From the sequence record OM632671.1: a stretch of 64,000 nucleotides of DNA. One strand, written 5' to 3'. The position numbers were made by a program, and so were the translations under genes. Each line of letters begins with the position of its first letter. Position 1 is the stretch's first letter. This document shows, piece after piece, positions 1-64,000 of the stretch. Under the pieces are notes generated by a model. The model did not search any database. It was not told where the DNA came from and saw only the letters and a list, made by a program, of their open reading frames with translations. The DNA is from Escherichia phage BEU50.

Positions 1-177
1 GCTAAAATTTTCGATAAGCTTAAAGATAATGCTTACGATAATGATGATAAAATGGTTATTGAATTCGAAACCAATTATCATATTGTGTCAGAATACATGG
101 GACGACGTGGTACTCTTTCCAAAGAACAGGTCGCTCAAATCGTTAAATTCATGAAGGCCGTGGAAGCGGCCAAATAA
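1..177 (+). CDS. rIIA: rIIA C-terminal fragment (partial at window edge)
   Basis: Open frame running in from the window edge, stop at 175-177, immediately upstream of rIIB as in T4. Confidence 0.45.
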   Translation, partial: AKIFDKLKDNAYDNDDKMVIEFETNYHIVSEYMGRRGTLSKEQVAQIVKFMKAVEAAK

Positions 178-186
178 GGAAACATT

Positions 187-1134
187 ATGTACAATATTAA
201 ATGCTTGTCCCAAGAAGAACAGTTAGAAGCTTACGGCCTGGTTGAATCAGGCAAATGGACTCGTAAAGAAATTGCCGATTACTTCGACATTTCAACAGAT
301 ACTCTTCGTAAGATTGTTAAGAATTTTAAAGCAGAAGGCGTTGTCCCTGAAGCAAACGATGCCTCTTATGTAATCGAAGAAGTTCCAGAAAATGATGAAC
401 CTATTATCGGCGGACATCGTCCTGAAATCGTATGGAACGCGTCATCTAAATTTATTTCAATTATTGAAGGACGCGTAGCATACAATGCGACTCCATCAAG
501 TCATGCAAATTTTGAAGAAATTAAAGCTAATCTGGTCGCAGGAAACCTTAGTAAAGCTGTCGAACTTATTAACATCAAGAAAGCTATTACTAAGTTTGTT
601 GATGGTAATGTTACTATTGAAGGTGGTAGTTTATTTTATCAAGGTATAGAAATTCGTTCAGGACTGGTTAATCGTATTATTGATTCCATGGAAAAAGGTG
701 AAGACTTTAAATTCTATCTGCCGTTCCTTGAAAACCTGTTAGAAAACCCAAGCGAAAAAGCTGTACAACGTTTATTCGACTTCTTGGTTGCAAATGATAT
801 TGAAATCACTGAAGATGGGCATTTCTATGCGTGGAAAGTAGTTCGTAAAGACTATTTAGACTGTTATAGTGGCACATTTGATAACTCGCCCGGTAAAGTT
901 GTTTCAATGCCTCGTACTCGTGTTAACGATGATGATACACAAACTTGTTCCCGTGGTCTACATGTTTGTGCTAAATCATATATTCGTTACTTTGGTTCTA
1001 GCTCAGATAAAGTTGTTAAGGTTAAAGTTCATCCACGTGATGTTGTGTCTATCCCGGTTGACTATGGTGATGCTAAGATGCGTACTTGTCGTTACGAAGT
1101 AATTTCAGACGTTACTGAATTATTTGCAGAATAA
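187..1134 (+). CDS. rIIB: rIIB membrane-associated protein
   Basis: 315 aa, N-terminus MYNIKCL resembles T4 rIIB (312 aa); RBS taaggaaacatt upstream; synteny. Confidence 0.7.
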   Translation: MYNIKCLSQEEQLEAYGLVESGKWTRKEIADYFDISTDTLRKIVKNFKAEGVVPEANDASYVIEEVPENDEPIIGGHRPEIVWNASSKFISIIEGRVAYNATPSSHANFEEIKANLVAGNLSKAVELINIKKAITKFVDGNVTIEGGSLFYQGIEIRSGLVNRIIDSMEKGEDFKFYLPFLENLLENPSEKAVQRLFDFLVANDIEITEDGHFYAWKVVRKDYLDCYSGTFDNSPGKVVSMPRTRVNDDDTQTCSRGLHVCAKSYIRYFGSSSDKVVKVKVHPRDVVSIPVDYGDAKMRTCRYEVISDVTELFAE

Positions 1135-1139
1135 TAATT

Positions 1140-1162
1140 GGGGACTTCGGTCCCCTTTTTTC
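1140..1162 (+). terminator. Intrinsic terminator (GGGGAC-TTCG-GTCCCC hairpin plus T-run)
   Basis: Perfect 6-bp stem with UUCG tetraloop followed by TTTTTT directly after rIIB stop. Confidence 0.6.
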
Positions 1163-1175
1163 TTTAGGGGTAATT

Positions 1176-1463
1176 ATGATTCATCCATTTGACGTATCAG
1201 AATCCAAAATTGCTAATCTTCGTGGTCATCATAAGTGTAAATCAGTTTATTGTGCTAAATTGGTAAAACATCCTGGTGATGCACACTACGGCTGGTTAGA
1301 ATGCGACGAAGTTGTTATTGAAATTCCGCCTGTAGATGCAGAATATCTTGAAGAAGGTGACCGCATTTATTTTGGCGAACTACACATCAGAGGTATCTAT
1401 GGTAAAGACGAACTTGGGGCTGTTGAGGCTGAAGAGTCTTCCGACATTTATCCTGTCGAATGA
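1176..1463 (+). CDS. Hypothetical early protein
   Basis: 95-aa ORF with AGGGG RBS-like sequence upstream; no recognised homolog. Confidence 0.4.
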   Translation: MIHPFDVSESKIANLRGHHKCKSVYCAKLVKHPGDAHYGWLECDEVVIEIPPVDAEYLEEGDRIYFGELHIRGIYGKDELGAVEAEESSDIYPVE

Positions 1464-1479
1464 GTTTTTGACTAGTGAA

Positions 1480-1956
1480 ATGAAGGTGAAGATTGCTGAC
1501 ACTGCTCGGTATTCTCTGAGCCAAAATCCTGGCCAAAACAAAGAAGATGTAGTTCGACGTTGTAAGGTTGCGGTCTTTGCAGAGTATGTAGTAGCAAATT
1601 GGCTAGACGGATATGTTAATAAAGGTAATGAAGACGTAGAAGACCCGTACACGTATGCATGGGACGTGTTAGCTCATCCTAAATACTGCGGGTTGCGTGT
1701 AGAAGTCAAGACACACCAGATGGATTCTAAATGGATTTCCGTTACCACAGGATACAGTGGTGATTATCCGGGTGGTAATGGAATCAATATAGGGCCCTTC
1801 TTGAACCATCGAGTCGCAGATTGCATTATTATATTAGATGTCAAAGAAACCTCACCTGACGTCTTCTCTTATTCTATAAAGTTCGTGGGAGACCATGAAG
1901 ACCTAAAGAAAATCGTCCGTAAGAGCAACTACAACGGGTGGTATCTTCATCTTTAA
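1480..1956 (+). CDS. Hypothetical protein at the position occupied by denB in T4
   Basis: In-frame ATG at 1480 after the upstream ORF stop; synteny only (rIIB-denB-ndd in T4); identity not established. Confidence 0.35.
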   Translation: MKVKIADTARYSLSQNPGQNKEDVVRRCKVAVFAEYVVANWLDGYVNKGNEDVEDPYTYAWDVLAHPKYCGLRVEVKTHQMDSKWISVTTGYSGDYPGGNGINIGPFLNHRVADCIIILDVKETSPDVFSYSIKFVGDHEDLKKIVRKSNYNGWYLHL

Positions 1957-1968
1957 TTTCATAAAAGT

Positions 1969-2005
1969 GTTTACAACTAAGTAGGACTATGATATAGTAG
2001 TCCTA
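1969..2005 (+). promoter_or_regulatory. Early sigma70-type promoter with inverted repeat (GTTTAC -35, TGaTATAGT extended -10, TAGGACTA/TAGTCCTA arms)
   Basis: GTTTAC 1969-1974, TATAGT 1993-1998, 8-bp inverted repeat 1982-1989 and 1998-2005. Confidence 0.6.
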
Positions 2006-2024
2006 TCTAAAAGAGGATAACATC

Positions 2025-2288
2025 ATGAAATTTAAATTTTTCTACGCAAAACATAAAGTAACAGGCGAATTTGTTTCAATGTACAACACTGCAGATGACG
2101 AAGGGATGATTTATACCCATTTGGGTCTATCTCATTGGGACTCGGACGTGCCTTATATGTCATCTGAAGCCGAAATAACTCGTTTAGTTAATGGACATAT
2201 GAACGACCATTTTGGTGTTATTCTTTCTAAAGACCTTAAAGAGGTTATCAACAAAGGATATATGGAACTTGCGGAAGTTGAGATATGA
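2025..2288 (+). CDS. Hypothetical early protein
   Basis: 87-aa ORF directly downstream of promoter cassette with GAGGA RBS. Confidence 0.5.
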   Translation: MKFKFFYAKHKVTGEFVSMYNTADDEGMIYTHLGLSHWDSDVPYMSSEAEITRLVNGHMNDHFGVILSKDLKEVINKGYMELAEVEI

Positions 2289-2480
2289 GCTCTAAAATGT
2301 GGATAGGAATATGGTTGCTTAGTATCCCAATGATTTGTATAATATTTTCAATTGTGTTGAGGTACTTATGAAAAATGCACTTCTTATTGTACTAAGAACA
2401 ATTTGTGATACGGGTTTTTACATCGCATGTTCGTTCACTGGAACATGGTTGGCTTTAACATATTTTAATGTAATTTAATT

Positions 2481-2517
2481 GTTTACATCAAGGTAGGATT
2501 ATGGTATAGTAGTCCTA
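2481..2517 (+). promoter_or_regulatory. Early promoter cassette (GTTTAC, TGgTATAGT) with imperfect inverted repeat
   Basis: GTTTAC 2481-2486, TATAGT 2505-2510, arms TAGGATTA and TAGTCCTA; leader identical to that at 21855-21884. Confidence 0.6.
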
Positions 2518-2539
2518 TCAACAACATGAGGAAATCAAA

Positions 2540-2740
2540 ATGGCTAAGCTTTTTAAAGATGTTGAAATTGGTGAAAAATTTGTCCTGAATAATGGTCAGC
2601 AGCTTATTCGTGTAGCTTCTATAGCCGGACAAACTCATAACTGCATCGCCCCAACGTATTGGACCCGATTCTTTATTGAGGATGACACAGAATGTTTAAC
2701 TGTTGAAGAGCTTTTTGAACGTTCTGATATAACCGAATAA
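2540..2740 (+). CDS. Hypothetical early protein
   Basis: 66-aa ORF with GAGGAAATCAAAATG start context. Confidence 0.5.
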   Translation: MAKLFKDVEIGEKFVLNNGQQLIRVASIAGQTHNCIAPTYWTRFFIEDDTECLTVEELFERSDITE

Positions 2741-2742
2741 AA

Positions 2743-2779
2743 TTGTACAAACTCTTGAGAGCAGAGTATAATGCTCTCA
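2743..2779 (+). promoter_or_regulatory. Early promoter with palindrome (TTGTAC, TATAAT, TGAGAGCA/TGCTCTCA arms)
   Basis: TATAAT 2767-2772 lies between perfect 8-bp inverted repeats 2756-2763 and 2772-2779. Confidence 0.5.
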
Positions 2780-2816
2780 TGGATTACAAAAACATTAATC
2801 AATTGAGGAAATTAGC

Positions 2817-3263
2817 ATGTCCAAATATTTAACTCGTAAAGACCTTCTGGCAGTTGGCGGTGAAGTTGTTGCAGTAGTTCGTAATGGCGAATACGGTTCT
2901 GAAGTTTCTAAAGAGTTTCGTTCTCGTGAAGGTTTTTACTTCTTTGTTAAAGGTTCATCTGATTGGCGACAAGTAGCAGCACGATTCTTTGTAGGACGTC
3001 AACGTTCTAAACAAGGGTTGGATGCAATTCTTTCTCACATTCGTCAAGGCCGTTCGCAACTAGCCCGTACCATGGGCACTAACAATATTGAATATGATGT
3101 AATCTTTGTTGCAGCTAAGAATATGAAACCACTGACCACTGGTTATGGTAAAGGTCAATTGGCTCTGGCGTTCACTCGCAACCATACATCAGAATATCAA
3201 ACACTCACTGAAATGAACCGTCTTCTGGCAGATAATTTCAAATTCATTCTGCAGAGTTACTAA
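2817..3263 (+). CDS. ndd: Nucleoid disruption protein Ndd-like
   Basis: 148 aa; size and position (last sizeable gene before the tiny membrane ORFs and gene 52) match T4 ndd; remembered similarity only. Confidence 0.55.
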
Positions 3264-3315
3264 TTTATATAGGCCTAGCTTAATAGGCCTTTAATTTATT
3301 TTTGAGGTAATTAAA

Positions 3316-3462
3316 ATGGTAGCATGGATTATTGCATTGCTGTGTTGGTCGTTTTTATTCGTTAGCACTTTAGTTACAGGCGAAACAACAGTATTTCAAC
3401 AGGCCGTATCACAAGGTACCTTAGCGGTCTTAGCGCTTCTTAACGTATTAAAAGGCGAGTAA
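3316..3462 (+). CDS. Small hydrophobic protein (possible ac-like membrane peptide)
   Basis: 48-aa ORF, largely hydrophobic, located between ndd and gene 52 where T4 carries ac and stp. Confidence 0.3.
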   Translation: MVAWIIALLCWSFLFVSTLVTGETTVFQQAVSQGTLAVLALLNVLKGE

Positions 3463-3602
3463 TGATTAAGAAAATCTTAGCAGGAGCCTTCGGGCTCTTG
3501 TTGTTGCTTACGGTTCTGTACTATGGTGTGATGTTTGGACTAATCCAAGTAGTGCTTTTCATTTCAGATGTTATAATGATTATTCGTTCATTAATATGGT
3601 GA
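3462..3602 (+). CDS. Small hydrophobic protein
   Basis: 46-aa hydrophobic ORF, start overlaps previous stop (TAATG). Confidence 0.3.
   Translation: MIKKILAGAFGLLLLLTVLYYGVMFGLIQVVLFISDVIMIIRSLIW
3554..3578 (+). promoter_or_regulatory. Possible MotA-dependent middle promoter (TGCTTTT box, 12-bp spacer, TATAAT)
   Basis: TGCTTTT 3554-3560 and TATAAT 3573-3578 upstream of gene 52. Confidence 0.3.
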
Positions 3603-3606
3603 AAAT

Positions 3607-4932
3607 ATGCAATTGAATTCTCGTAATCTAAAAAGTATTATTGATAACGAAGCCTTAGCATATGCGATGTACACCGTTGAAAACCGTGCAATCCCAAACA
3701 TGATTGATGGATTTAAACCGGTTCAACGTTTTGTGGTTCATCGTGCATTAGATTTGGCTCGTGGTAATAAAGAAAAATTTCATAAACTTGCGTCAATTGC
3801 AGGCGGTGTTGCAGATTTAGGTTATCACCACGGTGAATCTTCTGCACAAGATGCAGGTGCATTAATGGCTAACACATGGAACAACAACTATCCACTGTTA
3901 GATGGCCAGGGCAACTTTGGTTCTAGAACAGTCCAAAAAGCTGCAGCATCTCGTTATATTTTTGCTCGTGTAAGTAAAAATTTCTATAACGTATATAAAG
4001 ATACTGAATATGCTCCAGCTCATGAAGATAAAGAACACATTCCACCAAAATTCTATCTTCCTATTATTCCGACAGTTCTTTTGAATGGCGTCTCTGGTAT
4101 TGCAACCGGTTACGCAACAAATATTCTGCCTCATAGTTTTAAATCAGTCAAAAAGGCTGTATTACAAGCTCTTCAAGGTAAAAATGTCACTAAGCCAAAA
4201 GTTGAATTCCCGGAATTCCGTGGTGAAGTACATGAAGTTGATGGGCGTTATGAGATTCACGGAACATATAAGTTCACATCTCGCACTCAAATGCAGATAA
4301 CTGAAATCCCATATAAATTCGACCGTGAAACGTATGTGAGTAAGGTTCTTGACCCGTTGGAAGACAAAGGTCTAATCTCATGGGAAGATGATTGCGGTGA
4401 ACACGGCTTTGGGTTTAAGGTGAAGTTCCGTAAAGAGTACTCGCTTTCTGATGATGAAGAGCTACGTCATGAAAAAATCATGAAAGATTTTAGTCTCATC
4501 GAACGTCGTTCACAAAACATCACAGTGATTAATGAAAAGGGTAAATTAGCGGTCTACGATAATGTAGTGGACTTAATCAAAGATTTTGTTGAAGTCCGTA
4601 AGACTTACGTTCAGAAACGTATTGACAACAAAATCCTTGAATCTGAAAAAGCATTTAAACTGGCTTTTGCTAAGGCACACTTCATCAAAAAAGTTATCAG
4701 TGGCGAAATTGTGATTCAGGGCAAGACTCGTAAAGCTTTGACTGAAGAGCTAGCACAAATCGAAATGTATAAAGAACATGTCGATAAACTGGTAGGTCTT
4801 AACATCTTCCATATCACTTCCGATGAAGCACGTAAACTAGCAGAAGAAGCTAAAGCTAAGAAAGAAGAAAATGAGTATTGGAAGTCTACTGATGTTGTGA
4901 CAGAGTACACTAAAGACTTGGAGGCACTTTGA
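3607..4932 (+). CDS. 52: DNA topoisomerase II medium subunit gp52
   Basis: 441 aa, GyrA-like N-terminal sequence; T4 gp52 size and synteny. Confidence 0.9.
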   Translation: MQLNSRNLKSIIDNEALAYAMYTVENRAIPNMIDGFKPVQRFVVHRALDLARGNKEKFHKLASIAGGVADLGYHHGESSAQDAGALMANTWNNNYPLLDGQGNFGSRTVQKAAASRYIFARVSKNFYNVYKDTEYAPAHEDKEHIPPKFYLPIIPTVLLNGVSGIATGYATNILPHSFKSVKKAVLQALQGKNVTKPKVEFPEFRGEVHEVDGRYEIHGTYKFTSRTQMQITEIPYKFDRETYVSKVLDPLEDKGLISWEDDCGEHGFGFKVKFRKEYSLSDDEELRHEKIMKDFSLIERRSQNITVINEKGKLAVYDNVVDLIKDFVEVRKTYVQKRIDNKILESEKAFKLAFAKAHFIKKVISGEIVIQGKTRKALTEELAQIEMYKEHVDKLVGLNIFHITSDEARKLAEEAKAKKEENEYWKSTDVVTEYTKDLEAL

Positions 4933-5008
4933 GTGCCCTAGCCTTAGGATTTCTCGGTGCAATAGCTGCACTAGTGATTTGGCTGTATTGGTTGGACAAA
5001 CATGATTA

Positions 5009-5030
5009 GGGAGCTTCGGCTCCCTTTTGT
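5009..5030 (+). terminator. Intrinsic terminator (GGGAGC-TTCG-GCTCCC plus T-run)
   Basis: Perfect stem with UUCG loop followed by TTTT downstream of gene 52. Confidence 0.6.
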
Positions 5031-5048
5031 GCATTTTTCTCACAAAAC

Positions 5049-5126
5049 AGTTTACATGTGCTTCAAACATGATATTATAGACCTATCAAAACAAAACAAC
5101 CAAATTGGAGAAATAAAATGTCTAAA
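5049..5126 (+). repeat. Promoter/leader cassette, copy 1 (early promoter, leader, first codons ATGTCTAAA)
   Basis: About 90% identical to 5371-5446; GTTTAC 5050-5055, TGATATTAT extended -10, shared RBS GGAGAAATAAAATG. Confidence 0.7.
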
Positions 5127-5333
5127 ATGAAATTAACCCAAAACACAACTACTCGTTTCGGTAAAGTTAAACCTGGTATGAATGCTCCCCGTAAAGCACT
5201 TGTTGAAGAATTAAATTTCTTAGAAGTTGAAATCAATTCTTTAGTGGTTCGCGGTTCAAATGGACATCGTTTAGAAAAGCTTCGTTCTAAAAAGGCAAAA
5301 CTTATTGGCCTTATTAAAGAAATGAGTTTGTAA
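5118..5333 (+). CDS. Hypothetical small basic protein
   Basis: 71-aa ORF flanked by the duplicated promoter/leader cassette. Confidence 0.5.
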   Translation: MSKMKLTQNTTTRFGKVKPGMNAPRKALVEELNFLEVEINSLVVRGSNGHRLEKLRSKKAKLIGLIKEMSL

Positions 5334-5370
5334 ATTTTACCAGGGCTTTTGGAAAAAGAGCCCAAAATAA

Positions 5371-5446
5371 AGTTTACTTTTGCTTCAAACATGATATTAT
5401 AGACCTATCAAAACAAATACTAATTTGGAGAAATAAAATGTCTAAA
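5371..5446 (+). repeat. Promoter/leader cassette, copy 2 (upstream of motA)
   Basis: Direct repeat of 5049-5126 including the first three codons MSK. Confidence 0.7.
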
Positions 5447-6070
5447 GTTACTTACATCATCAAAGCTTCTGAAAACGCTCTGAATGAAAAAACTGCTGCA
5501 ATAATGGTTTATATCATTAAGAACAACTTCACCACTGCTGCCAATGTCCGTGAAGCTCTGGAAGCGGAATACAATGCATCGGTTGTTAACTCTAACATTG
5601 GTGTATTGATTAAGAAAGGTTTAGTCGAAAAATCCGGTGATGGACTTGTAGCAACAGGCGAAGCAATGGATATTATCCAAAAAGCTGCAGACCTATTTGC
5701 TCAAGAAAATGCTCCAGAACTTCTTCAGAAACGTAACACTAGAAAAGCACGTGGAGTTACTCCTGAAATGCATGAATTAGCAAACTTTGTTTTTGAAAAT
5801 ATTAAAGATAAAGTTGAAGTTAAAGAAATTGGTGAAAACCGTAGTAACTTGGAAGTTCGATTTGCAAAACGAGTTCTAGGTATTCGTCAGATCGAAATTC
5901 GTCGAGATGGTTCTCTTAGAATCTTTGCATACAACATGTCAGAAACTGAATCAAAGCTGTTTACTTCTCTTGAAAATGATGTTAAGATTAAGATCGGTGG
6001 TAAATATACTTACATTGACTTCCCTAATGTGTCCAAAGAAATCATTACCCTTGTAACTAACGTACTGTGA
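5438..6070 (+). CDS. motA: Middle transcription activator MotA
   Basis: 210 aa, N-terminus MSKVTYIIKAS and overall similarity to T4 MotA (211 aa). Confidence 0.85.
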   Translation: MSKVTYIIKASENALNEKTAAIMVYIIKNNFTTAANVREALEAEYNASVVNSNIGVLIKKGLVEKSGDGLVATGEAMDIIQKAADLFAQENAPELLQKRNTRKARGVTPEMHELANFVFENIKDKVEVKEIGENRSNLEVRFAKRVLGIRQIEIRRDGSLRIFAYNMSETESKLFTSLENDVKIKIGGKYTYIDFPNVSKEIITLVTNVL

Positions 6071-6080
6071 GGAATACATA

Positions 6081-6410
6081 ATGAATAAGCTGAATATTAT
6101 TAACGAACTTCGTAAATGTGCAGAACCTACTCAGGAAGGATGGGATATTTGGTACCACGGGGCTTATTTAGGGACAATTGTAAAGATTAAAGCAGGCCAA
6201 TATATGGTTATTCGTGAAAATAATGACGCGCCATTTGGCCTTCGTAAAAACTACATGGCAGCGATCAGTTCATTTGTTGATGCAGCTTACGAAATTTATA
6301 AAGAAGATTATAAAGAATATCAGCAGTCACAACCGGTTATTCGTTCGATTGGTGTAAATAAACAAGCACAAAAATCTATTTGGCAACGTATTAAAGGATG
6401 GTTTAAATGA
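6081..6410 (+). CDS. Hypothetical early protein
   Basis: 109-aa ORF, RBS GAGGAATACATAATG. Confidence 0.5.
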
Positions 6411-6868
6411 AAACTTTTAAAGAACGTTTAGCTCTGTTAGATAAAGCTTTGTCGCGTGAGACTCCGGAAAGTCTGGCCGCTAAATTAGCTTCTTACGGCG
6501 GTGAATATACAGAACAAAATGTTTTAGATGAAGTTCCTGAAATCTGTTGGCAGACTCTGTATTGGGATGAAAACCAAAAGTACCAACGACGAATTGTCTG
6601 TGCAGCCAACCGTTTTAAATTAAAAGATGGACGAACTCTTATTATTCCAGGTGCTCGTCATTACTCTAAAGATATGGCTGAAGTACTTGATATAGTTGGT
6701 CCTCAATTAGTCTCGCAGCAAGTTTGTGGCGACGACCAAGGCTTTATCGATCAATACTCTAATTACTGGACTCGTGAAGAAGCAATGATTATTGCAACTT
6801 ACGCTGGACAAGTACGTATTGAACGTGGTGGTAATGAAAAAGAACTTTACTCTGAGGACCTTTACTAA
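6407..6868 (+). CDS. Hypothetical early protein
   Basis: 153-aa ORF, start overlaps previous stop (ATGA coupling). Confidence 0.5.
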
Positions 6869-7149
6869 TGAATCTTAAACAACTCCAGATTGATGCTATT
6901 GAAGCCCACATTAATCATATCAAACGCCTGAATGCTATGATGGAAGAAAATTATGGTATGTATGCTAATCAGCCTGGTTGGGATGCTTTAGACCATCCTT
7001 ATTTGGTTAATTTATGTAAAGGTGATACGTTAGCAATTATTCGTGATGGGTTAAAACCTTTCTTGCGTGACATGTATATTAAAATGAACGAAGAAATTAT
7101 TAGCTCGTTGCAATATCAATTAAGGAAATTAGACGATGAGAATAATTGA
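6868..7149 (+). CDS. Hypothetical early protein
   Basis: 93-aa ORF translationally coupled to upstream ORF. Confidence 0.5.
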   Translation: MNLKQLQIDAIEAHINHIKRLNAMMEENYGMYANQPGWDALDHPYLVNLCKGDTLAIIRDGLKPFLRDMYIKMNEEIISSLQYQLRKLDDENN

Positions 7150-7360
7150 TTCTAAAGCAGATTATTTTAATTCTGTTAATGATAAGAATAAAGCTTTAAT
7201 TCGCCACTTTATTACTGAGATGGGTTATACTGACTCTAAAGATTTGAAAGAGCACATTATCGAATGTTCTGTGGCTAAAAAGTTTTCTTTCACAGACAAA
7301 TGTTTAAATGAGGTTATAAATCATTATGAACAATCTTGTAGCAAAACACGATTTCAATAA
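7136..7360 (+). CDS. Hypothetical early protein
   Basis: 74-aa ORF overlapping previous stop. Confidence 0.45.
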   Translation: MRIIDSKADYFNSVNDKNKALIRHFITEMGYTDSKDLKEHIIECSVAKKFSFTDKCLNEVINHYEQSCSKTRFQ

Positions 7361-7434
7361 GGCTTCTGTCCATAAGGACAAGAAGAAATCAGAACTTCAA
7401 TCTAAACGTAAACAAAAACATAAGGGTAAAGACT

Positions 7435-7734
7435 ATGCTTACTAAAATCAAAGAAAATCCTGCCACTGAACTTGTTATTCGATGTGAAGAACTTGCAGAG
7501 CTTTATCAGGTTAACCGAGAAGTGTGTCGTAGTGTTATCGTAGATATGGCAGACGAAGTATGTTCTCGTATTCCTTTTAGTGTCGATTTCAATCATATGA
7601 AGCCTGGTGAAATCACTATCGTCTTTGGTTCTGACTATACTGAAGAACGGGCTCTTAATGTCCTAGAATATGAAATGTCATTCTTTGACATACAGGATTA
7701 CATTGATAGTTATAAGGAACGATATGAGTCATAA
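7435..7734 (+). CDS. Hypothetical acidic protein (possible Arn-like DNA mimic, unproven)
   Basis: 99 aa, strongly acidic composition, located between motA and asiA where T4 carries arn. Confidence 0.45.
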   Translation: MLTKIKENPATELVIRCEELAELYQVNREVCRSVIVDMADEVCSRIPFSVDFNHMKPGEITIVFGSDYTEERALNVLEYEMSFFDIQDYIDSYKERYES

Positions 7735-7885
7735 TCTTCAGAACGTAGTAGAGGCCGAACGTGAGCGTGAGGCCTTAGTCTATAATGAATTATTAGCTCT
7801 GTTCTTAGCCTTACACTCGTACGAACAGGAAGACTACATTGATTACGTTAAAAGCGTAGAAAAAGCCGTTTACAATCAACACTGA
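7724..7885 (+). CDS. Hypothetical small protein
   Basis: 53-aa ORF from internal ATG 7724 with AAGGAA RBS; overlaps previous ORF end. Confidence 0.3.
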   Translation: MSHNLQNVVEAEREREALVYNELLALFLALHSYEQEDYIDYVKSVEKAVYNQH

Positions 7886-7931
7886 TAATGGTACTATATC
7901 CATATCAACTAAGTGGAATGAATAAAACGTT

Positions 7932-8204
7932 ATGAATAAAGACATTGAAATCGTACGTGAAATTATTACTATTGCTTCTATTTTGATTAAATTCTCTAGG
8001 GAAGATATTGTTGAAGACCGAGCGAGTTTCATCGGTTTCTTGAATGAGATTGGAATTAAAAAAGATGGTCGGCAGCTAAATCAGAATTCGTTCAGAAAAC
8101 TAATTACAAATTTAACTGCCGAAGAAAAGAAAACACTGATTAGTGAATTCAATGAAGGTTTTGAAAATATTTATCGTCATTTAGCGATGTATTCTAACAA
8201 CTAA
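7932..8204 (+). CDS. asiA: Anti-sigma70 protein AsiA
   Basis: 90 aa, MNKDIEIVREIITIASILIKFSREDIVE closely matches T4 AsiA. Confidence 0.85.
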   Translation: MNKDIEIVREIITIASILIKFSREDIVEDRASFIGFLNEIGIKKDGRQLNQNSFRKLITNLTAEEKKTLISEFNEGFENIYRHLAMYSNN

Positions 8205-8864
8205 TTATTTAGCCCTTCCTAGTATTCGGATCGCTTGGTTGCATATAGCCGCTAAGCGATCTTCCTCAAGTATATTACTCCCCTTATACCAATACATCGT
8301 CACAGTTCCAGCATAGATGTTATCCAAATTAAAGTATGGACAACTATACATATAAGAAAGTTCAGCAGTCTTAGATTTTGTAGGCAAAAATGCAAATTCT
8401 GATTTAGATGAGAAATGACGGCCACTTAAATGAATTATATATTCATTAGCCGTTTTATCCACTGGGAATCCGCCAAGGGACTTTTCAGAAATTGTGCTAG
8501 GTAGTTTGCCTTCATAAGCTATAAGGTCGACAAAATAATTTAAGTTTTTAGGTCTGAAAGAATACACAGCACTAAAATCTGCACCAGATGAGATATGAAC
8601 TATTTGCAGTTGTTCTAGAGCCGCAGATTCAAAACGTAAAGCTCGTTCTTTTTGGATTATTTCAGTATAAGTATCATACTTAGCTCTTACATAATAATCC
8701 AGCAAAATACTTCCTTTGTACCATATTAGTGCCATTAGGAACAAAAGAATAATTACCGCTACTCGGGACATTAAAACCTTTCCAGTAGCGTTATCTTTGA
8801 AAATACGATCTAGCAACCCAAATAGAATATCACTAGGCGAAAATGACACTTTTGGTGTTGCCAT
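8205..8864 (-). CDS. t: Holin T
   Basis: 219 aa, strong similarity to T4 holin t along the full length; synteny next to gene 38. Confidence 0.85.
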   Translation of the reverse strand: MATPKVSFSPSDILFGLLDRIFKDNATGKVLMSRVAVIILLFLMALIWYKGSILLDYYVRAKYDTYTEIIQKERALRFESAALEQLQIVHISSGADFSAVYSFRPKNLNYFVDLIAYEGKLPSTISEKSLGGFPVDKTANEYIIHLSGRHFSSKSEFAFLPTKSKTAELSYMYSCPYFNLDNIYAGTVTMYWYKGSNILEEDRLAAICNQAIRILGRAK

Positions 8865-8873
8865 AATACCTCC

Positions 8874-9425
8874 TTACTTAAAGATATTTATAATCGCTTT
8901 GACAATAGATTTGTTTTCAAGGTCAGGGAATTTAGGGAATTCGCCGCCAAGATGTTCATGTTTTTCTAAAAGGGCAAAGAATTTTTTGAGCTCTTTAAAT
9001 TTTCGTTTTTCTTCTCTATTAGCAACCTCTGCGTCAATAAGAGAACTTAAAACACTGAATAATTTATAGAGTTCATGAATTTTCTTATCACGTTGAACTA
9101 CGCGTTTATATGCTTCATCTTCCTTCCACCCATCGTCAGTCCAAATGTCAAATTCACCAGGTTCTTCTGTAGTAACATTTTGAAGAGCACCTGGAGTGTC
9201 AATAACAATTTTTTGCTTATCATAAGTCCATACTGTTTTTCCACGATGGTCTTCAACATATACCCATTCTTGCTCGCGTTCATCAAATACAACAGCATAG
9301 CCTTCTTTAGGGTCTAAAGGTTTTTTTGGTGTCGAATGAGCCGGAAATCCTACGCCTTTTAATGGTTTATAATTTTCTTCTTTGTAAAATTCTTTAGTGT
9401 CAAAATAATAGTGATAGAGTTTCAT
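8874..9425 (-). CDS. 38: gp38 tail fibre assembly chaperone (T4-type)
   Basis: 183 aa, MKLYHYYFDTKEFYKEENYKP matches T4 gp38. Confidence 0.85.
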   Translation of the reverse strand: MKLYHYYFDTKEFYKEENYKPLKGVGFPAHSTPKKPLDPKEGYAVVFDEREQEWVYVEDHRGKTVWTYDKQKIVIDTPGALQNVTTEEPGEFDIWTDDGWKEDEAYKRVVQRDKKIHELYKLFSVLSSLIDAEVANREEKRKFKELKKFFALLEKHEHLGGEFPKFPDLENKSIVKAIINIFK

Positions 9426-9429
9426 ATTA

Positions 9430-9449
9430 TAAAAAGGGACAGAAGTCCC
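9430..9449 (-). terminator. Hairpin with U-run between genes 37 and 38 (minus strand)
   Basis: GGGAC-TTCT-GTCCC stem-loop followed by TTTTT on the minus strand. Confidence 0.4.
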
Positions 9450-9455
9450 TTCTCC

Positions 9456-12400
9456 TTATGCTAAACGAACGATATAGTTAAAAGCAACGTTTTTAACTGT
9501 GTTTTCTGTATTTCCTGTGGCATTTACAGTTATTGTATGTCCATGGGAACCAATTGCAACAGTATGCGTATGAGCACCAATACCTACCGAATGGGTATGA
9601 GCACCGATACCCACAGTATGAGCATGGTTACCCGTAGCGCTAGTAGTTCCTGACCAACTATGGGTGTGGGCACCGTCTGAAGAAGTTTTGGCCATATTCG
9701 ACGATGCAGTAGCACCGCTCACGGATCCAGTGATTTTAGCGTTGCCGTTTGGACCCGCACTATTGTATCCATCATAGAATATGCTAGTGGGTACGACGCC
9801 TTGTATCTGGGGGCCTGAACGCGCGTGTTGGTGAGCTCCTGCGGAACTAGTATTACCACTCACTGTATGGTTATGGTTGCCAGTGGTATTACTGGTCTTA
9901 GTACCATAATCAAAGCTTGAAGTCGTTTTGCTACCATAATCAAAACTAGAAGTGGTCTTAGTACCCAAATCTGTGTTTGATGCACTTGCGCTATGGCTAT
10001 GTGACTTAACACCGTCTGCTTCTGTACTTAATACAGCACGCCCGGATGGTTTACCCTTGATAGTTTGACCACGCATATCAGGCAGAGCACCGGAAGGATA
10101 CACCACAGCTAACTTAGGATACAAGCCAGCATCAAATGTTTGACCTTCCATTATGGCATAACCTTCAGGAGGTGTATCAGTAGGCCAAGGAATCGGAGCA
10201 CCAATTGGATAACTCGACACAATATCTGTCTTAAGGTTATTTATTGTGGTATTCAAGTTAGCAAAATTACCAGAACCACCGGTGATATTACCATCAGTAC
10301 CAAAAGTGGCAGCACCGGCAATAATTTTACCAGCAGCACGGAAATCACCAGTGCGACGGAATTCCCAACTTAAATCAGTGCCACCAGTACTGGTGCCTTG
10401 GTGGTAATGAACACGGAAATCTCCTTGATTAATTAATGTCCCGATAGAATAAGTGCTATCACCTTGCACATAACGTTGTTTAACAATAGGAATATATTCA
10501 GAAGTAGCAGTACGCTCTATATTCATATAGATTGGAGCTCTGGAGTTTGCGTCATTCTGAGATGCAAATGAACCACAACCTGCTGGGCGAACTCCATCAG
10601 AAGCCTCAATATCTATATAAGCATTTTGTCCTAATTGCATACGGTAATTAGGAGAAATGCGACTATTACTAGTAACAACAACAAGTTTGTTATCATTGTC
10701 CACTGTAATCATATTACCGCCAGCTCCATCATCGCCTAACGTGACAGAATGACGCATTTGTACCATACCATTATTAAGACTAATACTTAATGGACGGAGA
10801 TTGCTTATTCCACCTGATTCTCCAGCATCTTTAGGAGTCGGGATAATATGCAATGCCGCTTCAGAACGACGGAAAATAGCGCCGTATTCAGCATTCCAAA
10901 TTCTTAATGCATCAGCTGTTCCACCGAATTTAGCTTGTCCAGTAATAGAAGAACCACCTTGAACAAACAATCCATTATTCATTGTAACGTTGCCAACTAG
11001 AGTGCTTAATCCGTTAACTCTAAGACTTCCGTCGGTTATTAAGCTTCCTCTAGCATTAACCTGTCCATTGAACTGAGTTACAACAGGCCCAGTAGTTTCA
11101 GAGCCACTTGGAGCCACACGCTGTGAATAAAAATAATATCCTTGCCCATCTGATACTTCAAAAACCGTTTCACGATTACGATCGCCAGATGCGTTAAATG
11201 AATTACCCCATGCTTTAACAGTTACATAGCTTTTATTCTGACCAGCACGAGTACCGCCTTCCCACAAAATTTGCTTAGTGCCATCAATACCTGAAGCTGC
11301 TTTAAAAACTAGAGAAGCATTAGTTCCATCACCATTAAAATATAATCCATTATTAAGTTTTAATGTTTGAACAGAAGCGATGGTACCATCAGCACGCAAA
11401 TTTAACGAATTTGAACCGGTTTTAATATCTAAAATGCCAGGCTCAACAAGAAGCCCATCACCCATACTAATGGACATACGACCCGTGCCACGGAAATAGT
11501 GATACATTTTAGAATTACTGCTATAACCGATATGAGTTTGACCATCACCATTATTATTACCATCAACATCGGTACGCGCAGTAAACATTGCTTGGTTGTT
11601 ATTTGGGTAATCCCAAGTAGTACCAGAATCGCGGCTATAACCGACCATCAATTTCTTAGTGCTGTTAATACCTTTATTCAAAATGGTAGCGGATGAAATA
11701 CCGTTAGCCATGAAATCAATAACACCGTCGCGGACCCATTTAATACCGGTGTCGTTATCACCAATTGCAATACCTATAGAAATCGCAGAATCTAAAGGAT
11801 AACGTCCATTTGTACCATTATCAGGAAGACCTACCGAAATCGATTTACCTGCAGTAATACGACCGGAGGTATCAAACGCCCATTGGAAAGATTCCGGGCC
11901 TACACCTGTCCACCAAGAAATTTCTTGTGGCTTACCTTTTCGGCAATCGGCAATTTCATGGAAAATACTTGATGCACTTGATGCACGCAATTTACGCAAA
12001 TAGTTTAAACCGTTAGTAGTATTATCAGAACCATCAGCCGGTGGGTTATAAACCCAAGTAGGTAAAGAAACCCAATCATATCCAATGTTAGCATTAGCTA
12101 CAAATCTTTTTGTACTAAAATTAATATTTTTAGTAACAATTTCAGGACCGGTGATAATACCATTAGCAGAGTTTATATTGCCTGAAGCAGAAATATTACC
12201 GGTACGAACTTCAATACTACCGGAATCTACGATGAAATTACCATTTCGATTAAAAGTCCAATATTTTGAAGTCCCGGTTTCATCAATATAATGGAATTTA
12301 AAACTACCTTCGTTTACTAATGTACCGGCAGAAAAAGTACCGTCTTTATAACGTTGCTTAATCAGAGGATGATATTCTGATACTGAGGTAGTTGAACTCA

Positions 12401-12740
12401 AATCTGTAAAGATAGGGGCTTTATTTAGGTGTTGATTTGCCCAAGCACCATTACCAGCTATTTTAGGTAAAAATTCAATATATTTTCCTGCATAAACAAA
12501 CTGGTTTCCATTAAGATTATATGTACCGTTTTGTAAATAATCGCCATTTTGAGTTACATTACCGTTAATATCCCCACCCTTAGCAAAGCCTAGGCTAATA
12601 ATATTACCGAGGTCATCTTTAGTAAAAAGAGTTCGATCTTTTAAGTTTATCGCTAATTCACCTTCGGCTAATTGTGCTGCAGTAGGATTAACTCCTGCCA
12701 CTTTGCTTCTTTTAAATTGTATCTGTTTTAATGTAGCCAT
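9456..12740 (-). CDS. 37: Long tail fibre distal subunit gp37 (receptor-recognising tip)
   Basis: 1094 aa; C-terminal region with repeated GxHxH histidine boxes as in T4 gp37; synteny 34-35-36-37-38. Confidence 0.9.
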
Positions 12741-12748
12741 AAGTCCTC

Positions 12749-13414
12749 TTAATAATAGCCGAAATCTTGAACAGAATCCTTAATTACGATTTGGTCGAAA
12801 CGAGGAACGTGATTAGCCTCGGATGCCGGATTCTGTGAGAAAAAGTTTGGTGCTGTTAAAGTACCAGTCATGGTATCGCCAGAACGCAATACACGGGAAT
12901 TTGCGTTATCCGTAACAATATTTATTCGTCCATCAACATAATCTTTTCTAGTAAGGTCATTCGCTGCTATAGGAGCAGTAGCGTTAGAACGGACAGGACC
13001 GGTTGCATAAAAACCGCCCTTAGTGCTGATATCACCGGTACGAGTGTTAATAACCACAGTACGTAATGCAGAACCTTGAGAAGATTTAAATCCAATGCCA
13101 TACCATGAAACAATATCAATGTTTGCCATATCATATGTTGCATTGTCTCCGTTGCCTGGGAAAATACCACTTTGATTTGTGTTATTTACGGCATAAGGTA
13201 TTTGCACACCATTATTAAATGTTACTCGAGCGGCATACGTACCACCATTAGCTTTAGAAACGAAATCGTTATCAGCAGCTTGTGGTTTATTATATTCTGA
13301 ATAGAGTTTAAACGTTTTATACAGGACGTCATCACCTGCTGGCATTAAAGGGAAATTACCTTGATGCCATATAACAGCACCGCCAGTTGTACTACCAGCT
13401 TTTAAATCGGCCAT
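12749..13414 (-). CDS. 36: Long tail fibre distal connector gp36
   Basis: 221 aa, same size as T4 gp36; synteny. Confidence 0.85.
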
Positions 13415-13438
13415 AGTTGTCTCCTTATATGTATACCA

Positions 13439-13446
13439 TATTTATA
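13439..13446 (-). promoter_or_regulatory. Late promoter TATAAATA upstream of gene 36
   Basis: Plus-strand TATTTATA gives TATAAATA on the minus strand 25 bp upstream of gene 36 ATG. Confidence 0.5.
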
Positions 13447-13471
13447 CAAAAATGGGAGACCGAAGTCTCCC
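13447..13471 (-). terminator. Intrinsic terminator after gene 35 (GGGAGAC-TTCG-GTCTCCC plus U-run)
   Basis: Perfect 7-bp stem with UUCG loop followed by ATTTTTG on the minus strand. Confidence 0.5.
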
Positions 13472-13476
13472 TAAAT

Positions 13477-14604
13477 TTATTCTGATGCTTCTTTAAATTC
13501 TTGTCCAAATACCTTACCAGTATCAGTTGAAGATTGAGTAGGTAATGTCATTATGTCTGGGGCACTTAAAGACTCTGAAACATAATTTACACGAATACCA
13601 TTTATACCAAACTCAGCAGGTTTTGAAACGCTTCCATTACATGATACTTCAGTGAATATAACGTTTCTTAATCCACCTTGCCCGACTGGAGCTGTACGAT
13701 AACAATAAATCGTGAACCCGTCAGCACCAGCAGGAATTTCTATGTAGTCTTCATATATCTTCCATTCACCTGCAGCCCCATCAAAGTTTGTATCCTTAAA
13801 TGAAATAGGTGAAGTAGAAGGAGATTTAAAGAAACGAATAGAAAGTCGTGTCGTCCCTTGTGCTAACAAATCAGCATCGGCCATTAGTTGGAATTTCATA
13901 TAAAGGAAATCTCCAGGCTTCAATTTATACCCAGCGAGAGGTGTAATAATGGACGTTGTAGGCATCCTTTTAATTTCATTATTAGTACCTCCAACAGCAG
14001 ATAAAAATGTGTCTGTCGATTCGTACGTACGACTAGGGAAGCCGGTAGCACCAATATCATCGATCGTGTCGTACACAACATCAAGTGGTGTACTATAGTC
14101 GGTTGAAGTTTTCTTATTACTATACTTAATATGTTCTAGTGCTATAGCATTCTTACCAGAAATATAAAATGCAGAATAAGAAATGTCCACTATATTTAAA
14201 ACTTGTTGAGCTAATGGAATAGCAGAACTCCCAGCTTTAGTAAACCATGCAAGAACTTCAGGAGGAAAGTTTGTTTTAGCGTTAGTAACAAGAGCAAATA
14301 TAAAATTTGAAGCATATGTGTCCATGAAAGTAACAAATGCACTTGACGTGGCGTCGTTTTCAGTAGAGAAATTATATGTCTTAGATTCAACTACTGCACC
14401 TGTTGTAGGATTTATTACACGAACGTTTAATCCAACGGAAAAAACCTGAGACCCAAGTGGATTATCTTGAAACTTAATATAAGCAGGAGATGTTGATAGC
14501 GGGCAAGAGCCCGCTATGCTTAATTTAAATCGTACTGAATTGCTTTCCGATAAAAATGGCGTTTGGACGTATCCTTGTCCAAACTTAGCCATAAATTTTT
14601 CCAT
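13477..14604 (-). CDS. 35: Long tail fibre hinge connector gp35
   Basis: 375 aa; synteny and size (T4 372 aa). Confidence 0.85.
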   Translation of the reverse strand: MEKFMAKFGQGYVQTPFLSESNSVRFKLSIAGSCPLSTSPAYIKFQDNPLGSQVFSVGLNVRVINPTTGAVVESKTYNFSTENDATSSAFVTFMDTYASNFIFALVTNAKTNFPPEVLAWFTKAGSSAIPLAQQVLNIVDISYSAFYISGKNAIALEHIKYSNKKTSTDYSTPLDVVYDTIDDIGATGFPSRTYESTDTFLSAVGGTNNEIKRMPTTSIITPLAGYKLKPGDFLYMKFQLMADADLLAQGTTRLSIRFFKSPSTSPISFKDTNFDGAAGEWKIYEDYIEIPAGADGFTIYCYRTAPVGQGGLRNVIFTEVSCNGSVSKPAEFGINGIRVNYVSESLSAPDIMTLPTQSSTDTGKVFGQEFKEASE

Positions 14605-14612
14605 AATACCTC

Positions 14613-17600
14613 TTATTCAATCCACTCGAATTTAACAGATTTATTCACAGGGTCTGGAATAATGCGGACATTACCAATCCTTAAGAAATCCCTTATTGTC
14701 AAGTTTCCGACTGTTGCATTATCAGAAGGTAAAGCACCAATATCAGAAGGTTGAGGAGGGTTTCCACCATCAAATACCTGAACAAAACTCGACCAAGAAT
14801 TTTTGGTTTTCTGCCATGTACGTGTCCAACGGGTTGTACGTGCTTCTGGAGTTGTTGGATAAGTAATCCAATCTTGGTAAAGTGAATCAAGTGTATTACC
14901 AAACTGAGTCAATGTACCAGGAGATTTAACTTCTTCGCCACGTTCTAAGTATGGAAGCCCAGTCACTTCATTAGTTTTTTCAACCATTTTAAAATAACCT
15001 GGGAACTGGTTATAAGTGGCTGAATCGTTAATATCGATTGACCAGAATCCTACTGTATCAGATGTTGGTGCGCGGGTGTATAAATCAGATGTTTTATTGC
15101 CCTGAGAACGAATTCTCGAGTTAACAGTCAAACCACCTGAATTTATAGTAGCACCTTTGGCAATGATTAAGCTTTCACCAATTGTGACTTGACCGGATGC
15201 ATTATTAATAGCTAAAGGACGTAATCCATTAAATCCACCAGTTTGGTCACCAGAAGCAGTTAACATGAAATAGGTGCTGCCCCCATCATTGCGAATAAAG
15301 AATCCGTAATCACCACTAATTGCTCTGAAAGCATTTGCAGACTTGCTAATGAATTCACCATTGGCTGTAACTGAACGACCAAATGTTGCAACGCCATTAA
15401 CATTCATCAAACCGGAAGCATTAATGTTTATTGGCATCACAGTACCATTAATGCTAAACGCTATATTCCCAGCTTTATTACGTTGAGAATAAAAGTGATT
15501 AGATGTTTCATCACCAACTTCAAATACAGTAGAACGTGTTGTATCTGAACCACCACCAAATTCATTTCCCCAAACTCTGATAGTCATCGTCTGTGCTGGG
15601 TTAGTTCCAGTTTGAGGTCCTTTCTCAAAAATCAGACGAGTTGCCGTTCCAGTATTAGAAATAGTTAATGTACTATTTGCCGAAACTGAACCACCAAACG
15701 TAGCAGTACTAGATGATACAAGAGGGGCACTCAGATTCGTTTGTTGGGTTAAGGTTAGTGAACCATTAACCGTCTGTGCAATATCCCTACGAATGAACTG
15801 AGATGAATCTAGGCCATCTAATAAATTTGCGTCAGCAGCTTTAGCTTTCAATGGCAAATAGTTAGCAAGTACACGGTTTAATTCATATGGAGATATAGCA
15901 TAGCTATTTTTCTCATATGATTCTAAAGGTTGTGTTGAACCAACTGTATCATTACCAACAAATGTAATAGAACCGGATGAAGTTTTAACGAATCCGCGAA
16001 TTGCTGTAGTAGCAGCCCATGTTGGTTCGTTCTGGACAATCCATTTTAAATTCTTAGGAGATACAGCAGTATTAGCAGAAGTTCCTGTTACAGTTTCAGC
16101 CTGAGTAGCAACCTTAATTACGCCTTCAGACGTTTCAGTGGACTTAGTCCCTAAAAGCTTTTTAGGAGTAATAAGAACATCATCTAAAGTTCCTGCATTA
16201 GATTCTGCCTGAGTCGCTACGCGAAGTGTACCACGTTGTGTTTCATTTGCTTTAGAAATATCAAGAGTATAATGGTTCCACAAGGTTCCTTCTTCAATAA
16301 GTCCGGAATCAGAATTAACACTGGTACGGTCAGAAGAATCAAAATGAGTTTTAATTTTCAGTGGAGTCGAGATACGAGTATCATCAGTTCCAGTATCAAA
16401 TTCAACTTGCGTAGCAAGTTCGGCTATGCCGGATAATCCTTCCGTAGCTTTCCTATCATTTAACGTCTTAGGCGTTACTGCACGTGTATAATCAGTCCCA
16501 GCATTAGTTTCTGCTTGCGTAGCAATTTCAATTAAACCAATACGTCCATCAGTAGAAGTTTTCTTATGTAGTGTTTCAGGAGTTACTACAGCGTGAGAAT
16601 AACCTGCTTGAGATTGTCCAGCAATTACTTCACTATCAACAGCTAAAATTACTGCACCTTGTTGAGCATAAGTTGCTTTATATTGGTCAAGGGCTTTAGG
16701 AGAAATAGTTAAATTATTTACGGTTTTATTATAAACGTTAGTGCCTGCGGCCCCACGAGTTTCAGCAGGAGTAGCAGAAGTAGTTGATACATATTTAACT
16801 ATACCAGATAGTGTTTCAGAACCCTGACGTGCCTGCAATTTCTTAGGTGTAATAATCGTTGTGTCATCAAGACCAGCATCGGTTTCAGTCTGAGTAGCAA
16901 TTTCAGCAAGACCGCGACGAGTTTCAGTTGCTGTACGCTCATTTAGTTTTTTAGGCGTAACAATAGTATCGTCCACAAATGATGATGTGGAATTCTGGTT
17001 AACTTGTGCTGTTGTAGCAATTTTAGCGATACCACGTCGAGCTTCAGTTGCTGTACGATTTGCCAACGTTTCAGGAGTAATAGCCACTTCTTTAGCTGGA
17101 GTATTCTCTAAATCAACATTTGCCTGTGCCTGAGTTGCAAGAGCAATAACACCTAAACGAGCTCGTGTAGCATCAGTTCCAGCATCAACACGTTCTACTG
17201 TAGGGACGTTTTGTTGAACAACCCAGTAACTTGTACCAGCAACGGTGTCTTCGATATACGCTAATTCTAATACAGGAACATATGAAGTAGTGCCATTGAA
17301 TTCTAGTTCAGTAACAGAGACCCATTGAGCATCGGGTGGATATTCAGAACGTTTAGGGAACTGAAGTAATGCAACAGAAGAAGCAATTGTATCACCTTCG
17401 GCAGCTTTAATTTTTACTGTTTGGCCTTTACGCATGTAGTTCATTGAAATTTTAACAGTATCACCGGTCAAAATTCCTGTAGGAAGCGTAAGGTTAATAG
17501 TTTCTGCTGTAGCGTTATTTGTACCAAAAATAAGAACTTCTTCATTTGGGCGAATATTTGAATCTGTACGGATAATACGAAGACGTGATTTCTGGTCGCC

Positions 17601-18488
17601 TTCCCATATACGCCATAAACTATTTGCAGCATCAAAAACAAAAAACGCGTCAGAAGAAGTTCTACCTTCGACGATATGAGTCCCGACTTCGCCAATAGAC
17701 GTTGTATCATCAAATGTTTTAATAATCGTATGATACAGTGGGTTTAATTTATCTAAATCGACTAGGCTGATTATATCACCATTGTTAGCATTACGTGGAA
17801 GTGTAATGTTGATTGGTGCTGCACTAGTAAAACGACGAACGATAAAATCATTTGCTTGTGCTTGATATGGTGTCGCAGGTGTAACAGTGATTGATTCTTT
17901 ACCATAATCGGTAATATACATCTGCCACAAACGATTACTAAACACAAACAATAGTTGTGAACGTGGGCGCGTCATTAAAACTGTACGAACTTGTTCACCT
18001 CTAAAGTTTAAAATACTCTGCACAGACGCGTTAATCTGTACTTTAACTGTCCCGGTTCTTCCACCAATATCAGCCAAAACAACAGTATCGCCATCAACCG
18101 GCGTATTCGGCAACGTGAAAACCATATCATTGCCGGCACCAGTGTTAACCGAAATCGATTCACCTGAAGAAAGTTGATAAGTCCCAGAAGCGACAGTTAT
18201 CCATTGTGCATCGGTACGAACTGCACGCCATTGTAAAAGGTTAAATGCCCCGGAAGGAGACACGATATCATTTATTGCTTGATATAAACGGTTGTCATAA
18301 AGAACAACAAATCCTTTGTTATATCCACGCGTAGAATCATATACTTGAACGGTGTTTTCTTGTACCAGGAAGTCAACGTTTACGCCATCAGTACCTACTG
18401 TACGGTCGGCTAATGCTACGTTAACAATCTTGTCGCCACCGGCGTCCAGTCCGTCTTCGGCTCTGAACTTACGTTTGATGTCGGCCAT
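14613..18488 (-). CDS. 34: Long tail fibre proximal subunit gp34
   Basis: 1291 aa (T4 1289 aa), internal repeat-rich fibre protein; synteny. Confidence 0.9.
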   Translation of the reverse strand: MADIKRKFRAEDGLDAGGDKIVNVALADRTVGTDGVNVDFLVQENTVQVYDSTRGYNKGFVVLYDNRLYQAINDIVSPSGAFNLLQWRAVRTDAQWITVASGTYQLSSGESISVNTGAGNDMVFTLPNTPVDGDTVVLADIGGRTGTVKVQINASVQSILNFRGEQVRTVLMTRPRSQLLFVFSNRLWQMYITDYGKESITVTPATPYQAQANDFIVRRFTSAAPINITLPRNANNGDIISLVDLDKLNPLYHTIIKTFDDTTSIGEVGTHIVEGRTSSDAFFVFDAANSLWRIWEGDQKSRLRIIRTDSNIRPNEEVLIFGTNNATAETINLTLPTGILTGDTVKISMNYMRKGQTVKIKAAEGDTIASSVALLQFPKRSEYPPDAQWVSVTELEFNGTTSYVPVLELAYIEDTVAGTSYWVVQQNVPTVERVDAGTDATRARLGVIALATQAQANVDLENTPAKEVAITPETLANRTATEARRGIAKIATTAQVNQNSTSSFVDDTIVTPKKLNERTATETRRGLAEIATQTETDAGLDDTTIITPKKLQARQGSETLSGIVKYVSTTSATPAETRGAAGTNVYNKTVNNLTISPKALDQYKATYAQQGAVILAVDSEVIAGQSQAGYSHAVVTPETLHKKTSTDGRIGLIEIATQAETNAGTDYTRAVTPKTLNDRKATEGLSGIAELATQVEFDTGTDDTRISTPLKIKTHFDSSDRTSVNSDSGLIEEGTLWNHYTLDISKANETQRGTLRVATQAESNAGTLDDVLITPKKLLGTKSTETSEGVIKVATQAETVTGTSANTAVSPKNLKWIVQNEPTWAATTAIRGFVKTSSGSITFVGNDTVGSTQPLESYEKNSYAISPYELNRVLANYLPLKAKAADANLLDGLDSSQFIRRDIAQTVNGSLTLTQQTNLSAPLVSSSTATFGGSVSANSTLTISNTGTATRLIFEKGPQTGTNPAQTMTIRVWGNEFGGGSDTTRSTVFEVGDETSNHFYSQRNKAGNIAFSINGTVMPININASGLMNVNGVATFGRSVTANGEFISKSANAFRAISGDYGFFIRNDGGSTYFMLTASGDQTGGFNGLRPLAINNASGQVTIGESLIIAKGATINSGGLTVNSRIRSQGNKTSDLYTRAPTSDTVGFWSIDINDSATYNQFPGYFKMVEKTNEVTGLPYLERGEEVKSPGTLTQFGNTLDSLYQDWITYPTTPEARTTRWTRTWQKTKNSWSSFVQVFDGGNPPQPSDIGALPSDNATVGNLTIRDFLRIGNVRIIPDPVNKSVKFEWIE

Positions 18489-18518
18489 TCGTTTTTCCTT
18501 TATTGTTTCAATAATACT

Positions 18519-18526
18519 TATTTATA
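18519..18526 (-). promoter_or_regulatory. Late promoter TATAAATA for gene 34
   Basis: Plus-strand TATTTATA 18519-18526, about 30 bp upstream of gene 34 start on the minus strand. Confidence 0.55.
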
Positions 18527-18529
18527 CCA

Positions 18530-18559
18530 GTTTACGCTTTCAAATGAGTGTGTTACTAT
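18530..18559 (+). promoter_or_regulatory. Early promoter for rnh (GTTTAC, TGtTACTAT)
   Basis: GTTTAC 18530-18535, extended -10 TGTTACTAT 18551-18559. Confidence 0.5.
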
Positions 18560-18591
18560 AGACAAGTTGACTAACTGAACAAGAGGTTCAT

Positions 18592-19509
18592 ATGGATTTA
18601 GAAATGATGTTGGATGAAGATTACAAAGAAGGTATTGCACTTGCCGACTTTAGTAACATTGCATTGGCAGCCGCATTAAACAACTTTGAAGACGGCGATA
18701 AAATTACTGTTCCAATGGTTCGCCATGTAATCTTGAATTCAATTCGTAAAAACGTAGTGATGTTCCGTAAGCAAGGCTATACAAAATTTGTATTGTGTAT
18801 GGATAATGCTACTTCAGGTTATTGGCGACGTGACTTTGCTTACTATTACAAGAAAAATCGTAAAACCGATCGTGAAGCTTCAAAGTGGGATTGGGAAGGA
18901 TATTTTACTGCACTCCATCAAGTTGTTGATGAGATTAAGAAATACATGCCATACGTTGTAATGGATATTGACAAGTATGAAGCAGATGACCATATCGGTG
19001 TATTAACTAAATATTTGTCATTAGCTGGTCATAAGGTATGTATTGTTGCATCAGATGGTGACTTTACACAATTACACAAATATCCTAACGTTAAACAGTG
19101 GTCGCCACCACAGAAAAAATGGGTTAAAATTAAGAACGGTTCTGCTGAAATTGATTGCATGACTAAAATTCTTAAAGGTGACCGTAAAGACGGCGTTGCA
19201 TCTGTTCGAGTTCGTGGCGACTTCTGGTTTACCAGAGTTGATGGTGAACGAACTCCAAGCATGAAAACATCAATTATTGAAGCAATTGCTAACGACCGTT
19301 CTCAAGCTGAAGTATTATTAAGTGCAGAAGAATATAAACGGTATCAAGAAAATTTGGTTCTCATTGATTTTGATTATATCCCTGATAATATTGCTTCAAC
19401 CATTATAGAGTATTATAACTCATATAAACCACAACCTAAAGGCAAGATTTATTCATACTTTGTAAAATCTGGTCTTTCTAAATTAACAAGTGTAATTAAT
19501 GAATTCTGA
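18592..19509 (+). CDS. rnh: RNase H (5'-3' exonuclease)
   Basis: 305 aa, same size as T4 RNase H, FEN-family acidic motifs; synteny. Confidence 0.9.
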   Translation: MDLEMMLDEDYKEGIALADFSNIALAAALNNFEDGDKITVPMVRHVILNSIRKNVVMFRKQGYTKFVLCMDNATSGYWRRDFAYYYKKNRKTDREASKWDWEGYFTALHQVVDEIKKYMPYVVMDIDKYEADDHIGVLTKYLSLAGHKVCIVASDGDFTQLHKYPNVKQWSPPQKKWVKIKNGSAEIDCMTKILKGDRKDGVASVRVRGDFWFTRVDGERTPSMKTSIIEAIANDRSQAEVLLSAEEYKRYQENLVLIDFDYIPDNIASTIIEYYNSYKPQPKGKIYSYFVKSGLSKLTSVINEF

Positions 19510-19516
19510 GGTAAAC

Positions 19517-19786
19517 ATGGCTAAGAAAGAAGCAGTTGAATTTAATCAAGATGTGCATGGTGAAGAACTGGCTAAACTAGTCAAGGAAGCTTCCGATAAC
19601 AAACTTAAAATTTCTGGTTATAATGAACTGATTAAAGACATTCGTACTCGTGCTAAAGAAGAGCTTGGTGTCGATGGAAAAATGTTTAATCGTTTGTTAG
19701 CTCTTTATCATAAAGACGCTCGTGACCAATTTGAAGCTGAAAACGAAGAGGTAGTCGAGCTTTATGACACAGTTTTCACTAAGTGA
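19517..19786 (+). CDS. dsbA: dsDNA-binding protein DsbA
   Basis: 89 aa from ATG 19517, MAKKE... similar to T4 DsbA. Confidence 0.8.
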   Translation: MAKKEAVEFNQDVHGEELAKLVKEASDNKLKISGYNELIKDIRTRAKEELGVDGKMFNRLLALYHKDARDQFEAENEEVVELYDTVFTK

Positions 19787-20102
19787 TATTAAACCGGTTG
19801 ATGAGGCCGGTTTATCTGAACAAGAATTAGCAGTAAAACACGATAAAGATGATATCGCTAAATTGCTTGACCGACAAGAAAACGGATTCATTATCGAATC
19901 CATGGTTGAACAATTTGGTATGTCTTATTTAGAAGCAACAACTGCTTTCTTGGAAGAAAATTCTATTCCAGAAACACAATTTGCTAAATTTATTCCTACA
20001 GGAATTGTTGAAAAAATTACAAGCGAAGCAATTGACGAAAACATGCTTCGCCCATCAGTTGCTCGTGGTGAAAAAACTAATACGTTAGATTTCTTATTAT
20101 GA
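19764..20102 (+). CDS. 33: Late transcription co-activator gp33
   Basis: 112 aa, MTQFSLSDIKPVDE... matches T4 gp33. Confidence 0.85.
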   Translation: MTQFSLSDIKPVDEAGLSEQELAVKHDKDDIAKLLDRQENGFIIESMVEQFGMSYLEATTAFLEENSIPETQFAKFIPTGIVEKITSEAIDENMLRPSVARGEKTNTLDFLL

Positions 20103-20752
20103 TTAAAATACGCATGCCTCCTGATGGAGAACGTTATATTAACGGAAAATCGGTATACAAACTATACTTGATGTGCAAACAACATTTTAATGGTCGGTAT
20201 GACGTAATCAAATATAACTGGTGCATGCGTGTTTCGGATAATGCGTATCAAAAACGCCGAGATAAATATTTCTTTGAAAAACTAGCAGAGAAATATAAAT
20301 TGAAGGAACTCACCTTGATATTCATAAGCAACTTAGTTGCTAACCAAGACGCATGGATTGGTGAGATATCAGACGCTGATGCATTAGTTTTCTATAGGGA
20401 ATATATTGGACGTCTCAAACAAGCTAAAGAGACGTTTGCTGAAGACGTACGTAACATCTACTATTTCAGTAAGAAAGTTGAAGTTAGTGCGCTTCAAGAG
20501 ATATTTGATTATAATAACAACGTTCAGTCGAGCTACATATTTAAATTGCTACAAAGCAATATAATTTCGTTTGAAACTTTCTTATTGTTGGACTCGTTTT
20601 TGAATATTATAGATAAGCACGACGAACTCACCGATAACTTAGTCTGGCAAAATTATTCTACCAAATTAAAGGCATATCGAAAAATACTTCAAATCGATGG
20701 AAATGCTGCTAAGAAATTGTTCATAGAAACAATCAAATCATGTAAGTATTAA
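20099..20752 (+). CDS. 59: gp59 helicase loader
   Basis: 217 aa, near-collinear match to T4 gp59. Confidence 0.9.
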   Translation: MIKIRMPPDGERYINGKSVYKLYLMCKQHFNGRYDVIKYNWCMRVSDNAYQKRRDKYFFEKLAEKYKLKELTLIFISNLVANQDAWIGEISDADALVFYREYIGRLKQAKETFAEDVRNIYYFSKKVEVSALQEIFDYNNNVQSSYIFKLLQSNIISFETFLLLDSFLNIIDKHDELTDNLVWQNYSTKLKAYRKILQIDGNAAKKLFIETIKSCKY

Positions 20753-20781
20753 GCTTTATTTCTTGTGTGTTAAAATTACTT

Positions 20782-20868
20782 TATAAATAAATCATACCAG
20801 CTACGAGGTATAAGTGTCGTAGCAACCAACTGTAAATAAATTAAATAATCTAAATAAAGGTAAATATA
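20782..20868 (+). promoter_or_regulatory. Gene 32 leader: late promoter TATAAATA, hairpin/pseudoknot-like element and AU-rich translational operator
   Basis: TATAAATA 20782-20789; GCTACG...CGTAGC stem 20800-20822; AU-rich tract TAAATAAATTAAATAATCTAAATAAA before ATG, as in the T4 gene 32 autoregulatory leader. Confidence 0.5.
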
Positions 20869-21771
20869 ATGTTTAAACGTAAATCTACTGCTGACCTCGC
20901 TGCTCAAATGGCTAAACTGAACGGTAACAAAGGTTTCTCTTCAGAAGATAAAGGCGAATGGAAGCTGAAGCTAGATGCATCAGGTAATGGTCAAGCGGTA
21001 ATTCGTTTCTTGCCAGCAAAAACTGATGATGCACTACCATTTGCAATTCTTGTTAACCACGGTTTCAAGAAAAATGGTAAATGGTATATTGAAAATTGCT
21101 CTTCTACACACGGCGATTATGACTCTTGTCCTGTATGTCAGTACATTAGTAAAAATGACCTGTACAATACCAACAAAACTGAATATTCTCAACTGAAACG
21201 TAAAACTTCTTATTGGGCTAATATTCTGGTTGTTAAAGACCCACAAGCTCCAGATAATGAAGGTAAAGTATTCAAATATCGTTTCGGTAAAAAGATTTGG
21301 GACAAAATCAATGCAATGATTGCAGTCGATACTGAAATGGGTGAAACTCCTGTTGATGTAACTTGCCCATGGGAAGGTGCTAACTTTGTGCTGAAAGTTA
21401 AACAGGTTTCTGGTTTCAGTAACTACGATGAATCTAAATTCCTGAATCAATCTGCGATTCCAAACATTGATGATGAATCTTTCCAGAAAGAATTGTTCGA
21501 ACAAATGGTTGACCTTTCTGAAATGACTTCTAAAGATAAGTTCAAATCGTTTGAAGAATTGAATACTAAATTTAATCAAGTTCTTGGTACTGCCGCTCTT
21601 GGTGGTGCAGCAGCCGCAGCAGCTTCTGTTGCAGATAAAGTTGCTTCTGACCTTGATGATTTTGATAAAGACATGGAAGCCTTTAGTTCTGCAAAAACTG
21701 AAGATGACTTCATGAGCTCTACCTCATCCTCTGATGATGGCGACCTCGATGACCTGTTAGCTGGTCTATAA
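20869..21771 (+). CDS. 32: ssDNA-binding protein gp32
   Basis: 300 aa, [23 protein letters not shown]..., acidic C-terminus; T4 gp32 301 aa. Confidence 0.9.
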
Positions 21772-21777
21772 TAAATT

Positions 21778-21800
21778 GGGAGACTTCGGTCTCCCTTTTG
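21778..21800 (+). terminator. Intrinsic terminator (GGGAGAC-TTCG-GTCTCCC plus T-run)
   Basis: Perfect stem-loop with UUCG loop then TTTT after gene 32. Confidence 0.6.
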
Positions 21801-21826
21801 AGTATCTGTAAATTGCCGAAAAAGTT

Positions 21827-21858
21827 GTTTACTTCTTCCCTGGATGTGTTACTATAGA
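21827..21858 (+). promoter_or_regulatory. Early promoter cassette (GTTTAC, TGtgTTACTAT)
   Basis: GTTTAC 21827-21832; -10 TACTAT 21850-21855; downstream leader identical to 2510-2545. Confidence 0.55.
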
Positions 21859-21884
21859 CCTATCAACAACATGAGGAAATCAAA

Positions 21885-22277
21885 ATGGAAATCGGAAAAT
21901 CTTATATCATTAACCCTTTATTTAAAGATGACTTTGTTCAAGAAGCACCACACAATAACGCTAAGATGTTAAAATTGATTGAGCTCCACGGGCCCAGTTT
22001 TGTTGTAAACGGAATGGAACCTGATTATGATAGCGATACGCCAAACGTAGTAAGTGTAACTATGGAAGATGGTACTGTATGTTCTGCCGGTGGTGAAATT
22101 GAAACTTATTTTGAGATTTATCCTGACGAGTTCAAATACTTTACTGAGGTAGATTTAGTAAAGTCTCAAACTACTAACGAAGGTATAGCTTTAGGTGTAA
22201 CAAAAATCCATTGTATCGTAGATGAAACCAACGTCGACGAAATCATCAATCTTTTGCAAAAAACTTTTAAAAAGTAG
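21885..22277 (+). CDS. Hypothetical protein (frd.3 position)
   Basis: 130-aa ORF between gene 32 and frd. Confidence 0.5.
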   Translation: MEIGKSYIINPLFKDDFVQEAPHNNAKMLKLIELHGPSFVVNGMEPDYDSDTPNVVSVTMEDGTVCSAGGEIETYFEIYPDEFKYFTEVDLVKSQTTNEGIALGVTKIHCIVDETNVDEIINLLQKTFKK

Positions 22278-22314
22278 TGTACAATCAGATAGGGTTATGT
22301 TATAGTAGCCCTAT
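22277..22314 (+). promoter_or_regulatory. Early promoter cassette with inverted repeat (GTGTAC, TGtTATAGT)
   Basis: -10 TATAGT 22301-22306 between GATAGGGTTA and TAGCCCTATC arms. Confidence 0.5.
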
Positions 22315-22338
22315 CAAATAAAAGTGAAGGAGAATAAA

Positions 22339-22581
22339 ATGAGATTGCAACGCCAGAGTATCAAAGATTCTGAAGTTAGAGGTAAATGGTACTTCAACAT
22401 CGTTGGTAAAGATGTTGAACTCCTTGAACAAGCCGAAGAAGCTTTACGTGAAATGGGTTGGAACGAAGAATGTGATGGATGTCCACTCTACGAAGATGGT
22501 ATATCATCCGGATTCTGGATTTATCACTCGGATGTCGACCAATTTAAAGCTGATTGGAAAATTGTGAAAAAGTCTGTTTGA
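22339..22581 (+). CDS. Hypothetical protein
   Basis: 80-aa ORF from ATG 22339 with GGAGAATAAAATG context. Confidence 0.45.
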   Translation: MRLQRQSIKDSEVRGKWYFNIVGKDVELLEQAEEALREMGWNEECDGCPLYEDGISSGFWIYHSDVDQFKADWKIVKKSV

Positions 22582-22590
22582 GAAAATACA

Positions 22591-22842
22591 ATGAAAACAC
22601 TAAATTTACTTAAGGTTGGGGAAGACATAGATATTGCTGATATCTACAAAAATCTAACTTATTATGATAATTTATTTGTCGTTCAAACCTTAAATGGCGA
22701 TTATTATACGGTTTCTTTAGTGCGAAATAAATTTAAAAACAAATTTTACTTTTGTATTTATAATTATCATGGCCAACGCTCTAGCAATTATATTGAACCG
22801 TCTGACATATTTTATATTGAGGAATTAAAATGCTTAAATTAG
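22591..22842 (+). CDS. Hypothetical protein
   Basis: 83-aa ORF preceding frd. Confidence 0.45.
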   Translation: MKTLNLLKVGEDIDIADIYKNLTYYDNLFVVQTLNGDYYTVSLVRNKFKNKFYFCIYNYHGQRSSNYIEPSDIFYIEELKCLN

Positions 22843-23417
22843 TATTCGCATGTGCCCCATCTAAAACAGTTGATGATAAACTGGAATATGCTTTTGGATT
22901 AGGTGATGGACTTCCATGGAAGCATATCAAACAAGATATGAGTAACTTTGTTGCTCGCACTAAAAACACTGTAATGGTTATGGGTGCTAAGACTTTTGCA
23001 TCATTACCTCGTCTACTCCCAGATCGTACTCATGTGGTTGTCACTGATATGGCCAGAAAACTGCCTAGGACTAAAACCAACGAACTTGCACGGTTCTATA
23101 TCACCCAATCTGAATTTATTACCTTGGTAACAGGTGGTGAAATTAACCTGTTTAGCCCTGCAACTGACGTACCGTTTAAACTTTCTACTGAACATGTTGA
23201 TGTATCTGTTATTGGCGGCCCAGCTCTGTTGAAACAAGCACTGCCTTATGCCGATGAAATCGTGATGACTAAAATCATTAAGAAATGTCGTGTTAATTCC
23301 GATGTTCAACTTGATAAAGATTTCGTCCAAGATATTATGCTTCAACGTTCTATGGTAGAATCTCATTACTACAGAATCGATGAACTCACCGAAATTACTG
23401 AGAGCGTGTATAAATGA
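22830..23417 (+). CDS. frd: Dihydrofolate reductase
   Basis: 195 aa, DHFR fold motifs; T4 frd 193 aa; synteny. Confidence 0.9.
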   Translation: MLKLVFACAPSKTVDDKLEYAFGLGDGLPWKHIKQDMSNFVARTKNTVMVMGAKTFASLPRLLPDRTHVVVTDMARKLPRTKTNELARFYITQSEFITLVTGGEINLFSPATDVPFKLSTEHVDVSVIGGPALLKQALPYADEIVMTKIIKKCRVNSDVQLDKDFVQDIMLQRSMVESHYYRIDELTEITESVYK

Positions 23418-23962
23418 AACATTATCAATACCTGATTAATGATATCCTAGAAAATGGCTACGAAACAGACGACCGTACAGGCACAGGAACAATTGCCCTG
23501 TTCGGAACTAAATTACGTTGGGACCTGACTAAAGGATTCCCTGCAGTAACAACTAAGAAATTAGCATGGAAAGCTTGTATTGCCGAACTACTGTGGTTCA
23601 TGTCTGGTTCTACCAATGTTAATGATTTGCGTATTCGTACTCATGGTAGTCTTATTCAAGGTAAAACTATTTGGGACGACAACTATGAAAATCAGGCAAA
23701 AGACCTTGGATATCATAGCGGCGAACTTGGTCCTATTTATGGTAAGCAATGGCGTGATTTTGGTGGTGTAGACCAATTGGTCAAAACTATCGACCGTATT
23801 AAAGCTCTTCCTAATGATCGTCGTCAAATAGTTTCTGCATGGAACCCAGCCGAAATTGACCAAATGGCTCTTCCTCCTTGCCATATGTTCTATCAGTTCA
23901 ATGTGCGTAATGGTCATCTTGATTTACAATGGTATCAACGCAGTGTAGATGTTTTCTTAGGT
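23414..23962 (+). CDS. td: Thymidylate synthase, exon 1
   Basis: 183 codons ending ...VDVFLG; intron follows, beginning TAATTTAGGCC as in T4 td. Confidence 0.85.
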
Positions 23963-24978
23963 TAATTTAGGCCTAGGTATAAGGTGACTTATACTTGTAA
24001 TCTATCTAAACGGGGGACCTCTCTAGTAGACAATCCCGTGCTAAATTGTAGGACTACCCTTTAATAAATACTTCTATATAAAAAGAGGTGTTTATGAAAA
24101 GCGGAATTTATCAGATTAAAAACACTTTAAACGGTAAAGTGTATGTTGGAAGTGCTAAAGATTTTGAGAAAAGATGGAAGAGACATTTTAAAGACCTTGA
24201 AAACGGTGTTCACTCTTCTATAAAATTTCAAAGGTCTTTTAATAAACATGGTAATGTTTTTGAATGCTCTGTACTGGAAGAAATTCCATATGAGAAAGAT
24301 TTGATTATTGAACGAGAAAATTTTTGGATTAAAGAGCTAAATTCTAAAATTAATGGATATAATATTGCTGATGCGTCTTTTGGCGATGTGCTTTCAAATC
24401 ATCCATTAAAAGAAGAAATTGCTAAGAAACGAGCTGAAACTGTTAAAGCTAAGATGCTTAAGCTTGGTCCTGATGGTCGGAAAGCTCTTTATGGTAAACA
24501 CGGAAGTAAAAATGGCCGATGGAATCCAGAAAACCACAAGTTTTGTAAATGCGGTGTTCGCATACCATCTTCGGCCGATACTTGTGGAAAGTGCCGAAAA
24601 CGTTCAGGTGAAAATAACCCGTTCTTTAATCACAAACATTCAGAAAAAACTAAAACTAAACTATCTGAAAAGATGAAAGGCAAAAAGCCAGCTAACATCA
24701 AAAAGATTTCATGCGATGGGATTATTTTTGAATGTGCAGCCGATGCGGCTAGACATTTTGAAATTTCATCAGGATTAGTTACTTACCGTGTAAAATCTGA
24801 TAAGTGGAATTGGTTCTACATAAATGCCTAACGACTATCCCTTTAGGGAGTAGGGTCAAGTGACTCGAAACGATAGACAACTTGCTTTAACAAGTTGGAG
24901 ATATAGTCTGCTCTGCATGGTGACATGCAGCTGGATATAATTCCGGGATAAGATTAACGACCTTATCTGAACATAATG
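23963..24978 (+). ncRNA. Group I self-splicing intron in td
   Basis: Sequence closely resembles the T4 td intron 5' and 3' ends (UAAUU.AGGCCU...UAUAAGGUGACUUAUACUUG ... ACAUAAUG); exon 1 plus exon 2 give a 286-aa protein, the T4 td length. Confidence 0.85.
24094..24831 (+). CDS. I-TevI: I-TevI-like GIY-YIG homing endonuclease (intron-encoded)
   Basis: 245 aa from ATG 24094; GIYQIKN...KVYVGS GIY-YIG motif, zinc finger CKCG...CGKC, C-terminal HTH; near-identical in architecture to T4 I-TevI. Confidence 0.85.
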   Translation: MKSGIYQIKNTLNGKVYVGSAKDFEKRWKRHFKDLENGVHSSIKFQRSFNKHGNVFECSVLEEIPYEKDLIIERENFWIKELNSKINGYNIADASFGDVLSNHPLKEEIAKKRAETVKAKMLKLGPDGRKALYGKHGSKNGRWNPENHKFCKCGVRIPSSADTCGKCRKRSGENNPFFNHKHSEKTKTKLSEKMKGKKPANIKKISCDGIIFECAADAARHFEISSGLVTYRVKSDKWNWFYINA

Positions 24979-25290
24979 CTGCCGTTCAACATTGCCTCGT
25001 ACGCTGCCTTGACGCATATTGTAGCGAAGATGTGTAATCTTATCCCGGGTGATTTAGTGTTCTCAGGCGGCAACACGCATATCTACAGCAATCATGTAGA
25101 ACAATGCAAAGAAGTTCTTCGTCGTGAACCTAAAGAGTTATGTTCTCTTGAAATTAATTGGCCTAGTAATTTTGAGAATTGGCCTACAAAAATCCAAATG
25201 GACTGGGTTACTGGAACGATGACACATTCTGATTTCGTTCTTAAAAATTACGAATCTCATCCAACTATCAAAGCTAAAATGGCGGTATAA
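24979..25290 (+). CDS. td: Thymidylate synthase, exon 2
   Basis: Begins LPFNIASYAALTHIVAKMCNLIPGD..., ends KMAV; continues td frame after intron. Confidence 0.85.
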   Translation: MPFNIASYAALTHIVAKMCNLIPGDLVFSGGNTHIYSNHVEQCKEVLRREPKELCSLEINWPSNFENWPTKIQMDWVTGTMTHSDFVLKNYESHPTIKAKMAV

Positions 25291-25545
25291 ATGATTTTAC
25301 GTTTTATTAATTCATATGGCACCACAATTTTTGAAATGAAAAATCCTACCGAACTAGATATCCCTTCACCAAATAGTGAAATCACAATTAAAGGTGAACG
25401 ATTCATTTGTTATTCACATGAACGAATTTATGAATATCGTGAATTTTGTGGTGGTTACGGTATGGAAAAAGAACCATTGGTTTATTTCAATATCACAGTC
25501 TTGACACCTAAAGAATACGAAGAAATTATTGCTGAGGATAATTAA
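25291..25545 (+). CDS. Hypothetical protein
   Basis: 84-aa ORF directly after td. Confidence 0.5.
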   Translation: MILRFINSYGTTIFEMKNPTELDIPSPNSEITIKGERFICYSHERIYEYREFCGGYGMEKEPLVYFNITVLTPKEYEEIIAEDN

Positions 25546-25574
25546 CGCTTCAGTTTAAAAGTGTATAATAAATT

Positions 25575-25597
25575 AACGGGATAAATACTATCCCGTT
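25575..25597 (+). other. Perfect 9-bp inverted repeat (AACGGGATA/TATCCCGTT) upstream of HNH gene
   Basis: Arms 25575-25583 and 25589-25597 with 5-nt spacer; TGTATAAT -10-like box at 25562-25569. Confidence 0.4.
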
Positions 25598-25620
25598 GAT
25601 ACTACAAAGTGGATTATACT

Positions 25621-26256
25621 ATGGATTATTTAAAAATATATAAAAACTTGGTAAATAAAGAAAGAAATTTTGAAGATATAGATGGTGAATGGCATCATAT
25701 AATCCCAAAATGTTTAGGTGGCACCAATGAGTCATACAATCTAGTTAAATTAACATATTCAGAACATTATTTGGCTCATCTTCTTTTATTAAAAATATAT
25801 CCGAACAATTTAGGTTTAGCAACCGCGGTTAATTTAATGAGTTCTAGAAATAATAAAGAATTTGGATGGACTAGAGCAAAAATGGTTGATTTGCTTAAAG
25901 GGCGAAAATTAGACCAAAAAACAAAAGATAAAATATCTCGTTCCAAACTAGGACATGTTAAATCTGAAGAGACTAAAGAAAAGATACGAAATTCTTTATT
26001 AGGTAAAAAACGTGGACAATACAATATAAAAATTAAATCAAAAATTTCTAAAGGAGTCCCATTAAAAGAATCAACTAAGCAAGCTATTTCTAATGCTATG
26101 ATAGGAGCTAAGAATCCATTTGCAAAGAAAGTAATTATAAACGACGTAATATATGATACATTAAATGAAGCGTCAATAATTTTATCTATGAGCACCCAAA
26201 CGGTTAGACGCCGTCTAAAATCATCAAATTATCCAACATGGAATTATTATGTATAA
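25621..26256 (+). CDS. Free-standing HNH homing endonuclease
   Basis: HNH motif EWHHIIPKCLGGTNESYNLVKLTYSEHYLAH; two NUMOD3-like repeats (KDKISRSKLGHVKSEETKEKIRNSLLGKK); C-terminal HTH-like tail. Confidence 0.7.
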   Translation: MDYLKIYKNLVNKERNFEDIDGEWHHIIPKCLGGTNESYNLVKLTYSEHYLAHLLLLKIYPNNLGLATAVNLMSSRNNKEFGWTRAKMVDLLKGRKLDQKTKDKISRSKLGHVKSEETKEKIRNSLLGKKRGQYNIKIKSKISKGVPLKESTKQAISNAMIGAKNPFAKKVIINDVIYDTLNEASIILSMSTQTVRRRLKSSNYPTWNYYV

Positions 26257-28513
26257 TTTTAAAGTAGTGAAAAATTCAGGTGTATCCCAAAATTTTGATG
26301 CACAGAAAATTATTCAAGTCTTAACTTGGCAATGTGAAGGAACACAAATTGACCCATATGAATTGTACGAAGAAATTAAGACCCATCTTGTCGATGGTAT
26401 GAGCACCAAAGATATTCAGAAGATTTGTATTAAAGTTGCAGCTAACTCGATTTCTGTCGAAGAACCTGATTATCAGTATGTCGCCGCCAAAGGGCTAATG
26501 TTTGCACTTCGTAAAGATGTATATGGGCAGTTTGAACCTCCTGCTTTTATCGACCATATCTCGTATTGTGTTAATGAAGGCAAATACGACCCTGAGTTGT
26601 TGTCTAGATATTCTGCAGAAGAAATCATTTATCTCGATTCACAGATTAAACATGAACGAGACTTTGACCTGACTTATGCTGGTGCTATGCAGCTTAAAGA
26701 AAAATATCTAGTTAAAGATAAAACAACTGGGAAGATTTATGAAACTCCACAGTTTGCTATCATGGCTATTGGCATGGCCTTACACCAAGACGAAACTCAT
26801 GACCGTTTGAAACATATTATTCGTTTTTATGATGCCGTTTCTACTCATCAAGTTTCATTGCCAACCCCAATTATGGCAGGTGCTCGTACTCCGACTCGCC
26901 AGTTCTCTAGTTGTGTAGTTATTGAAGCCGGTGATTCGTTAAAATCTATTAACAAAACTTCAGCATCAATTATTGAATATATTTCTAAACGAGCTGGTAT
27001 CGGTATCAACGTTGGTATGCTTCGTGCAGAAGGTTCTAAGATCGGTATGGGTGAAGTTCGACATACGGGTGTTATTCCATTCTGGAAACATTTCCAAACT
27101 GCAGTAAAATCTTGTTCTCAAGGTGGTATTCGTGGTGGTGCTGCTACAGCGTATTATCCGATGTGGCACTTAGAAGTAGAGAACCTATTAGTTCTGAAAA
27201 ATAACAAAGGCGTGGATGAAAACCGTATTCGACATATGGACTACGGAATTCAGATTAATGACCTCATGATGGAACGCCTTGGTAAAAATGATTATATTAC
27301 TTTATTTAGCCCTCACGAAATGTCAGGCGAACTATACTACTCGTTCTTTGAAGATCAAGATAAATTCCGTGAGCTTTATGAGAAAGCTGAAAAAGACCCA
27401 ACAATCAGAAAGAAAAGAATCAAAGCACTAGAACTCTTTGAATTGTTCATGACTGAACGTTCTGGCACCGCTCGAATTTATCCGCAATTCGTTGATAACA
27501 CGAACAACTACACTCCATTTATTCGTGAAAAAGCTCCAATTCGTCAGAGTAACTTATGTTGTGAAATCGCTATTCCAACTAATGATGTGAATGGTCCTGA
27601 TGCTGAAATTGGTTTATGCACATTATCTGCATTCGTGTTAGATAAATTTGATTGGCAAGACCAAGATAAAATTAATGAACTTGCTGAAGTACAAGTACGT
27701 GCACTTGATAACCTGTTAGACTATCAAGATTATCCGGTTCCAGAAGCTTTAAAAGCTAAAAAGCGTCGAAACCTCGGCGTTGGTGTTACGAACTATGCTG
27801 CATGGTTAGCTTCTAACTTCGCTTCATATGAAGACGCTAACGATTTGACTCATGAATTGTTTGAGAGATTGCAATATGGCCTTATCAAAGCATCAATCAA
27901 ACTCGCCAAAGAAAAAGGATGTTGCGAGTATTATTCAGACACTAAATGGTCTAGAGGCGAATTACCTATCGACTGGTACAATAAAAAGATTGACCAAATC
28001 GCAGCCCCGAACTACGTCTGTGACTGGGAAGAACTTCGAGCTGAACTCAAAGAACATGGAATTCGTAACTCAACGTTGTCTGCACTCATGCCTTGTGAGT
28101 CAAGCAGTCAAGTATCGAACTCTACAAACGGGATTGAGCCCCCACGCGGTCCAGTAAGTATTAAAGAATCTAAAGAAGGCAACTTCCGTCAGGTTGTTCC
28201 TAATATCGAACATAACATGAGTCTTTACGATTATGCGTGGAAACTTGCTAAGAAAGGTAATAAACCTTATTTGACCCAAGTTGCTATCATGTTGAAATGG
28301 GTGTGCCAATCTGCTTCTGCTAATACTTACTATGACCCTGCAGTATTTGAGAAAGGTAAAGTGCCAATGTCAGTAATGCTTGACGATCTACTTTACTTCT
28401 GGTACTTTGGCGGAAAAAACCTCTACTATCATAACACTCGTGATGGGTCTGGTACAGACGACTATGAATTAGAAACACCTAAAGCAGAAGATTGTTCTGC
28501 TTGTAAGCTTTAA
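26249..28513 (+). CDS. nrdA: Ribonucleotide reductase large subunit NrdA
   Basis: 754 aa, class Ia RNR alpha motifs (NLCCEIAIP, GxGxxN); T4 NrdA 754 aa. Confidence 0.9.
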   Translation: MYNFKVVKNSGVSQNFDAQKIIQVLTWQCEGTQIDPYELYEEIKTHLVDGMSTKDIQKICIKVAANSISVEEPDYQYVAAKGLMFALRKDVYGQFEPPAFIDHISYCVNEGKYDPELLSRYSAEEIIYLDSQIKHERDFDLTYAGAMQLKEKYLVKDKTTGKIYETPQFAIMAIGMALHQDETHDRLKHIIRFYDAVSTHQVSLPTPIMAGARTPTRQFSSCVVIEAGDSLKSINKTSASIIEYISKRAGIGINVGMLRAEGSKIGMGEVRHTGVIPFWKHFQTAVKSCSQGGIRGGAATAYYPMWHLEVENLLVLKNNKGVDENRIRHMDYGIQINDLMMERLGKNDYITLFSPHEMSGELYYSFFEDQDKFRELYEKAEKDPTIRKKRIKALELFELFMTERSGTARIYPQFVDNTNNYTPFIREKAPIRQSNLCCEIAIPTNDVNGPDAEIGLCTLSAFVLDKFDWQDQDKINELAEVQVRALDNLLDYQDYPVPEALKAKKRRNLGVGVTNYAAWLASNFASYEDANDLTHELFERLQYGLIKASIKLAKEKGCCEYYSDTKWSRGELPIDWYNKKIDQIAAPNYVCDWEELRAELKEHGIRNSTLSALMPCESSSQVSNSTNGIEPPRGPVSIKESKEGNFRQVVPNIEHNMSLYDYAWKLAKKGNKPYLTQVAIMLKWVCQSASANTYYDPAVFEKGKVPMSVMLDDLLYFWYFGGKNLYYHNTRDGSGTDDYELETPKAEDCSACKL

Positions 28514-28567
28514 GACTTTTTATTATAATTTACTCATGGATGAGTTAATAACTAAGTGAGAAATATA

Positions 28568-29218
28568 ATGAGTACAGTTTTTAACACACAACAAGTCGAT
28601 GTTTTGAATGAACCGATGTTCTTTGGTTCTGGTCTTGGCCTCGCACGGTATGATATTCAGCGTCATAAAGTTTTTGAAGAGCTTATCGAAAAGCAGCTCT
28701 CGTTCTTTTGGCGTCCCGAGGAAGTAAACTTGATGTTGGATTCGGCCCAGTTTAATAAGCTTCCACAGTTCCAACAGGACATCTTTACCAACAACCTTAA
28801 GTATCAATCATTATTAGATTCTATCCAAGGTAGAGCACCATCTGCGGTACTTATGTCATTGCTTTCAGACCCTTCATTAGATACATGGGTTGCTACATGG
28901 ACTTTCAGTGAAACTATTCACTCTCGTTCATATACTCATATTATGCGAAATCTTTATACAGATCCATCGAAGGTGTTTGATGAGATTGTATTAGATGAAG
29001 CTATTATGAAGCGTGCCGAATCTATCGGACGATATTATGATGATGTTCTGGTTAAAGCTCGTTATTGGGAAAACGCTAAAGAATTTGTAGAATTAGCTAA
29101 AGAATCTCCTGATGCCGACTTTCGTTTAAACCAAGCTATTAAACAAGAAGCCGAAGCTAAACGTGCTTTAATGAAATCTCTTTACCTCTGTTTGCACGTT
29201 ATTAATGCCTTAGAAGCT
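28568..29218 (+). pseudogene. nrdB: nrdB 5' fragment (ribonucleotide reductase small subunit, truncated after codon 217)
   Basis: MSTVFNTQQVD... through LYLCLHVINALEA matches class Ia R2 up to the conserved NALEA; expected continuation (IRFY...) absent; frame then runs through antisense gene 23 sequence. Confidence 0.75.
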
Positions 29219-29518
29219 AACCATACCCATAACTGCTGGCCCAATCTGGGTTACTGCACCAGAGGTTTGACCTGCTGCGATGTTCTGAGCATTATAACCG
29301 TGGTCACCACCAATTTCAGCTTCGGTCAAGAAAGAACCAAATGCCTGAGCGATTTTCTCGTCTTTATATTCAGGGGATACTTCGAAATCTTTTTCCTGGT
29401 TTTCGAAGATTTTAGCGATAATAGCCTGCTTGCTATTAGCGATTTCCGGCAGGCCTTCACCTTCCAGCAGTTCTTTCCATTTGTCTACGAGCTGAGCTTT
29501 AGTTTTGATAGTAGTCAT
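29219..29518 (-). pseudogene. 23: Major capsid protein gp23 N-terminal fragment (first 100 codons only)
   Basis: MTTIKTKAQLVDKWKELLEGEGLPEIANSKQAIIAKIFENQEKDF...GPAVMGMV matches T4 gp23 residues 1-100, then SF-stop where T4 continues RRAIPNL; no remainder of gene 23 in the window. Confidence 0.8.
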
Positions 29519-29535
29519 TTGTGTTAACCTTTAAA

Positions 29536-30348
29536 TTAGAAACGAGATGCGACTTTCGCATATAAACTTACATTAGAATTCTGTTCTACCTGAGTTGTGG
29601 TAGTGTCAACTGCTTCGGCAACAAAATTAAGACCGGCAGCGTCATTGTCAACTGTATTTATACTTTCGGTAATAGCGGCTTCTTCTTTAGTAGAACCTTT
29701 AACCATTTCTACAATAGCAGTTAACTTAGTACCAAATGCGTCAGAATAATCCATACCTTCAACCAGGCCAATAACTTTTTCTTTCTGAGATTCAGTCAGG
29801 TCTTTTACGCTTTCATTAATAGCGGTTTCACGCTGAACGTAATTGATATATGCATCACGTTTGGTAACTTCTTCGAACAATCGAGCGGTTTCTTCTTTAT
29901 GTTCGGCCAGCTCTTCTTCCATTTCTGCTACAACATCTACAGATTCTTCTGGAACAACAACGTTATGTTCAACAAACAGTTCTTTCAGACCACCAAGCAT
30001 GGATTCGAACAAATCAGCTTTAATGCCTTTATCAACTGCGATTTGGTTTTCTGCGAGCCATTCTTTTGCAAGATGGTCTAGGAATTTAGAAGCTTGTTCA
30101 GCCAATTTTTTATCAGCTTTCTCTTCAGCATCTTCTTTAGCCTTTTCAACTTCTTCTTCGGCCTTTTCGGCGATGGCTTTGATATGAGATTCAGCCAGTT
30201 TGACTGCTTCCTGCTTAACGGTGGCTTCGAATACAGTGCTGAAATTAGCTTTAACGTCCGGAGACAGTTCTACTGATTCGAAAACACTATTAAGAGCAAC
30301 TGAAGTCTCGATGTTCTGAGCTTCTTTCAAAAGTTGTTCTTTGATCAT
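29536..30348 (-). CDS. 22: Prohead scaffold protein gp22
   Basis: 270 aa, acidic coiled-coil-rich; synteny upstream of 23. Confidence 0.85.
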   Translation of the reverse strand: MIKEQLLKEAQNIETSVALNSVFESVELSPDVKANFSTVFEATVKQEAVKLAESHIKAIAEKAEEEVEKAKEDAEEKADKKLAEQASKFLDHLAKEWLAENQIAVDKGIKADLFESMLGGLKELFVEHNVVVPEESVDVVAEMEEELAEHKEETARLFEEVTKRDAYINYVQRETAINESVKDLTESQKEKVIGLVEGMDYSDAFGTKLTAIVEMVKGSTKEEAAITESINTVDNDAAGLNFVAEAVDTTTTQVEQNSNVSLYAKVASRF

Positions 30349-30381
30349 TTTAGTGTCCTGTGGTTTAGATTACATTATTAT

Positions 30382-31023
30382 TTATAATGCTTTTAAACTC
30401 TCTGCGAGAGCTTTAAATGCTTCGTCAGCACTGTTTTTGGTGATTTCCACCGAATTTTCTGATTCTGATATTTGTTTAGGAGTAACCCAAGCATCTGGAG
30501 CAGAAGGTCCCCATACGGCATCTACGCCGACGGTTAATTTAAATCCTTCGTTCACGATACGGTACCCTTTATTGGTGTCGGTTAAAGAACCAAGACCACG
30601 AGAGGAAACACCTGGAATCCAACCAGCTCGTATATTAGCAGCTAATTTATCGCCGGGACCATGGTCGCCTTCAATAATTCTAGCACGTCCATATACATCG
30701 TTTCCTTTCCACCACATATCTTCAATAATGATAGCGGCTTGCATAGGGTCAACATTTGCACGAGGTGGATGGTTTAATTCTCCAAGGGCTTGTTTGGTTG
30801 CGACTTGTTCTTTAATATAGTCACTTACTGCTTTTTCCAAAACGCGTTTAGGATATAAACGTTTATTTCGGTTAACAACCTCTGCCTGAAGAAAAATACC
30901 TTCTATATAAAGCCCTGGTTTTAAGCCAGAATCTTTTCCATCATGAGATTCCAACATTGGAACGCCATCAATAATCTCACCGGGTTGACCCCAAGTTTCA
31001 ATAAGTAACTCGGGTTTATTCAT
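30382..31023 (-). CDS. 21: Prohead protease gp21
   Basis: 213 aa (T4 212 aa); synteny 20-67-68-21-22-23. Confidence 0.9.
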   Translation of the reverse strand: MNKPELLIETWGQPGEIIDGVPMLESHDGKDSGLKPGLYIEGIFLQAEVVNRNKRLYPKRVLEKAVSDYIKEQVATKQALGELNHPPRANVDPMQAAIIIEDMWWKGNDVYGRARIIEGDHGPGDKLAANIRAGWIPGVSSRGLGSLTDTNKGYRIVNEGFKLTVGVDAVWGPSAPDAWVTPKQISESENSVEITKNSADEAFKALAESLKAL

Positions 31024-31448
31024 TAGCTTAATCCTAATGCTTTACGACGTTTAAGAGCTTTTTTACGCTTACGCAAGCCTTTAACTTGGCCTGAAGGGTT
31101 AGCTTTTTTAGCTTTAACGACCTTACGAGCGATTTGTCTACGTTTTGCTTTAGAAAGACCAGTGGTTTGGAACGCGTTACGTTCACGAGTTTTACGGTCT
31201 TTAGTGCGGGTAACTTCACCACGAGAAGAAACATGTTTAACGATAAACTCATTTAACTGTTCTTCATTAATAATGGAAGCCATTGCAACAGCTAAATCCG
31301 TTTCAGTTTCAAGCATGTTCTCGATAATAGTATTTATATCGTCAATATCGAGAGCAGAAGACAATGCATCGATTCGGCCCTGTGCTTCAGGAATAAGTGC
31401 TTCGACATTTTCGAGTACCAATTCATAAGATTCAGGGATAAGATACAT
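31023..31448 (-). CDS. 68: Prohead core protein gp68
   Basis: 141 aa, same size as T4 gp68. Confidence 0.8.
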
Positions 31449-31684
31449 TATTCATCGTCCTCATCATCTTCGTCTTCGTCGTCATCGCCTTCATCAGCGT
31501 CGTCTTCCGAAGCTTTAGCTTTCTTTTCTTCTTCAGGTTCTTCGCCTTCAATCAAAAATTGAGAAGCGATTTCTGCTTTGCGTGCTTCAATCAAACGAAC
31601 CGTTTTTTCTGCCATTGCACTTTCAAAAAACTTTCGAGTAGCAACGAGGTCGTTTGATTTAATAGCTTGAATTAAATCGTCCAT
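31448..31684 (-). CDS. 67: Prohead core protein gp67
   Basis: 78 aa with poly-acidic C-terminus ([11 protein letters not shown]). Confidence 0.75.
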
Positions 31685-33255
31685 TAAAAATCCTCTTGTT
31701 CTTGGTCGGGGTCTTGGAAACGAGCCTCTTTCGACTCTTCTTCAATTTGCTTAGCCTCTTGTTCAATTTCCTCATCAGACATCTGAAGAATATCTTTCAT
31801 AGCTGTTCTGTGAGAAATATATTTACCAATAAATGGTTCGGCCATCTGAAGCATATTAATTCGACGCTCCAGAATCTCAGCATCCTTTAATTCCGAGAAA
31901 TAACTATCCCGATGAAATTTTATCTTAATATTATTTATTTCATCATTCCACTCATCTTCTGTAATAATTCCTTTAAGAATTAAATTAGTTTTAAGCGGGT
32001 CTAGGAATATCTCTTCAAATTTATGTTGCAGCTCACGAATAAATTTACCAAATGACAATTCATCTCGTGTAATAGAAGTACCAGCATCAAACTGTATACC
32101 ACCTTGGTCACTTGGAATACGGGTAATAGGAATACGTAAAGCCATATAAAGTGCATTACGGAACCAACGTACATCTTCCATATTTCCAGTATTATCTGCA
32201 CCTGGTAATGTGTCAACTTCTGTTACTGCTTTACCATCACGTCGTTGTAACCAATAATCTTCGGTCATCGACATAATATGCTGCTGGTTTTTAATCTTGC
32301 CTGTAGTAGCATCATATGCAATACGGTTTTTCATCGTATTCATAACATGTTGCATATGTTCTGCTGCTTTTCTTGAAGGCATATTACCTGTATCAACGTA
32401 CCATACACGACGATCGGGAGCACGAGTAATACGATAAATTACGACGGCATCTTCAAGAAGTTTTAATTGGTTCGCTGGCTTAATAGCCCGATGCAAATAA
32501 CCGATGATATTTTTACCACAACAATCAACTAAACCAGAATGGGCATAAACAATCGCGGCTTTAGGGATTTTTATTTTTGTGCCAGCTTCATATATGCGAC
32601 CATCACAAGCATAAGATTCGTGTGATGTGTCATAAATGAAATATTCTTTATAACCCTTGACTATTTTAACACCGGCTTCAGTGGTTGTAATAACTTCACG
32701 GACATATTGAACTTGACGTGGGTCTAAACGACGAAGCTCTTTAATACCTTCTTTAGGGCGTTTAGGGTCAATAATTTTATGGAAGAAAATTCGAGAATCC
32801 ACATACCAACGTCTAAAATGATCTGAACCTTTACGTTGGAAAGATAAATGATTTAACACTTCGTTAAATTCATCCAACATCATTGATTTGATATTTGGAC
32901 TAAATTTTGTGTTGTCTAAATTTATAGAAACGACTTCTGTATCATCTTCATATACGATAGCATCGGAAACTATTTCAGAGACCGCATTGTCTACTTCATA
33001 GTTCGTCATCAAATTTCGATAAGTATCGATTAATTCACGGGTTGATTTGAGCCCTGGTTCTTGACTACCGAACATTCTCTGAAACATAGCATTATATGTT
33101 TGCTGTGCTTCATTTTCAGATACTTCGTATTCTTTAGCGCCGTCGTCTAATTTTGGCGCGGTGATAGATTCTAAATTTTCTTTTTCTTGGTCTTTGTAAT
33201 CACGTTCGTCCATTTTTGCCCATGGAGCAAACAAACTTAAGATATTAAATTTCAT
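31684..33255 (-). CDS. 20: Portal vertex protein gp20
   Basis: 523 aa (T4 524 aa); synteny. Confidence 0.9.
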
Positions 33256-33283
33256 TGTATTCTCCGAATGGGAATTATAGTTA

Positions 33284-33291
33284 TATTTATA
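33284..33291 (-). promoter_or_regulatory. Late promoter TATAAATA for gene 20
   Basis: Plus-strand TATTTATA about 29 bp upstream of gene 20 start. Confidence 0.5.
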
Positions 33292-33339
33292 TGGACTTCT
33301 CCGTCATCACGGGAAGCTGGGGATTTCTCCCCAACCAGA

Positions 33340-33831
33340 TTATTCCCACCAATCAAGAGCAAGAGTTACTTCGAACGTTTCAATCTCGTTATTCGAATCC
33401 CAATCAAGAGATACTTCACCAACGTTAGTAGGCCACAAGCCGACAATTTCAACTTCTTTAGTGACCGTTTTAGCATCACGAGCAAATTGACGAACGATAG
33501 CAGACTTTTTATATTCAGCAGGTTTACCACCGGTAATTTCATTACCTTGTCCTGCTGCAATACCTTGCCAATCAACAAATTTCTGACGAATGCTATGAGC
33601 ATCATCGTTCATTACTGTAATAGTCCAATCATCGAATGTACGATCACCGGCCACGTTAATTTTACGGTTCATATAAGAAACAGGAACCTTTTCAACAATC
33701 GCAGCAGGAAGAGCCGTAGCACGACACTGGAAGCTAAAGTTTTGCCCAAGATAAGAGATTTCTACTTCGAACAGGTTAGGGCGAGCGAAATCACCTGATT
33801 CGAAGGCACGAGTTACGTCATCTACAAACAT
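33340..33831 (-). CDS. 19: Tail tube protein gp19
   Basis: 163 aa, same size as T4 gp19. Confidence 0.9.
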   Translation of the reverse strand: MFVDDVTRAFESGDFARPNLFEVEISYLGQNFSFQCRATALPAAIVEKVPVSYMNRKINVAGDRTFDDWTITVMNDDAHSIRQKFVDWQGIAAGQGNEITGGKPAEYKKSAIVRQFARDAKTVTKEVEIVGLWPTNVGEVSLDWDSNNEIETFEVTLALDWWE

Positions 33832-33903
33832 ATTAGCCTCTGTAGTAATATGGGCTTAGGATTAACCGGATGCCCATAGAATTAATTTTTAAACGATATA
33901 GTA

Positions 33904-33911
33904 TATTTATA
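33904..33911 (-). promoter_or_regulatory. Late promoter TATAAATA for gene 19
   Basis: Plus-strand TATTTATA between genes 18 and 19, adjacent to ATGGGCTA...TAGCCCAT hairpin. Confidence 0.45.
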
Positions 33912-33943
33912 TGGGCTACCGAAATAGCCCATCAGGCGTCTTA

Positions 33944-35926
33944 TTAGGCACCTACAGCACCAATTAGTTCGTCGAAATCGGCACCCGTTGCTGTTGCTAC
34001 AAAGTTCAACGTAATATAATTTATCGATCTCGCAGGTTGTAAGTAGAAAGTAGCTACAAATTCATTACGGTCGATAACTGCTGGGGTGTTATTGGTAGTA
34101 TCACAAACAACTTTAAAGTTATATACACCACCGAGAGCTTTAATACCCTGTAGATATTGAGAAGTCTCTGTACGGAAAGAAGAACGGGTAAATGCGTTGT
34201 TCAATTCAAACAGGCGATATTTAGATGCTGAACCAATGTTCGTTTTAACCATATTGAACAAACGACGAACGTTAATACGGTCAAATGGCGAAGGAACGGA
34301 AGTGGCAGTTTTATCACCGTACAGAACATACCCATCACCACCGGTACCAGTAACAGGGTTAATAGCTTCCTGGTACAAACGATCACGCTGCGCTTGGCGA
34401 GTTTCAATTGCAAGCTTAATAACGTTAAGAATTTGTCCACGGTTATAACCGGCAGGAGACATCCAAGGCTGAGAAATATTGTCTGTGCGAGCACAAAGAC
34501 CAGCAATATCAGCAGCTAATGGAACCCAACGATTCACATCATTATATTTGTCATATTGATATTTATAGTTACCGTCAATAGCAGCATAAGTAGAACTTAC
34601 ATTAAAGTTATTATCAGTGTAAGTTCCTGACGCAGTACGCCAATCAACCAGATTATCAACTGCACGATTAACAGGAATACCGACTATAGTTGCACGTGGT
34701 GGTGAGCAAAGAACCAAACAATCTTGGCGAGAATCACCAATTGCTACAACATGTTTCTGAACTGTAGAAGCAACTTCTAAAGATTCACCTGCACAAGAAC
34801 CAGCAATAAACAACTGCGCATTAACAGATTCACGGTCAGCAAACAAATCCCAAGCTTCCATTAAATCACCAGCGTCAACAGTTTCATTAGATGATAAGCC
34901 ACCACCCAGTTTGATTACGCCAGAGAAACCTTTTGGCCAACCTTGTGCAGTAGCGAAAATATAATTGCTTGCGCCTTTAGCAAAGAAATCATCAATAAAG
35001 ATATTACTACCATAAATATCGCGTTCACCACGTTTAGTAGAAAGAACTACGCTCTGAACTACAGCATCGTTACGACGAACGATAATTGCATATTGGTCAT
35101 CAGTTTGTGGGCCATACCCAAAGATTGCTTTAGCAGTAGATGCACGAGTACCACCATCAGGATAAATTTTTAACTGGGCTGAAGCACCTTTGTCATAGTC
35201 TGCTTTAGATACGATTTCAATTTCGAGCTGGTCGCCAAGTTCACCAGGATAAAGAGCAACTACGCCTGGGACACCATATTTTTTAATAGATTCTTGGAAA
35301 GTTAGAGAAGTAATAGCTTCTTCAGAAGTTTCAACTTCAGTTAACAGAATACCCGAATCGGTTACGATAGAACCAATTGTAATAACGCCAGAGAGACCAG
35401 AAGAAGAACTGGCAACTTCGGCGGTCCAGTTAGAACCCAATGCCGGATATTCATTAATTTCTTTTGCACGAGCAATAATTTTACCGGTTGGGATATAAAT
35501 GTTACGAATTTTACCATCGACATCAACTGAAGTGACATAACCATCTGCTTCAACAGTTTCGGTCAAATACTTAACGATAATTTTATCACCAACTGCATAG
35601 TTACTACCAGCAGCAGAGATTGTGAATTCAATATTGCCTGCTACAGGAGATGAGTTCTTAGCAGCATCACGATCAACTGCGCGTACAACACGAAGGTCAT
35701 TACCATATTGAAGGAAGTTCATAGCAGACATGAAATAATCTGCTGTATCCGTATTAGGAGCACCAAACATATCAACCAATGCAACTTCATCAGTGATTTG
35801 TTTAATCTGGAATGCAGGTCCCCATTGGAATTTTCCAGCCAGGGCAGCAGTACCAGTGGAGTTATTAACTACAGTACTCTGTACGGTAGTTTCTTTGAGC
35901 TCAACGCCCGGAGAGAGAAGTGCCAT
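33944..35926 (-). CDS. 18: Tail sheath protein gp18
   Basis: 660 aa (T4 659 aa); synteny. Confidence 0.9.
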   Translation of the reverse strand: MALLSPGVELKETTVQSTVVNNSTGTAALAGKFQWGPAFQIKQITDEVALVDMFGAPNTDTADYFMSAMNFLQYGNDLRVVRAVDRDAAKNSSPVAGNIEFTISAAGSNYAVGDKIIVKYLTETVEADGYVTSVDVDGKIRNIYIPTGKIIARAKEINEYPALGSNWTAEVASSSSGLSGVITIGSIVTDSGILLTEVETSEEAITSLTFQESIKKYGVPGVVALYPGELGDQLEIEIVSKADYDKGASAQLKIYPDGGTRASTAKAIFGYGPQTDDQYAIIVRRNDAVVQSVVLSTKRGERDIYGSNIFIDDFFAKGASNYIFATAQGWPKGFSGVIKLGGGLSSNETVDAGDLMEAWDLFADRESVNAQLFIAGSCAGESLEVASTVQKHVVAIGDSRQDCLVLCSPPRATIVGIPVNRAVDNLVDWRTASGTYTDNNFNVSSTYAAIDGNYKYQYDKYNDVNRWVPLAADIAGLCARTDNISQPWMSPAGYNRGQILNVIKLAIETRQAQRDRLYQEAINPVTGTGGDGYVLYGDKTATSVPSPFDRINVRRLFNMVKTNIGSASKYRLFELNNAFTRSSFRTETSQYLQGIKALGGVYNFKVVCDTTNNTPAVIDRNEFVATFYLQPARSINYITLNFVATATGADFDELIGAVGA

Positions 35927-35953
35927 TTTAATTCCTCTTAATTTGCTTTATTT

Positions 35954-38279
<2,326 letters not shown>

Positions 38280-39101
38280 TTATTGTTTTCTAGGACCAGG
38301 AGGGGTTGGTGGAGTCGGGATTGGAATATCATGAGTATAAGTTTGTTCAACTTCACCATTCCAATCTTGTGCTTCAACGTCTCTCGGTTTAATTTCTGTA
38401 TCAACTGATTCAAAAACGCTGGCGGCTGTTTGAAGGTCTCGTTCATTAGCATGAAAATCAAGATAAGTCGTTTTAATAAGGCCTTCAGCTGCGCCTACCG
38501 GAGGATACATCCATCCATTTACTTCAAATGTTAATGACCACTCTAAACGTCGACGGGATAAATTATCACCGTCTATTTGTTCATCCATTGCTGCTGCCAT
38601 CCATACGACTTTAATATCCCTTTCAAATGGAATATCCTGCCCATATTGTTCAATCATAGTCGTATTAAAATGCGGCTGAAAATATGGAATAATTTGCTCA
38701 ACGATTTGGAACATATCATCTTCATAACGAGTAAAGATGCTCAGTTCAAAAATCATTTTAATTGGTGATGGGTTGTATTGGTCTACAATATCCTTAGTCG
38801 ATTTACTCAAAAGAGAGTTATTCAATATATTCGTTTTAAACGTTGGGTTATAAACGAAATCCACCATTTGGAGATTTATACGTGGTAGAATAGTTTCGAC
38901 TTTAGCCACATCTTCTTGTGAGTTTATAGAGGTCCATTTATTAAGTTTCATCATAAAGTGCTCTTTAGATGCATACGTAATAGGAACTCTAATTAATTTA
39001 TTGCCTGTAGACAATTGACGGTTAACTTGGATATTTGAAAACAAATCGCCCATCATTGTGATATATCGCCTGAACGACGAGTTGTAAAAATAGCCAAACA
39101 T
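38280..39101 (-). CDS. 15: Tail sheath stabiliser / tail terminator gp15
   Basis: About 273 aa starting MFGYFYNSSFRRY as T4 gp15. Confidence 0.85.
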   Translation of the reverse strand: MFGYFYNSSFRRYITMMGDLFSNIQVNRQLSTGNKLIRVPITYASKEHFMMKLNKWTSINSQEDVAKVETILPRINLQMVDFVYNPTFKTNILNNSLLSKSTKDIVDQYNPSPIKMIFELSIFTRYEDDMFQIVEQIIPYFQPHFNTTMIEQYGQDIPFERDIKVVWMAAAMDEQIDGDNLSRRRLEWSLTFEVNGWMYPPVGAAEGLIKTTYLDFHANERDLQTAASVFESVDTEIKPRDVEAQDWNGEVEQTYTHDIPIPTPPTPPGPRKQ

Positions 39102-39153
39102 CATTTCTCCTAACCGGCCTTTCGACCGGTGTTTGCTTTATCTTATCTATTTA

Positions 39154-39918
39154 TTAATTCATAAACCCATCGTCAAATGGTGAATTTTGTCTACCACGGT
39201 TGTTAACTACTACGTACGGTTCAACGTATTCACTTGCCTCTGAATTGATTTGCTCAACTTCAGAATATTCATCGATATTAATGTCATGGATACCGTCAAG
39301 ATTTCTAACAGGGTTAAGTTCCAAGTCACTAAATTCAGGTATATTGATACCTTCATTTTTCTGAAGCACCGGATTGATTTCTTCGCCAGAGTAAATAAAC
39401 TTGCCTGCAGTAATTTTACGAATCGCATTTTTACCTACTTGATAGAATGGGTCATATGGTTCAACCCAGTTAATCTCAAACAAACTGTTATCCATTGGGA
39501 AGTATATTAAATCACCTTCCTTGGGCTCCTGATTGTTGACCTGGTGTTTGAAAAGACCCGGGTTAATAGATAATGTAACTTCGTCTTGAACTTGCATTCC
39601 GAAGTTGCTGAAGAACGATTTCGCTCCTTCATAACCTTCAAAAGAGTTCAGATATGCAGCAAATTTCCATGCTTTAGTAAATTTATTTTTAAGGTCCTCA
39701 CCAAAGATAAGGTCCACGGCAACATATTCACGTGGAACATAAAAACATTCAATACCGCGCATCTGTATGCTTTCTGCTACTAACACATCAGCTAGGGTTT
39801 GACTATTTTCGTATTTGTTGAAGTTCACGTATTTGTTTAAAATCTCGGTTTCATTAGTTTTAGAATAGCCACCACGATTTTCTAGTTTGGCGAAAAGATT
39901 TTTATCATAAGTTGCCAT
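39154..39918 (-). CDS. 14: Neck protein gp14
   Basis: 254 aa (T4 256 aa); synteny. Confidence 0.85.
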
Positions 39919-39919
39919 A

Positions 39920-40846
39920 TTAACCTACCAAAATACCTGCAGGAGGGTCCAGTAAATATAACTCTTCTCGTAAAGCTTCTTTCTCTAAACGAGCTTCTTC
40001 AATTAATCGAACACCATCAACAGTGACGCCGCCTGGTAACATCATACCTTGATGTTTAGCAAGAATTTGTCCATTAAGCTCTTTAGCTAATGCAGTTGCA
40101 TAATCTTTAACCCAGCGGTTGTTATATGCGCCTTGTTTGGTTGCAGGATCTTCACCAACTCGGCGTCCGACCAAATTATGGTCTGGATTATCATAACGTT
40201 CAGAAATAGTCCATGAATCACGAGGACCAACCTGACCGTACCCTACTGTATTTCCTACCATCTTATGGGTCTCGATATAAGAGCGAACATACGATTCAAC
40301 GATAATGACATCTTTCTGTCTAAAGTTACCCATTACTTTTAATTGCTCGTTTGCAGAGTTAAACCAAAAATCTGGAAGAGGAGCAATCATATCTTGAAGC
40401 ATACCCATATAAGATACTAATTGAGAATAATACCCAAGATCAGCGCCAAAAGCGTTCGGGCCGTAGAATTTACCGCAATTACTACCCATACCACCTGAAA
40501 CACCTGCCATTCCTAAAAGGAAATCAGTGAACCATGGATAAGTTGCATTACCATCCATTGAAGTAATAGAGCCAACGTTTGTTCTTATAATTCTTGTTAC
40601 AGCAAATACGTTAGAACCACGCATATCAAATACGCCGTGACGGTATTTTTCTTCGTCATCAACAAAAAATACATGGAACCCTTTATTCAACCCGTCAAAA
40701 TGGTATTCGCCATAAAGTTCTAACGCTCGTGAAATACAATCATAAATTTGGTCTGTAGTTAATTCAACATTTACAATAGGAGCGCCTAAACGACGTAATA
40801 TTACGTCCTTTAATTCTTTAGGGTTTTGTGCATTATAACCTGACAT
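39920..40846 (-). CDS. 13: Neck protein gp13
   Basis: 308 aa (T4 309 aa); synteny. Confidence 0.85.
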
Positions 40847-40878
40847 ATAAATCCTTTAGGGCCCGAAGGCCCTTTTCA

Positions 40879-42327
40879 TTAAGCTGTAGGAAGTTCAACC
40901 CATGCGCCATCTTTGCGAACATAGAATTTACCGTCTGAAGGAGCATCTTCAATATATCCAGCGTCCTTAAGAGTTTGGATTTCAGCTTCTGCAGCGGCCA
41001 AATCAGTTTCAAGAGTAGCAATTCTAGAAGTTAAACCATTAATTGTCGTATCATGACTTTTAACTGTAGGCAATATACCGCGTTCTTCAACAGTTGAACC
41101 ATTTGGGTTGGTGCCATTTATAAGAGTATTTAATGTGTTTACAGAACCCTTAATTCCTGTGGAATTAGTCCCAACATCAGTTTGAATGTTCTGAATGTCA
41201 TTACTCAGCCCACCGATAGTTCCTTCAAGCTCTCGAGTACGATAAAGCAAAGAGCCGTCTGGTTCCGGTTTCCCACCTGAAGCGTCAACACCAACTACGT
41301 TATTTAACCATGACACATTAAAACGCAATCCTGACGAAGAATCAGAGCCGACAACAGTGTTCAATGCTCCGATAGCATCAGTATTGAGTTTAATACGTCC
41401 TTGGATTGTAGTAGGCAAATCATCAGCGCCAATGGCAGTTTCTACTGTAGTCAAACGAGGTTTAATACCACCGGATTGATTGAGCTCAAGATTAATGTCG
41501 TTTATTGCTGAACTATTCGCATTAGTTGTAGTAATAATAGAAGTCGTATTAGGATACCCAATAGACTGTTTAATGCCATCCAAGTCAGCATTTTGACGCG
41601 ACAAAGTTAAATCAATACTGGAAAGACGACTAAACACTGGAGTAGTGAAAGAAGTACGAGGCCCCATTTCTTCGCGCAAGTGTTCGACTTCAATAGTTAA
41701 AGAGCCGACGTCAGAATCAGCAAATTTAGTTTCTAAATCGGTTAATCGAACACCGTGGTCAACAATTACGGAGCTATTAGTCATAATACGGCGTTTCATA
41801 CCAGTGCTATCATTTCCTGGAGTAGGAACCCCATTAATATCTTGACCAGTATATTGTCCTAATTCATTTTTAATCCAAAGCAGGTCATTACGAACCGTTC
41901 TATAAACTGAATCCGTTTCCTGATTATAAACACCAATATCATCAGTATTCGCATCAATATGTTCATTCAAATCATTCAATTCACTGGCATGGGTTTGAAC
42001 TGTGACTTTAATGACATCGATATCTTGGGTGTTCTGACCTATCTGTGAAAGAGCATCAACATCCCCAGAAACATCTAAAATACCTTGAATAACTTTGATA
42101 TCTTCATTGGCCGTATTCAAAGAAGATGCTATAGTTTTAATATTAACATCTAACGCTTCTACGTTACGTTGAACTTCAACAATAGGACGGTTCATTACAC
42201 CTTCAGAACCGTATTTTGTGTCAGCACCTGTTATTTCTTCATCGTTTTTAATCCATTCAATACGACTCTGACCCGCGTCTGGCGGGCCGTCAACATATGG
42301 TAAATCTACCAGAGTTATATCAGCCAT
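40879..42327 (-). CDS. wac: Fibritin (whisker antigen control)
   Basis: 482 aa coiled-coil protein; C-terminal foldon-like GYIEDAPSDGKFYVRKDGAWVELP. Confidence 0.85.
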   Translation of the reverse strand: MADITLVDLPYVDGPPDAGQSRIEWIKNDEEITGADTKYGSEGVMNRPIVEVQRNVEALDVNIKTIASSLNTANEDIKVIQGILDVSGDVDALSQIGQNTQDIDVIKVTVQTHASELNDLNEHIDANTDDIGVYNQETDSVYRTVRNDLLWIKNELGQYTGQDINGVPTPGNDSTGMKRRIMTNSSVIVDHGVRLTDLETKFADSDVGSLTIEVEHLREEMGPRTSFTTPVFSRLSSIDLTLSRQNADLDGIKQSIGYPNTTSIITTTNANSSAINDINLELNQSGGIKPRLTTVETAIGADDLPTTIQGRIKLNTDAIGALNTVVGSDSSSGLRFNVSWLNNVVGVDASGGKPEPDGSLLYRTRELEGTIGGLSNDIQNIQTDVGTNSTGIKGSVNTLNTLINGTNPNGSTVEERGILPTVKSHDTTINGLTSRIATLETDLAAAEAEIQTLKDAGYIEDAPSDGKFYVRKDGAWVELPTA

Positions 42328-43910
42328 TATTTTACCTTAATGATATAGTTTAAAGAAATATTCCATGGACGTGTTTCATTTCCAATTAATTCAGGACGAT
42401 TCATGGTATATTTAGAGTTACGCTGAGACGCTGGATCAATTTCATATCCTTCGTTAGTAAAATATGAACGGTTATCCCAGTCAAGTCCTTTACGAGTACC
42501 AACAAAGTTTGAACGACGAGTATTACCAAATGCACCGGAATCGTCATGTTCGCCAAAACCGCCAGCATGCTTATGATATGACATCTGTTGTTTTTGCACT
42601 TCACCGACATATCCACCAGTACAACCTACACCTAATCTAGGCTTACCAAACTGGTCATTACCATTAACATTAGGGTTAGTTAAATGGTTACCACGACCTG
42701 AGCCGCGAACAAATAATCCACGCATATCAGGCAAGCCTGGGTTAGAAGAACTACCACCATATCGTGTCCCAATTCTGGAAGCATATACCGGACATTCTGA
42801 AGCAGAAACGGTCCCACCGTGACAGAAGCGCCAGTCAGAACTCGGTAAACTATCTGCAGCCCACATTGTAATAGCGCCAACTGGAAGAATTCGGTCTAAT
42901 TCATTTTGAGTCACAATACGATTGCCTTGAATATAACCACCAGTCATATTGACATTACCAGTTATATTAGCTCCACCAGAACCAACCGTCAACGTATTAT
43001 TAATGCGAAGCGTGCCATTAATAGTTTGTCCGCCTCGTTGGTGGATAACATCAGCATTCCAAGCAAGGGCAGAAGAACCATCACCGCCTGATTGGCTACC
43101 CGCTTGTGTAGTTAAACGAACAACTCCACGTAAAGAAGTTGTAGCCCCACGCCCGTTTAATGTTGCGCCGGTCACTACAACTGAAGAGTTGTTACTATTT
43201 ACTTCAGTCTGTGTCCCTAGTTTAACGACACCTTTATTAGTTTCTGATGCTACTGAATTCATAAAGGTATAAGGTGAAATTGCATAGCCTTCACGCAGGG
43301 TGCCTTGTTGTGCTTGAGCAACTGTAGCCAAACGAACAACACCGGTAATAGATTCGCTGGCGTCACTATTATTTGGAGCAATTTGTGAAATAAGTTTAAT
43401 TGCTAATTGTTGTGTTTTTAACGGGGTCATTGCCGTTGTATCGTCAGAACCAGCTAATGCCGCAGCAGAAGTTGAAATTTTAATTACACCATTTGTTGCT
43501 TCTGTTGATACTTTTGTCTGGAATACATTGTCTATTTTTTGATTCAATTTAAGCGGAGTAATTGATGCATCGTCAATAGCTCCGGCTACTGCTTCATCTT
43601 CAGTAGCATAACGAGTTAAACCATATTGAGTTTCGGTTGCATTAGGATATTGTAGACGAGCATTCAGTGATGCCGGAGTAACAGCTTTACTATTATCTAA
43701 TCCATCAATAACTTCTTGTGGAGTGGCTATTTGAATAATTCCAGGTGTAGTAGTTGTTGCTTCCGGGACGCCGTTAACACCTGAAGGAGAAATAGCAGCT
43801 AATGCGGCTTGGACATTAGTGACTGTATCTGGAAAATTCGACCCAGTAGGGTCGAATTCAACGTAAATAGATTCATTTGAAACGTGTTGGTATGTATTGT
43901 TATTACTCAT
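42327..43910 (-). CDS. 12: Short tail fibre gp12
   Basis: 527 aa, same size as T4 gp12. Confidence 0.9.
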
Positions 43911-44566
43911 GAGGCTCTCACAAAGTGGTAGAAAACGGTAGGAGTATCATGGTTATCAAGAGTAACCGTTTGGGCACCTAATAAATTCCATGTTCCGTAT
44001 CCGGATTTTGCTTCAGACAAAATTTCTTGCGAAATTGTTACACCAAACGAAGCATATGTTGGCAACACATGACGTTGGTTATCTAAATATGTCACCTGAA
44101 GTTTATTACCTTCGGATGGATGGTCTTTATAAGAAGAAATAGCGATTTGATTAGCAATGGCTTCTTGTAAAGCTATACGAACTTGTGCCGTTAATTCGTT
44201 ATCAGTCATACCGATTGTTGCTTTAACAGCAAGTCCAAATACGTTAATAACGACTGGCGTTCCAGTGGTCAAAGTATCGTCGAGAACATCACCAGAAAAA
44301 GTCCAATAATCAACTTGTGCTGTACCTTCAGGCGATACGCCTGAAGTGTTTGTGACAACAGTACCAATATCAGCTCGTGCCATATTATGGACATCATTTA
44401 TTGCAGATTCTACGTTAGCATCATAAAAACCGCGAGCTAACTGAGAAATAGTCACGGAACCTACAGCTTGGTTGTTTAAAACATCAATTTGAGCTGGATT
44501 TTTTCTGTAATTCAAAAAATCAGCATGACGGGAAATAACTCCCGCCTTTGTATTAAGTACAGTCAT
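43907..44566 (-). CDS. 11: Baseplate wedge protein gp11
   Basis: 219 aa from internal Met ([10 protein letters not shown]), same size as T4 gp11. Confidence 0.85.
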
Positions 44567-46371
44567 TATGCAATCCTTACCCAACGGTATACAGTTATAG
44601 ATGGCTGAATATTAGTTATAGAACGCGCTGGAACATGAGATCCATTAGTCTTTGCATGGTCTTCACGATATTTAGTGTAAATAGGACCTTCTTCATCCGG
44701 GTCATATTGGCAACCGCCTATAATTACTGTACCATTATCATCAGAAATAAGAACCTTTTCATCGGTTTGTGTAGCTGGTAAATCAGCATTTTCTAATGTG
44801 ATGGTTGTTACACCAACGGTACCACCTGCGGTATGAGTAGGGTTACCATTGACGTCAAGGTCATTATTATTTAATGCAAAATTAGGATCGGATGCGTCGT
44901 CATTCCAACCTGCTAATACTTTGCCTTGTCCCCAAATTTTCCACAAACCAAAACCTAAATAAGTTGCCGGATTATTAGGGTTAACCGCATTTTCGTAAAT
45001 AGTCCCGACAGGATAAATTGTATCAAATATTGCTGAGATAGTCGAGAATTCACGTTCATACTTAGGAACAGGTTCTACATTAGGCCATCCAATTTTATCG
45101 AAATCGGTTAATGCAACGTCACCAGTAATTTCAATGTTAGACCCTTGAGAAACATATTTCTCATCAGCGACATCAAGGATTTCTTCCATTTCAAGAAGAG
45201 TTCCTAAATCGTTATTAAACCATGTGATGGTAATAATGTCTTGGTCTTCAAATTGACGGTCAAACAGAATTGCGCTAGGGATATTATCAGTATATTCAAT
45301 CGCATAATCTGTATACGATTGAGTCCATGTCCCACCGAGATTAGCGCATGACTCTTCAGAATCAGCATCCACACCTTCACAACGGAAAATAGGAGTTCCA
45401 ACAGTACCAGCTAATTCTTGGAGAATACCATTGAAGCGAACTTCTAACGAATTAGGGTTAGGTGGTTCCGTAGGATTAATACCAAATGCTGTAAATGGAA
45501 TAGACCGGAACGTACTCAAATCAGTGACGTAAATACTTCCGTCAATAGACTTTTTAGCAGTCAATTTACTATCTAAAATGCGAACTTGGCGACGAGTATA
45601 TGAACTACGCCACTGAGAAACACCATCTAGGAATGTCTCAATTTGTACAGTGTCCCCAACATTACACGGTTGGCGTAATCTAATATTAAATCCATCGAGT
45701 GCAACCAGTTCACCAGGATTAGCGCCTGGAGAACCAAAATCACTATTATCACTGAATACATCACCATAGTACAATTCGTTGCCACGATGTTTTACGCGAA
45801 TGTTGTTAACATTATAAGAGGTCCCGTTAAAAACATCCATGAAATCGGTCTGACCTTGGGTTTCAACCAGATATTCTCTACGAGCAACGTTACTAATGTC
45901 AGAGCTAACTATTTTGTCAATTTGTTTGTTCTTGATGTATTCCCAACGTCCAGGAGCACAATAAACTAATTCTAAATCAGAGAACTGAACGTTAATTTCC
46001 ACCGGAGATGAAGAACCTTTAATCGTGTCTCCGTTTGCCGGAATTAAAGTAACAGGGTTAATGTTCCAAGTTGCAAATACGTCACGGGCACGAATAACTT
46101 TATTATAGTCTGCAATTGTCCCTTTAGGAAGATTTACCGAAACTCGTCCAGAAGTAGTATTAATTGCATAAGATTTACCCCAAGCAGCCTTAAGATTAAG
46201 ACCATCAGCCGCATCATAAGTCTTCCATGCGCCAGCGGCATAAGGAACTTCACCGTCACCTAATTCATAATAGATTTCGTCAAAGTTCTCATTTATTTTT
46301 TCACCACCTCGACGAAGGTAATCGCCTTGTCCGTCATCAACGACGTTACCAATTTTAATATTTTGTTTCAT
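44566..46371 (-). CDS. 10: Baseplate wedge protein gp10
   Basis: 601 aa (T4 602 aa). Confidence 0.9.
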
Positions 46372-47243
46372 TATTGAGCGACCCCAATTTTCTGAGTTGA
46401 GATAATTTTAACTGCTGAACGTAATCCAATAATATCGGATGTAATCGTCATAGTAGCAAAGTTGTTAATAATACTAAAGCTAATATTAGCAATCTCGTCG
46501 GTTTCATCTACATTACCAACTCGCATTACTGCAAATTCGGTAGAAAGAACTTCTGAGTTAATTGTATCTATTAGAATATTTATTTCACATGTTTTTATTT
46601 TTCTACCGTCTGCGGATTGGCATGTAACAAGCAATTTAGCCATGTTATAATCTGTGCGATAAAACAGAGGAATAGAAACTGAGTTTCCTGTAAGACTCCA
46701 AGTCCCATCGACAGGAGATTCTTTCTGCCCAAACATGCTATCGGTAGAATAATTCCATACTGAAGTTGGCCCATTAATTTCAACACAGCGAAGAACAACA
46801 TGGGTATAAGGGGTTGAAATAACAAGATTATTAAGAACACCTTTAATCGAACCGTCGGTTACTTGGATACTTAAAGGATTGTTAACAGAAATAGACCCAT
46901 TAGAGTTTATGAATTCTACAGAGTCACCTAATTCAGGACGGTCAATAATAACAATCACACCACCATCAGAAGCATCAATATCATGCATAGTGCCTGGTTT
47001 AATAGGAGTTTGATAATCGACCGCCTTTCCTTTTTGATAATAACCTGTGGCATGAATAGTTTGACCTGTAGGTCCGGTTCCATCTGCTACGGCCATTTTA
47101 CGTTGATCGCCAAATGCATTGTAAATAGCGTTGATATCGTCATTTATTTTATTACCACCGTCGAATAAGATATCACCTGTTGAGGCATTACCAATTTCGC
47201 CGGTATCGATTAATTGTTTAGGAGTTTGCTTAAAAAATGCCAT
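46371..47243 (-). CDS. 9: Baseplate wedge protein gp9 (long tail fibre socket)
   Basis: 290 aa (T4 288 aa). Confidence 0.85.
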   Translation of the reverse strand: MAFFKQTPKQLIDTGEIGNASTGDILFDGGNKINDDINAIYNAFGDQRKMAVADGTGPTGQTIHATGYYQKGKAVDYQTPIKPGTMHDIDASDGGVIVIIDRPELGDSVEFINSNGSISVNNPLSIQVTDGSIKGVLNNLVISTPYTHVVLRCVEINGPTSVWNYSTDSMFGQKESPVDGTWSLTGNSVSIPLFYRTDYNMAKLLVTCQSADGRKIKTCEINILIDTINSEVLSTEFAVMRVGNVDETDEIANISFSIINNFATMTITSDIIGLRSAVKIISTQKIGVAQ

Positions 47244-47275
47244 AATTCTGCCTTTTGTTGTCCGATATTATATTC

Positions 47276-47283
47276 TATTTATA
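47276..47283 (-). promoter_or_regulatory. Late promoter TATAAATA for gene 9
   Basis: Plus-strand TATTTATA about 30 bp upstream of gene 9 ATG. Confidence 0.5.
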
Positions 47284-47287
47284 GACA

Positions 47288-47312
47288 CAAAAATGGGAGC
47301 CCGAAGGCTCCC
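47288..47312 (-). terminator. Intrinsic terminator after gene 8 (GGGAGCC-TTCG-GGCTCCC plus U-run)
   Basis: Perfect 7-bp stem with UUCG loop followed by TTTTT on the minus strand. Confidence 0.5.
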
Positions 47313-47315
47313 TAA

Positions 47316-48320
47316 TTAAAACATAAACAAAATGTTAATTTCTTCTGTTTGGTCCATTGCCATAATAACAGGTGGTCGGTTTTCCATATAAATCATTTCA
47401 CCAGAATGACGTTGCAGGTCTCTAGGGTCGTAATAATCCTTTTCTGCTTTAACATTAGGGTCATTTGGATTTTTCTTAGCTTCTAACGGGTTTGCGATAA
47501 TTGATATCTGTCTAAAACCCTTGTTACCAGGCAAAGCTGCCTCAGGGAAATAAACAGAATCAAAATATGCTTTAAACCGCATCGTATTAGCTTTAACACG
47601 GTAAATCAAACCGTAGTCATCTTGTTGCCAAGTTAAGTTATTTTCATATCCCCAACGGGTGGGGTCTTCTTTAATTTCTTCGGGCCATGGAACTACAAGA
47701 TATTCGTTAGTGCAACGGTTAATTGACACATCGGCAGGAATCTCATAAAGATATTCCCAAATATATCCATCACCGGTTTCGATAACCCCATTAGCATCGC
47801 CTCTGCCTTCAGGAGGAGACATAGAACGAACAGACGGAGTCCATTTACCACCTAATTTAAGACATTCATCTTTATTATCTAAAGATTCTATTGAACAGAG
47901 CCCTACGTCAGGGACATCTAAACAACGGTAAATTAACCAACCGGCTCCAACTTCTGTCGCGTTGTACGGAGCAGTATTACATGCGACTATATCGTTAATT
48001 CTAAACGTGTAAGGGTCTGGATATCGCACATCTCCCCAATCACGTCTAGGAATAACAGAATCTAACATTGAAGGTAAAACTTTAACGGTACCCATCATAT
48101 GGGTCCACATATCAGTAACACCAAGAACAGAATCTGTAGGATAAGGTGGGGCGAAGCCCACCTCATTTTCATTTGACGCCCAAGGCTCTGAACGTCCAAA
48201 CGTAATATAAATGGAGTTCTTATCATCTCCATCCCCAACTGAATTGTAAAAATTCAGCATTTTCTCTGTTCTAAATTTTGATGTAACTATTGCACGATAG
48301 ATAACACTTGAATCATTCAT
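47316..48320 (-). CDS. 8: Baseplate wedge protein gp8
   Basis: 334 aa, same size as T4 gp8. Confidence 0.85.
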   Translation of the reverse strand: MNDSSVIYRAIVTSKFRTEKMLNFYNSVGDGDDKNSIYITFGRSEPWASNENEVGFAPPYPTDSVLGVTDMWTHMMGTVKVLPSMLDSVIPRRDWGDVRYPDPYTFRINDIVACNTAPYNATEVGAGWLIYRCLDVPDVGLCSIESLDNKDECLKLGGKWTPSVRSMSPPEGRGDANGVIETGDGYIWEYLYEIPADVSINRCTNEYLVVPWPEEIKEDPTRWGYENNLTWQQDDYGLIYRVKANTMRFKAYFDSVYFPEAALPGNKGFRQISIIANPLEAKKNPNDPNVKAEKDYYDPRDLQRHSGEMIYMENRPPVIMAMDQTEEINILFMF

Positions 48321-51300
48321 CTAATTTAACCTGTGGTGGATTCACGGGGTCTCTTGGATTTCCTACATTATCGATTAACCGTTGTTCAACCAAATCTCTA
48401 AATCTAGAGAATGTTGTTCCGGACGCATCAAATAATGGGCTCATCAGTTTACGTCGTTCCGATGGAAGTTGACCTTGAAATATGGAGTTATTGTTTTCAG
48501 CGTTATAATCTTCAGGCAATGGATAATCTTGTCCAGCCATAGGGCCTATTTCATATATCGCTTCACCTGTAATAGGGTTAAACTCAACATTTCCTTGTGG
48601 GTCTAATTTAGCCACTCGGTCTGCATATTTAGTCGGTAATCCAGAATCCCACTTATAGTTTTTGTATTTATTAATAATGGTTTCAACATGTTTAAGTGTT
48701 AATCCGGTGTTAATAAACATTGTGAGAAGGGTAATTGCGATAAATCCAAATCCAACCGGATGAACAAAACGTAATACGTCTGATTTCCAACGAGATGATG
48801 GAAGTTTAGATTTAATCTTCATTACGTAGTATGCTCTACCACGATTTATGTAATCGATGTTGTTCTGAGAAAGCTCTTTACCTTTAATACCACGAACAAT
48901 TTCACCTTCAAAACCAGGGAGTCTTTCAGCTTTAACTTCCTGTCCTTGGATTAAACGTCCTAAGAGGTTGTGAATTGTTACAGTCCATTGTAATTTACCT
49001 TTAGAGTAACTTCTCTCGATATACGTCACATTACAACGTCCTGTAGCAGTGTATATGGTTTGTCCGACCAAATCTTCTGTCAACGAATCAGATTCAATGA
49101 TGATATCATATTCGGTCCCGGAACTAGATTCAATTTCAATTTCAACATCTTCGTTATAGAGCACTTTAAACAAGAATTTATATGATGCTTCAGTTCCTTT
49201 AGTTGAATAGAAGTCATAACTTCTTGATTCAAAGAAACGAGACACTAAATCGCGTTTTTCGGCGTTTAAGTAAATGTTTCGTTTATAAATCTCAGACCAT
49301 AAGTATTCCCACGCATGTTCTTCGCGCGGATATTGATTTTTAATAAGATTCAAAAGGTTGTTATAATGGGTCCCATAACCGTCAGAAAGATACTGAATAT
49401 AAGCCTCGCAGAATGCTTCGAAGTTTGTATTGTCTAAAAGATAAGACTCTGGCATCATTGTAGTGAGCAATGGTCGTAAATCTGGGTCTGCAATACCGTT
49501 CTCTTCTACAGGAGTCCATGTGGTATCTTTTTCTTGGTTTTGTAACGATGCTGTTAAGAATATATTAGTAGGCTTCCAAATTATAGAAACATTATCTCTA
49601 ACACGATAACTAAAATCATAATAAGAAATAATCTCACCTGATGATTTATAGAAAATCATGCCGGATGCATATTTTTTAAATCCGGTGAAATCTACGTTAG
49701 GCATCACTATTGTACAGTCACCATCCTTCCAATATTCATGAACTTCACGGTCTGAAGAACTAAGTGGATGATTCTCAATAACCTTAGTGTAAAGTAAATC
49801 AGAATAAATTACAACGGCCTTGTCTGAGTTATTAATCCAACATCGGGTACCAGACTTTCTAGAATAACTAAAGAATGGCTCGGCATAGTATTCCATCGGT
49901 TGAGGAGTGAACGATTCCCATTGAGAGTCTTCAGTTGAAATAAATGCCATCATATGATAATGTTTATCAGCCAACCATTCGCGAGGATACTCATATTTAA
50001 CAGCACCGATTAAACCGTACTTGATTTGTGTTTTTGGGTCATCAACAATATCCGATTCTAAAAATTTAAAATTACTGGATGAAATAGATAACTCAACACC
50101 ATCAGTAGACATACTGGTGTACCCAGGTTCAATACGACGGCGTTCTTCTTCAGTATTACCAAACACACGTTTAAATGTGCCAGCATCATGGTCTAGAACG
50201 TAAACACCCTTATCAGCAGAATCAACAATAGGAGTAGTCCTCGGGTCATCGTTAAGATTAACAACTTCACCGATAATCAGTGCAAATATTTTACCACCGA
50301 CAGAATCCATTTTATAGCAAACTGCCTTAGGGTTACCTGTGATGTTAAATGTTTCTTGTTCAAACAAACGTTCGGAATATGTCGGAGATAACGGATCTGA
50401 ATCAATAGGGGCATTACTAGTTTTAATAAAACGAACTTTATCTCGAGCAGCAACATATACATAATCGTCATTGCAAACGATAGCTTCTGCAATACGTGAT
50501 ACGTTAGCAGGTAATGATGCATAGTTACCAAATATTTCTACATCATATCCTAAATTTAACTGGTCACCAACTTTAGCAAATGTTATATCTTGAGAACTAA
50601 ATCTCACATCATCAGCAGACCAACGAACGTCAGTTGATTTACGGCCGTAAAATAATTTATCATACCCAAGAACATACGTGGTGTAATCTGTCTGGTAATA
50701 CACTGTTCTTGATACAGGGTACCCTACACGGTCATTAAACAATTTAACCGATTTCCAGGTTTGTCCCTTATCATTAGAGACTTTAACCACAGGCTGATAC
50801 CGTTCAAACAAATAAAGAATTCCTTCGGATTCCATCAAATAAACACGGTTTATATCATTACACACCTGTTGAATCGAACCTTGAATTTCATGATACTCAT
50901 TTTCGCCAATAATGAAATTTTTAATAGATGAAATATCCGCATAAGCAGGGCTAAATTGGAACGATTCATTCATTAGAGCTGCCATTATAGTGTCGTTATT
51001 AAAATCGACATAAGCCGTGTTGTTATTTGTAAATTTTTCTCTAATAAAAGTGTTAGCCAATTGCATTTCAATCATATGTTGAAATGTATACGCGTTAGTC
51101 TGAAATGATTCAAATATTTCGGTATATACCCAATCAGATCTCTCGAAGCCTTCGGCGGCAGTTGATACACGAATAATATAAGAAGTTAATGGGTCTAAGC
51201 TACTTTCGAACCAGTTGCTATTAGGAGTATATCCTAAATTTATCCATCTGTAGCTGGCAGGGGGAATTATTTCCCCGTCTGCCGTTTTAGTCTCAGCGAT

Positions 51301-51411
51301 TTCTACGAAATAGTAGAAATTAGCACCAACGTCATCCCAGCGTATTTGAACTTGGTTAGCGGACAACTTGGATATTCTGAGACTTGTGACTGCTGGCGCT
51401 TTTACTGTCAT
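48313..51411 (-). CDS. 7: Baseplate wedge protein gp7
   Basis: 1032 aa, same size as T4 gp7. Confidence 0.9.
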   Translation of the reverse strand: MTVKAPAVTSLRISKLSANQVQIRWDDVGANFYYFVEIAETKTADGEIIPPASYRWINLGYTPNSNWFESSLDPLTSYIIRVSTAAEGFERSDWVYTEIFESFQTNAYTFQHMIEMQLANTFIREKFTNNNTAYVDFNNDTIMAALMNESFQFSPAYADISSIKNFIIGENEYHEIQGSIQQVCNDINRVYLMESEGILYLFERYQPVVKVSNDKGQTWKSVKLFNDRVGYPVSRTVYYQTDYTTYVLGYDKLFYGRKSTDVRWSADDVRFSSQDITFAKVGDQLNLGYDVEIFGNYASLPANVSRIAEAIVCNDDYVYVAARDKVRFIKTSNAPIDSDPLSPTYSERLFEQETFNITGNPKAVCYKMDSVGGKIFALIIGEVVNLNDDPRTTPIVDSADKGVYVLDHDAGTFKRVFGNTEEERRRIEPGYTSMSTDGVELSISSSNFKFLESDIVDDPKTQIKYGLIGAVKYEYPREWLADKHYHMMAFISTEDSQWESFTPQPMEYYAEPFFSYSRKSGTRCWINNSDKAVVIYSDLLYTKVIENHPLSSSDREVHEYWKDGDCTIVMPNVDFTGFKKYASGMIFYKSSGEIISYYDFSYRVRDNVSIIWKPTNIFLTASLQNQEKDTTWTPVEENGIADPDLRPLLTTMMPESYLLDNTNFEAFCEAYIQYLSDGYGTHYNNLLNLIKNQYPREEHAWEYLWSEIYKRNIYLNAEKRDLVSRFFESRSYDFYSTKGTEASYKFLFKVLYNEDVEIEIESSSGTEYDIIIESDSLTEDLVGQTIYTATGRCNVTYIERSYSKGKLQWTVTIHNLLGRLIQGQEVKAERLPGFEGEIVRGIKGKELSQNNIDYINRGRAYYVMKIKSKLPSSRWKSDVLRFVHPVGFGFIAITLLTMFINTGLTLKHVETIINKYKNYKWDSGLPTKYADRVAKLDPQGNVEFNPITGEAIYEIGPMAGQDYPLPEDYNAENNNSIFQGQLPSERRKLMSPLFDASGTTFSRFRDLVEQRLIDNVGNPRDPVNPPQVKLDE

Positions 51412-53381
51412 TGTGAAATAGGCTCCAAATCTATAGTTAAGTACTGAGGACGTAAGTCGTTTTCGAATACGATTAAAGAACCATCCTTTGTAAAAATAAT
51501 ATCATCTGCAGGGTCGGAATAAAGTTCAATTGTTTGAACTTCAAAACGGTCTGAAGTGAGGTCAATTTTAGCAATGTTCCAATAAATCGAATCGGCAGGA
51601 TAATTCACTTCACCAATTGAATAGTATTTGTTTCGTCCGTCAGTAACAGTAAGTTTATTAAAATCATTACCTGTATAAGGTTGTATATTTTCGTTTTCAA
51701 CAACATCGCCGTCGGCAAATGGACCAATAATAACTTGACCTATGCCACGGTCATTACGGTCAGAAGATACTATGCGAACACCATATTTAATAGTTTCGTT
51801 TGCATTTTCTGGATTAGGTCTGTGCGAATCAAACGAGAATATATTAGATTCCAACGATCTATCTTTAATCTGATTATTGTATTTAATACCGGCCTCAGGC
51901 GTTTTATAGAAGTTTTGTACTTCGCGAACCATTTGAATAGTAGCTGAAGAACCAATAATAGAAATATCTGCATCATCGACATAAGTTAGCATTTTAGATT
52001 TTGCAAACGATGAGTTAAAAATTTCTACATCTTCAATATAATATCGGTCAATTTTATTAATAATTTGCCCTTCAAGATATTGTTCTGATTCTTGGAGTTT
52101 ATTCAACGCGTATGTAACTTTGATATTCATTTTGATAAACAAATAATCAGGCGAAATAACAACAGGTGTAATAGTCCCTAAGTTATAATCATTTAAATAG
52201 TTTTTGATATCATCGCGTTGGACAGAAGTCAAATACAATCCAGATTTAGGCTTAGCAGCAATATATGCGTACCCTGGTTTAGATGAATCTGTGAATGTTT
52301 GAACCGCTTGAATAATAGAACCAAACCGCTCAGAGACGAATGTGTCATAGTCGGAAGCGGTTACACAACGTTGTTGAGTTTCGCGTTTAATTGTGCCTAA
52401 TTCGCGGATACGTTCAATATCTTCAGGGTCACCACCACCATCGGCCCCAACAAAGTCTGGGTTATTGCTAGGGTTCTCGTTAATACCGATTACAGTGATA
52501 TTAGCTAATGTATCAGCATAAGAAAATCCTACAGCACCGTTAGCATCTGCGCCATTAGTAGAAATATACTCAATTACGATTTTAGAACCCTGAACAGGTT
52601 TAAGGCCACCAATATAGTTAGACGTTAACGCACCTTCTGACGTGTTAATAGAGATTTCGCCTTCACCAAAATAAAATTCGGTGTTCCCGTCAACTGTTTC
52701 ACGCATATAATAGATTGTTGACGTAGAACCAGCGTGAACCATCGACTTACGAGTCCAGTTAATCCATTCTGCTCCGTCAACATACAACTTAACCAAATTA
52801 CGGTCAATATTCTTATCACGAATAATGATAGGTTTTAATTTATCAAATGTTAATTCAGTGCGAACAATACGTCCTTGAGCTAATCGAAGACGTGGAAAAT
52901 ATTGGTTATTTTTGTCTTTAACTACAATGACATCTTCAGTAGAAACAAAGTTATACGGGTTAACAGAAGTATCTTTAGCGTATGCTAAGAAACGAGTGCC
53001 ACGTGGAATGGTGATATAGTTTCTATTTAATGCATCCGTACATGTGAGCATAATTTCTGTTTGTGCTGCTGATTTAGATGAAGGCAGATATCCGTTATCT
53101 TGAGCCGCTTGTACAACAGAACTACGCAAGTTTGCAGTACGCATAAAACTTTCATACACTGCACTATTACTGAACTGTTGGATGTAAAGAGTGTTATATG
53201 CTAAAAGGTCGCACAATACGTTTAAACGCGAACCTTCAAAATCATAATCAAGAAATTCATTCTGTCCATTGAGCCATTCGATAATGTTTTGTTTGATTTC
53301 GGCAAATGTGCCCCCGATAAAAATCTCGGGAATAGCATTCGCTGTTCGGGTTAATTGATAATTTACAGGAGTGTTTGCCAT
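51408..53381 (-). CDS. 6: Baseplate wedge protein gp6
   Basis: 657 aa from Met of MANTPVNYQLTRT (T4 gp6 start). Confidence 0.9.
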   Translation of the reverse strand: MANTPVNYQLTRTANAIPEIFIGGTFAEIKQNIIEWLNGQNEFLDYDFEGSRLNVLCDLLAYNTLYIQQFSNSAVYESFMRTANLRSSVVQAAQDNGYLPSSKSAAQTEIMLTCTDALNRNYITIPRGTRFLAYAKDTSVNPYNFVSTEDVIVVKDKNNQYFPRLRLAQGRIVRTELTFDKLKPIIIRDKNIDRNLVKLYVDGAEWINWTRKSMVHAGSTSTIYYMRETVDGNTEFYFGEGEISINTSEGALTSNYIGGLKPVQGSKIVIEYISTNGADANGAVGFSYADTLANITVIGINENPSNNPDFVGADGGGDPEDIERIRELGTIKRETQQRCVTASDYDTFVSERFGSIIQAVQTFTDSSKPGYAYIAAKPKSGLYLTSVQRDDIKNYLNDYNLGTITPVVISPDYLFIKMNIKVTYALNKLQESEQYLEGQIINKIDRYYIEDVEIFNSSFAKSKMLTYVDDADISIIGSSATIQMVREVQNFYKTPEAGIKYNNQIKDRSLESNIFSFDSHRPNPENANETIKYGVRIVSSDRNDRGIGQVIIGPFADGDVVENENIQPYTGNDFNKLTVTDGRNKYYSIGEVNYPADSIYWNIAKIDLTSDRFEVQTIELYSDPADDIIFTKDGSLIVFENDLRPQYLTIDLEPISQ

Positions 53382-53389
53382 TTTAATTC

Positions 53390-53683
53390 CTATTTTATAA
53401 AGACTTTTGACGAGGCCTGAGAAACAGTATCCCCGCATGAAATTGGGTCAGCCATTTGAACGGCCTTTTTACCGGTGACGTATACTTTAGATGTACGAGG
53501 TTCAGTAACACCTCCATGAGTCTCGTATGGTTTTTTAATTTCTGTATGAGGTGTTATTTGGTCTCCTGCTACAAGAACAGGAATACCGCCGGTGAACACT
53601 TTAGATTGGGAAGCATTTATTACAGTAGGAGGCCATGCTTCATGACCTGTTGTAACGCACTTGTCGTAACTTAAGCCAGACAT
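53390..53683 (-). CDS. 5.4: gp5.4 PAAR-repeat spike tip protein
   Basis: 97 aa from MSGLSYDKC...; size and position between genes 5 and 6 as in T4. Confidence 0.75.
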
Positions 53684-53685
53684 TT

Positions 53686-54201
53686 TCACGGCCTCACATA
53701 AACATAGTTTCGTAATTGATGAGCCCATTTGCTCCAATTTCCTACTATAGTTTTTGTATAAACCTTAGTAAGAGTTTTTTGTACTGGAGCCGGTGGAGGT
53801 TCTGTACCAGAGTCACTTCTAGAACCGCCTGATGAACTTTCTTCTTGGTAGTTATAAATCATTTCAACCGTATAACTAAACACTTTACGAAGATTCTGAG
53901 GAGCTCTCCACAAATATAACTGTGTGGACTCATCTTTTGGTAAATCATCCCATGAAGATGCGGTTTCAAAATCATCATTTAATCGGTATTTCAATGCGTC
54001 CGAAGAAAAGCTAAACACACTTTCATATGTTCCATATAAACGATTACCATCTACCGTAATGCCTTGTGTCGGTTCATAATCTGTTATATTTATTGACACT
54101 AAAGTTTCGGTTGTTTCTAACTGTGGAGTAAAAAGGACGTCAATAGACGCCCCTTCCATGTCTTCTCCTAAGTCGGTATTTAAAGGAAGTATTTGTGCCA
54201 T
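53686..54201 (-). CDS. Hypothetical protein (5.1 position)
   Basis: 171-aa ORF between gene 5 and 5.4. Confidence 0.6.
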
Positions 54202-54204
54202 ATA

Positions 54205-55938
54205 TTACCCAATATCAATACGAGATCCGTCAACAGTGTATTGTCCTGAAGCTACTGAGCTCATTGTAGACATTGTTTCTGCCCAATCCCCGGCAACAGT
54301 CATATCAACATTACCATTAACAGTCCATTTAACGTTTCCGTTGACGGTGTAATCATGATTCCCTTCGACCTGAGTTTTAGCATCACCTTTAACAAGAATA
54401 TCTGCATTTCCGTCAACAACTATTTTGATATTACCCTTAACGTAAAGAGTTCCATCGCCTTCAACAGTTTTAGTTTGGTTACCACGAATAAAGATTGTGT
54501 CATTGCCGTCTATTTGATGGAGGCGGTCTGCCATGTTATAATATATTTCATTAGCACCAACGTTAACAAGCTTATCGCCAGAAATCAAGAAGTTCCCATC
54601 GCCATTAGTGATGTCAAAAAGGTCTTCTACAGTTTTACGAGTACGACGCCCAGACGGAGAAACTTCCTCATATGACCCTGTTGGATGAACTAAGCGATAA
54701 CGTTCATTACCTGGAGTATCGTCAAATTCTTGGATATGACCACTTTCTGTTTCCATAGCATGAACATATGGGTACTCACCACGATAACTTGATTCCGGTT
54801 CTTTAAAAAGGATGCGTGAATCTAATGGAACAGGAGGACCAGCCGGGTCTTCTGAATCGGTATTTCTAGTAACTAAATCGGCACCAACTCCTGGTGAAGG
54901 CGGTGTTTTAACAGGAACACCGTATGATTCCATGTTACCGGTTAAAATAATTGTTGTTACACGTGAAGCGCGTCCTTTAGTCTGTTGGAACCATAATGAA
55001 TCGCGCCCGGATTTGTATGCAGTTTTCCAATCACCTTCGGCCATTGCTTTAAGCATAGTATTGAATTTTGCTACACCACCAACGCCCATTTGGAAGCACA
55101 TGTTTTCTAATGCCATTTGGCGAGATCTGTTCATTTTAGCATAAACAGGACCTACTTTAGAATTAGAACGAATGTCTTTCTGCATCTTAGCAAGGTCCTT
55201 CTCAAATAACGCTGTTGCTTCTTCTAATGTAATAGTTCCCGGATTTCCTGTTACTTCACGCCCTACTTGATCAGATAACAATTTATTAATTCGAGACATA
55301 TCTCGGGTCTTTTCCATTACGATAAGGTGTCCAATACCTACTGTAGGATACCCGAGATGGTCCCAATACACTTTATCACGAAGACCTTCGTCACGACGTA
55401 ACATTTCTGTTATTGTAAAATTAGGGTCATCATCTTCTGGAATATTTGCTAAATCTGTATCATCTGGGTTTATACCATAATCCAAGTTGTTATCTTGAAT
55501 TACGTTAGAGTTCGAATAATAACCAGCTTCACCACCTTGGTTTAATACGTTCGTATCATTACCTAAACGTCGCGGATACTGGCCTGTCGGGTCTGAAAAA
55601 CCTTCAAGTCTATTAGGCTTTTCACGTACGATTCCGCCATATGTACCAAGTACAATACCGTTTGTTTTCCATTTGTCTAAGAAATGACCATATACTCGAG
55701 TTCCTTCAACAGGACCTGTAACAGAACCACCAATACCTGACATTGATGCAGACGTAATAGGTTGAATAACAGTCATCCATGGAAGTTTTTCTGTAGGAAT
55801 ACCTTGTACGTCACCTTGTGCTCTCTGCGCTGGATGAAGACCAACGACTCGAACTCGAACTCGCCCTTGTTTTAATGGGTCCATTCTGTCCTCGACAACA
55901 CCCACGAACCAATTAAGGCTACTGCTAATCATTTCCAT
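54205..55938 (-). CDS. 5: Baseplate hub and tail lysozyme gp5
   Basis: 577 aa with T4-lysozyme-like domain (GIGHLIV...) and C-terminal beta-helix repeats (VxGxxxxxV). Confidence 0.9.
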   Translation of the reverse strand: MEMISSSLNWFVGVVEDRMDPLKQGRVRVRVVGLHPAQRAQGDVQGIPTEKLPWMTVIQPITSASMSGIGGSVTGPVEGTRVYGHFLDKWKTNGIVLGTYGGIVREKPNRLEGFSDPTGQYPRRLGNDTNVLNQGGEAGYYSNSNVIQDNNLDYGINPDDTDLANIPEDDDPNFTITEMLRRDEGLRDKVYWDHLGYPTVGIGHLIVMEKTRDMSRINKLLSDQVGREVTGNPGTITLEEATALFEKDLAKMQKDIRSNSKVGPVYAKMNRSRQMALENMCFQMGVGGVAKFNTMLKAMAEGDWKTAYKSGRDSLWFQQTKGRASRVTTIILTGNMESYGVPVKTPPSPGVGADLVTRNTDSEDPAGPPVPLDSRILFKEPESSYRGEYPYVHAMETESGHIQEFDDTPGNERYRLVHPTGSYEEVSPSGRRTRKTVEDLFDITNGDGNFLISGDKLVNVGANEIYYNMADRLHQIDGNDTIFIRGNQTKTVEGDGTLYVKGNIKIVVDGNADILVKGDAKTQVEGNHDYTVNGNVKWTVNGNVDMTVAGDWAETMSTMSSVASGQYTVDGSRIDIG

Positions 55939-56513
55939 TATGCAATCTCCATCTCACGAATCAAATCAGTAATAAACGAGTTTATATCTTCTTTTGCAAC
56001 AATTTTTATTTTACGAAGTTTTTCATTATCTAATACTGCCGCTTCATAAGTATCTACTGCAGCTAAAGGTCCTTTATATTGTGGATACTTACGAGCTTCA
56101 TCACCTTTATCGTACCACACTAAAGGCTCGTCTGGATATGAAACCAAATTGTAAAATTTCTCACGGTTCTCGTTAATATGATAAAGAATTTGGTCTCCGC
56201 CGGCATTTGCATATTTCTGAATAGAAGCTTGATACGCTGCTTCCTGAGATGTAATCCAACCATAATACGGATCATAGTTGTCATTACACATCAAAAGGAC
56301 CCAGTATAATTGAGGGTTGCCATAAATTATGTTTGCTAGTTCTTCAGGACGTGGAGAGCCTTTAATGTAATAAGAACGTAATCTATAATTGGCAGCCACA
56401 CGCTTAAAGTACTCTTTATAATTACGAAATATGTCCGTCATAGGAATAGTAGGTGCGTTCTTATTAACTGTTTTAGCACTATATCCTATCGGGTCGAAGA
56501 ATGTAAATAACAA
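55938..56513 (-). CDS. 53: Baseplate wedge protein gp53
   Basis: 191 aa (T4 196 aa); synteny. Confidence 0.85.
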   Translation of the reverse strand: MLFTFFDPIGYSAKTVNKNAPTIPMTDIFRNYKEYFKRVAANYRLRSYYIKGSPRPEELANIIYGNPQLYWVLLMCNDNYDPYYGWITSQEAAYQASIQKYANAGGDQILYHINENREKFYNLVSYPDEPLVWYDKGDEARKYPQYKGPLAAVDTYEAAVLDNEKLRKIKIVAKEDINSFITDLIREMEIA

Positions 56514-56540
56514 GATAGTCTCCTTCCAATATGAAATTGG

Positions 56541-56548
56541 TATAAATA
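56541..56548 (+). promoter_or_regulatory. Late promoter TATAAATA for gene 4
   Basis: TATAAATA 27 bp upstream of gene 4 ATG. Confidence 0.5.
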
Positions 56549-56555
56549 ATAATAC

Positions 56556-56563
56556 TATTTATA
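56556..56563 (-). promoter_or_regulatory. Late promoter TATAAATA for gene 53 (divergent)
   Basis: Plus-strand TATTTATA upstream of gene 53 on the minus strand. Confidence 0.45.
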
Positions 56564-56574
56564 AGGAGGACAAC

Positions 56575-57024
56575 ATGGCCTACTCTGGTAAATGGGTCCC
56601 AAAAAATTTAAAAAAATACCGTGGAGACCATACCAAAATAACGTATCGTTCAAACTGGGAAAAATTCTTTTTCGAATGGTTGGATAAAAATCCAGAAATT
56701 ATTGCATGGGGTAGTGAAACAGCAGTAATTCCATATTTTTGTAATGCTGAAGGTAAGAAACGTCGATACTATATGGACATATGGATGAAAGATGCATCAG
56801 GTCAAGAGTTCTTTGTAGAAATAAAACCAAAGAAAGAAACTCAACCACCTATTAAGCCTGCAAATCTTACGACTGCAGCAAAGAAACGTTATATGAACGA
56901 GATCTACGTGTGGTCTGTGAACTGTGATAAATGGAAAGCTGCGTCAGCTGTTGCTGAAAAGAGAAATATAAAATTTCGAGTTCTAACCGAAGATGGTCTT
57001 AGAAAACTCGGATACAAGGGGTAA
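56575..57024 (+). CDS. 4: Head completion protein gp4
   Basis: 149 aa from [12 protein letters not shown] with AAGGAGG RBS. Confidence 0.8.
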
Positions 57025-57026
57025 TT

Positions 57027-57848
57027 ATGAGCATATTCCAAATTATATCTGAAGGCGTACAAGCCCCTAAGATTGCTCAGTCTATGAATGAAAGAAAATG
57101 GATTGAGATAGGATTAGAATACAAGAAAGCTAAAGAGAAAGGAATCACTGCAAAAGCATTTGCAGAATCAAAAGGAATAAAATACTCGTCGTTTACATCT
57201 GCAATGTCTAGATATGCATCATCTATTAAGACTGCACAGAAAATTGAAACGCTTGAATCTAAACCTAAAAATAAACTCAATAAACAAGAACGTCAACTTC
57301 TGATGATAAACTCGTTTCGCAGTTCAATACGAGAAAAGATTAGAAATGAAGGCGCAGCAGTAAACAACAAATCATCTAAGTGGTTTGTTGAAACAATTAA
57401 GAAAAGTGTAAAAGGTCATAAAGTAGTCAAGCCTACGCCAGGCAAAATTTATACTTACGTGTATGATGCTAAACATAAAGATACTCTGCCGTATTGGGAC
57501 CGATATCCTTTGATTATTTATTTAGGATTAGGTAAACATAATTTGATGTACGGGTTAAACTTGCACTATATCCCACCTAAAGCACGTCAACAGTTTCTTG
57601 AAGAATTGCTGAAGCAATATGCTAGCACAACTACTATTACTAATAACACAAAGTTGAAGATAGACTGGAGCAAGGTGAAAGGATTTCAAGGTGCGGACAA
57701 AATGATTAAAGCATACCTGCCAGGCCACATTAGAGGAACAATAACAGAAATAGCTCCTAAAGACTGGGCTAACATAATCATGTTACCTACTCAGCAATTT
57801 ATGTCAAAAGGAAAACGTTTCTCTGCGAATACTGTTTGGAAATCTTAA
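57027..57848 (+). CDS. 2: DNA end protector protein gp2
   Basis: 273 aa (T4 gp2 274 aa); synteny 4-2-3-1. Confidence 0.8.
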
Positions 57849-57944
57849 TTCTATTCTCTTCCGTTCTTCTGATATTCTGTTGAACCAGATTAATGGAAGA
57901 GACCTAAAACCATTATACTGCATTTTTATTAAAGCGTTTTTGAG

Positions 57945-58535
57945 GTGCTTATGACTCGTCCAACGAGACAGATTTTTAACCAAACAAATATAACAAACTT
58001 TGTTGTGGATATCCCGGATAGTACACGAACTTCAGGTTTTGTGCTCAATGCCCAAACGGCTCCATTGCCAGGTGTGAGAATTCCTGTTGTTGAAACTGTG
58101 ACAGGCACAATGGGGTTAGGACGTGCAATGCGTGCAGGCACCACATTTGAATATGACCCTTTTGTTGTACGATTTATAGTTGATGAAGACATGACGTCCT
58201 GGATGAACATGTATAAATGGATGCTCAGCACTAATAACTATATAACCGGACATAATACGGCCCACTCCGATGGTCCTGAGTTTGTTACTTTGCACATTTT
58301 AAACAACAATAAGACTGAAGTAGTTTTGACGGCAAATTTCTATAAACCATGGATTTCCGATCTGAGCGAAATTGAATTTAGTTACACTGAAGATTCTGAC
58401 CCTGCCGTTACGTGCGTAGCAACTATTCACTATGCGTATATGACGATAGAAAAGGATGGTGAAGTCATTGTATCTCAACAACCGCGTCAAGCGGTCGAAT
58501 CTAAATCCATTTCTAGACACCCTTCCTTGCGTTAA
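57945..58535 (+). CDS. 3: Tail completion / sheath stabiliser gp3
   Basis: Assigned by synteny; about 194 aa versus 176 in T4, so start uncertain. Confidence 0.6.
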   Translation: MLMTRPTRQIFNQTNITNFVVDIPDSTRTSGFVLNAQTAPLPGVRIPVVETVTGTMGLGRAMRAGTTFEYDPFVVRFIVDEDMTSWMNMYKWMLSTNNYITGHNTAHSDGPEFVTLHILNNNKTEVVLTANFYKPWISDLSEIEFSYTEDSDPAVTCVATIHYAYMTIEKDGEVIVSQQPRQAVESKSISRHPSLR

Positions 58536-58588
58536 TCGCTTCTAGCTCCGTATGTTATAATCACTCATAAATTATATGAGGAAAACCT

Positions 58589-59323
58589 ATGGAGCTAATC
58601 TTTTTAAGTGGCATCAAACGTAGTGGTAAAGACACTACTGCTGATTACATCAATTCAAACTTTAAATCCGTAAAATACCAATTGGCATATCCGATTAAAG
58701 ACGCTCTAGCAATAGCCTGGGGACGTAAACATGCTGAAGATCCTGATGTATTCACAGAGTTGAAATACGAATACTTTGAAGGTGTCGGATATGACCGTGA
58801 AACACCATTAAATCTCAATAAGTTGGATGTTATTGAATTAATGGAAGAAGCGCTAATTTATTTACAAAGTCAATATTTACCAATTAATAATGTTAAAGTA
58901 TTATCATCATTAGAAGGTGGATATTCATATCTAGATATTAAACCATATGAAGCCCTGCGTGAAGCTATAAATAATATCAACGACACATGGTCAATCCGCC
59001 GTCTTATGCAAGCCCTCGGTACGGATGTTGTCGTTAATTTATTTGACCGTATGTATTGGGTTAAACTTTTTGCATTAAACTATATGGATTATATTGGAAG
59101 TGATTTCGATTACTATGTTGTAACCGATACACGCCAAGTCCATGAAATGGAAACCGCCAGAGCGATGGGTGCTACAGTTATTCATGTGGTTCGCTCTGGT
59201 ACGGAATCCACTGATAAACATATTACAGAAGCTGGGTTGCCTATTGAAGAAGGCGATTTAGTTATTACAAACGACGGCTCTTTAGAAGAGCTTTATTCTA
59301 AAATTGAAACAATCTTAAGGTAA
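58589..59323 (+). CDS. 1: dNMP kinase gp1
   Basis: 244 aa, P-loop GIKRSGKDT; T4 gp1 241 aa. Confidence 0.85.
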   Translation: MELIFLSGIKRSGKDTTADYINSNFKSVKYQLAYPIKDALAIAWGRKHAEDPDVFTELKYEYFEGVGYDRETPLNLNKLDVIELMEEALIYLQSQYLPINNVKVLSSLEGGYSYLDIKPYEALREAINNINDTWSIRRLMQALGTDVVVNLFDRMYWVKLFALNYMDYIGSDFDYYVVTDTRQVHEMETARAMGATVIHVVRSGTESTDKHITEAGLPIEEGDLVITNDGSLEELYSKIETILR

Positions 59324-59327
59324 TAAA

Positions 59328-60013
<686 letters not shown>

Positions 60014-60025
60014 TTTCACAAAACA

Positions 60026-60060
60026 GTTTACATAAGGATGATGGCGTGTTACTATCATCC
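60026..60060 (+). promoter_or_regulatory. Early promoter cassette with inverted repeat (GTTTAC, TGtTACTAT, GGATGAT/ATCATCC)
   Basis: GTTTAC 60026-60031, -10 60050-60055, 7-bp inverted repeat arms flanking -10. Confidence 0.55.
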
Positions 60061-60089
60061 TATCAAATAAACGACCTCAAGGAAATAAA

Positions 60090-60377
60090 ATGAAAACCTA
60101 TAAAGAATTTATATCACCTGATGCTAACGTTTCTACTCTAACCGAAGCAACCCTTACTTCCGAAGTTATTAAAGCAAATAAAGGACGTGAGGGTAAACCA
60201 ATGATTGGCCTGGTTGACGGCGAAGAAGTAAAAGGTACTGTTTACTTAGGGGATGGATGGTCTGCTAAGAAAGATGGCGCTACTATTGTTATCTCTCCGG
60301 CTGAAGAGACTGCACTGTTTAAAGCTAAGCATATTTCTGTAGCTCAGCTTAAAATTATTGCAAAAACTCTTCTGTAA
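60090..60377 (+). CDS. ipI: Internal protein I-like capsid-targeted protein
   Basis: 95 aa with N-terminal capsid targeting sequence MKTYKEFIS (T4 CTS consensus MKTYQEFIAE); located next to 57B as ipI in T4. Confidence 0.6.
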   Translation: MKTYKEFISPDANVSTLTEATLTSEVIKANKGREGKPMIGLVDGEEVKGTVYLGDGWSAKKDGATIVISPAEETALFKAKHISVAQLKIIAKTLL

Positions 60378-60380
60378 GTA

Positions 60381-60418
60381 GTTTACATGCTGATAGGACT
60401 ATGTTATAGTAGTCCTAT
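60381..60418 (+). promoter_or_regulatory. Early promoter cassette with perfect 10-bp inverted repeat (GATAGGACTA/TAGTCCTATC)
   Basis: GTTTAC 60381-60386, TGtTATAGT 60402-60410 sits in the 8-nt spacer between arms 60393-60402 and 60409-60418. Confidence 0.6.
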
Positions 60419-60447
60419 CAAAACAAATGAGTAAATGGAGAAATAAA

Positions 60448-60633
60448 ATGAAACGCGCTGAACTGATTCGTAATGTTGCTGTAGTAATTGCTTCAATGGC
60501 TTTTAGTTTTTCGATGTTTGTAGGATTCATTTGTGGACTACTGACAACAACAGAAAATTCTATCTCATTGGTAGTAGCATTTCTAATCGGCTTAATCGCT
60601 ATCGTTATGGATAAAATTGCAAAAGGTGAGTAA
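60448..60633 (+). CDS. Small membrane protein (hypothetical)
   Basis: 61 aa from ATG after GGAGAAATAAA RBS; one or two predicted TM helices. Confidence 0.4.
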   Translation: MKRAELIRNVAVVIASMAFSFSMFVGFICGLLTTTENSISLVVAFLIGLIAIVMDKIAKGE

Positions 60634-60634
60634 A

Positions 60635-60997
60635 ATGAAATATCACGTATATGCGGATTTTGAAGCAAATCCTTCTAAAGACCCTGATTGTCGTTTGATA
60701 CGCAGACCATTTGATTCAGCAGCTCAAGCATGGGCTTGGATTAAAACTTGTACTCCTTCTTACACTTTCTTTGAAGTGGTAGACGATAACGGTGTTCTGC
60801 ATCCAGAACCTACAGAAACTATTAATTTCCTTCTGTTTGCTGGTTACGACTGTTATCCTCTTGGCGGTATTGATGATCTTGTTGCTACAGGAAAAACTGT
60901 TGAAGCTCTTCGCGAAATTTATAAAAACGCGGAAGAAAATTTTGACTGGTATCATATTGTTGATGCTCATACCTTTGAAATGGTGGAACATTCATGA
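60635..60997 (+). CDS. Hypothetical protein
   Basis: 120-aa ORF from ATG 60635 (GGTGAGTAAAATG). Confidence 0.45.
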   Translation: MKYHVYADFEANPSKDPDCRLIRRPFDSAAQAWAWIKTCTPSYTFFEVVDDNGVLHPEPTETINFLLFAGYDCYPLGGIDDLVATGKTVEALREIYKNAEENFDWYHIVDAHTFEMVEHS

Positions 60998-61284
60998 TTC
61001 TTTATGCTAAAGTATCGTCCATTGAGAACGGATATGAAAGCGACCAACGAGCAGCTAAAGCGTTAGTTGATGACTATGGTATTTTGACTAATTTTGAAGT
61101 TGAAAAGGTTTACATCGACCGTTCGTCTTCACAGGTTAAATTACTCTGTGAAGACGATAAATTTAACACAGTTAACTTTGATTTCTTTATTGAAACAGAA
61201 AAAGGCCCTCTTGAATATGATATTTTCAAGAATCCTTTGAAATTACGTTGCATTGAATATAATTACATTAATATGGTACGGTGA
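60994..61284 (+). CDS. Hypothetical protein
   Basis: 96-aa ORF, ATGA coupling with upstream ORF. Confidence 0.45.
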   Translation: MILYAKVSSIENGYESDQRAAKALVDDYGILTNFEVEKVYIDRSSSQVKLLCEDDKFNTVNFDFFIETEKGPLEYDIFKNPLKLRCIEYNYINMVR

Positions 61285-61288
61285 GTAA

Positions 61289-61804
61289 ATGAATATTTGT
61301 TTAGGCAGTACAATTCCTAAGGGTTACGTAATTGATGTCACTACTTGGGAAAATGACGGCGACAACTATAAAACCAAAACATTATTTGGTGTGGAAGAGC
61401 ATGAGCTCCAACAGTTTAAATATCTCTTGAAGAAATTTAAGAGTCGTCATTCCAGCACTAAAGCTGAACGTTACTGTGGTAATACACCATTCAGTGATTG
61501 CTCGCTTTTAATCTATGAATACTTGGTTGAAGGGCTGTTCTCAGACCAGCTTTATCCAGAATTCATTAAAAAGGTCTTTGATATTGAAGTCGACCTTGGT
61601 AATAAATCTGAAGAAGACGAATCGCGTGTATTCGACCTGTTCCATGAGAATGGATATTTGGTATCAGAAGGTCTCATTGATATTCTTGGTCATGCTTCTG
61701 AATATTATGATTATGATTTCTTGCGTGTAGTTGAATGTGTTGAATTTGCTTATATTGAAGAAGAAATCGTTTTGCCAACTGTTAAAATGATTGATTTGCT
61801 TTAA
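61289..61804 (+). CDS. Hypothetical protein
   Basis: 171-aa acidic ORF. Confidence 0.5.
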   Translation: MNICLGSTIPKGYVIDVTTWENDGDNYKTKTLFGVEEHELQQFKYLLKKFKSRHSSTKAERYCGNTPFSDCSLLIYEYLVEGLFSDQLYPEFIKKVFDIEVDLGNKSEEDESRVFDLFHENGYLVSEGLIDILGHASEYYDYDFLRVVECVEFAYIEEEIVLPTVKMIDLL

Positions 61805-61883
61805 GAATTATGTGTTATTATTAATTCGTACCCTCTATTACCAAAGGTGCTCTAAAGTGCCTTTCATAATAGAAAGTTATTTA

Positions 61884-61957
61884 GGCCCTGTAGCTCAATG
61901 GTTAGCAGCAGTCCCCTCATAAGGGAAAGGTTACCAGTTCGAATCTGGTCTGGGTCA
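61884..61957 (+). tRNA. tRNA with CAU anticodon (Ile2-type lysidine tRNA or Met)
   Basis: Manual fold: acceptor GGCCCTG/CTGGGTC (one mismatch), D-arm GCTC, anticodon loop CTCATAA, T-arm ACCAG-TTCGAAT-CTGGT; 5' end resembles bacterial tRNA-Ile2; CCA not encoded. Confidence 0.6.
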
Positions 61958-61963
61958 TATATT

Positions 61964-62040
61964 CGAGGCATAGCTCAATTGTATGGAGCAACGGACTTCT
62001 AATCCGTAGGTTGAAGGTTAGAATCCTTCTGTCTCGACCA
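61964..62040 (+). tRNA. tRNA-Arg (anticodon UCU)
   Basis: Manual fold: acceptor CGAGGCA/TGTCTCG, D-stem GCTC/GAGC, anticodon stem ACGGA/TCCGT with loop CTTCTAA, T-arm GAAGG-TTAGAAT-CCTTC, encoded CCA. Confidence 0.75.
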
Positions 62041-62058
62041 ACTTTAAGTGAGGAAAAT

Positions 62059-62403
62059 ATGAAAGGCAATATTTATCTGGTAGTTCATGATTTAACGTTT
62101 TATTTTAACGAATATGATACAGTTATTTCTCATCGATTGATTAATTCGCTGTATCAGCATGCCGATTACATTTATGTTCAAAATGAATTTGGACATTGGA
62201 AGTTCATTAAAAATCGTTACGGGTTAACTAGTTTTGAATACTTTGACCGTAAAGACCTTTTAAACGAAATCCCATTGCAACATCGATTCCAGAAACGCGA
62301 ATCATTATATTATTGCCGTCATATACCAAACGCCGAATGTGTTAATGAAGCGATTAATCTATGGCGTCGGCGTCGAGAGCAAATTGATGATATGCCAAAA
62401 TAA
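62059..62403 (+). CDS. Hypothetical protein
   Basis: 114-aa ORF from ATG 62059 (GAGGAAAATATG) just after tRNA-Arg. Confidence 0.5.
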   Translation: MKGNIYLVVHDLTFYFNEYDTVISHRLINSLYQHADYIYVQNEFGHWKFIKNRYGLTSFEYFDRKDLLNEIPLQHRFQKRESLYYCRHIPNAECVNEAINLWRRRREQIDDMPK

Positions 62404-62700
62404 GAAGCCGGGTCGCTACCGGTAAGTCGTCGGACTGATGTTCCCTGAGTAAGGACTGGTCTTAATAAATCTTTACGATTTGTTAATATCCCCTTACATC
62501 ACAGCAGAAACGGCGCACAGAATTATCGATTCGAGGAAATATCTTTGCCGTAAGCCGAGTAGCGTTTTTGACGGAACGTTCGGATATGGTCGAGATATGG
62601 CCTTTTAAAAATATTGAGTAGCGTCAACTGCTTAATAACCGGGTTCGAATCCCGGCGTTTCGTACAAACACTTGCCTTAGCAGGTGGAAACCCCGACAAG
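62404..62700 (+). ncRNA. Putative small stable RNA region with tRNA-like 3' module (compare T4 species 1/2 RNAs, rnaC/rnaD)
   Basis: Non-coding stretch containing a perfect T-arm CCGGG-TTCGAAT-CCCGG (62639-62655) and an acceptor-like pairing CGGAACG/CGTTTCG, but no canonical D or anticodon arm. Confidence 0.3.
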
Positions 62701-62715
62701 GTTGCCGCAAGGCTT

Positions 62716-62744
62716 AGCCCCTTCCGAAAGGTTGGGGCTTTTTG
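62716..62744 (+). terminator. Intrinsic terminator (AGCCCC-UU-CC-GAAA-GG-UU-GGGGCU plus T-run)
   Basis: Hairpin with GNRA loop followed by TTTTT; near-identical copy at 63259-63287. Confidence 0.55.
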
Positions 62745-62788
62745 GCATAATAATAAATAGATAAGTTAATTAACTTAGGAAAAGCAAC

Positions 62789-63253
62789 ATGAAATCATAC
62801 GCTGAATTTTTGACTGAACAATCTAGTTCAGATGTAAAAGCCGCTGCGATTGCAGCAATTCAAGCAGGTAAATATTCTTACAAAGACGCCTCTGATGAAG
62901 AACGTTTCCGTTTTATTAGAGATTTTAAAGCCGAAGGTTTTACTAATGCTAATACTGTTAGCCGAGTTTTTAAAAGCCTAGCTGCATCAGGTGAATTGTT
63001 CCAGAAAGCTACAGGTAAAGCACCTGCGCCAAAAGCGGACCCTAAAGCAGCTCAAGAAAAAAATATCGCCAAAGGAATTATTTCTAAGTATGAAGCAATT
63101 CTTAAAGAGCTTTTAGTAATCAAAACAGAAGGACAGAAACTGGCACGAGCACATAGCTTCAAAGATAATCCTCACGCTCATAGCCTTGAGTATGTTGAAG
63201 ATATCCAAAAACTTATTAAAGACCGTATCTGGTCTGCTAAACAAATTAAATAA
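62789..63253 (+). CDS. Putative capsid-targeted internal protein (CTS-bearing)
   Basis: 154 aa beginning MKSYAEFLTEQ, matching the T4 internal-protein capsid targeting sequence and gp21 cleavage motif L-x-E; lysine/alanine-rich. Confidence 0.5.
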   Translation: MKSYAEFLTEQSSSDVKAAAIAAIQAGKYSYKDASDEERFRFIRDFKAEGFTNANTVSRVFKSLAASGELFQKATGKAPAPKADPKAAQEKNIAKGIISKYEAILKELLVIKTEGQKLARAHSFKDNPHAHSLEYVEDIQKLIKDRIWSAKQIK

Positions 63254-63258
63254 TAGAA

Positions 63259-63287
63259 TGCCCCTTCCTTATGGTTGGGGCTTTTTG
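63259..63287 (+). terminator. Intrinsic terminator (second copy of the GCCCCTTCC...GGTTGGGGC hairpin plus T-run)
   Basis: GCCCCTTCCTTATGGTTGGGGCTTTTT; direct repeat of 62716-62744. Confidence 0.55.
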
Positions 63288-63319
63288 GCATCTAGGGCAT
63301 AAAAATATTTCATAAAGAT

Positions 63320-63349
63320 GTTTACTTCTTCTAAGGACATGATACTATA
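63320..63349 (+). promoter_or_regulatory. Early promoter cassette (GTTTAC, TGATACTAT)
   Basis: GTTTAC 63320-63325, -10 63344-63349; leader GACTTATCAACCACAGAGGAG repeated at 63721-63745. Confidence 0.55.
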
Positions 63350-63376
63350 GACTTATCAACCACAGAGGAGAATATT

Positions 63377-63682
63377 ATGAGTCTTTACACTGAACTGAAT
63401 AAAAAATCTGAAGAATCTGCTGAAACTATTTTTAAAAACGTGCAAAAGCGTATTTTAGAAAAGATGTATAACACTGCAGCTAAAGGTGAAAAATCTTGCC
63501 GGTTCCCGATGAGGTGTTCTTCCGATTTATGCGCAAATACTATTGAATGGCTGGAAAGTGAAGGTCTTACGGTAGAGAAAAACCCGGCGATTTCTATTGA
63601 CAGTGAATCATATATTAGTATTTCTTGGGATAAACCACGTATGAATGAAGGACACTACAAGTTGTTAAGTTGGAAAAATTAA
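63377..63682 (+). CDS. Hypothetical protein
   Basis: 101-aa ORF downstream of promoter cassette. Confidence 0.5.
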   Translation: MSLYTELNKKSEESAETIFKNVQKRILEKMYNTAAKGEKSCRFPMRCSSDLCANTIEWLESEGLTVEKNPAISIDSESYISISWDKPRMNEGHYKLLSWKN

Positions 63683-63690
63683 AAATAATG

Positions 63691-63720
63691 ATGTACAAGC
63701 ACCAAGGATGGTGATACTAT
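63691..63720 (+). promoter_or_regulatory. Early promoter cassette (ATGTAC, TGATACTAT)
   Basis: -10 TACTAT 63715-63720 with upstream TG; leader shared with 63350-63375. Confidence 0.5.
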
Positions 63721-63750
63721 AGACTTATCAACTACAGAGGAGTAAACAAA

Positions 63751-63915
63751 ATGACTACTTTAATTATTTGGTTCGATGAAAATGAAGAAACATACTGTGT
63801 GAATATTGGTGAAAGTCCAATGCCTGAATTTGAATCCTCAGATAAAAACTCTGTTGTATCTTGGGCTGAAGGTTATAAAGCAGCTAAAGGTGACGTTGAA
63901 ATAATTTACATCTAA
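63751..63915 (+). CDS. Hypothetical small protein
   Basis: 54-aa ORF (MTTLIIWFDENEETY...) below the ORF-track size cut-off, with GAGGAGTAAACAAAATG start context. Confidence 0.35.
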   Translation: MTTLIIWFDENEETYCVNIGESPMPEFESSDKNSVVSWAEGYKAAKGDVEIIYI

Positions 63916-63927
63916 GTAAGTTTATGT

Positions 63928-63948
63928 TATAGTAGTCCTATCAAATCA
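63928..63948 (+). promoter_or_regulatory. Early promoter -10 plus shared leader (TGtTATAGTAGTCCTATCAAA)
   Basis: Same TATAGTAGTCCTATCA module as at 1993-2008, 2505-2520 and 60405-60420. Confidence 0.45.
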
Positions 63949-63961
63949 AGAGGAAAACAAA

Positions 63962-64000
63962 ATGGCTAAAGTTAGTATTGATGTCGTTGATTATGAATAC
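63962..64000 (+). CDS. Hypothetical protein, 5' end only (window edge)
   Basis: ATG 63962 with GAGGAAAACAAAATG context; ORF runs off the window. Confidence 0.3.
   Translation, partial: MAKVSIDVVDYEY

Follow-up and report, generated by a model that had tools for sequence, protein, structure and literature searches.

A 30-nucleotide leader common to two early expression cassettes of Escherichia phage BEU50, and its probable origin by exchange between PeSL-type cassettes

It is known that T4-type phages harbor promoter-early stem-loop (PeSL) cassettes, which consist of an AT-rich region, a sigma-70-like early promoter, a stem-loop, a Shine-Dalgarno (SD) sequence and an ATG, and which have been described for RB49/phi1, T4/PST and KVP40/nt-1 (Arbiol 2010, PMC2839356; Comeau 2014, PMC4122927). 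The stem-loop lies mostly between the two promoter boxes or overlaps the -10, and it includes G-T pairs (PMC2839356, PMC4122927); the consensus published for PST/T4 is TTTACW-N17-TAYWAT (PMC4122927). In the mini-circles of RB49, crossovers were mapped between the -10 and the SD/ATG (PMC2839356). Modular shuffling mediated by PeSLs is already published, and the mechanism considered below is the one proposed in these two papers (PMC2839356, PMC4122927), neither of which mentions RB69-type phages, gene conversion or the short-patch conversion of leaders.

Lambdoid morons and integron cassettes resemble the small ORFs of these regions in being small, self-contained gene units that are gained and lost between conserved genes. 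Integron cassettes depend on an integrase and on attC sites. For morons, movement by means of their own regulatory sequences is not assumed (PMC2839356). In RB69, 57 early promoters have been predicted, with a preference for C at positions -3 to -1 (Nolan 2006, PMC1524935); like the promoters described here, they have GTTTAC at -35, TAnnnT at -10 and A-rich DNA upstream, and many of them precede novel small ORFs. The available part of that paper treats them as regulatory signals only, their mutual identity, mosaicism and recombination being left unaddressed there (PMC1524935); the figure of 57 compares with 43-46 here, which derive from a cruder scan of the RB69 early regions only, about 128 kb. 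The polymorphism of the internal-protein locus of T-even phages was described by Repoila 1994 (cited in PMC4122927), which, as represented in that citation, resembles the present case in that internal-protein genes vary in number and kind, and that the exchange points lie in conserved sequence around gene starts.

The window, i.e., the whole stretch of 64,000 nucleotides of Escherichia phage BEU50 (OM632671.1) analysed here, is 97-98% identical to Mosigvirus genomes (RB69-like, T4-type). It contains 14 cassettes built alike, every one of them on the early-gene strand and directly upstream of an ORF, starting at 1969, 2481, 2743, 5050, 5372, 7868, 18530, 21827, 22277, 60026, 60381, 63320, 63691 and 63904. 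Their parts and the order of these parts are those of the PeSLs: an AT-rich stretch (the 30 nt that precede each of the 14 have 63-83% A+T), GTTTAC or a sequence one base away from it, a spacer of 17-18 nt, TAnnnT often preceded by TGn, a box (A)CCTATCAA, also written AG(T/A)CCTATCAA, conserved around the expected start site, an A/C-rich leader, an SD and the ATG. The two promoter boxes read [G/A/T]T[G/T]TAC and TAnnnT in 14/14 cassettes, an SD-like GGAG, GAGG or AGGA is located 5-10 nt before the ATG, and the -35 and the ATG are 56-74 nt apart. Three cassettes (1970, 2482 and 2744) were recovered independently by a sigma-70 scan, with 10/12 matches. The longest exact strings common to the 13 catalogued cassettes of the window measure 37, 30, 23 and 21 nt, while random 100-nt segments of the window share at most 11 nt. 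On the basis of consensus and position, the cassettes would be first of all working early promoters and translation starts, used by the host RNA polymerase and ribosomes. Apart from those at the two loci treated further below, the cassettes and the terminator-like hairpins near them are the following:

1969-2027, plus strand: cassette with stem-loop GTAGGACTA/TAGTCCTAT, upstream of ORF 2025
5050-5120, plus strand: cassette upstream of ORF 5118, with 37-nt and 22-nt exact blocks common with the motA cassette
5372-5440, plus strand: motA cassette, a direct repeat of 5050, 322 nt apart
7868-7934, plus strand: asiA cassette
18530-18594, plus strand: cassette upstream of ORF 18592 (rnh position)
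22277-22341, plus strand: cassette with stem-loop GATAGGGTTA/TAGCCCTATC, upstream of ORF 22339 (fold -16.3 kcal/mol, z = -4.6)
60026-60092, plus strand: ipI cassette with stem-loop GGATGAT/ATCATCC
60381-60450, plus strand: trna.4 cassette with stem-loop TGATAGGACTA/TAGTCCTATCA; site at which relatives have additional internal-protein genes
62717-62748, plus strand: terminator-like hairpin; in moskry, LF82-8 and ESCO47 a replaced block has its left end here
63260-63291, plus strand: terminator-like hairpin again, 91% identical to the copy at 62717; the PhAPEC2/RB69 insertion has its left end here
63320-63379, plus strand: o63377 cassette; relatives have three other promoter types before the same gene
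63691-63753, plus strand: o63751 cassette; PhAPEC2 and ESCO47 lack the ORF, the junction being located in the SD
63904-63964, plus strand: frd.3 cassette; 86% identity with the ndd.1 cassette along 66 nt

The likeness to the PeSLs extends to the clustering in variable early regions, where the cassettes adjoin indels between close relatives, to crossovers between the -10 and the SD/ATG, and to the regions affected, given that the ndd region and the internal-protein locus are also affected in T4/PST (PMC4122927). On the other hand, the consensus of the window is GTTTAC...TAnnnT followed by the CCTATCAA box, its stem-loops have no U-tract, and the event to be described would be the exchange of a 14-30 nt patch of 5'UTR rather than the indel of an ORF.

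Two cassettes of the window share a repeat, at the following loci:

2451-2480, plus strand: AT-rich, UP-like stretch upstream of the ndd.1 early promoter (83% A+T in the 30 nt before the -35)
2481-2510, plus strand: predicted ndd.1 early promoter, GTTTAC (or TTTACA at 2482) and TGG-TATAGT at 2505-2510
2492-2519, plus strand: stem-loop bracketing the ndd.1 -10 (GGTAGGATTAT / ATAGTCCTATC), from an inverted-repeat scan and RNA folding
2514-2543, plus strand: repeat copy 1, ndd.1 leader (-3 to -1, 5'UTR with SD GAGG, ATGG)
2540-2740, plus strand: ndd.1 ORF, 66 aa (RB69 homologue annotated ndd.1)
2743-2819, plus strand: cassette upstream of ndd, TTGTAC...TATAAT, with stem-loop TGAGAGCA/TGCTCTCA
21778-21795, plus strand: gene 32 terminator hairpin GGGAGACTTCGGTCTCCC, then TTTT
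21827-21855, plus strand: predicted frd.2 early promoter, GTTTAC, 17 nt, TACTAT
21859-21888, plus strand: repeat copy 2, frd.2 leader; also the junction of the ORF245c indel with respect to RB69
21885-22277, plus strand: frd.2 homologue, 130 aa (RB69 annotation), directly downstream of gene 32

String comparison disclosed only two occurrences in the window of the exact 30-nt repeat CCTATCAACAACATGAGGAAATCAAAATGG, at 2514-2543 and 21859-21888, and no 30-nt match arose by chance in 100 dinucleotide-preserving shuffles of the window. The flanking bases mismatch (T/A upstream, C/A downstream), so that the identity is limited to exactly 30 nt. At both loci the repeat begins 3 nt past the -10 hexamer and ends in ATGG; it thus spans positions -3 to -1 (the discriminator), the entire predicted 5'UTR and the start codon, which is that of ORF 2540-2740 for copy 1 and that of ORF 21885-22277 for copy 2. 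The promoter is excluded: from the -35 up to the edge of the repeat, only 21/33 positions match between the two cassettes (64%). The ndd.1 promoter reaches 10/12 matches in the sigma-70 scan and has an extended -10 TG; the cassette at 21827, which the gene 32 terminator hairpin precedes by 30 nt, conforms to TTTACW-N17-TAYWAT but does not reach the 9/12 cut-off of that scan.

The first-pass annotation had noticed this repeat, and the identity of the leader that it reported holds, although at 2515-2545 and 21858-21888 it had been placed one base off; its description of "identical promoter-leader cassettes" is accurate for the leader and overstated for the promoter. It was right that the two ORFs are unrelated, since the best BLASTP match between their proteins has an E-value of 0.024 over 17 residues. 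Of the related leaders that it placed at 60409-60450 and 63933-63964, TAGTCCTATCAAA...ATG is indeed found at 60410-60450 and 63933-63964, but the copy at 63933 reads GAGGAAAACAAAATG instead of GGAGAAATAAAATG; a further pair, GACTTATCAAC(C/T)ACAGAGGAG, for which 63350-63376 and 63721-63750 had been given, is located at 63351-63371 and 63722-63742, and corresponds to the repeat family D9, 97% identical over 31 nt.

The origin of the repeat can be traced in the ndd.1 leader, which occurs in five versions across six genomes (the window, RB69, SF, HX01, mobillu and AV111):

Window: CCTATCAACAACATGAGGAAATC
RB69: CCTATCAAAACACGAGGAATAC
SF: ..GAGGAAAAC
HX01 and mobillu: CCTACTGAAACATGAGGAACAC
AV111: AATCACATCAAATCAAGAGGAAAAC

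Both sides of this variable leader are conserved. The window and RB69 agree in all of the 33 nt before it, the other four genomes deviating at 1-3 positions, and the start of the ndd.1 coding sequence, ATGGCTAAGCTT, is identical in all six. The leader of the window is that of frd.2, which is unchanged in a20, APCEc01 and JQD51. With respect to RB69, it shows one inserted C and three substitutions, all within 2522-2535 and all towards frd.2. In AV111, the ndd.1 leader is the frd.3 leader of LF82-8, including the unusual AATCACATC, and is one base off the frd.3 leader of p000y; in RB69, the cassettes of ndd.1 and frd.3 match without a difference for 38 nt, TATAGT to ATGG. With five leader versions, those of two relatives (RB69 and AV111) being frd.3 leaders, the ndd.1 leader appears to have been overwritten repeatedly by the leaders of other cassettes.

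From the distribution of leaders among the relatives, we infer an ectopic conversion with frd.2 as the donor and ndd.1 as the recipient, driven by homology, and the 30-nt identity is best read as its outcome. The inferred tract would measure 14-30 nt (minimal 2522-2535), bounded by the shared CCTATCAA and CAAAATGG blocks, and would be unique to this genome. The full-length ndd.1 leader of the window is absent from 50,697 phage records (best full-length match 96.2%), and this variant is absent from IMG/VR as well; since this version is absent elsewhere, the candidate conversion is a recent, lineage-specific event.

The exchange of leaders has a counterpart in gene content. The genomes compared with the window were HX01, mobillu, AV111, RB69, a20, APCEc01, JQD51 and moskry and, further, LF82-8, p000y, PhAPEC2, RPN187 and ESCO47. 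Against 12 Mosigvirus genomes, 11/36 distinct alignment boundaries fall inside cassettes, which make up 6% of the early-region sequence (binomial p = 6e-6, a value that overstates the significance because the boundaries depend on one another and an indel, to be viable, has to end in intergenic DNA); the enrichment is also partly confounded, most of the early intergenic DNA being cassette. The remaining 25 boundaries correspond to the td intron, two homing-endonuclease genes (23961-24979 and 25597-26279), the tRNA block and diverged alleles. The first-pass annotation had proposed that the cassettes provide homology for exchange and explain the mosaic content of small ORFs, and it had suggested looking for breakpoints of gene content within them. 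The breakpoints do not lie consistently outside the cassettes, and the junction alignments support the proposal, without extending it to every difference in gene content.

Seven indels or replacements and one promoter swap among the relatives have at least one junction inside a cassette, so that, as in PeSLs, the elements of the window stand in variable early regions, adjoin indels and contain the crossovers. One case concerns ORF 5118-5333, which is enclosed in the window by two direct-repeat cassettes, separated by 322 nt, and which RB69, mobillu and AV111 lack. The crossover of mobillu and AV111 lies within the shared TTGGAGAAATAAAATGTCTAAA, a 22-nt SD/ATG block, and that of RB69 within a shared 37-nt promoter block, TGCTTCAAACATGATATTATAGACCTATCAAAACAAA; the two different positions mark two independent removals of ORF 5118. 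RB69 harbors an extra ORF245c between gene 32 and frd.2, whose direct-repeat flanks ATCAACAAATGAG(A)GGAAA correspond to the 21859-21888 leader, present as a single copy in the window. At cassettes 60026 and 60381, LF82-8, RPN187, ESCO47 and RB69 have one or two extra internal-protein genes, so that the ipI locus, with a single such gene in the window, has two of them in LF82-8, RPN187 and RB69 and three in ESCO47; here, differently from what is reported from Repoila 1994, the homology continues beyond the cassette and takes in the initial ~22 nt of internal-protein coding sequence (boundary 60112).

Further junctions are found at the end of the window. Other DNA takes the place of the block 62751-63313 in moskry, LF82-8 and ESCO47, the block being delimited by the repeated terminator hairpin and the -35 of cassette 63320, and PhAPEC2 and RB69 have an insertion of ~1.1 kb between 63286 and 63365. 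PhAPEC2 and ESCO47 have no o63751, the junction falling in the SD, and RPN187 has another ORF in place of o63751 and frd.3, between the same two cassettes. The promoter of o63377 is of the window/a20 type (also in RPN187), of the 21827 type (p000y and ESCO47) or unrelated (PhAPEC2), and its leader varies too. Promoter halves and leader halves also reassort, joining at CCTATCAA; in ESCO47, cassettes 3620 and 3963 share the leader, and 3963 and 4258 share the promoter.

The genes ndd.1 and frd.3 encode unrelated proteins, and both are flanked on each side by homologous modules. On the upstream side, the identity of the cassettes is 86% along 66 nt; on the downstream side, that of the promoter TT(G)TACAAACTCTTGAGAGCAGAGTATAATGCTCTC is 90% along 51 nt between the window and a20, with 33 nt identical in RB69; the cassette at 2743-2819 has a 90%-identical copy located after frd.3. 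In the window, the neighbour of frd.3 is e.6, whereas the T4 gene, to judge from its name, presumably lies beside frd and gene 32. The homologous modules on both sides, together with the differing location of frd.3, would fit the movement of ORFs as cassette-bounded units, and the cassette-ORF-cassette layout is compatible with the formation of mini-circles.

On the whole, we consider it very probable that the repeat is the leader part of PeSL-type cassettes that recombine with one another, the frd.2 patch in ndd.1 included. According to this model, the repeat would make up the 5'UTR and start codon in two PeSL-type cassettes for the early expression of a T4-type phage, and dozens of cassette copies sharing blocks of 8-40 nt would offer ectopic homology to a very active phage recombination and replication machinery. 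A patch of 14-30 nt of the frd.2 leader would have been copied into the ndd.1 cassette, the exchange being bounded by the shared CCTATCAA and CAAAATGG blocks; recombination from cassette to cassette would delete, insert and swap the small ORFs lying between, and would also reassort promoter and leader halves.

Different explanations have to be weighed against this one. It might be argued that the two leaders independently reached the same optimal translation-initiation sequence with no exchange of DNA, and cassette leaders are in fact alike in style (A/C-rich and unstructured, with SD, A-rich spacer and ATG), the CCTATCAA box and AAAATG being common to many of them. Such a functional convergence is nevertheless very unlikely: other cassettes have quite different leaders, ndd.1 itself has four others in close relatives, the insertion and the three substitutions that separate the window from RB69 lie within 14 nt and all point towards frd.2, after 33 identical nucleotides, and the ndd.1 locus of AV111 bears the frd.3 leader of another lineage down to its AATCACATC variant. 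The uniqueness of the ndd.1 leader variant to this sequence might also raise the suspicion that an assembler, or a polishing step, wrote the frd.2 leader into the ndd.1 locus, the more so as at ~29219 two genome segments are joined as in no related record, and the assembly quality of the window is therefore not beyond doubt. Yet an internal patch of 14-30 nt with both flanks at the correct locus is atypical of assembler error, reads of at least 100 nt would not be mis-mapped on a 30-nt match, and the same exchange of patches is seen in the independently sequenced AV111, RB69, p000y and ESCO47; we regard an artefact as extremely improbable.

The exchange itself might depend on a dedicated mobile-element or site-specific mechanism, with the cassettes as sites for a recombinase or for a structure-specific nuclease acting, e.g., at the stem-loop. 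The PeSL authors raised this possibility (PMC2839356), the geometry of the stem-loop is constant and maintained by compensatory changes, and some unrelated ORFs have cassettes on both sides, like mini-circle units. The crossovers, however, are scattered over the 37-nt promoter block, the 22-nt SD/ATG block, the SD, the CCTATCAA box and the end of a terminator, and cassettes devoid of a stem-loop (5050/5372 and 21827) recombine as well, so that a site-specific enzyme seems an unlikely agent. In contrast to integrons, junctions are distributed over shared blocks and imply no recombinase, the same deletion of ORF 5118 having occurred at two positions rather than at a fixed site. This scatter of crossover positions argues for general recombination, or for template switching, on short shared blocks. 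A tract of 14-30 nt with perfect flanks of only 8 nt is short for classical homologous recombination. The real route of cassette-to-cassette exchange may be template switching, or repair within a longer, imperfect heteroduplex.

These data extend PeSL-type shuffling to the RB69-like genus, for which more than 100 near-identical genomes are available, so that individual recombination events can be read at base resolution. The detail that goes beyond the PeSL papers is that cassettes would overwrite each other's 5'UTRs in patches of 14-40 nt, by which the translation start of a gene could be replaced with the gene and its promoter left untouched. For the annotation and engineering of therapeutic T4-like phages, the cassettes would represent predictable hot spots of deletion and rearrangement.

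Concerning the stem-loop, as in PeSLs it may lie within the promoter, overlap it or stand just upstream of it. The -10 is bracketed by a stem-loop in cassettes 1969, 2481, 2743, 22277, 60026 and 60381, with stems of 8-12 bp and folds of -13 to -18 kcal/mol (z down to -4.6), and by a weaker one in 7868; hairpins are located upstream of cassettes 5050, 5372, 21827 and 63320, and no convincing stem-loop was found in cassettes 63691, 63904 and 18530. The ndd.1 stem-loop (2492-2519) folds at -14 kcal/mol (z = -2.2) and has compensatory variants in other cassettes. The geometry is fixed, the loop being formed by 3 nt and the first five bases of the -10, with T(-7) as the first pair. A generic scan for any hairpin with TAnnnT in its loop was too unspecific (67 against 33 in shuffles, i.e., 2-fold), and a promoter-anchored test was therefore used instead: in the RB69 early regions, 12/43 cassettes have an inverted repeat of at least 7 bp bracketing the -10, compared with a mean of 0.65 and a maximum of 5 in 1000 trials with shuffled spacers. 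Over 36 kb of T4, 4/16 cassettes have a stem-loop, with quite different stem sequences. The alignment of 23 stem-loops revealed changes on both sides (compensatory) in 9/10 pairs, a count that is descriptive and no significance test, since the sequences had been pre-selected to pair in register; the stem-loop is maintained through compensatory changes in both Mosigvirus and T4.

The -10 inverted repeat was considered as a new feature and rejected, given that the commonest subclass of PeSLs of Arbiol 2010 overlaps the -10 and contains G-T pairs; a literature search on inverted repeats or cruciforms at T4 early promoters returned nothing beyond the PeSL papers. Since the -10 stem-loops of the window have no U-tract, their role as terminators is doubtful. 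That the stem-loop is instead a functional part of T-even early promoters, and that swaps of 5'UTRs by short-patch conversion are routine, is a tentative and rather improbable extension of the reading given above. If it were true, the stem-loop could expose the -10 as a single strand, or distinguish read-through from promoter-proximal transcripts; with the anti-SD found in the spacers of some promoters, it would turn every cassette into an expression unit that insulates itself, and short-patch conversion, by swapping whole 5'UTRs between unrelated genes, would be a routine form of regulatory evolution. A hairpin sequestering the SD, with the spacer UUCUUC pairing with it, was also considered for the window and discarded, the values for cassettes 21827 (z = +1.1) and 63320 (z = -0.5) being no better than those of shuffles. 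Pairing between spacer and SD is clear in some cassettes of RB69 and T4.

The inverted repeat that brackets the promoter -10 box in about half of the window cassettes (units of early promoter, leader, SD and ATG) has a nearly fixed geometry both in Mosigvirus and in T4: the loop takes in three nucleotides together with bases 1-5 of the -10 box, and the first pair of the stem is formed by T(-7). This geometry is found with at least six unrelated stem sequences, as in the following examples:

RB69: loci L016-L018 and L011
T4: locus L019
Window: cassettes beginning at 1969, 2481, 2743, 22277 and 60381

None of the stem sequences, whether from RB69, T4 or the window cassettes, is followed by a U-tract; therefore a role of the -10 stem-loop as a terminator seems doubtful.

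In some cassettes, the spacer lying immediately 3' of the -35 box is complementary over 9-14 bp to the SD region of the cassette's own gene, an example being the pair TTCTCCTCTAGTTG / CAACTAGAGGAGAA. Among the 43 cassettes found in the early regions of RB69, a spacer-SD pairing of at least 9 bp was observed with the own partner in five (5/43), versus 0.8% for swapped partners. The complementarity was found in the following cassettes (positions are those of the respective records):

RB69: -35 box at about 20523, 7429, 64920, 61362 and 145999
T4: about 65413 (denV), 62797 (regB) and 53943

No case of strong complementarity was detected among the window cassettes. Such a pairing would allow the promoter spacer to sequester the SD in read-through transcripts, while the SD would not be sequestered in transcripts starting from the cassette's own promoter.

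The internal protein (IP) genes, at window 60090-60112 and in the relatives, have their first ~22 nt in common, ATGAAAAC(C/A)TAT(A/C)AAGAATTTAT, which encode MKTYKEFI; an alignment boundary at window 60112 is common to RPN187, ESCO47 and RB69. Given this common gene start, the putative recombination homology at the IP genes is one that continues past the cassette into the coding part of the gene.

The neighbouring tRNA region (window 60692-62398) is highly variable among relatives. The window harbors two tRNA genes (Met and Arg), PhAPEC2 and ESCO47 three, and p000y and RPN187 ten, which in the latter two genomes take the place of window ORF 61289-61804. No breakpoint of this region between the window and the compared relatives falls within a cassette.

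Two segments, both present in a20 and missing from APCEc01, JQD51 and RB69, carry homing-endonuclease genes:

23961-24979: insertion splitting the td gene, with homing-endonuclease ORF 24088-24831
25597-26279: segment preceding nrdA, with a second homing-endonuclease ORF, 25609-26256

No related record is collinear with window 28900-30200, where the join is located near 29219. The stretch 29219-30200 corresponds to gp22 and the start of gp23, with at least 99% identity in more than 140 genomes, and 28900-29218 to nrdB, which in those same genomes is located elsewhere; none of 774 records (0/774) spans the join. In the ORF map, nrdA and nrdB (plus strand) directly abut gp22...gp53 (minus strand), skipping what, by the T4 gene order, should presumably be tens of kb. 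Either the genome is rearranged or defective, or the two parts were joined here during scaffolding or assembly.

As for the other repeats, families D3, D5 and D7 of the repeat search lie at 16068-17210 and 9893-9993, in the minus-strand tail-fibre gene region, which contains direct repeats, diverged and 44-48 nt long, that recur at multiples of about 108-375 nt, as well as three 30-nt tandem units. Family D8 is a tetraloop hairpin, GGGAG(A/C)C-(T/C)(T/G)(C/A)(G/A)-G(T/G)CTCCC, present in three copies with similar flanks:

13439-13474: hairpin copy
21763-21798: hairpin copy, the gene 32 terminator
47280-47315: hairpin copy

Follow-up and report, generated by a model that had tools for sequence, protein, structure and literature searches.

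Results

Organization of the gene 52-motA interval

The window analysed here, by which we mean the whole 64,000-nucleotide stretch from Escherichia phage BEU50 (OM632671.1), is Mosigvirus DNA of the HX01/JS09-like type (Straboviridae, Tevenvirinae), and in a megablast search with positions 4700-5800 as the query, HX01, JS09, ST0 and others matched it at 98-99% identity. Between positions 4500 and 6300, the plus strand carries, in order, the end of gene 52, a micro-ORF, a stem-loop, a first copy of a direct repeat, a small open reading frame (hereafter ORF-A), a second stem-loop, the second copy of the repeat, and motA (Table 1). Gene identities were checked with PHROGs and Pfam. The first-pass annotation of this DNA had placed the starts of ORF-A and motA where they are listed here and had named the latter gene; both starts were upheld, and the motA product contains the Pfam domains MotA_activ (2.4e-39; 133.8 bits against a cut-off of 26.1) and MotCF (2.1e-08; 34.6 bits against a cut-off of 25).

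Table 1. Features of the gene 52-motA interval, in window coordinates.
Feature	Position	Strand	Evidence
Gene 52, topoisomerase II medium subunit; left conserved flank	3607..4932	+	PHROG 551 (2.3e-217); Pfam DNA_topoisoIV (4.7e-78)
Hydrophobic 26-aa micro-ORF, positional equivalent of T4 motA.1	4929..5009	+	Sequence; HX01 annotation at the same place
Stem-loop GGGAGCUUCGGCUCCC with U-rich tract; intrinsic-terminator-like, ends the gene 52 unit	5008..5036	+	RNA fold
Repeat copy 1, upstream of ORF-A	5041..5126	+	Repeat search, promoter scoring, base-by-base comparison
Parts of copy 1: A-rich region; GTTTAC; TG+TATTAT; leader 1; GGAG; ATG TCT AAA	GTTTAC 5050-5055; TATTAT 5073-5078; GGAG 5107-5110; ATG TCT AAA 5118-5126	+	
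ORF-A, basic 71-aa protein (MSKMKL...)	5118..5333	+	PHROG 6200 (1.6e-39)
Stem-loop GGGCUUUU-GGAAA-AAGAGCCC, directly 3' of ORF-A and touching the A-rich region of copy 2	5343..5363	+	RNA fold
Repeat copy 2, upstream of motA	5363..5446	+	Repeat search, promoter scoring, base-by-base comparison
Parts of copy 2: A-rich region; GTTTAC; TG+TATTAT; leader 2; GGAG; ATG TCT AAA	GTTTAC 5372-5377; TATTAT 5395-5400; GGAG 5427-5430; ATG TCT AAA 5438-5446	+	
motA, activator of middle transcription (MSKVTY...); right conserved flank	5438..6070	+	PHROG 1345 (4.1e-90)

The micro-ORF begins with a TTG codon that overlaps the gene 52 stop codon (TTGA) and is preceded immediately by GGAGG; its counterpart in JS98 and ESCO47 starts with ATG. 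HX01 carries an annotation for it, most relatives do not, and motA.1 of T4 (49 aa, annotated as "predicted periplasmic") overlaps the stop codon of gene 52 in the same way. The stem that follows (5008-5025; -14 kcal/mol, z -3.7) leads into a U tract and lies 25 nt upstream of copy 1; the element is annotated as a terminator in PhAPEC2 and has equivalents in T4 and G4498. The stem-loop behind ORF-A (-12.2 kcal/mol, z -2.9) is preserved in JS98 and IME281 with a compensatory change from A-U to G-C as well as a change from C-G to U-G. Because it is not followed by a U tract, however, it may not terminate transcription.

Two copies of an early promoter unit

T-even early promoters share an extended consensus comprising GTTTAC, a TG dinucleotide, a -10 element resembling TATAAT, and an A-rich upstream region. 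Each copy of the repeat, roughly 85 nt long, contains such a promoter followed by a leader, a GGAG ribosome-binding site and the codons ATG TCT AAA. The direct repeats align as 5041-5095 with 5363-5417 (55 nt, 91% identity) and as 5090-5126 with 5410-5446 (37 nt, 84%), the two segments being offset by a 2-nt indel; within the 77 nt that begin with GTTTAC and end with ATGTCTAAA, five substitutions and this one indel separate the copies, or about 91% identity. The first-pass annotation had reported repeats of about 90% identity at 5049-5126 and 5371-5446, which the alignment bears out, except that the repeat begins some 9 nt further 5', within the A-rich region.

By consensus matching, copy 1 reads TTTACA/16/TATTAT and copy 2 TTTACT/16/TATTAT, both being of the sigma-70 type with a TG before the -10 element (extended -10). 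The A-rich stretch directly 5' of GTTTAC is CACAAAACA in copy 1 and CAAAATAAA in copy 2, and the 3' end of the unit, consisting of the Shine-Dalgarno sequence and the start codon, is GGAGAAATAAAATG in both. The upstream parts have different affinities: that of copy 1 (CACAAAACAGTTTAC) matches the resident motA promoter of T4 (CACAAAACGGTTTAC), whereas that of copy 2 (GCCCAAAATAAAGTTTAC) matches copy 2 of JS98 and IME281. A 34-nt core, GTTTACNNNTGCTTCAAACATGATATTATAGACC, was found at exactly two sites in the 64-kb window at up to three mismatches and at none in 100 shuffles, and it is therefore not a generic early-promoter consensus. The other GTTTAC promoters in the window, as well as the T4 motA promoter, share only about 30% ungapped identity with the repeat.

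The ribosome-binding region of both copies, GGAGAAAUAAA, fits the RegB consensus at 9 of 11 positions and equals the T4 consensus GGAGAAUAAAA with one additional A. The RegB/S1 site is a single-stranded 11-nt sequence, GGAGRAYARAA, at the ribosome-binding site of early mRNAs (Durand et al. 2006, PMC1702504); T4 motA is a good RegB substrate, and RB69 transcripts are among those cleaved (PMC1702504). From their composition, the repeats would appear to be functional promoter units with stem-loops rather than an inert footprint.

ORF-A encodes a small, basic ORFan

Comparison of ORF-A with its orthologue from JS98 yields a dN/dS of 0.19, with 15, 14 and 33 differences at the first, second and third codon positions, a pattern that argues for a real gene. 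Its product is basic, as the first-pass annotation had stated (pI 10.6; 15 Lys and Arg against 6 Asp and Glu). No significant match was obtained in Pfam, and the only match in PHROGs was to PHROG 6200, a family of unknown function. A word-indexed search of 5.8e9 proteins returned eight clusters, whose members are all Mosigvirus or Dhakavirus phages, and a profile HMM run against 1.84e9 representatives recovered the family itself together with coiled-coil noise in long proteins. A tblastn search located ORF-A in 93 phage records, of which 75 show at least 90% identity, one shows 87%, and 17 show 72-78%. Those of lower identity that were opened or carry a genus name (JS98 and Dhakavirus CLBP2) belong to Dhakavirus. 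By these searches, ORF-A appears to be an ORFan confined to Mosigvirus and Dhakavirus.

The AlphaFold2 model (pLDDT 76) has a basic, disordered segment at residues 1-22, followed by a helical hairpin formed by residues 23-44 and 50-70. Apart from the orthologue from Bp7, Foldseek searches of the PDB and BFVD with this model matched only helical hairpins of a designed or generic kind. The possibility that ORF-A is the remnant of a duplicated motA N-terminus was considered and rejected: the similarity ends at the three shared codons, and ORF-A of JS98 has a start of its own.

Damaged copies were also encountered. In a metagenomic phage contig from Logan (SRR8893626), codon 8 is changed from CAA to the nonsense codon TAA (contig positions 1142-1165), and a small deletion lies just 3' of the copy-1 -10 box (contig 1100-1110); in ECCR664, the C-terminus of ORF-A is frameshifted (locus positions 901-1107). 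Such copies may show that a dispensable gene is decaying, or they may stem from errors in sequencing. ORF-A has the appearance of a dispensable early protein, with which the damaged copies would fit. As to its role, we can only guess, by analogy with many T-even early ORFans, at a small accessory factor that binds a host component or nucleic acid.

Filled and empty sites coexist within Mosigvirus

Searching with positions 4700-5800 retrieved 155 records at 95% identity or above. Of these, 75 match end to end and are referred to here as filled, while the remaining 80 or so are covered to 77-78%, in two pieces that together span about 780 bp, that is, 1101 minus 322. The empty sites, found in approximately half of the Mosigvirus genomes, therefore lack exactly one repeat unit together with ORF-A, as 322 bp is one repeat period. 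The first-pass annotation had looked to the relatives for presence or absence of ORF-A with breakpoints in the repeat, and this is the pattern that the close genomes display.

Ten filled loci, including the window, and 13 empty ones were read base by base. All 13 empty loci possess a single hybrid repeat, with the gene 52 terminator on its left and motA on its right, and there are two junction classes. In RB69 and PTK, the upstream region and spacer of copy 1 are joined to the leader of copy 2 (AAATACTAATTTGG), which places the crossover in the 37-nt identical core. In AV116, mar005P1, p000v, p000y, ECO111, PTE-Eco05, O157tp3, phiC120 and a20, the leader of copy 1 is retained, and the crossover must consequently lie in the 23-nt block around the ribosome-binding site and start codon. 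The empty sites of ESCO47 and JM10 have leaders that derive mainly from copy 1 but are patchy.

Exchange between the copies has also left conversion patches in filled loci: UGJNEcP1 carries the copy-1 leader in copy 2, and both APCEc01 and UGJNEcP1 carry the copy-2 spacer TTTTG in copy 1. The filled phage APCEc01 and the empty phage mar005P1 belong to the same ICTV species and have a rare copy-1 haplotype in common.

Neighbour-joining trees were built for the left and for the right flank, and in both of them filled genomes are scattered among empty ones. Such a pattern can arise if the events recurred or if alleles were reassorted on a fine scale by crossovers in the flanking homology; since flank crossovers could reassort the alleles in this way, interspersion alone does not prove that many independent deletions took place. 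Only the two junction classes strictly require at least two independent crossovers. Moreover, most of the empty-site crossovers map to the shorter identical block and not to the longer core, which fits better with few events followed by reassortment than with frequent random crossovers.

The cassette in Dhakavirus and its age

Dhakavirus JS98 carries ORF-A at the same place, between 49-nt repeats that are 94% identical; the case in which a relative would hold the same ORF without flanking repeats does not arise in JS98. However, the JS98 repeats extend only over the A-rich region, the promoter and CCTATCAAA, and the leaders, ribosome-binding sites and start codons differ. ORF-A of JS98 begins with MNKMKN and has its own leader, and in JS98 as in IME281 it is the promoter alone that is repeated.

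Between the window and JS98, nucleotide identity amounts to 70.9% for ORF-A, 70.5% for gene 52 and 72.4% for motA. Because its divergence between the genera equals that of its neighbours, ORF-A appears to be a long-standing resident, and it has probably occupied the 52-motA site since before Mosigvirus and Dhakavirus separated. The empty Mosigvirus sites would then be deletions, and the variation within the genus is probably most simply explained by repeated loss rather than by recent insertion. The first-pass annotation had proposed that the cassette was inserted by recombination: its view of the repeats as the substrates of gene gain and loss stands, but a recent insertion is the less likely history and loss the likelier direction, given that ORF-A has diverged as far as its flanks.

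The promoter core is 88-93% identical between the genera and 95-98% identical between the two copies of one genome, which indicates concerted evolution of the copies, although this signal rests on few nucleotide positions. MotA begins with MSK universally (in T4, JS98 and Merlin), whereas ORF-A of JS98 begins with MNK. For this reason, the identity that Mosigvirus shows over the ribosome-binding site and ATG TCT AAA is best read as a later conversion of the ORF-A translation start by that of motA. The suggestion that the duplicated motA start is the footprint of the insertion was accordingly abandoned, for in JS98 and IME281 the repeat comprises only the promoter; the shared segment in the window is then unlikely to be the original insertion junction.

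Replacement by an unrelated cassette and transfer between genera

In Dhakavirus IME281, the position of ORF-A is taken by a 75-aa frame, ORF-B; the repeats on either side of it (56 nt) and the stem-loop behind it are the same. A relationship between ORF-A and ORF-B was considered and discarded, as BLASTP produces no alignment between them. Matches to ORF-B were obtained in 168 phage records, and 138 of these reach at least 95% identity. In T4 and RB69 the slot is empty.

The Tequatrovirus G4498 is T4-like through gene 52, motA.1, the terminator and the first promoter, and T4-like again beyond the motA ribosome-binding site. Between these points lies a block of about 360 bp, consisting of a leader, ORF-B, the stem-loop and a Dhakavirus-type promoter, that is approximately 99% identical to IME281, whereas the flanks of the two phages are only about 70% identical. 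The junctions of the block fall at CTATCAA, just 3' of the -10 element, and at GGAGATT, at the motA ribosome-binding site. The two promoters of G4498 do not resemble each other (about 30% ungapped identity), and motA would now be driven by the imported one. Within that promoter (locus positions ~1560-1600), the left arm of the Dhakavirus post-ORF stem-loop is joined to an upstream region of the IME281 copy-1 type (GTGCAAAAAAGTGTTTAC), so that the stem is broken; a simple mini-circle formed between copy 1 and copy 2 would not yield this fusion.

Finally, the 52-motA slot of Merlin, a Citrobacter phage of the genus Moonvirus, contains three small ORFs (locus 1300-2440), one of which is a homologue of ORF-B; the slot can therefore hold arrays of several cassettes. 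A promoter of the CCGTTTAC type (GTTTAC) precedes ORFs 1 and 2 and motA, while the third ORF, located after the second, has a ribosome-binding site only. Judged from these loci, the spacer between gene 52 and motA appears to be a small exchange hotspot across the subfamily.

Discussion

A probable one-gene cassette between two promoter units

The explanation that we favour, with a probability of about 0.8, is that the interval holds a one-gene early cassette between two promoter units, that recombination between these units deletes, keeps or swaps the gene, and that ORF-A was ancestral to both genera and was then lost in about half of the sequenced Mosigviruses. Each unit opens with a stem-loop and an A-rich upstream region and continues through a T4-type early promoter and a leader to a ribosome-binding site. 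Host RNA polymerase would start at both copies soon after infection, transcribing ORF-A from copy 1 and motA from copy 2. The length (~85 nt) and similarity (~91%) of the copies would allow the phage's very active homologous recombination to cross over between them, and an intramolecular or unequal crossover would remove one repeat unit with ORF-A, or 322 bp. Such a loss should be harmless, because the one hybrid promoter that remains keeps its proper connection to motA. A cassette could be inserted or replaced by the same reaction in reverse or by two crossovers within the promoter units.

Gene conversion would meanwhile keep the two copies alike. In Mosigvirus, to judge from the comparison with JS98, conversion may have spread from the promoter through the leader and ribosome-binding site into the first three codons, with the consequence that ORF-A would use the translation start of motA, including the GGAG and A-rich sequence that resembles a RegB site. 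Alignment of the loci documents that exactly one repeat unit was lost, that hybrid junctions occur at two positions, that tracts were converted between the copies, that an unrelated cassette has taken the slot, and that a cassette has moved between genera together with its promoter; the model further predicts that the promoters fire, that the stem-loops attenuate transcription, that circular intermediates form and that RegB cleaves the transcripts.

Relationship to PeSL-mediated shuffling and to other cassette systems

The concept has already been described as PeSL-mediated shuffling (PMC2839356, PMC4122927), of which the Mosigvirus locus is a new example. In that model, ORFans are bordered by composite promoter/stem-loop units about 100 bp in length, and homologous recombination excises, inserts or replaces the ORF while always leaving a working promoter for the gene downstream (Arbiol et al. 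2010, PMC2839356). It was for RB49/phi1 that this mechanism was put forward and mini-circles were demonstrated (PMC2839356); Comeau et al. (2014, PMC4122927) later applied the model to T4/PST and KVP40/nt-1 as well.

In its structure and in the comparison with relatives, the Mosigvirus element appears to qualify as a PeSL cassette. As in RB49/phi1, a stem-loop, an A-rich region, an early promoter, a Shine-Dalgarno sequence and a start codon are assembled into a composite unit of about 100 bp; a small ORFan lies between two tandem units, and the ORF is missing from a close relative, whose site retains one chimeric unit; and unrelated ORFs are swapped at one slot, with the cassette bringing its own promoter. 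There are, however, several differences. RB49/phi1 possess about 50 similar motifs genome-wide, mostly in hyperplastic regions and with promoters of sigma-70 consensus, whereas in Mosigvirus there is a locus-specific pair, with two copies in one 64-kb window. The stems of RB49/phi1 are G/C-rich, while those of Mosigvirus are not polyG/polyC. The Mosigvirus pair further departs from RB49/phi1 in its T4-type GTTTAC promoter, in the conserved genes 52 and motA on either side, and in an identity that reaches three codons into the coding sequence; and whereas mini-circles were seen with RB49/phi1, the Mosigvirus locus is known from sequence comparison.

Promoter elements of T-even phages, such as those of the internal-protein (IP) loci, have been called analogues, not homologues, of the RB49 PeSLs (Arbiol et al., PMC2839356). 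According to the summary of Repoila et al. (1994) given in PMC2839356, T4-type early promoters and weaker, AT-richer stem-loops there flank highly variable small genes that are shuffled between phages; the locus and the genes, as that summary presents them, are other than those of the 52-motA interval. A likeness to integron cassettes is also apparent, in that these are small, single-gene and promoter-context-dependent, are exchanged at one slot, and have been proposed to pass through a circular intermediate. Yet the 52-motA interval has no integrase, attC or attI, exchange being attributable to general homologous recombination at promoter repeats, and its cassette supplies a promoter for the downstream gene, whereas integron cassettes rely on one upstream promoter.

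A literature search of limited reach found no paper describing the Mosigvirus 52-motA cassette. Its distinctive features are the location between conserved genes, the identity extending three codons into both genes, the roughly 50:50 polymorphism within one genus, and the exchange of the motA promoter in a Tequatrovirus.

Alternative explanations

The same data can be read in the opposite direction. The empty state would be ancestral in Mosigvirus, and ORF-A would have arrived as a cassette, for example as a mini-circle carrying a promoter or as a fragment from a co-infecting phage, in the leader and start of motA, thereby creating the duplication. The recombination is formally reversible (PMC2839356); the sites of T4 and of ESCO47, the most divergent Mosigvirus, are empty; copy 1 resembles the resident T4 motA promoter in its upstream part and copy 2 the cassette-side promoter of JS98 and IME281; and in G4498 an actual insertion of the ORF-B cassette from another genus can be seen. 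We nevertheless regard this history as unlikely. The divergence of ORF-A between the genera, equal to that of the flanks, speaks for long co-residence rather than recent import, and the hybrid of RB69 and PTK has exactly the form of a deletion product and cannot represent the pre-insertion state if the AV116-type site does. An insertion deep in the common ancestor, on the other hand, is compatible with the favoured explanation of an ancestral cassette that was later lost.

More speculative still, and in our estimation improbable, is the idea that the 52-motA spacer serves the Tevenvirinae as an integron-like slot between genera, in which the incoming promoter takes over motA, and that ORF-A of Mosigvirus came under the translation start and RegB site of motA because it acts with MotA/AsiA in the timing of the early-to-middle transition. 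Were it true, cassette turnover would directly retune the master regulator motA, which goes beyond the shuffling of accessory genes.

Two further readings have very little to commend them. T-even genomes carry many homing endonuclease genes, and the insert is discrete and precisely present or absent, as would suit a site-specific mobile element of the homing-endonuclease or transposon-like kind with the repeat as its target-site duplication; but neither ORF-A nor its neighbours contain an endonuclease, integrase or transposase domain, the cassette amounts to one 71-aa helical protein, a repeat of ~85 nt is far longer than a target-site duplication, and the crossover points vary among the empty alleles as expected of homologous and not of site-specific exchange. 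That two independent early promoters merely converged on a strong T4-type consensus, with no part in gene gain or loss, is equally hard to credit even though both copies fit the T-even early consensus, as the identity runs on through the spacer, the post -10 region, the leader, the ribosome-binding site and three codons, outside any promoter consensus, the core is restricted to its two sites while other GTTTAC promoters differ, and the indel breakpoints lie inside the repeat, so that the empty-site junctions already refute it; the concern that the repeat might be a generic motA promoter can be laid to rest on the same grounds.

Other repeats in the window

A second direct-repeat pair of early promoters is located at 1952-2025 and 2464-2537 on the plus strand (74 nt, 77% identity), upstream of ndd, and brackets an 87-aa ORF (2025-2288). 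Its sequence is unlike that of the motA pair. In the hairpin that each copy contains, TAGGACTA (TAGGATTA in the second copy) pairs with TAGTCCTA, and the 3' arm overlaps the -10 element. This pair may represent another cassette of the 52-motA kind. A terminator-like hairpin, GCCCC...GGGGCTTTTTGGCAT, is repeated with 91% identity at 62717-62748 and 63260-63291, 543 bp apart, and could bracket a further small cassette. A 30-bp tandem repeat in three copies (9893-9993) and diverged repeats of 44-48 nt spaced at multiples of ~100-375 bp (16068-17210) are probably internal to structural, fibre-like genes.

Implications

The 52-motA interval provides an unusually clean, population-scale example of gene shuffling by promoter repeats in T-even phages, in which one slot exists in three allelic states: empty, occupied by ORF-A, or occupied by the unrelated ORF-B. 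For annotation and phage engineering, ORF-A can be flagged as dispensable and the repeat as a likely point of instability. More generally, the locus illustrates how small early ORFans come and go without disturbing an essential neighbour.

Follow-up and report, generated by a model that had tools for sequence, protein, structure and literature searches.

The presence of a gene for an HNH endonuclease immediately upstream of nrdA in an Escherichia phage raises the question of whether the gene is a mobile element, where such an element would begin and end, and whether the hairpin that precedes it arrived with it. The window, that is, the whole stretch of 64,000 nucleotides that was analyzed (Escherichia phage BEU50, record OM632671.1), comes from an RB69-like Mosigvirus, and the features considered here are listed in Table 1. 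A first-pass annotation had described the gene as a free-standing homing endonuclease gene between td and nrdA. Its intergenic position was borne out, but the gene does not directly follow td, as nrdA.2 intervenes and is its left neighbor, nrdA being the right one. No split host gene surrounds the ORF, indicating that it is not intron-encoded, and its free-standing character was further upheld by the uninterrupted nrdA ORF downstream and by a match of the product to PHROG 655, 'homing endonuclease' (E 8e-45). An Rfam scan of positions 21000–30000 returned zero families at E ≤ 0.1, which is weak evidence because the scan missed the td group I intron too, and it is uninformative as to the hairpin. 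The frame in the ORF listing runs from a GTG (25609–26256); the ATG at 25621 is the start annotated for the gene in GenBank relatives.

Table 1. Features of the td-nrd locus in the analyzed window
Feature	Position	Strand	Remarks
I-TevI homologue	24088–24831		GIY-YIG, I-TevI zinc finger and I-TevI DNA-binding domains
nrdA.2	25291–25545		DUF5496
Predicted promoter of the backbone, outside the insertion	25538–25577	+	Sequence identical in RB69
Resident hairpin	25575–25597	+	Perfect 9-bp stem, 5-nt loop
Inserted cassette, 681 bp	25598–26278	+	Pairwise alignment with RB69
HNH endonuclease ORF	25621–26256	+	211 aa from in-frame ATG
HNH beta-beta-alpha-metal core, residues 23–59	25687–25797	+	H25, H26, N40, H49 and H53 invariant
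Three NUMOD3-like repeats, TKxxI(S/R)xxxxG	25921–26106	+	Read by eye from the translation
I-TevI-type helix-turn-helix DNA-binding domain, residues 160–209	26098–26247	+	
nrdA, large subunit of ribonucleotide reductase	26249–28513	+	Uninterrupted ORF, 754 aa
Substitute nrdA start supplied by the cassette	26249–26278	+	

The predicted protein was analyzed for the motif, repeats and tail that had been read from its sequence. All conserved HNH residues are present and the motif is complete (GEWHHIIPKCLGGTNESYNLVKLTYSEHYLAH); across an alignment of 45 sequences, H25, H26, P29, K30, G34, N40, E48, H49 and H53 are invariant. An AlphaFold model placed strands at residues 23–26 and 41–44 and a helix at 46–59 with pLDDT about 90, and the Pfam HNH_5 match was weak and under the cut-off (E 0.036). 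NUMOD3-like repeats were found as described, although by eye they number three and not two (T101–G111, T118–G128 and T152–G162); Pfam detected one NUMOD3 at residues 111–130 (E 1.4e-3, under the gathering score), and this domain exceeds the Pfam threshold in homologues of the same architecture. The C-terminal tail, noted earlier as helix-turn-helix-like, appears to be of the I-TevI type: I-TevI_DNA-bd (PF20987) scored 25.0 bits (E 1.8e-5), slightly below the cut-off of 27 bits, and the best structural match of the protein was the I-TevI DNA-binding domain. Whole-model structure searches served only as support for domain identity, their scores being weak owing to the elongated chain and arbitrarily oriented domains of the model (pTM 0.48). 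From these sequence features we infer that the protein is an HNH endonuclease, presumably active as such and mobile; no enzymatic or genetic test or description of it was found in the searchable literature.

Pairwise alignment with RB69 showed that the cassette substitutes for 56 bp of the RB69-type allele, at RB69 coordinates 143219–143164 and consisting of a 35-bp spacer, with the GAGGA Shine-Dalgarno sequence of nrdA, and nrdA codons 1–7. Relative to most relatives, the cassette is an insertion-replacement. At its left end only 23 nt of leader precede the HNH ATG, with a weak Shine-Dalgarno sequence (GGA at 25611–25613). At its right end the nrdA ATG overlaps the HNH stop codon (ATGTATAA, 26249–26256), and the cassette provides ten diverged yet homologous nrdA codons, MYNFKVVKNS, which stand in place of MQVTKSS in RB69 and give an N-terminus equal in length to that of T4 (MQLINVIKSS). 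Instead of GAGGA, nrdA now has GGA only, six bases before its ATG. The arrangement suggests a probable common transcript for nrdA and the endonuclease gene, and possibly also translational coupling between the two. A candidate homology between the 5' leader of the cassette and the nrdA leader of RB69 (both TATACT..GGA.TAT) was discarded, since 317 of 1000 shuffles were as good when the whole cassette was considered; for the colinear first 60 nt the match was marginal (33 of 1000).

The cassette lies downstream of a predicted promoter composed of a MotA-box-like element, AACGCTTCA (25544–25552), an 11-nt spacer and TATAAT (25564–25569). In RB69, the counterpart of this sequence was listed in 2006 among predicted middle promoters, as Pm:143278 (PMC1524935, Additional file 4; RB69 promoter coordinates mapped from locus L001). 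A sigma-70 scan gave an alternative reading, TTAACG-16-TATAAT at 25542–25569, with 10 of 12 matches. The perfect 9-bp inverted repeat reported for the leader of the gene is present (arms AACGGGATA and TATCCCGTT), with a stem extendable to 12 bp at 92%, and occurs a single time in the window. Perfect stems of at least 9 bp number seven in the window, versus 2.6 ± 1.6 in shuffles, and the hairpin is significant because it is conserved, not because it is rare as a bare stem. The 60-bp block 25538–25597 is invariant in 18 genomes except for two single-base indels, and is kept even in ATK48 and LF82-2, where the adjoining flank is about 10% diverged.

The hairpin had been proposed to regulate expression or to mark the insertion boundary. 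It does mark the left boundary, as the first cassette base directly follows its 3' arm, but it does not belong to the element: promoter and hairpin are base-for-base identical in RB69 and other genomes devoid of the HNH gene and are, therefore, part of the backbone. A regulatory or boundary structure of the element's own, imported with the endonuclease gene, would agree with the location of the hairpin, 24 nt upstream of the HNH ATG and abutting the cassette, with the control of many phage homing endonuclease genes by leader hairpins (PMC2988022), and with the strong hairpins that hide both Shine-Dalgarno sequence and AUG in td-linked homologues (−28.3 kcal/mol, z −5.75 in locus L027). However, such an import is already refuted as to origin by the genomes that have the hairpin and lack the gene, and by the 2006 annotation of RB69, in which TransTerm called the hairpin a rho-independent terminator, 'nrdA<--nrdA.2' (PMC1524935, Additional file 6). 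Moreover, the hairpin includes neither the Shine-Dalgarno sequence nor the AUG of the HNH gene, and an extra helix between GUAUAAU (the −10 box) and AUUAUAC, immediately before the AUG, appeared in the minimum-free-energy fold only and was absent from the centroid. We thus consider this explanation extremely improbable. As for termination, the plus strand after the stem reads UUGAUAC in the window allele, with no U-tract, and UUUGGAG in RB69; a simple terminator scan found the hairpin terminator-like on the minus strand only, and the combination of a GC-rich stem with an immediate U-tract was absent from the transcribed strand. Cassettes of the PeSL/PmSL type (PMC2839356, PMC4122927) likewise comprise a promoter and a stem-loop in an intergenic spacer at a slot of variable gene content. 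The stem-loop of the window follows the −10 box, whereas that of a PeSL is mostly found overlapping this box or within the spacer separating it from the −35 element. A repeated family of the PeSL type was rejected, because a scan of the 64 kb allowing up to three mismatches gave a single occurrence both of the promoter-plus-stem motif and of the hairpin.

To what extent the gene behaves as a mobile element was judged from its distribution in GenBank phage records. Presence/absence polymorphism at this position, which the first-pass annotation had named as a test, was evident: 11 of about 154 related phage records carry the gene, which RB69 and 142 others lack. In terms of slot alleles, 11 records carry the HNH gene, 24 carry nrdA.1 and about 119 a bare spacer, and among close relatives the slot may be a bare spacer or contain either the HNH gene or nrdA.1, the latter in some cases with an additional ORF. 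One further assembly has the HNH gene in the same slot. Cassette boundaries were identical in all nine carrier genomes aligned, and the ORF was intact in every one of these copies, which differ by six synonymous and five non-synonymous changes. Nucleotide diversity among carriers was four times lower in the cassette (0.0070) than in the left (0.028) and right (0.031) flanks; within only 60 bp on the left side and 40 bp on the right it had already risen to high values. The most diverse stretch in carriers was nrdA.2 (0.047 at 25376–25575, with at least five haplotypes). The cassette is carried by several different flanking haplotypes, some of which are shared with non-carriers (WFL6982 with mogra; ECO111 with RB69, on the right). 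In the 622 bp on the left side of the cassette and the 2.2 kb on its right, neither carrier-specific SNPs nor co-conversion tracts were found, so that the cut site is not locatable by polymorphism. Judged from these sequence comparisons, the pattern agrees with the recent spread of a free-standing homing endonuclease gene; low diversity on several backbones would also result if a recent insertion had spread solely through general recombination, which is very active in T4-like phages.

Possible donors were searched for in phage and metagenomic collections. Among 50,697 phage records, no donor with at least 60% identity was found besides near-identical copies of the 11 carriers, and among the matches listed from a collection of 5.8 billion proteins a single metagenomic cluster reached that level. 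An IMG/VR search with the 211-residue protein found no relative, and one with NrdA.2 found one locus only. The nearest relatives of the same architecture come from uncultured large phages, in which their genes closely follow those for thymidylate synthase. The four full-length ones whose context was examined (P0004, P0012, P0016 and P0020) showed 29–34% identity over 98–99% of the protein, and all of them lie 44–65 nt after a thymidylate synthase gene. Like the window gene, these relatives (loci L037–L116) are free-standing in a nucleotide-metabolism cluster, and their products combine the same three modules and share with the window protein the start MDYLKIY and a C-terminal N(F/Y)PTW motif. 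They differ in being larger (249–274 versus 211 aa), in having neither nrdA.2 nor nrdA as neighbors, both of which adjoin the window gene, and in their strong leader hairpins sequestering the Shine-Dalgarno sequence and AUG, of which the window cassette has none. In 71 related td loci of uncultured phages, the slot after td was occupied by an HNH homologue in nine and by a GIY-YIG enzyme in 31, and was empty in 31; I-TevI_DNA-bd exceeded the Pfam threshold in all five proteins scanned, two HNH and three GIY-YIG (27.9–40.6 bits). Two kinds of nuclease, HNH and GIY-YIG, use this slot with one type of tail, which amounts to natural swapping of nuclease heads. The hexamer CCGTTG occurs upstream of the window gene, at the junction, and upstream of td-linked homologues; as a candidate microhomology junction it was set aside, being present also in the GIY-YIG allele L084, and a chance match is plausible.

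The HNH gene is one of several elements at this locus. Three domains identify the I-TevI-like gene reported 1.5 kb upstream as a genuine I-TevI homologue, which sits between td ORFs 23414–23965 and 24976–25290. The td-nrd locus thus contains two different mobile endonucleases, as had been noted from the sequence, and these assort independently: SSE1 carries the HNH gene alone, G2469 has the td intron without the HNH gene, and RB69 is devoid of all the elements of the locus. The HNH gene also assorts independently of the nrdB intron. The td intron was found in 8 of the 11 HNH-carrying records versus roughly 12 of 143 without the gene, a co-occurrence that involves closely related isolates (AV109–118 series). 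In Mosigviruses overall, the cluster is crowded with a td intron, the HNH gene, a gene splitting nrdA, a MobE-type gene and an nrdB intron.

Combined, these results are best explained, with a probability of about 0.7, by a free-standing cassette for an HNH homing endonuclease of the T4 'Mob' type, devoid of a promoter and lodged between nrdA and the promoter and hairpin that are resident in front of it. The gene would have no promoter of its own; its transcripts would start at the resident promoter and also come from upstream, by read-through of td and nrdA.2, and the weak ribosome-binding site would hold translation of the endonuclease low. The protein would bind DNA through its helix-turn-helix and NUMOD3 helices and would nick or cut the cassette-less allele near the insertion point, either in the 56 bp that the cassette replaces or in the adjoining invariant sequence, and repair by recombination with a co-infecting carrier genome would then copy the cassette in. 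The cassette itself may have come by recombination from a donor with the gene directly upstream of nrdA, as its right end holds ten diverged homologous nrdA codons. Since the nrdA Shine-Dalgarno sequence was lost and the ATG overlaps the HNH stop, NrdA synthesis is probably coupled to translation of the endonuclease, which would select for an open HNH ORF.

Two other explanations were weighed against the homing cassette. The enzyme could target td rather than the nrdA start, its tail reading td about 0.3–0.6 kb to the left, and might aid the td intron as MobE does that of nrdB. The td-linkage of all four full-length relatives, the frequent filling of the post-td slot by HNH and GIY-YIG enzymes with I-TevI_DNA-bd tails, the higher frequency of the td intron in HNH carriers and the precedent of trans-homing by MobE (PMC2790892) are in line with this. 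However, if td were cut, nrdA.2 would have to be co-converted along with the cassette, and yet this gene is the most diverse among carriers; the nrdA codons at the right end of the cassette indicate that the donor copy adjoined nrdA; and the supporting observations come from one phage group, in the case of the metagenomic relatives, which makes these non-independent, and from closely related isolates, in the case of the intron. A td target is for these reasons judged unlikely. Alternatively, the gene could be an inactive or domesticated remnant kept by its linkage to the nrdA start, its patchiness resulting from ordinary recombination and loss. The flanks, with their lack of carrier-specific polymorphisms and co-conversion tracts, and the low frequency of the gene would be compatible with a remnant, as would the constraint on precise loss and the several mob genes of T4 without demonstrated activity (PMC2988022, Table 1). 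By contrast, all nine aligned copies are full length with invariant catalytic residues intact and synonymous changes at least as numerous as non-synonymous ones, and the common ancestor of the cassettes is much younger than that of their flanks, which is expected of a spreading and not of a decaying element. Decay therefore appears quite improbable.

A homing cassette that took over the nrdA start could have a further consequence. Precise loss of the cassette is constrained because the Shine-Dalgarno sequence and start of nrdA were replaced, and the cassette might be hard to lose if the endonuclease gene has to be transcribed and translated for NrdA to be made. HNH and GIY-YIG heads would, in addition, be exchanged on an I-TevI-type tail within the clade of the enzyme, in slots beside td and nrd genes. 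We put this forward as a speculative proposal, more doubtful than probable. If true, the requirement for NrdA would reverse the usual dependence of a homing endonuclease gene on its host gene, and dependence of nrdA would be a mechanism of persistence without continued homing. The replaced translation start of a host gene and the swapping of nuclease heads at the td slot go beyond routine annotation, but neither alters the current understanding of such elements. The HNH gene belongs to a well-known class of mobile phage genes, of which it is a typical, uncharacterized member; the mosaic genomes of T4-like phages are shaped by free-standing homing endonucleases of this class, which also determine the markers that prevail in mixed infections.

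Among known systems, I-HmuI of Bacillus phage SPO1 (PDB 1u3e) is an intron-encoded HNH nicking enzyme, unlike the free-standing window gene, and shares 16–18% identity with the window protein in structural alignment; it gave no sequence match in a PDB search at E ≤ 1. Similarity to the I-TevIII-like ORF in the nrdB intron of WFL6982 was not significant (E 0.19). The tail of the window protein resembles I-TevI (PDB 1i3j, 1t2t; PF20987), whose minor-groove helix and helix-turn-helix align to residues 150–209 with 27–32% identity in structural alignments. I-TevI, however, has a GIY-YIG head and a zinc finger, whereas the head of the window protein is of the HNH type and the I-TevI zinc finger is absent. 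T4 MobE is, like the window gene, free-standing in the nrd cluster, and its HNH domain, again N-terminal, precedes NUMOD3-like repeats. The slot between nrdA and nrdB is occupied by a MobE-type gene in VEc20, a T4-like phage, as well as in two Mosigviruses, mogra and LF82-2. The products of these genes show 32% (VEc20) or 33–37% identity to the window protein (mogra and LF82-2; residues 1–167, E 1e-23 to 5e-26), and the similarity stops at residue 167, beyond which the MobE type ends in a zinc-finger-like motif, CPHCGKK...C, in place of the I-TevI-type helix-turn-helix. The first-pass suggestion of an insertion distinct from T4 mobE was thus supported by slot, identity and C-terminus, and on sequence grounds the window protein is a distant paralogue, not an orthologue, of MobE. 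In T4, MobE is promoterless and depends on upstream transcription, nicks nrdB near mobE, homes in mixed infections (PMC2790892; PMC2988022) and promotes trans-homing of the nrdB intron (PMC2790892). The window gene, which unlike T4 mobE has no internal terminator, lies upstream of nrdA, whereas mobE lies between nrdA and nrdB, and each overlaps an nrd gene at a start/stop junction (PMC2790892, PMC2988022): the mobE start over the nrdA stop in T4, and the nrdA start over the HNH stop in the window.

The window phage is a T4-like member of the RB69 group, genus Mosigvirus, and its region 25200-26400 matched 154 phage records at 90–99% identity, nearly all of them from Mosigvirus phages of Escherichia or Shigella. 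The open reading frame (ORF), HNH motif and hairpin of the first-pass annotation were all recovered in sequence and structure checks.

Features of the td-nrdB region and coordinates in their source sequences
Feature	Source	Coordinates	Strand	Remark
gene 32	window	20869-21771	+	
frd	window	22830-23417	+	
td exon 1	window	23414-23965	+	
I-TevI homologue	window	24088-24831	+	GIY-YIG, I-TevI zinc finger, I-TevI DNA-binding domain
td exon 2	window	24976-25290	+	
nrdA.2	window	25291-25545	+	DUF5496
nrdA.2-to-HNH-ORF spacer	window		+	75 bp
HNH ORF	window	ATG 25621, stop 26256	+	
nrdA	window	26249-28513	+	
Alternative allele, nrdA.2-nrdA slot	L006 (moha)	2755-3060		
Alternative allele, nrdA.2-nrdA slot	L007 (AV117)	2749-3272		
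MobE-type HNH gene	L020 (mogra)	6689-7387		
MobE-type HNH gene	L021 (LF82-2)	6598-7239		

The td gene of the window contains a group I intron (23966-24975) with an intact I-TevI homologue. This intron, which an Rfam search of 21000-30000 did not detect, is 99.4% identical to the td record of phage TuIa and about 89% to T4; RB69 td has no intron. The first four bases of exon 2 (24976-24979) co-vary with the intron, being ATGC in its presence and GGCC, GGTC or similar otherwise, and ATGC looks like a co-conversion footprint. Further downstream, at 29219/29220, nrdB ends about 25 nt before the intron start position of a20 and WFL6982. It abuts codon ~100 of gene 23, which lies on the minus strand and after which come genes 22, 21, 20 and onward as far as gene 5. 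The orientation agrees with that of the T4 map, although some 30 kb with essential genes in it are missing, and no phage record spans the junction, which most likely reflects misassembly or concatenated contigs rather than a viable genome.

The nuclease head of the HNH protein (residues 20-60) contains the motif HHIIPKCxGG..N..EH...H, and H25, H26, P29, K30, G34, N40, E48, H49 and H53 were invariant in an alignment with 44 homologues. In the AlphaFold model (mean pLDDT 79) the head consists of two strands and a helix with pLDDT about 90. Three TKxxI(S/R)xxxxG repeats were recognized by eye in the translated linker (101-111, 118-128 and 152-162), one of which was scored as NUMOD3 by Pfam. The homology search of the 211-aa protein led to a homing endonuclease family, PHROG 655 (E 8e-45). 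Annotated carrier records in GenBank label the gene 'homing endonuclease' or 'HNH homing endonuclease', and those of WFL6982 and WFK 'group I intron endonuclease'; an intron-encoded enzyme is ruled out by the location between nrdA.2 and nrdA. No studies of this gene were found in the searchable literature.

The HNH gene was found in 11 of the 154 records (a20, NRG-P0074, ECO111 5-P, WFL6982, WFK, AV109, AV114, AV115, AV116, AV118 and SSE1), RB69 being among those lacking it, and one more copy occupied the same slot in a public sequencing-run assembly. Presence/absence polymorphism at td-nrdA had been named beforehand as a test; together with the intergenic position and the PHROG 655 match, it upholds the proposal of a free-standing HNH homing endonuclease gene. 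Two other alleles of the slot were observed: a bare spacer in about 119 records, and a T4-like nrdA.1 gene replacing the promoter-hairpin spacer in 24, three of which have an extra 73-aa ORF beside it. In pairwise alignment, the match to RB69 extends across promoter-like sequence and hairpin as far as T25597 and restarts at G26279, in codon 11 of nrdA. The intervening cassette (25598-26278) places 681 bp where RB69 has 56 bp, namely 35 bp of spacer, with the GAGGA Shine-Dalgarno of nrdA in it, and nrdA codons 1-7. Its boundaries were the same, and the HNH ORF was full length, in all nine carrier genomes aligned.

Among these nine carriers, nucleotide diversity was 0.0070 in the cassette, 0.028 in the left 622 bp and 0.031 in the right 682 bp. 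No single-nucleotide polymorphism in either flank separated carriers from non-carriers, and carrier flanks fitted differing non-carrier haplotypes (WFL6982 that of mogra; ECO111, on the right, that of RB69; the window those of JK45 and UKE1), with differences among carriers already present 60 bp left and 40 bp right of the cassette. Assortment was likewise independent of the two introns, in td and nrdB: the HNH gene occurs alone in SSE1 and with the nrdB intron in WFL6982, all three elements are found together in the window, a20 and the AV phages, and G2469 has both introns without the gene. The claim that two different mobile endonucleases, the HNH enzyme and the I-TevI homologue of the td intron, reside in the td-nrd locus agrees with this assortment. 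Changes in the HNH ORF comprised six synonymous and five non-synonymous ones. Combined, low cassette diversity, mixed flank haplotypes, independence from the introns and the ORF changes are what would be expected of a recently spreading homing endonuclease gene that still functions. General recombination alone could have generated the same pattern, and mobility driven by the enzyme itself is an inference; should homing be responsible, the break has to be very near the insertion point.

Of the 11 records with the HNH gene, 8 also have the td intron, compared with about 12 of the 143 without the gene, counts drawn from non-independent samples (the AV109-118 series; a20, NRG-P0074 and the window). 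Only 0.8 kb separates the two elements, and the DNA between them showed at least five haplotypes among carriers; their co-occurrence could stem from shared ancestry, co-transfer or helper homing.

Whether td is also the target of the window enzyme was considered in the light of its relatives. Four full-length homologues of the same architecture (P0004, P0012, P0016 and P0020; 29–34% identity over 98–99% of the length) are encoded 44-65 nt past the thymidylate synthase gene in uncultured-phage contigs. This kinship raises the idea of td as target, but among carriers diversity peaks (0.047) in nrdA.2, which separates td from the cassette; a cut in td would not permit this, and a td target is unlikely; a break close to the insertion point is the preferred reading. 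Of 80 td loci retrieved from IMG/VR, 71 had sufficient downstream sequence, and the slot after td contained an HNH gene in 9, a GIY-YIG gene in 31 (two types, 15 and 16) and nothing in 31. I-TevI_DNA-bd exceeded the Pfam threshold in all five enzymes scanned (two HNH, three GIY-YIG), so this slot appears to combine differing nuclease heads with one type of DNA-binding tail. The slot lies 44-66 nt downstream of td in these loci (L037-L116), and most occupied leaders have ATATTTATA(T/A) within or beside a hairpin over the ribosome-binding site and AUG, which looks like promoter-in-hairpin control. A CCGTTG motif at the left cassette junction (window 25589-25598) recurs upstream of td-linked HNH genes (L027 2960-2975; L024 about 350), where UCCGU pairs with AUGGA of the start codon, and in one GIY-YIG-carrying allele (L084 about 2680); it may be a relic, a microhomology junction or chance.

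Beyond near-identical copies, no protein of at least 60% identity was found among 50,697 phage records or among the matches listed from a 5.8-billion-protein collection, and for this reason the cassette donor appears to be unsampled. At its right end, the cassette codes for MYNFKVVKNS, where RB69 has MQVTKSS. Since this stretch is homologous to nrdA N-termini, and equal in length to T4 MQLINVIKSS, the source genome would already have had the cassette directly upstream of nrdA, with the right-hand crossover inside nrdA. In the window, nrdA has lost GAGGA, its ATG overlaps the endonuclease stop codon (ATGTATAA), and only a GGA, six bases away, precedes the new ATG; the overlap and the GAGGA loss suggest that NrdA translation is coupled to the endonuclease ORF.

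Hairpin and promoter belong to the backbone: they are identical in RB69 and invariant in 18 genomes, even beside a 10% diverged nrdA.2. The idea of the hairpin as insertion boundary held as to position, the cassette starting right after T25597, but the hairpin itself is also present in RB69. In RB69, a GGAG 3 nt past the hairpin (L001 3400-3403, versus window 25598) is removed by the cassette junction; the RegB endoribonuclease of T4 cleaves early mRNAs at GGAG. The middle promoter (143239-143278) and the TransTerm terminator 'nrdA<--nrdA.2' (143221-143239) predicted in RB69 (Nolan et al. 2006, PMC1524935, Additional files 4 and 6) correspond to 25538-25577 and 25577-95 in the window. As a sigma-70 site, the promoter (AACGCTTCA-N11-TATAAT) scores 10/12. 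Transcription starting about 7 nt past the -10 box would give an RNA with the hairpin base at its 5' end, so the hairpin could both stabilise that end and attenuate transcripts reading through from td and nrdA.2; its plus strand has no U-tract in the window allele. Read on the minus strand (25597-25575), it has a T-rich tail (AATTTATTAT) behind it; this is the sole terminator-like reading in a simple scan, and it could stop antisense transcription into td and nrdA.2. Promoter and hairpin together resemble the PeSL/PmSL promoter-stem-loop cassettes of T4-type variable slots (PMC2839356, PMC4122927) but, unlike that family, are single-copy within the window.

Since only 23 nt of cassette precede the HNH ATG, with GGA as the sole Shine-Dalgarno-like element, the gene is predicted to be promoterless and to rely on read-through from upstream and on the resident promoter, as in mobE, whose dependence on upstream transcription was demonstrated experimentally (PMC2790892). 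Strong leader hairpins burying the Shine-Dalgarno and AUG, a classical control of T4 endonuclease genes (PMC2988022), occur in the td-linked relatives (L027: -28.3 kcal/mol, z -5.75) and, by contrast, are missing from the window cassette. A helix between the -10 box and AUUAUAC just 5' of the AUG appeared in the minimum-free-energy fold and not in the centroid.

Overall, an active free-standing homing endonuclease gene, now or recently, is the probable reading (about 0.7); the proposed target region and translational coupling are less certain. The element is of modest interest for the replaced translation start of a host gene and for its kinship with td-linked enzymes.

In Mosigvirus, the stretch from td to nrdB offers at least five endonuclease slots, each occupied separately: the td intron, the window HNH gene, an nrdA-splitting gene, a MobE-type gene and the nrdB intron. 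In AV111 (L015, 4435-7594), nrdA forms two ORFs separated by a gene for a 236-aa HNH endonuclease (5905-6615), which shares 47% identity with the window protein over its first 99 residues; such a 'gene in pieces' layout has been described in Aeromonas phage Aeh1. The T4-like VEc20 and the Mosigviruses mogra and LF82-2 have MobE-type genes in the nrdA-nrdB interval. Their products share 33–37% identity with the window protein over residues 1-167 and end in a zinc-finger-like CPHCGKK...C motif, where the window protein has a predicted helix-turn-helix. This different tail and the slot between nrdA.2 and nrdA rule out a MobE orthologue, in line with the earlier distinction from T4 mobE, and mark the window gene as a paralogue in another slot with another DNA-binding module. 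In its testable sequence and population features, the element resembles the free-standing homing endonuclease genes of the T4 Mob type.

Follow-up and report, generated by a model that had tools for sequence, protein, structure and literature searches.

A joint between nrdB and gene 23 in an RB69-type phage sequence, probably an in-silico join of distant ends

The window analysed here, a stretch of 64 kb taken as a whole, comes from an RB69-type phage (Mosigvirus, RB69 group) and contains a joint at which two cut-off genes, nrdB and the major capsid protein gene 23, meet at a single base. The joint is a real feature of this sequence, since chance cannot yield two long matches of 97.5-99.3% identity that abut at one base. 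It does not belong to a genome that propagates as a phage, and we infer that it was probably produced in silico, when distant ends were joined.

Anatomy and occurrence of the joint

The nrdB reading ends at 29218 in ...KSLYLCLHVINALEA (in the ORF listing it is also given as ...LYLCLHVINALEA up to 29218) and represents the 5' part of exon 1 of an intron-type allele; where the gene is uninterrupted, it continues past the break as ...GCTATTCGTTTTTATG. From 29219 on, the sequence is the reverse complement of gene 23, running from codon 100 to codon 1. The encoded gp23 residues 1-100 (29518..29219) show 100/100 identity to Escherichia phage NRG-P0074 by tblastn, and the uninterrupted gene 23 continues past the break as ...GGTATGGTTCGTCGTGC. 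When the window was compared with the reference base by base, the left homology ended at 29219 and the right homology began at 29219, without filler, and the two sides shared a single A only. A sequence-only reading of this DNA had already described nrdB codon 217 as fused to gene 23 codon 100 at one base-precise breakpoint without a spacer, with the reversed gene 23 running on into Ser-Phe and a stop. ORFs and tblastn agree with these codon numbers, the base-by-base comparison bears out the breakpoint up to one ambiguous A, and the minus-strand ORF at 29518..29210 reads as described. The features at the joint are collected in Table 1.

Table 1. Features at and around the joint, in window coordinates.
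Feature	Coordinates	Strand	Evidence and remarks
nrdB codons 1-217, cut-off gene	28568..29218	+	ATG at 28568, 651 nt; Pfam Ribonuc_red_sm
Gene 23 (major capsid protein) codons 1-100, cut-off gene	29219..29518	-	ORFs, base-by-base comparison, tblastn, alignment of 11 relatives
Joint	29218..29220	.	Break at 29218/29219 or 29219/29220; the A at 29219 fits both sides
Chimeric read-through ORF, 319 aa	28568..29527	+	NrdB 1-217 plus a 102-aa tail from antisense gene 23
Chimeric ORF, 102 aa	29210..29518	-	gp23 1-100 (MTTIKTKAQL...GPAVMGMV) plus Ser-Phe and stop from antisense nrdB
nrdA, intact, 754 aa	26249..28513	+	ORF; colinear with NRG-P0074
Head genes 22, 21, 68, 67, 20, intact	29536..33255	-	ORFs; directly adjoin truncated gene 23

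NRG-P0074 (PQ480333.1) is the closest record for both 25-kb flanks, at 98.3% and 99.3% identity. Local blastn, with flank identities of 97.5-99.3%, aligned window 1-29219 to NRG-P0074 2057-30801 and window 29219-60429 to NRG-P0074 67175-98386, each on the plus strand, and the order of the head genes (22, 21, 68, 67, 20) is the same in NRG-P0074 and 10 relatives. The flanks had thus been correctly read from the sequence as colinear in the T4 manner, with the geometry of a simple deletion: both lie on the same strand of NRG-P0074 and one interval is skipped. This interval corresponds to NRG-P0074 30802-67174. The loss of a block of essential genes had been put at roughly 30+ kb; it amounts to 36,373 bp, and the genes listed at the time are annotated there.

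The absent 36.4 kb opens on one side with the end of nrdB exon 1 (ATTCGTTTTT...) and on the other with gene 23 codon 101. According to the NRG-P0074 annotation, its nrdB side comprises the end of exon 1, a group I intron with an HNH endonuclease (I-TevIII) and nrdB exon 2. These are followed by denA, rnlA, alc, the spanins, pseT, cd, 31, rIII, 30 and alt, and then by 54, 48, 29, 28, 27, 51, 26, 25, uvsY and uvsW. The gene 23 side comprises a homing endonuclease, inh, hoc, rnlB, 24, a second homing endonuclease and gene 23 codons 101-522. No gp24, NrdB exon 2 or gp23 past residue 100 was detected by tblastn within the 64-kb window, and the missing interval has only regulatory-type repeats of 34-88 nt in common with it.

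A genome without the skipped genes cannot build capsids or baseplates. The sequence-only reading had argued that no capsids form without most of gene 23; this holds, and the genes needed for baseplates are missing as well. To our knowledge, no T4-type virion forms without 23, 24, the hub genes 25-29, 48, 51, 54, 31 and the ligase gene 30. Because virion-essential genes are missing and none is found elsewhere in the window, the consensus genome of a lysate cannot look like this. All other genes in the window are intact and the flanks are 97.5-99.3% identical to one closest relative, so that the decay expected of a long-lived defective element is not seen.

The last 3.6 kb of the window (60430-64000) have no counterpart in the corresponding part of NRG-P0074 and are contiguous in phage a20 (98.6%), which leaves the joint as the sole non-colinear event in the window. 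This normal hyperplastic region carries several small ORFs and tRNA genes at 61884-61957 and 61964-62037 (tRNA-Arg and tRNA-Met in the annotation of relatives). Short stretches without alignment to NRG-P0074 are also found at 5126-5363, 10304-10781 and 22576-22820; one of them lies inside the distal long-tail-fibre gene gp37 (9456-12740), and the exact gp37 protein is on no record.

We further investigated whether the joint occurs elsewhere. A 1-kb query over the joint matched 744 phage records, each at two separate places split at 29218/29219 (query position 520 being window 29219). Both halves fell in one place in 0/744 matching records, and no spanning match was found in the 50,697 phage records of INPHARED, nor in E. 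coli genomes or plasmids. A 40-mer over the joint was absent from IMG/VR, JGI metagenomes and GTDB genomes, as was a window-specific 41-mer located 50-90 nt to its left. Among 153 billion indexed gene positions, neither of the exact chimeric proteins (319 aa and 102 aa) occurs, and look-ups of the exact gp37 and gp7 proteins likewise gave no hit. In the collections searched, the joint is thus a singleton. A reference with the same arrangement, which the earlier reading had named as one case that would speak against it if a complete gene 23 lay elsewhere, was not among the records searched: none spans the joint. Recurrence is what an established helper-dependent genome would be tested for, and the same joint was seen in 0 independent samples or records. 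Nothing indicates a propagating biological entity at the joint.

The break sites in nrdB and gene 23

A group I intron encoding a 269-aa HNH endonuclease interrupts nrdB in NRG-P0074, JK45 and RB3, and the intron ORF of NRG-P0074 is 98.9% identical to the biochemically characterised I-TevIII of RB3. Rfam at the gathering threshold missed the ORF-bearing nrdB intron in the reference, and the splice sites were therefore taken from a comparison of alleles. When the intron-carrying alleles are set against the intron-less allele of Logan contig L005, the intron is seen to insert after ...TCTTTTGCGT, so that the break lies 24-26 nt upstream of its insertion site.

In phage RB3, I-TevIII homes to the nrdB group I intron insertion site (PMC1865063, PMC2790892) and cuts at -14/-16 relative to it (PMC1865063). 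The break, at -24 to -26, is about 9-11 bp from this cut and thus lies near the I-TevIII site rather than at it. Of the suggestion, made from the sequence alone, that the nrdB break might coincide with an intron insertion or cleavage site, the neighbourhood of the insertion site stood and the match to the I-TevIII cut did not. A break in nrdB this close to this one site is expected by chance at ~3e-4, or ~0.6% when ~10 endonuclease genes and two breaks are allowed for. The closeness is probably not random; it suggests a non-random cause, which could be biological. The likeness to I-TevIII homing in RB3 extends to the break falling within the extended homing-site region and to the near-identical enzyme of the relatives. 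Homing differs, however, in the position of the cut and in ending in gene conversion, not in a deletion, whereas here the retained exon is of the intron-carrying, uncleavable type and nothing comparable is found at the gene 23 end.

The allele to which the retained exon belongs can be read from the 85 nt before the break: they differ greatly from the intron-less L005 allele and match the intron-carrying alleles of RB3 (Tequatrovirus) and NRG-P0074 at every position. An intron-carrying parent is therefore most likely and, as the intron disrupts its own homing site, it would have been immune to cleavage. As to whether a cleaved allele is represented, the retained 85 nt match intron-carrying alleles, and the region downstream is missing from the window. 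By its distribution among alleles, the 85-nt stretch appears to be a co-converted flank travelling with the intron. Used as a query, this left flank matched 369 records, 83 of them at at least 99%; together with its flanks, the intron makes up a block that is almost the same in many T-even phages. Contigs end in such shared blocks when a sample holds more than one T-even phage, which may be a more mundane reason for the break lying so near the intron site.

The truncated nrdB exon 1 (28568-29218) is itself a mosaic. It is 92.7% identical to NRG-P0074 overall and 99.3% identical to JK45 exon 1. Over the last ~146 nt it is near-identical to NRG-P0074, and over the last 85 nt it is identical to RB3, a phage of another genus. 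Such a pattern resembles a co-conversion tract that moved together with the I-TevIII intron.

At the other break, gene 23 is nearly invariant around codon 100 in the alignment of 11 relatives, and no intron, endonuclease gene or indel was found near this codon in any of them. A cryptic I-TevIII site was considered and rejected: gene 23 and the homing site have GCTATTC-(12 nt)-CTTTTG in common, but the resemblance is at chance level, with 16/30 matches between the two and 680 genome positions scoring as well or better in a 30-mer scan. The second break was thus found at neither a known endonuclease target nor a cryptic homing site. In NRG-P0074, a Seg-like GIY-YIG endonuclease gene lies between 23 and 24 (65189-65848; L001 37190-37849), antisense like T4 segD; its match to Pfam SegE_GIY-YIG is weak, and the gene is absent in 10 other Mosigvirus loci.

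Several other mechanisms were examined at the two break sites and discarded. The lack of shared sequence at the joint rules out a de Bruijn misjoin through a shared k-mer, as the break sites have no stretch of at least 20 nt in common. A deletion between short direct repeats was rejected on the single shared A, there being no repeat of several nt. The two sites were also compared for a common restriction site, and none was found. The idea that both ends are unitig ends located k-1 nt past the last strain-specific SNP was dropped as well. On the left, the SNP at 29143 fits k=77 against the RB3 allele, and we treat this fit as coincidence; on the right, no standard k is matched by the SNPs, which lie at 19, 28 and 82 nt. 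The clustering of SNPs near the breaks is compatible with recombination boundaries, judged on few sites only.

Origin of the joint

The sequence-only reading had left the cause open between a defective or deletion genome, a recombinant construct and a chimeric join between two contigs. If the joint was made in silico, an incomplete RB69-like contig of ~132 kb with ends in nrdB and in gene 23 would have had its two ends abutted. This may have happened through the assumption of a circular genome followed by rotation, through concatenation of contigs or through a window wrapping round the record; another possible route is an assembly that contains a chimeric read or path. On this account, the real phage would possess the missing 36.4 kb, which would reside in another contig or have been lost from the record. 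Such an origin is favoured by the non-viable product, the otherwise pristine genes, the lack of a recombination signature, the singleton status of the joint and the high base rate of error, joining errors being common in phage assemblies. The 1-nt overlap likewise supports abutted arbitrary ends, since T4 deletions in vivo, such as the classical rII deletions, usually arise between short direct repeats. Spontaneous deletions of the rII type share with the present case the loss of one colinear interval and a clean novel joint. They differ from it in that no direct repeat is found here (1 nt), the interval is far larger, many essential genes are gone and the product cannot form plaques.

The location of the left end also speaks for an in-silico join. 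This end falls in the part of the exon that accompanies the I-TevIII intron and does not differ between genera over 85 nt, and shared blocks of this sort are where the assembly of mixed T-even samples breaks up. Other observations weigh on the opposite side. One assembly route, the de Bruijn misjoin, is excluded. The deletion-like order and orientation would result from ~1/4 of random contig joins, the distances to the nearest strain-specific SNPs fit no one standard k on both sides, and the closeness of the nrdB break to the homing site suggests a cause that is not random. The same balance appears in a comparison with the end-joining and rotation artefacts of circularly permuted (headful) genomes. 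These resemble the joint in their base-precise abutment without homology, their colinear flanks, the apparent absence of essential genes and their unique occurrence, whereas a purely random join predicts neither the orientation of a deletion nor an end close to an intron site.

A real molecule with a spontaneous 36.4-kb deletion, formed by illegitimate end joining and maintained as a ~132-kb defective, helper-dependent genome packaged by the headful, is a doubtful alternative, even though the flanks are arranged just as a simple deletion would leave them and the joint is clean, with an overlap of 1 nt. It would replicate and be packaged only where intact phage infects the same cell, and would have to be plentiful enough to enter an assembly. 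Such a genome would keep the genes for terminase, portal, gp32 and gp59, which are present in the window, and T4-type packaging needs no specific site. Defective-interfering T-even genomes have no precedent in the literature searched, however, the joint is in no collection searched, and no direct repeat is found at it. In a variant of this explanation, the left break would possibly stem from a double-strand break at or near the I-TevIII site, followed by ~10 nt of resection. The 98.9% identity between the intron ORF of relatives and RB3 I-TevIII fits this variant, but the break is not at the I-TevIII cut site and the retained exon 1 is the intron-associated allele, so that the parent most likely carried the intron and had its own homing site disrupted. 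At the gene 23 end, the near-invariance around codon 100 and the chance-level resemblance to the homing site offer it nothing further. We give little credence to a real and abundant defective genome that started from a break next to the I-TevIII site and was sealed without homology; if true, it would be the counterpart, among T-even phages, of defective interfering genomes, and would make a homing-endonuclease site a hotspot of gross deletion. Defective interfering or helper-dependent genomes of other viruses are similarly shortened, similarly lack structural genes and need a helper to spread. They differ in that nothing of the kind is documented for T-even phages in the literature searched, that the joint does not recur and that no replication or packaging advantage is evident.

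It is also quite improbable that the sequence was deliberately made, either as an engineered or cloned phage fragment or as an edited or spliced test sequence. A junction this clean, base-precise and free of filler or homology is what deliberate construction would give, and the lack of a traceable source genome in the collections searched fits this reading as well. The cut points, however, lie amid codon runs, with no shared restriction site or design logic, and no engineer would leave behind two half genes. A random edit, for its part, would fall within 26 nt of the nrdB intron site at ~3e-4. Shortened T4 records are present in the database, and engineered T4 deletion strains remove non-essential regions.

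If the joint is an artefact, as an in-silico join would be, the record behind the window should be taken for neither a complete nor a viable genome, and its chimeric ORFs, of 319 aa and 102 aa, should stay out of protein databases. If spanning reads exist, the sequence would instead document something rare in a T-even phage, a large deletion genome that depends on a helper. A real joint would not be a new kind of system; with one end by a homing-endonuclease site, it would bear on mobile introns as a source of instability in phage genomes.

The nrd and td neighbourhood

Logan contig L005 (ERR10789554, 10,494 bp) encodes a NrdA protein identical to that of the window. It carries an intron-less td and an intron-less nrdB, strongly diverged at the nucleotide level, and illustrates module exchange around the nrd genes. 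L005 was considered as a parent of the window and ruled out by its differing, intron-less nrdB.

In the window, td is split. Its 5' part is a 183-aa ORF at 23414-23965, and an I-TevI-type intron endonuclease ORF follows at 24088-24831, with GIY-YIG, I-TevI zinc-finger, NUMOD3 and I-TevI DNA-binding domains in Pfam; the td layout is the same in NRG-P0074. A free-standing endonuclease-like ORF of 215 aa (25609-26256) begins with GTG and overlaps the start of nrdA. It matches the I-TevI DNA-binding and NUMOD3 domains below the curated Pfam cut-offs, and no catalytic domain was found in it. This ORF lies upstream of nrdA, unlike T4 mobE, which is located between nrdA and nrdB.

What the first reader, a model, noticed from the sequence alone, without database searches (positions are those of the whole stretch)
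60090..60377. ipI-like internal protein with a variant capsid targeting sequence
The 95-aa ORF next to 57B begins MKTYKEFIS..., with the first possible L-x-E cleavage motif only at LTE (residues 17-19) rather than at residue 8-10 as in T4 IPI. Size and position match T4 ipI (anti-GmrSD), but the mature protein may differ in N-terminus and specificity.
Basis: partly seen in the sequence, partly recalled or inferred. Interest (0 to 1): 0.4.

Follow-up and report, generated by a model that had tools for sequence, protein, structure and literature searches.

The report
Ordinary RB69-type ipI anti-restriction gene
This gene is the normal, already catalogued copy of phage T4's internal protein I (an injected inhibitor of the host GmrSD restriction enzyme) in an RB69-like coliphage, and its "unusual" targeting leader is the same 19-residue leader that T4's own protein has.

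Summary
The 95-aa ORF at 60090..60377 (+) is real. It is a full-length ortholog of T4 internal protein I (IPI). Residues 20-95 match Pfam IPI_T4 end to end (166.8 bits). They are 71/76 identical to the solved mature protein IPI* (PDB 2JUB), which starts at the residue aligned with A20. T4's own precursor is also 95 aa: MKTFKEFTSTTTPVSTITE|ATLTSEV. It has no L/I-x-E motif at residues 8-10, and its cleavage motif lies at 17-19. The window's LTE(17-19) is therefore the canonical IPI site, not a variant. All 17 IPI-family representatives examined have their first motif at residues 11-20, directly before the mature domain. The window comes from a Mosigvirus (98.8% identical to phage a20 over 8 kb). 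The protein is 100% identical in phages a20 and moskry. It differs from RB69 IPI at two residues: V11D in the leader and S40G in the mature part. The mature domain is under strong purifying selection (dN/dS about 0.035 against T4). The leader spacer, residues 8-13, is relaxed. Synteny, the flanking early-promoter/hairpin motifs and a gp21 protease ortholog are all present. Verdict: already known, low interest.

The parts
60027..60055 (+). Early-type promoter-like site TTTACA-N17-TACTAT (TG before the -10), upstream of ipI. It corresponds in position to promoter PE2 annotated in T4 record X03016.
   Evidence: 5 promoter-like sites found against 1.7 expected in shuffles; T4 annotation; matches the PeSL consensus TTTACW-N17-TAYWAT quoted in PMC4122927. 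Consensus match only; activity not shown.
60035..60061 (+). Hairpin (8-bp perfect stem AGGATGAT/ATCATCCT, 11-nt loop) overlapping the upstream promoter. Together they form a PeSL-type promoter/stem-loop motif.
   Evidence: inverted repeat I2; -14.3 kcal/mol, z = -3.27, 0 of 200 shuffles fold as well; T4 has an annotated stem-loop at the same place.
60079..60085 (+). Shine-Dalgarno-like AAGGAAA, 4 nt before the ATG.
   Evidence: Read directly from the sequence. The ORF listing finds no in-frame start upstream of 60090.
60090..60377 (+). ipI coding sequence: 95-aa IPI precursor, stop codon included.
   Evidence: (PHROG 4363 internal virion protein, 1e-47).
60090..60146 (+). Propeptide / capsid targeting sequence, residues 1-19 (MKTYKEFISPDANVSTLTE). 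It has a conserved core MKT[YF]xEF, a variable spacer at residues 8-13, and the conserved stretch VST(L/I)TE ending in the gp21 cleavage motif.
   Evidence: alignment and motif positions; 7 of 19 aa differ from T4, dN 0.26; residues 2-16 have pLDDT < 50. Cleavage is inferred by homology, not shown here.
60147..60374 (+). Predicted mature IPI* (76 aa, ATLTSEV...KTLL), the GmrSD-inhibitor domain.
   Evidence: Pfam PF11634, residues 20-95 = profile positions 1-76 of 76, 166.8 bits; PDB 2JUB residues 1-76, 71/76 identical, E 2.3e-41; dN 0.030, dS 0.84 against T4.
60382..60410 (+). Early-type promoter-like site TTTACA-N17-TATAGT downstream of ipI, serving trna.4. It corresponds in position to PE1 of T4.
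   Evidence: 10 of 12 matches, TG before the -10.
60391..60420 (+). Hairpin (11-bp perfect stem TGATAGGACTA/TAGTCCTATCA, 8-nt loop) just after the ipI stop codon, overlapping the downstream promoter. It is a likely ipI terminator or PeSL stem-loop. There is no T-run after it.
   Evidence: I1; -18 kcal/mol, z = -4.85; T4 has a 'pot. IpI terminator' stem-loop at the same place; one search found no canonical intrinsic terminator.
30391..31023 (-). Ortholog of T4 gp21 prohead protease, the enzyme that cuts after (L/I)-x-E. It is encoded in the same window and is the trans-acting partner of the propeptide.
   Evidence: tblastn with T4 gp21: 186/211 identical, 88%, E 4e-126.

Best explanation
This is the ipI gene of an RB69-like (Mosigvirus) T-even phage. 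It is a direct ortholog of T4 internal protein I.

The mechanism below is transferred from T4 and RB69; it was not shown here. The 95-aa precursor is made late in infection. Its N-terminal capsid targeting sequence (core MKTYKEF) binds it to the scaffolding core of the prohead. The prohead protease gp21 cuts after Glu19 (L17-T18-E19 | A20), removing a 19-residue propeptide. The 76-residue mature IPI* stays in the head, at about 360 copies in T4, and is injected with the DNA. In the host it binds and inhibits a CT596-type GmrSD type IV restriction endonuclease, which would otherwise cut the sugar-modified cytosine DNA.

The leader is the normal IPI leader, not a variant. The gene sits as a cassette between two early-promoter/hairpin (PeSL-type) motifs, in a locus where related phages carry different ip genes.
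For: - Homology: Pfam IPI_T4 scores 166.8 bits (cut-off 25) and covers residues 20-95 as profile positions 1-76 of 76. PHROG 4363 'internal virion protein' scores 1e-47. PDB 2JUB (T4 IPI*, 76 aa) aligns residue 1 to A20 and is 71/76 identical.
- Same architecture as T4: both precursors are 95 aa, with ITE in T4 and LTE here at residues 17-19.
- Family-wide pattern: all 17 representatives lack a motif at 8-10. Their first (L/I)xE lies at residues 11-20 and aligns directly before the mature domain.
[quoted passage not shown] The mature form is a '76-residue proteolyzed' protein that inhibits GmrS/GmrD (PMC3012670). RB69 IPI has 'four residues different' from T4 and prevents GmrSD restriction of RB69 (PMC6024577).
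- Relation to RB69: the window protein differs from RB69 IPI only at V11D and S40G.
- Selection: mature domain dN 0.030 / dS 0.84 against T4, so it is a conserved functional protein.
- Synteny with T4: 4-2-3-1-57A-57B-ipI-trna.4-trna.3-trna.2.
- Protease: a gp21 ortholog, 88% identical, is in the window.
- Public records: the protein is identical in phages a20 and moskry, where it is annotated as an internal virion / internal head protein. It is at least 95% identical in 108 phage records.
Against: - Nothing in the sequence contradicts this reading.
- Cleavage, packaging, injection and GmrSD inhibition are inferred by homology, not observed for this allele.
- One old record (X03016, 1985) annotates mature T4 IpI as 80 aa starting at residue 16. 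That conflicts with the 76-aa protein of PDB 2JUB and the reviews.
- The AlphaFold model is only moderate (pLDDT 67.6). It superposes poorly on 2JUB (TM 0.39-0.46), although 2JUB is its only significant hit.
- No consensus late promoter lies immediately upstream. The nearest TATAAATA motifs on the + strand are at 58966 and 56541, so late expression would need read-through. That is an inference.
Confidence: 0.93

Rival explanations
1. This is an IPI ortholog whose substitutions shift its target range. The candidates are the RB69-type set I47V, A84V, H86Q, N93T, plus S40G, which within the T4 / RB69 / window comparison is found only in the window allele. The allele would then inhibit a different subset of GmrSD enzymes than T4 IPI*, fitted to a phage with arabinosylated rather than glucosylated cytosine DNA.
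For: - There are five mature-domain differences from T4 and one from RB69.
- Three of them lie in the predicted C-terminal helix, residues 84-94.
- Ip proteins are strictly specific for their cognate GmrSD variants (PMC12373910).
- Thomas et al. left open whether the four RB69 IPI differences or the arabinose modification explain RB69's sensitivity to UTI89 GmrSD (PMC6024577).
- Mosigvirus DNA carries arabinosyl cytosines (PMC13390438).
Against: - The substitutions are conservative.
- dN/dS of about 0.035 indicates purifying selection, not diversifying selection.
- Gly at position 40 also occurs in distant family members (P0037, P0040), so it lies within normal family variation.
- RB69 IPI is reported to protect against the same CT596 enzyme (PMC6024577).
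Confidence: 0.15
2. One reading: a variant capsid targeting sequence gives a different mature N-terminus from T4 IPI, or altered packaging.
For: The leader differs from T4's at 7 of 19 residues (F4Y, T8I, T10P, T11D, T12A, P13N, I17L).
Against: - Leader length, motif position and the residues around the scissile bond (VST-L/I-TE|ATLTSEV) are conserved.
- T4 IPI has no motif at 8-10 either.
- L and I are both accepted by gp21 (L/I-X-E; PMC9026906).
- Y4 and I8 are the residues found in the T4 IPII/IPIII leader MKTYQEFIAE.
- The differences cluster in the spacer, residues 8-13, which varies across the whole family.
Confidence: 0.03
3. The precursor is cut elsewhere, for example between residues 15 and 16 to give an 80-aa mature protein, as annotated in GenBank X03016.
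For: X03016 carries the feature 'mature IpI (aa 1-80)' starting at codon 16.
Against: - S15|T16 does not follow a Glu and does not fit the gp21 L/I-X-E rule (PMC9026906).
- The protein studied by NMR is 76 aa and starts at ATLTSEV.
- Reviews state a 76-residue mature form (PMC3012670).
Confidence: 0.03

Closest known systems
Phage RB69 IpI (AY303349, AAP76054; Mosigvirus RB69)
   Same: The same gene at the same locus. The proteins are 93/95 identical over the T4-equivalent precursor. Both have the leader MKTYKEFISP-ANVSTLTE, and both carry the same four mature-domain differences from T4 (I47V, A84V, H86Q, N93T). RB69 IPI is reported to prevent GmrSD restriction of RB69 (PMC6024577).
   Different: The window has V11D in the leader spacer and S40G in the mature domain. 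RB69 carries an extra CTS-bearing gene (ORF156c, MKTYQEFIAE...) between 57B and ipI, which the window lacks. The RB69 record also annotates a start 4 codons further upstream.
Phage T4 internal protein I / IPI* (NP_049749; PDB 2JUB; Pfam PF11634 IPI_T4)
   Same: Both are 95-aa precursors with a 19-aa propeptide ending in (I/L)TE and a 76-aa mature domain (93% identical). Both lie between 57B and trna.4 and are flanked by an early promoter plus hairpin on each side.
   Different: There are 7 leader and 5 mature-domain substitutions. The host phage belongs to a different genus, whose DNA carries arabinosyl rather than glucosyl-hydroxymethyl cytosines (PMC13390438).
T4 IPII and IPIII (10-residue capsid targeting sequence MKTYQEFIAE)
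   Same: They share the CTS core MKT-Y-x-E-F and the same packaging, cleavage and injection logic. They are also GmrSD-family inhibitors (PMC12373910).
   Different: Their cleavage motif lies at residues 8-10 (IAE) and their leader is 10 aa. Their mature domains are unrelated in sequence to IPI.
PeSL (promoter-early stem-loop) cassettes of T4-type phages (Arbiol et al. 2010; Comeau et al. 2014)
   Same: TTTACA-N17-TA(C/T)(T/A)(A/G)T promoters overlap hairpins with AGGA...TCCT stems on both sides of ipI. This matches the T4/PST-type consensus TTTACW-N17-TAYWAT with stem AGNA...TCNT (PMC4122927). Related Mosigviruses keep the flanks but carry other ip genes.
   Different: The downstream -10 hexamer (TATAGT) departs from the consensus at one position. 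Recombination at these motifs was not demonstrated here.

Membership tests
IPI_T4 (Pfam PF11634; T4 internal protein I) | Sequence homology over the whole 76-residue mature IPI* domain | tested here: met
   166.8 bits against a cut-off of 25, residues 20-95 = profile positions 1-76 of 76. 71/76 identical to PDB 2JUB, E 2.3e-41.
IPI_T4 (Pfam PF11634; T4 internal protein I) | N-terminal capsid targeting sequence core (M-K-T-Y/F-x-E/D-F) | tested here: met
   The ORF begins MKTYKEF. M1, K2, T3 and F7 are invariant and E6 nearly invariant in 17 family representatives.
IPI_T4 (Pfam PF11634; T4 internal protein I) | gp21 cleavage motif (L/I)-x-E directly before the mature N-terminus, giving a leader of about 19 residues (not 10) | tested here: met
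   LTE lies at 17-19, followed by ATLTSEV. T4 has ITE at 17-19. All 17 representatives have the motif at residues 11-20 and none at 8-10.
IPI_T4 (Pfam PF11634; T4 internal protein I) | Genomic position between 57B and the trna.4-trna.2 genes, next to the tRNA cluster | tested here: met
   The gene order matches T4 and RB69. tRNA-Met and tRNA-Arg lie at 61884-62040.
IPI_T4 (Pfam PF11634; T4 internal protein I) | A prohead protease gp21 is encoded by the same phage | tested here: met
   tblastn with T4 gp21 hits window 31023..30391 (-), 88% identity, E 4e-126.
IPI_T4 (Pfam PF11634; T4 internal protein I) | IPI* fold (beta sheets flanked by N- and C-terminal helices) | tested here: inconclusive
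   The AlphaFold2 model has mean pLDDT 67.6 and the order helix 19-29, strands, helix 84-94. 2JUB is its only significant PDB hit (E 4.5e-7), but the TM-score is only 0.39-0.46 and the rmsd 7.1. At 93% sequence identity the fold is hardly in doubt.
IPI_T4 (Pfam PF11634; T4 internal protein I) | Proteolytic processing, packaging in the head and injection with the DNA | not testable with these tools
   Needs virion proteomics or N-terminal sequencing.
IPI_T4 (Pfam PF11634; T4 internal protein I) | Inhibition of a CT596-type GmrSD type IV restriction endonuclease | not testable with these tools
   Needs plating or co-expression assays. It is reported for T4 IPI and RB69 IPI (PMC4437046; PMC6024577).
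PeSL promoter/stem-loop cassette boundary (T4/PST type) | Early promoter TTTACW-N17-TAYWAT overlapping a stem-loop with AGNA...TCNT arms, flanking a variable gene | tested here: met
   Upstream: TTTACA-N17-TACTAT with stem AGGATGAT/ATCATCCT. Downstream: TTTACA-N17-TATAGT (one departure from the consensus) with stem TGATAGGACTA/TAGTCCTATCA. Consensus from PMC4122927. The content of the locus differs in phages SF and RB69.

The most novel reading that the evidence does not exclude
The RB69-type IPI* alleles, and in particular the S40G change, have a different GmrSD inhibition spectrum from T4 IPI*. S40G is residue 21 of the mature protein. Within the T4 / RB69 / window comparison it is found only in the window allele, which phages a20 and moskry share exactly. 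If so, a handful of surface substitutions would retune an injected anti-restriction protein to the restriction enzymes met by phages with arabinosylated DNA.
Probability: 0.12. Interest if true: 0.3.

Novelty: already known. Interest (0 to 1): 0.07.

Why it matters
This matters little beyond correct annotation. The gene shows that this Mosigvirus carries the standard injected GmrSD inhibitor, next to the anti-CBASS gene 57B/Acb1. That is useful for predicting host range against E. coli strains with CT596-type type IV restriction.

The one open biological question it touches was already raised by Thomas et al. 2018: whether the few RB69-type substitutions in IPI* change which GmrSD variants are blocked. 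The check also corrects a factual slip that could spread into annotation. T4 IPI has a 19-residue leader; the 10-residue leader belongs to IPII and IPIII.

Tried and rejected
- Variant cleavage site: rejected after aligning the ORF with T4 IPI, PDB 2JUB and 15 cluster representatives.
- Upstream alternative start, as in the RB69 annotation (MEPK-MKTY...): the window has no in-frame start codon upstream of 60090.
- The 33-aa TTG ORF at 59992..60093, annotated in phage a20 as a hypothetical protein: it lies across the promoter/hairpin in the 57B-ipI spacer and T4 has no counterpart. I judge it probably spurious but did not test it further.
- Antisense ORFs over the region, such as 60399..60668 (-): they overlap the conserved trna.4 gene and I did not pursue them.
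- Recent horizontal transfer from a Tequatrovirus as an explanation for the high identity to T4: not supported. dS is about 0.8, so the DNA is as diverged as expected and the protein is simply conserved.
- Structure prediction: it gave only a moderate model and adds little beyond sequence identity.
- Primary papers: Bair 2007, Rifat 2008, Repoila 1994 and Isobe 1976 are not held in the library. The 76-residue mature form and the L/I-X-E rule are therefore cited from reviews and from the PDB chain.
- Canonical intrinsic terminator after ipI: none was found. There is only a strong hairpin without a T-run.
- Rfam scan of 59000-64000: it found only the two tRNAs.

Full report
**The observation.** The ORF at 60090..60377 (+) exists as described: ATG start, 95 codons, MKTYKEFISPDANVSTLTEATLTSEV.... 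A motif scan shows that LTE at residues 17-19 is the only (L/I)-x-E in the whole protein. No in-frame start codon lies upstream. An AAGGAAA Shine-Dalgarno-like sequence precedes the ATG. The sequence part of the finding is therefore correct.

**What the gene is.**
- Pfam IPI_T4 (PF11634, 'Nuclease inhibitor from bacteriophage T4') matches residues 20-95 to profile positions 1-76 of 76, at 166.8 bits against a cut-off of 25.
- PHROG 4363 'internal virion protein' matches at 1e-47.
- The only solved relative is PDB 2JUB, the 76-residue mature T4 IPI*. Its residue 1 aligns with A20 of the ORF, and 71 of 76 positions are identical.
- Aligned with the T4 gene product itself (NC_000866 73591-73878), both precursors are 95 aa and 87% identical.

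T4 reads MKTFKEFTSTTTPVSTITE|ATLTSEV. The window reads MKTYKEFISPDANVSTLTE|ATLTSEV.

**The 'variant' leader.** T4 IPI has no cleavage motif at residues 8-10, where it reads T-S-T. Its motif is ITE at 17-19, the same position as the window's LTE. The leader with I-A-E at 8-10 (MKTYQEFIAE) belongs to T4 IPII and IPIII, which I translated from the T4 record.

The literature agrees. [quoted passage not shown] Across 17 representatives of the family (41 clusters found in 5.8 billion proteins), none has a motif at 8-10. All have their first (L/I)xE at residues 11-20, aligned directly in front of the mature domain. The premise of the finding is a misremembered T4 sequence, and the window's leader is the canonical IPI leader.

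One old GenBank record (X03016) annotates an 80-aa mature IpI starting at residue 16. That site follows no Glu and conflicts with 2JUB, so I treat it as an outdated annotation.

**Source of the window and how common the allele is.** The 8 kb around the gene is 98.8% identical to Escherichia phage a20, a Mosigvirus. It is about 97% identical to many other RB69-like phages.

The protein is 100% identical in a20 and moskry, where it is annotated 'internal virion protein' / 'internal head protein'. It is at least 95% identical in 108 phage records and is found in 292 records in all.

Against RB69 IpI it differs at two residues: V11D in the leader spacer and S40G in the mature part. RB69 and the window share the four mature-domain differences from T4: I47V, A84V, H86Q and N93T. 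These are the 'four residues different' that Thomas et al. describe for RB69 IPI. They state that RB69 IPI prevents GmrSD restriction of RB69 (PMC6024577). Gly at position 40 also occurs in distant family members.

**Selection.**
- Mature domain against T4: 33 nucleotide differences but only 5 amino-acid differences (dN 0.030, dS 0.84, ratio about 0.035).
- Leader against T4: 7 of 19 amino acids differ (dN 0.26, dS 1.07), concentrated in residues 8-13.

The picture is a strongly conserved inhibitor domain, a conserved targeting core (MKT-Y/F-x-E-F), a conserved cleavage box (VST-L/I-TE) and a free spacer between them. The high dS argues against recent transfer from a Tequatrovirus. The neighbouring genes are 62-82% identical to T4 at the nucleotide level, against 84% for ipI.

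**Context and parts.** The gene order 4-2-3-1-57A-57B-ipI-trna.4-trna.3-trna.2, followed by tRNA genes, matches T4 and RB69.

The gene is bracketed by two early-type promoter-like sites, each overlapping a strong hairpin:

| Side | Promoter-like site | Hairpin stem | Fold z-score |
|---|---|---|---|
| Upstream | TTTACA-N17-TACTAT, 60027-60055 | 60035-42 / 60054-61 | -3.3 |
| Downstream | TTTACA-N17-TATAGT, 60382-60410 | 60391-401 / 60410-420 | -4.9 |

T4 has annotated promoters (PE2, PE1) and stem-loops at the same places. The motifs fit the T4/PST-type PeSL consensus TTTACW-N17-TAYWAT with stem AGNA...TCNT (PMC4122927).

In line with cassette exchange at such motifs, some Mosigviruses keep the flanks but carry other CTS-bearing genes:
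- Phage SF has two different ip genes and no ipI.
- RB69 has an extra one (ORF156c) in front of ipI.
- The 34 nt spanning the ribosome-binding site and the first CTS codons are 97% identical in the ip genes of Klebsiella phages.

The trans-acting protease is present: a gp21 ortholog, 88% identical to T4's, lies at 31023..30391 on the minus strand. No consensus late promoter lies directly upstream of ipI. The nearest TATAAATA motifs on the + strand are at 58966 and 56541, so late expression by read-through is an inference.

**Mechanism.** Shown here: homology, architecture, synteny, presence of the protease, and purifying selection.

Inferred from T4 and RB69 work:
1. The leader targets the precursor to the scaffolding core.
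2. gp21 cuts after E19.
3. The 76-aa IPI* is packaged (about 360 copies in T4; PMC9026906 Table 1).
4. It is injected with the DNA.
5. It inhibits CT596-type GmrSD. In T4, loss of ip1 lowers plating about 10^6-fold on strains expressing GmrSD (PMC4437046).

T4's Ip1, Ip2 and Ip3 each block only their own GmrSD variant (PMC12373910).

**Structure.** An AlphaFold2 model built on the 17-sequence alignment is moderate, with mean pLDDT 67.6. The leader is disordered (residues 2-16 below 50). The mature part has an N-terminal helix, beta strands and a C-terminal helix, which agrees with the published description. Its only significant PDB match is 2JUB (E 4.5e-7), but the superposition is poor (TM 0.39-0.46). 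The model adds nothing beyond the 93% sequence identity.

**What remains open.** Mosigvirus DNA carries arabinosylated cytosines rather than glucosyl-hmC (PMC6024577; PMC13390438). Thomas et al. left open whether the four RB69-type substitutions or the modification explain RB69's sensitivity to UTI89 GmrSD. The window allele adds one more substitution, S40G. A specificity shift is possible but unsupported, and I give it about 12-15%.

**Verdict.** This is a correctly spotted but entirely ordinary ipI gene. The exact protein is already in public records, and a two-residue neighbour has been studied experimentally. The claimed peculiarity does not exist. Interest is low.

Noticed in passing
window 62789..63253 (+): A 154-aa ORF starts MKSYAEFLTE|QSSS, a canonical 10-residue CTS-like leader with LTE at residues 8-10. 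It is the only other ORF in the 64-kb window with such an N-terminus. It matches PHROG 2280 'unknown function' (1e-53), and only its N-terminus weakly hits an 'internal virion protein' PHROG. It is annotated 'hypothetical protein' wherever an annotation is shown among the sampled rows of its 511 phage records. It shows no clear similarity to T4 e.5 or e.6 (24-25% identity in the alignment). Homologs keep an L-x-E at 8-10: HY01 has MKSYAQFLNE, and the 39%-identical Klebsiella phage kv_tblp5 has MITFNDILAE. It is a candidate unnamed injected internal protein, possibly another anti-restriction factor.
   Followed up: partly
window 59558..60013 (+): Gene 57B, directly upstream of ipI, matches Pfam Acb1 (anti-CBASS nuclease) at 197 bits. 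Two anti-defence genes therefore sit side by side.
   Followed up: no
window 60014..60089 compared with L005 (RB69) 1055-1492 and L006 (phage SF) 800-1580: The ipI locus is polymorphic within Mosigvirus. RB69 has an extra CTS gene (ORF156c, MKTYQEFIAE|ATKAD) between 57B and ipI. Phage SF has an ORF156c-like gene plus another ip gene (MKTFNEFISE|SSG) and no ipI. The window has ipI alone.
   Followed up: partly
window 59992..60093 (+): A 33-aa TTG-initiated ORF, annotated as a hypothetical protein in phage a20 (a20_258), lies across the 57B-ipI spacer, on top of the promoter/hairpin. It is probably an annotation artefact.
   Followed up: no
L002 (GenBank X03016) 646-885: This 1985 T4 record annotates mature IpI as 80 aa starting at precursor residue 16. 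That conflicts with the 76-aa IPI* of PDB 2JUB and the reviews.
   Followed up: partly
window 61884..62040 (+) and 62480..62760 (+): Only two tRNA genes are present (Met-CAT and Arg-TCT), where T4 has eight. The two short ORFs that a20 annotates after them (42 and 48 aa) lie where T4 has the small stable RNAs rnaC and rnaD. Rfam finds nothing there.
   Followed up: no
window 60079..60112 (+): The ribosome-binding site plus the first eight CTS codons (34 nt) are 97% identical at the DNA level to the starts of internal head protein genes in many Klebsiella T4-like phages, whose mature domains differ. This is consistent with the CTS-coding DNA serving as a recombination handle for swapping ip cassettes.
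   Followed up: no
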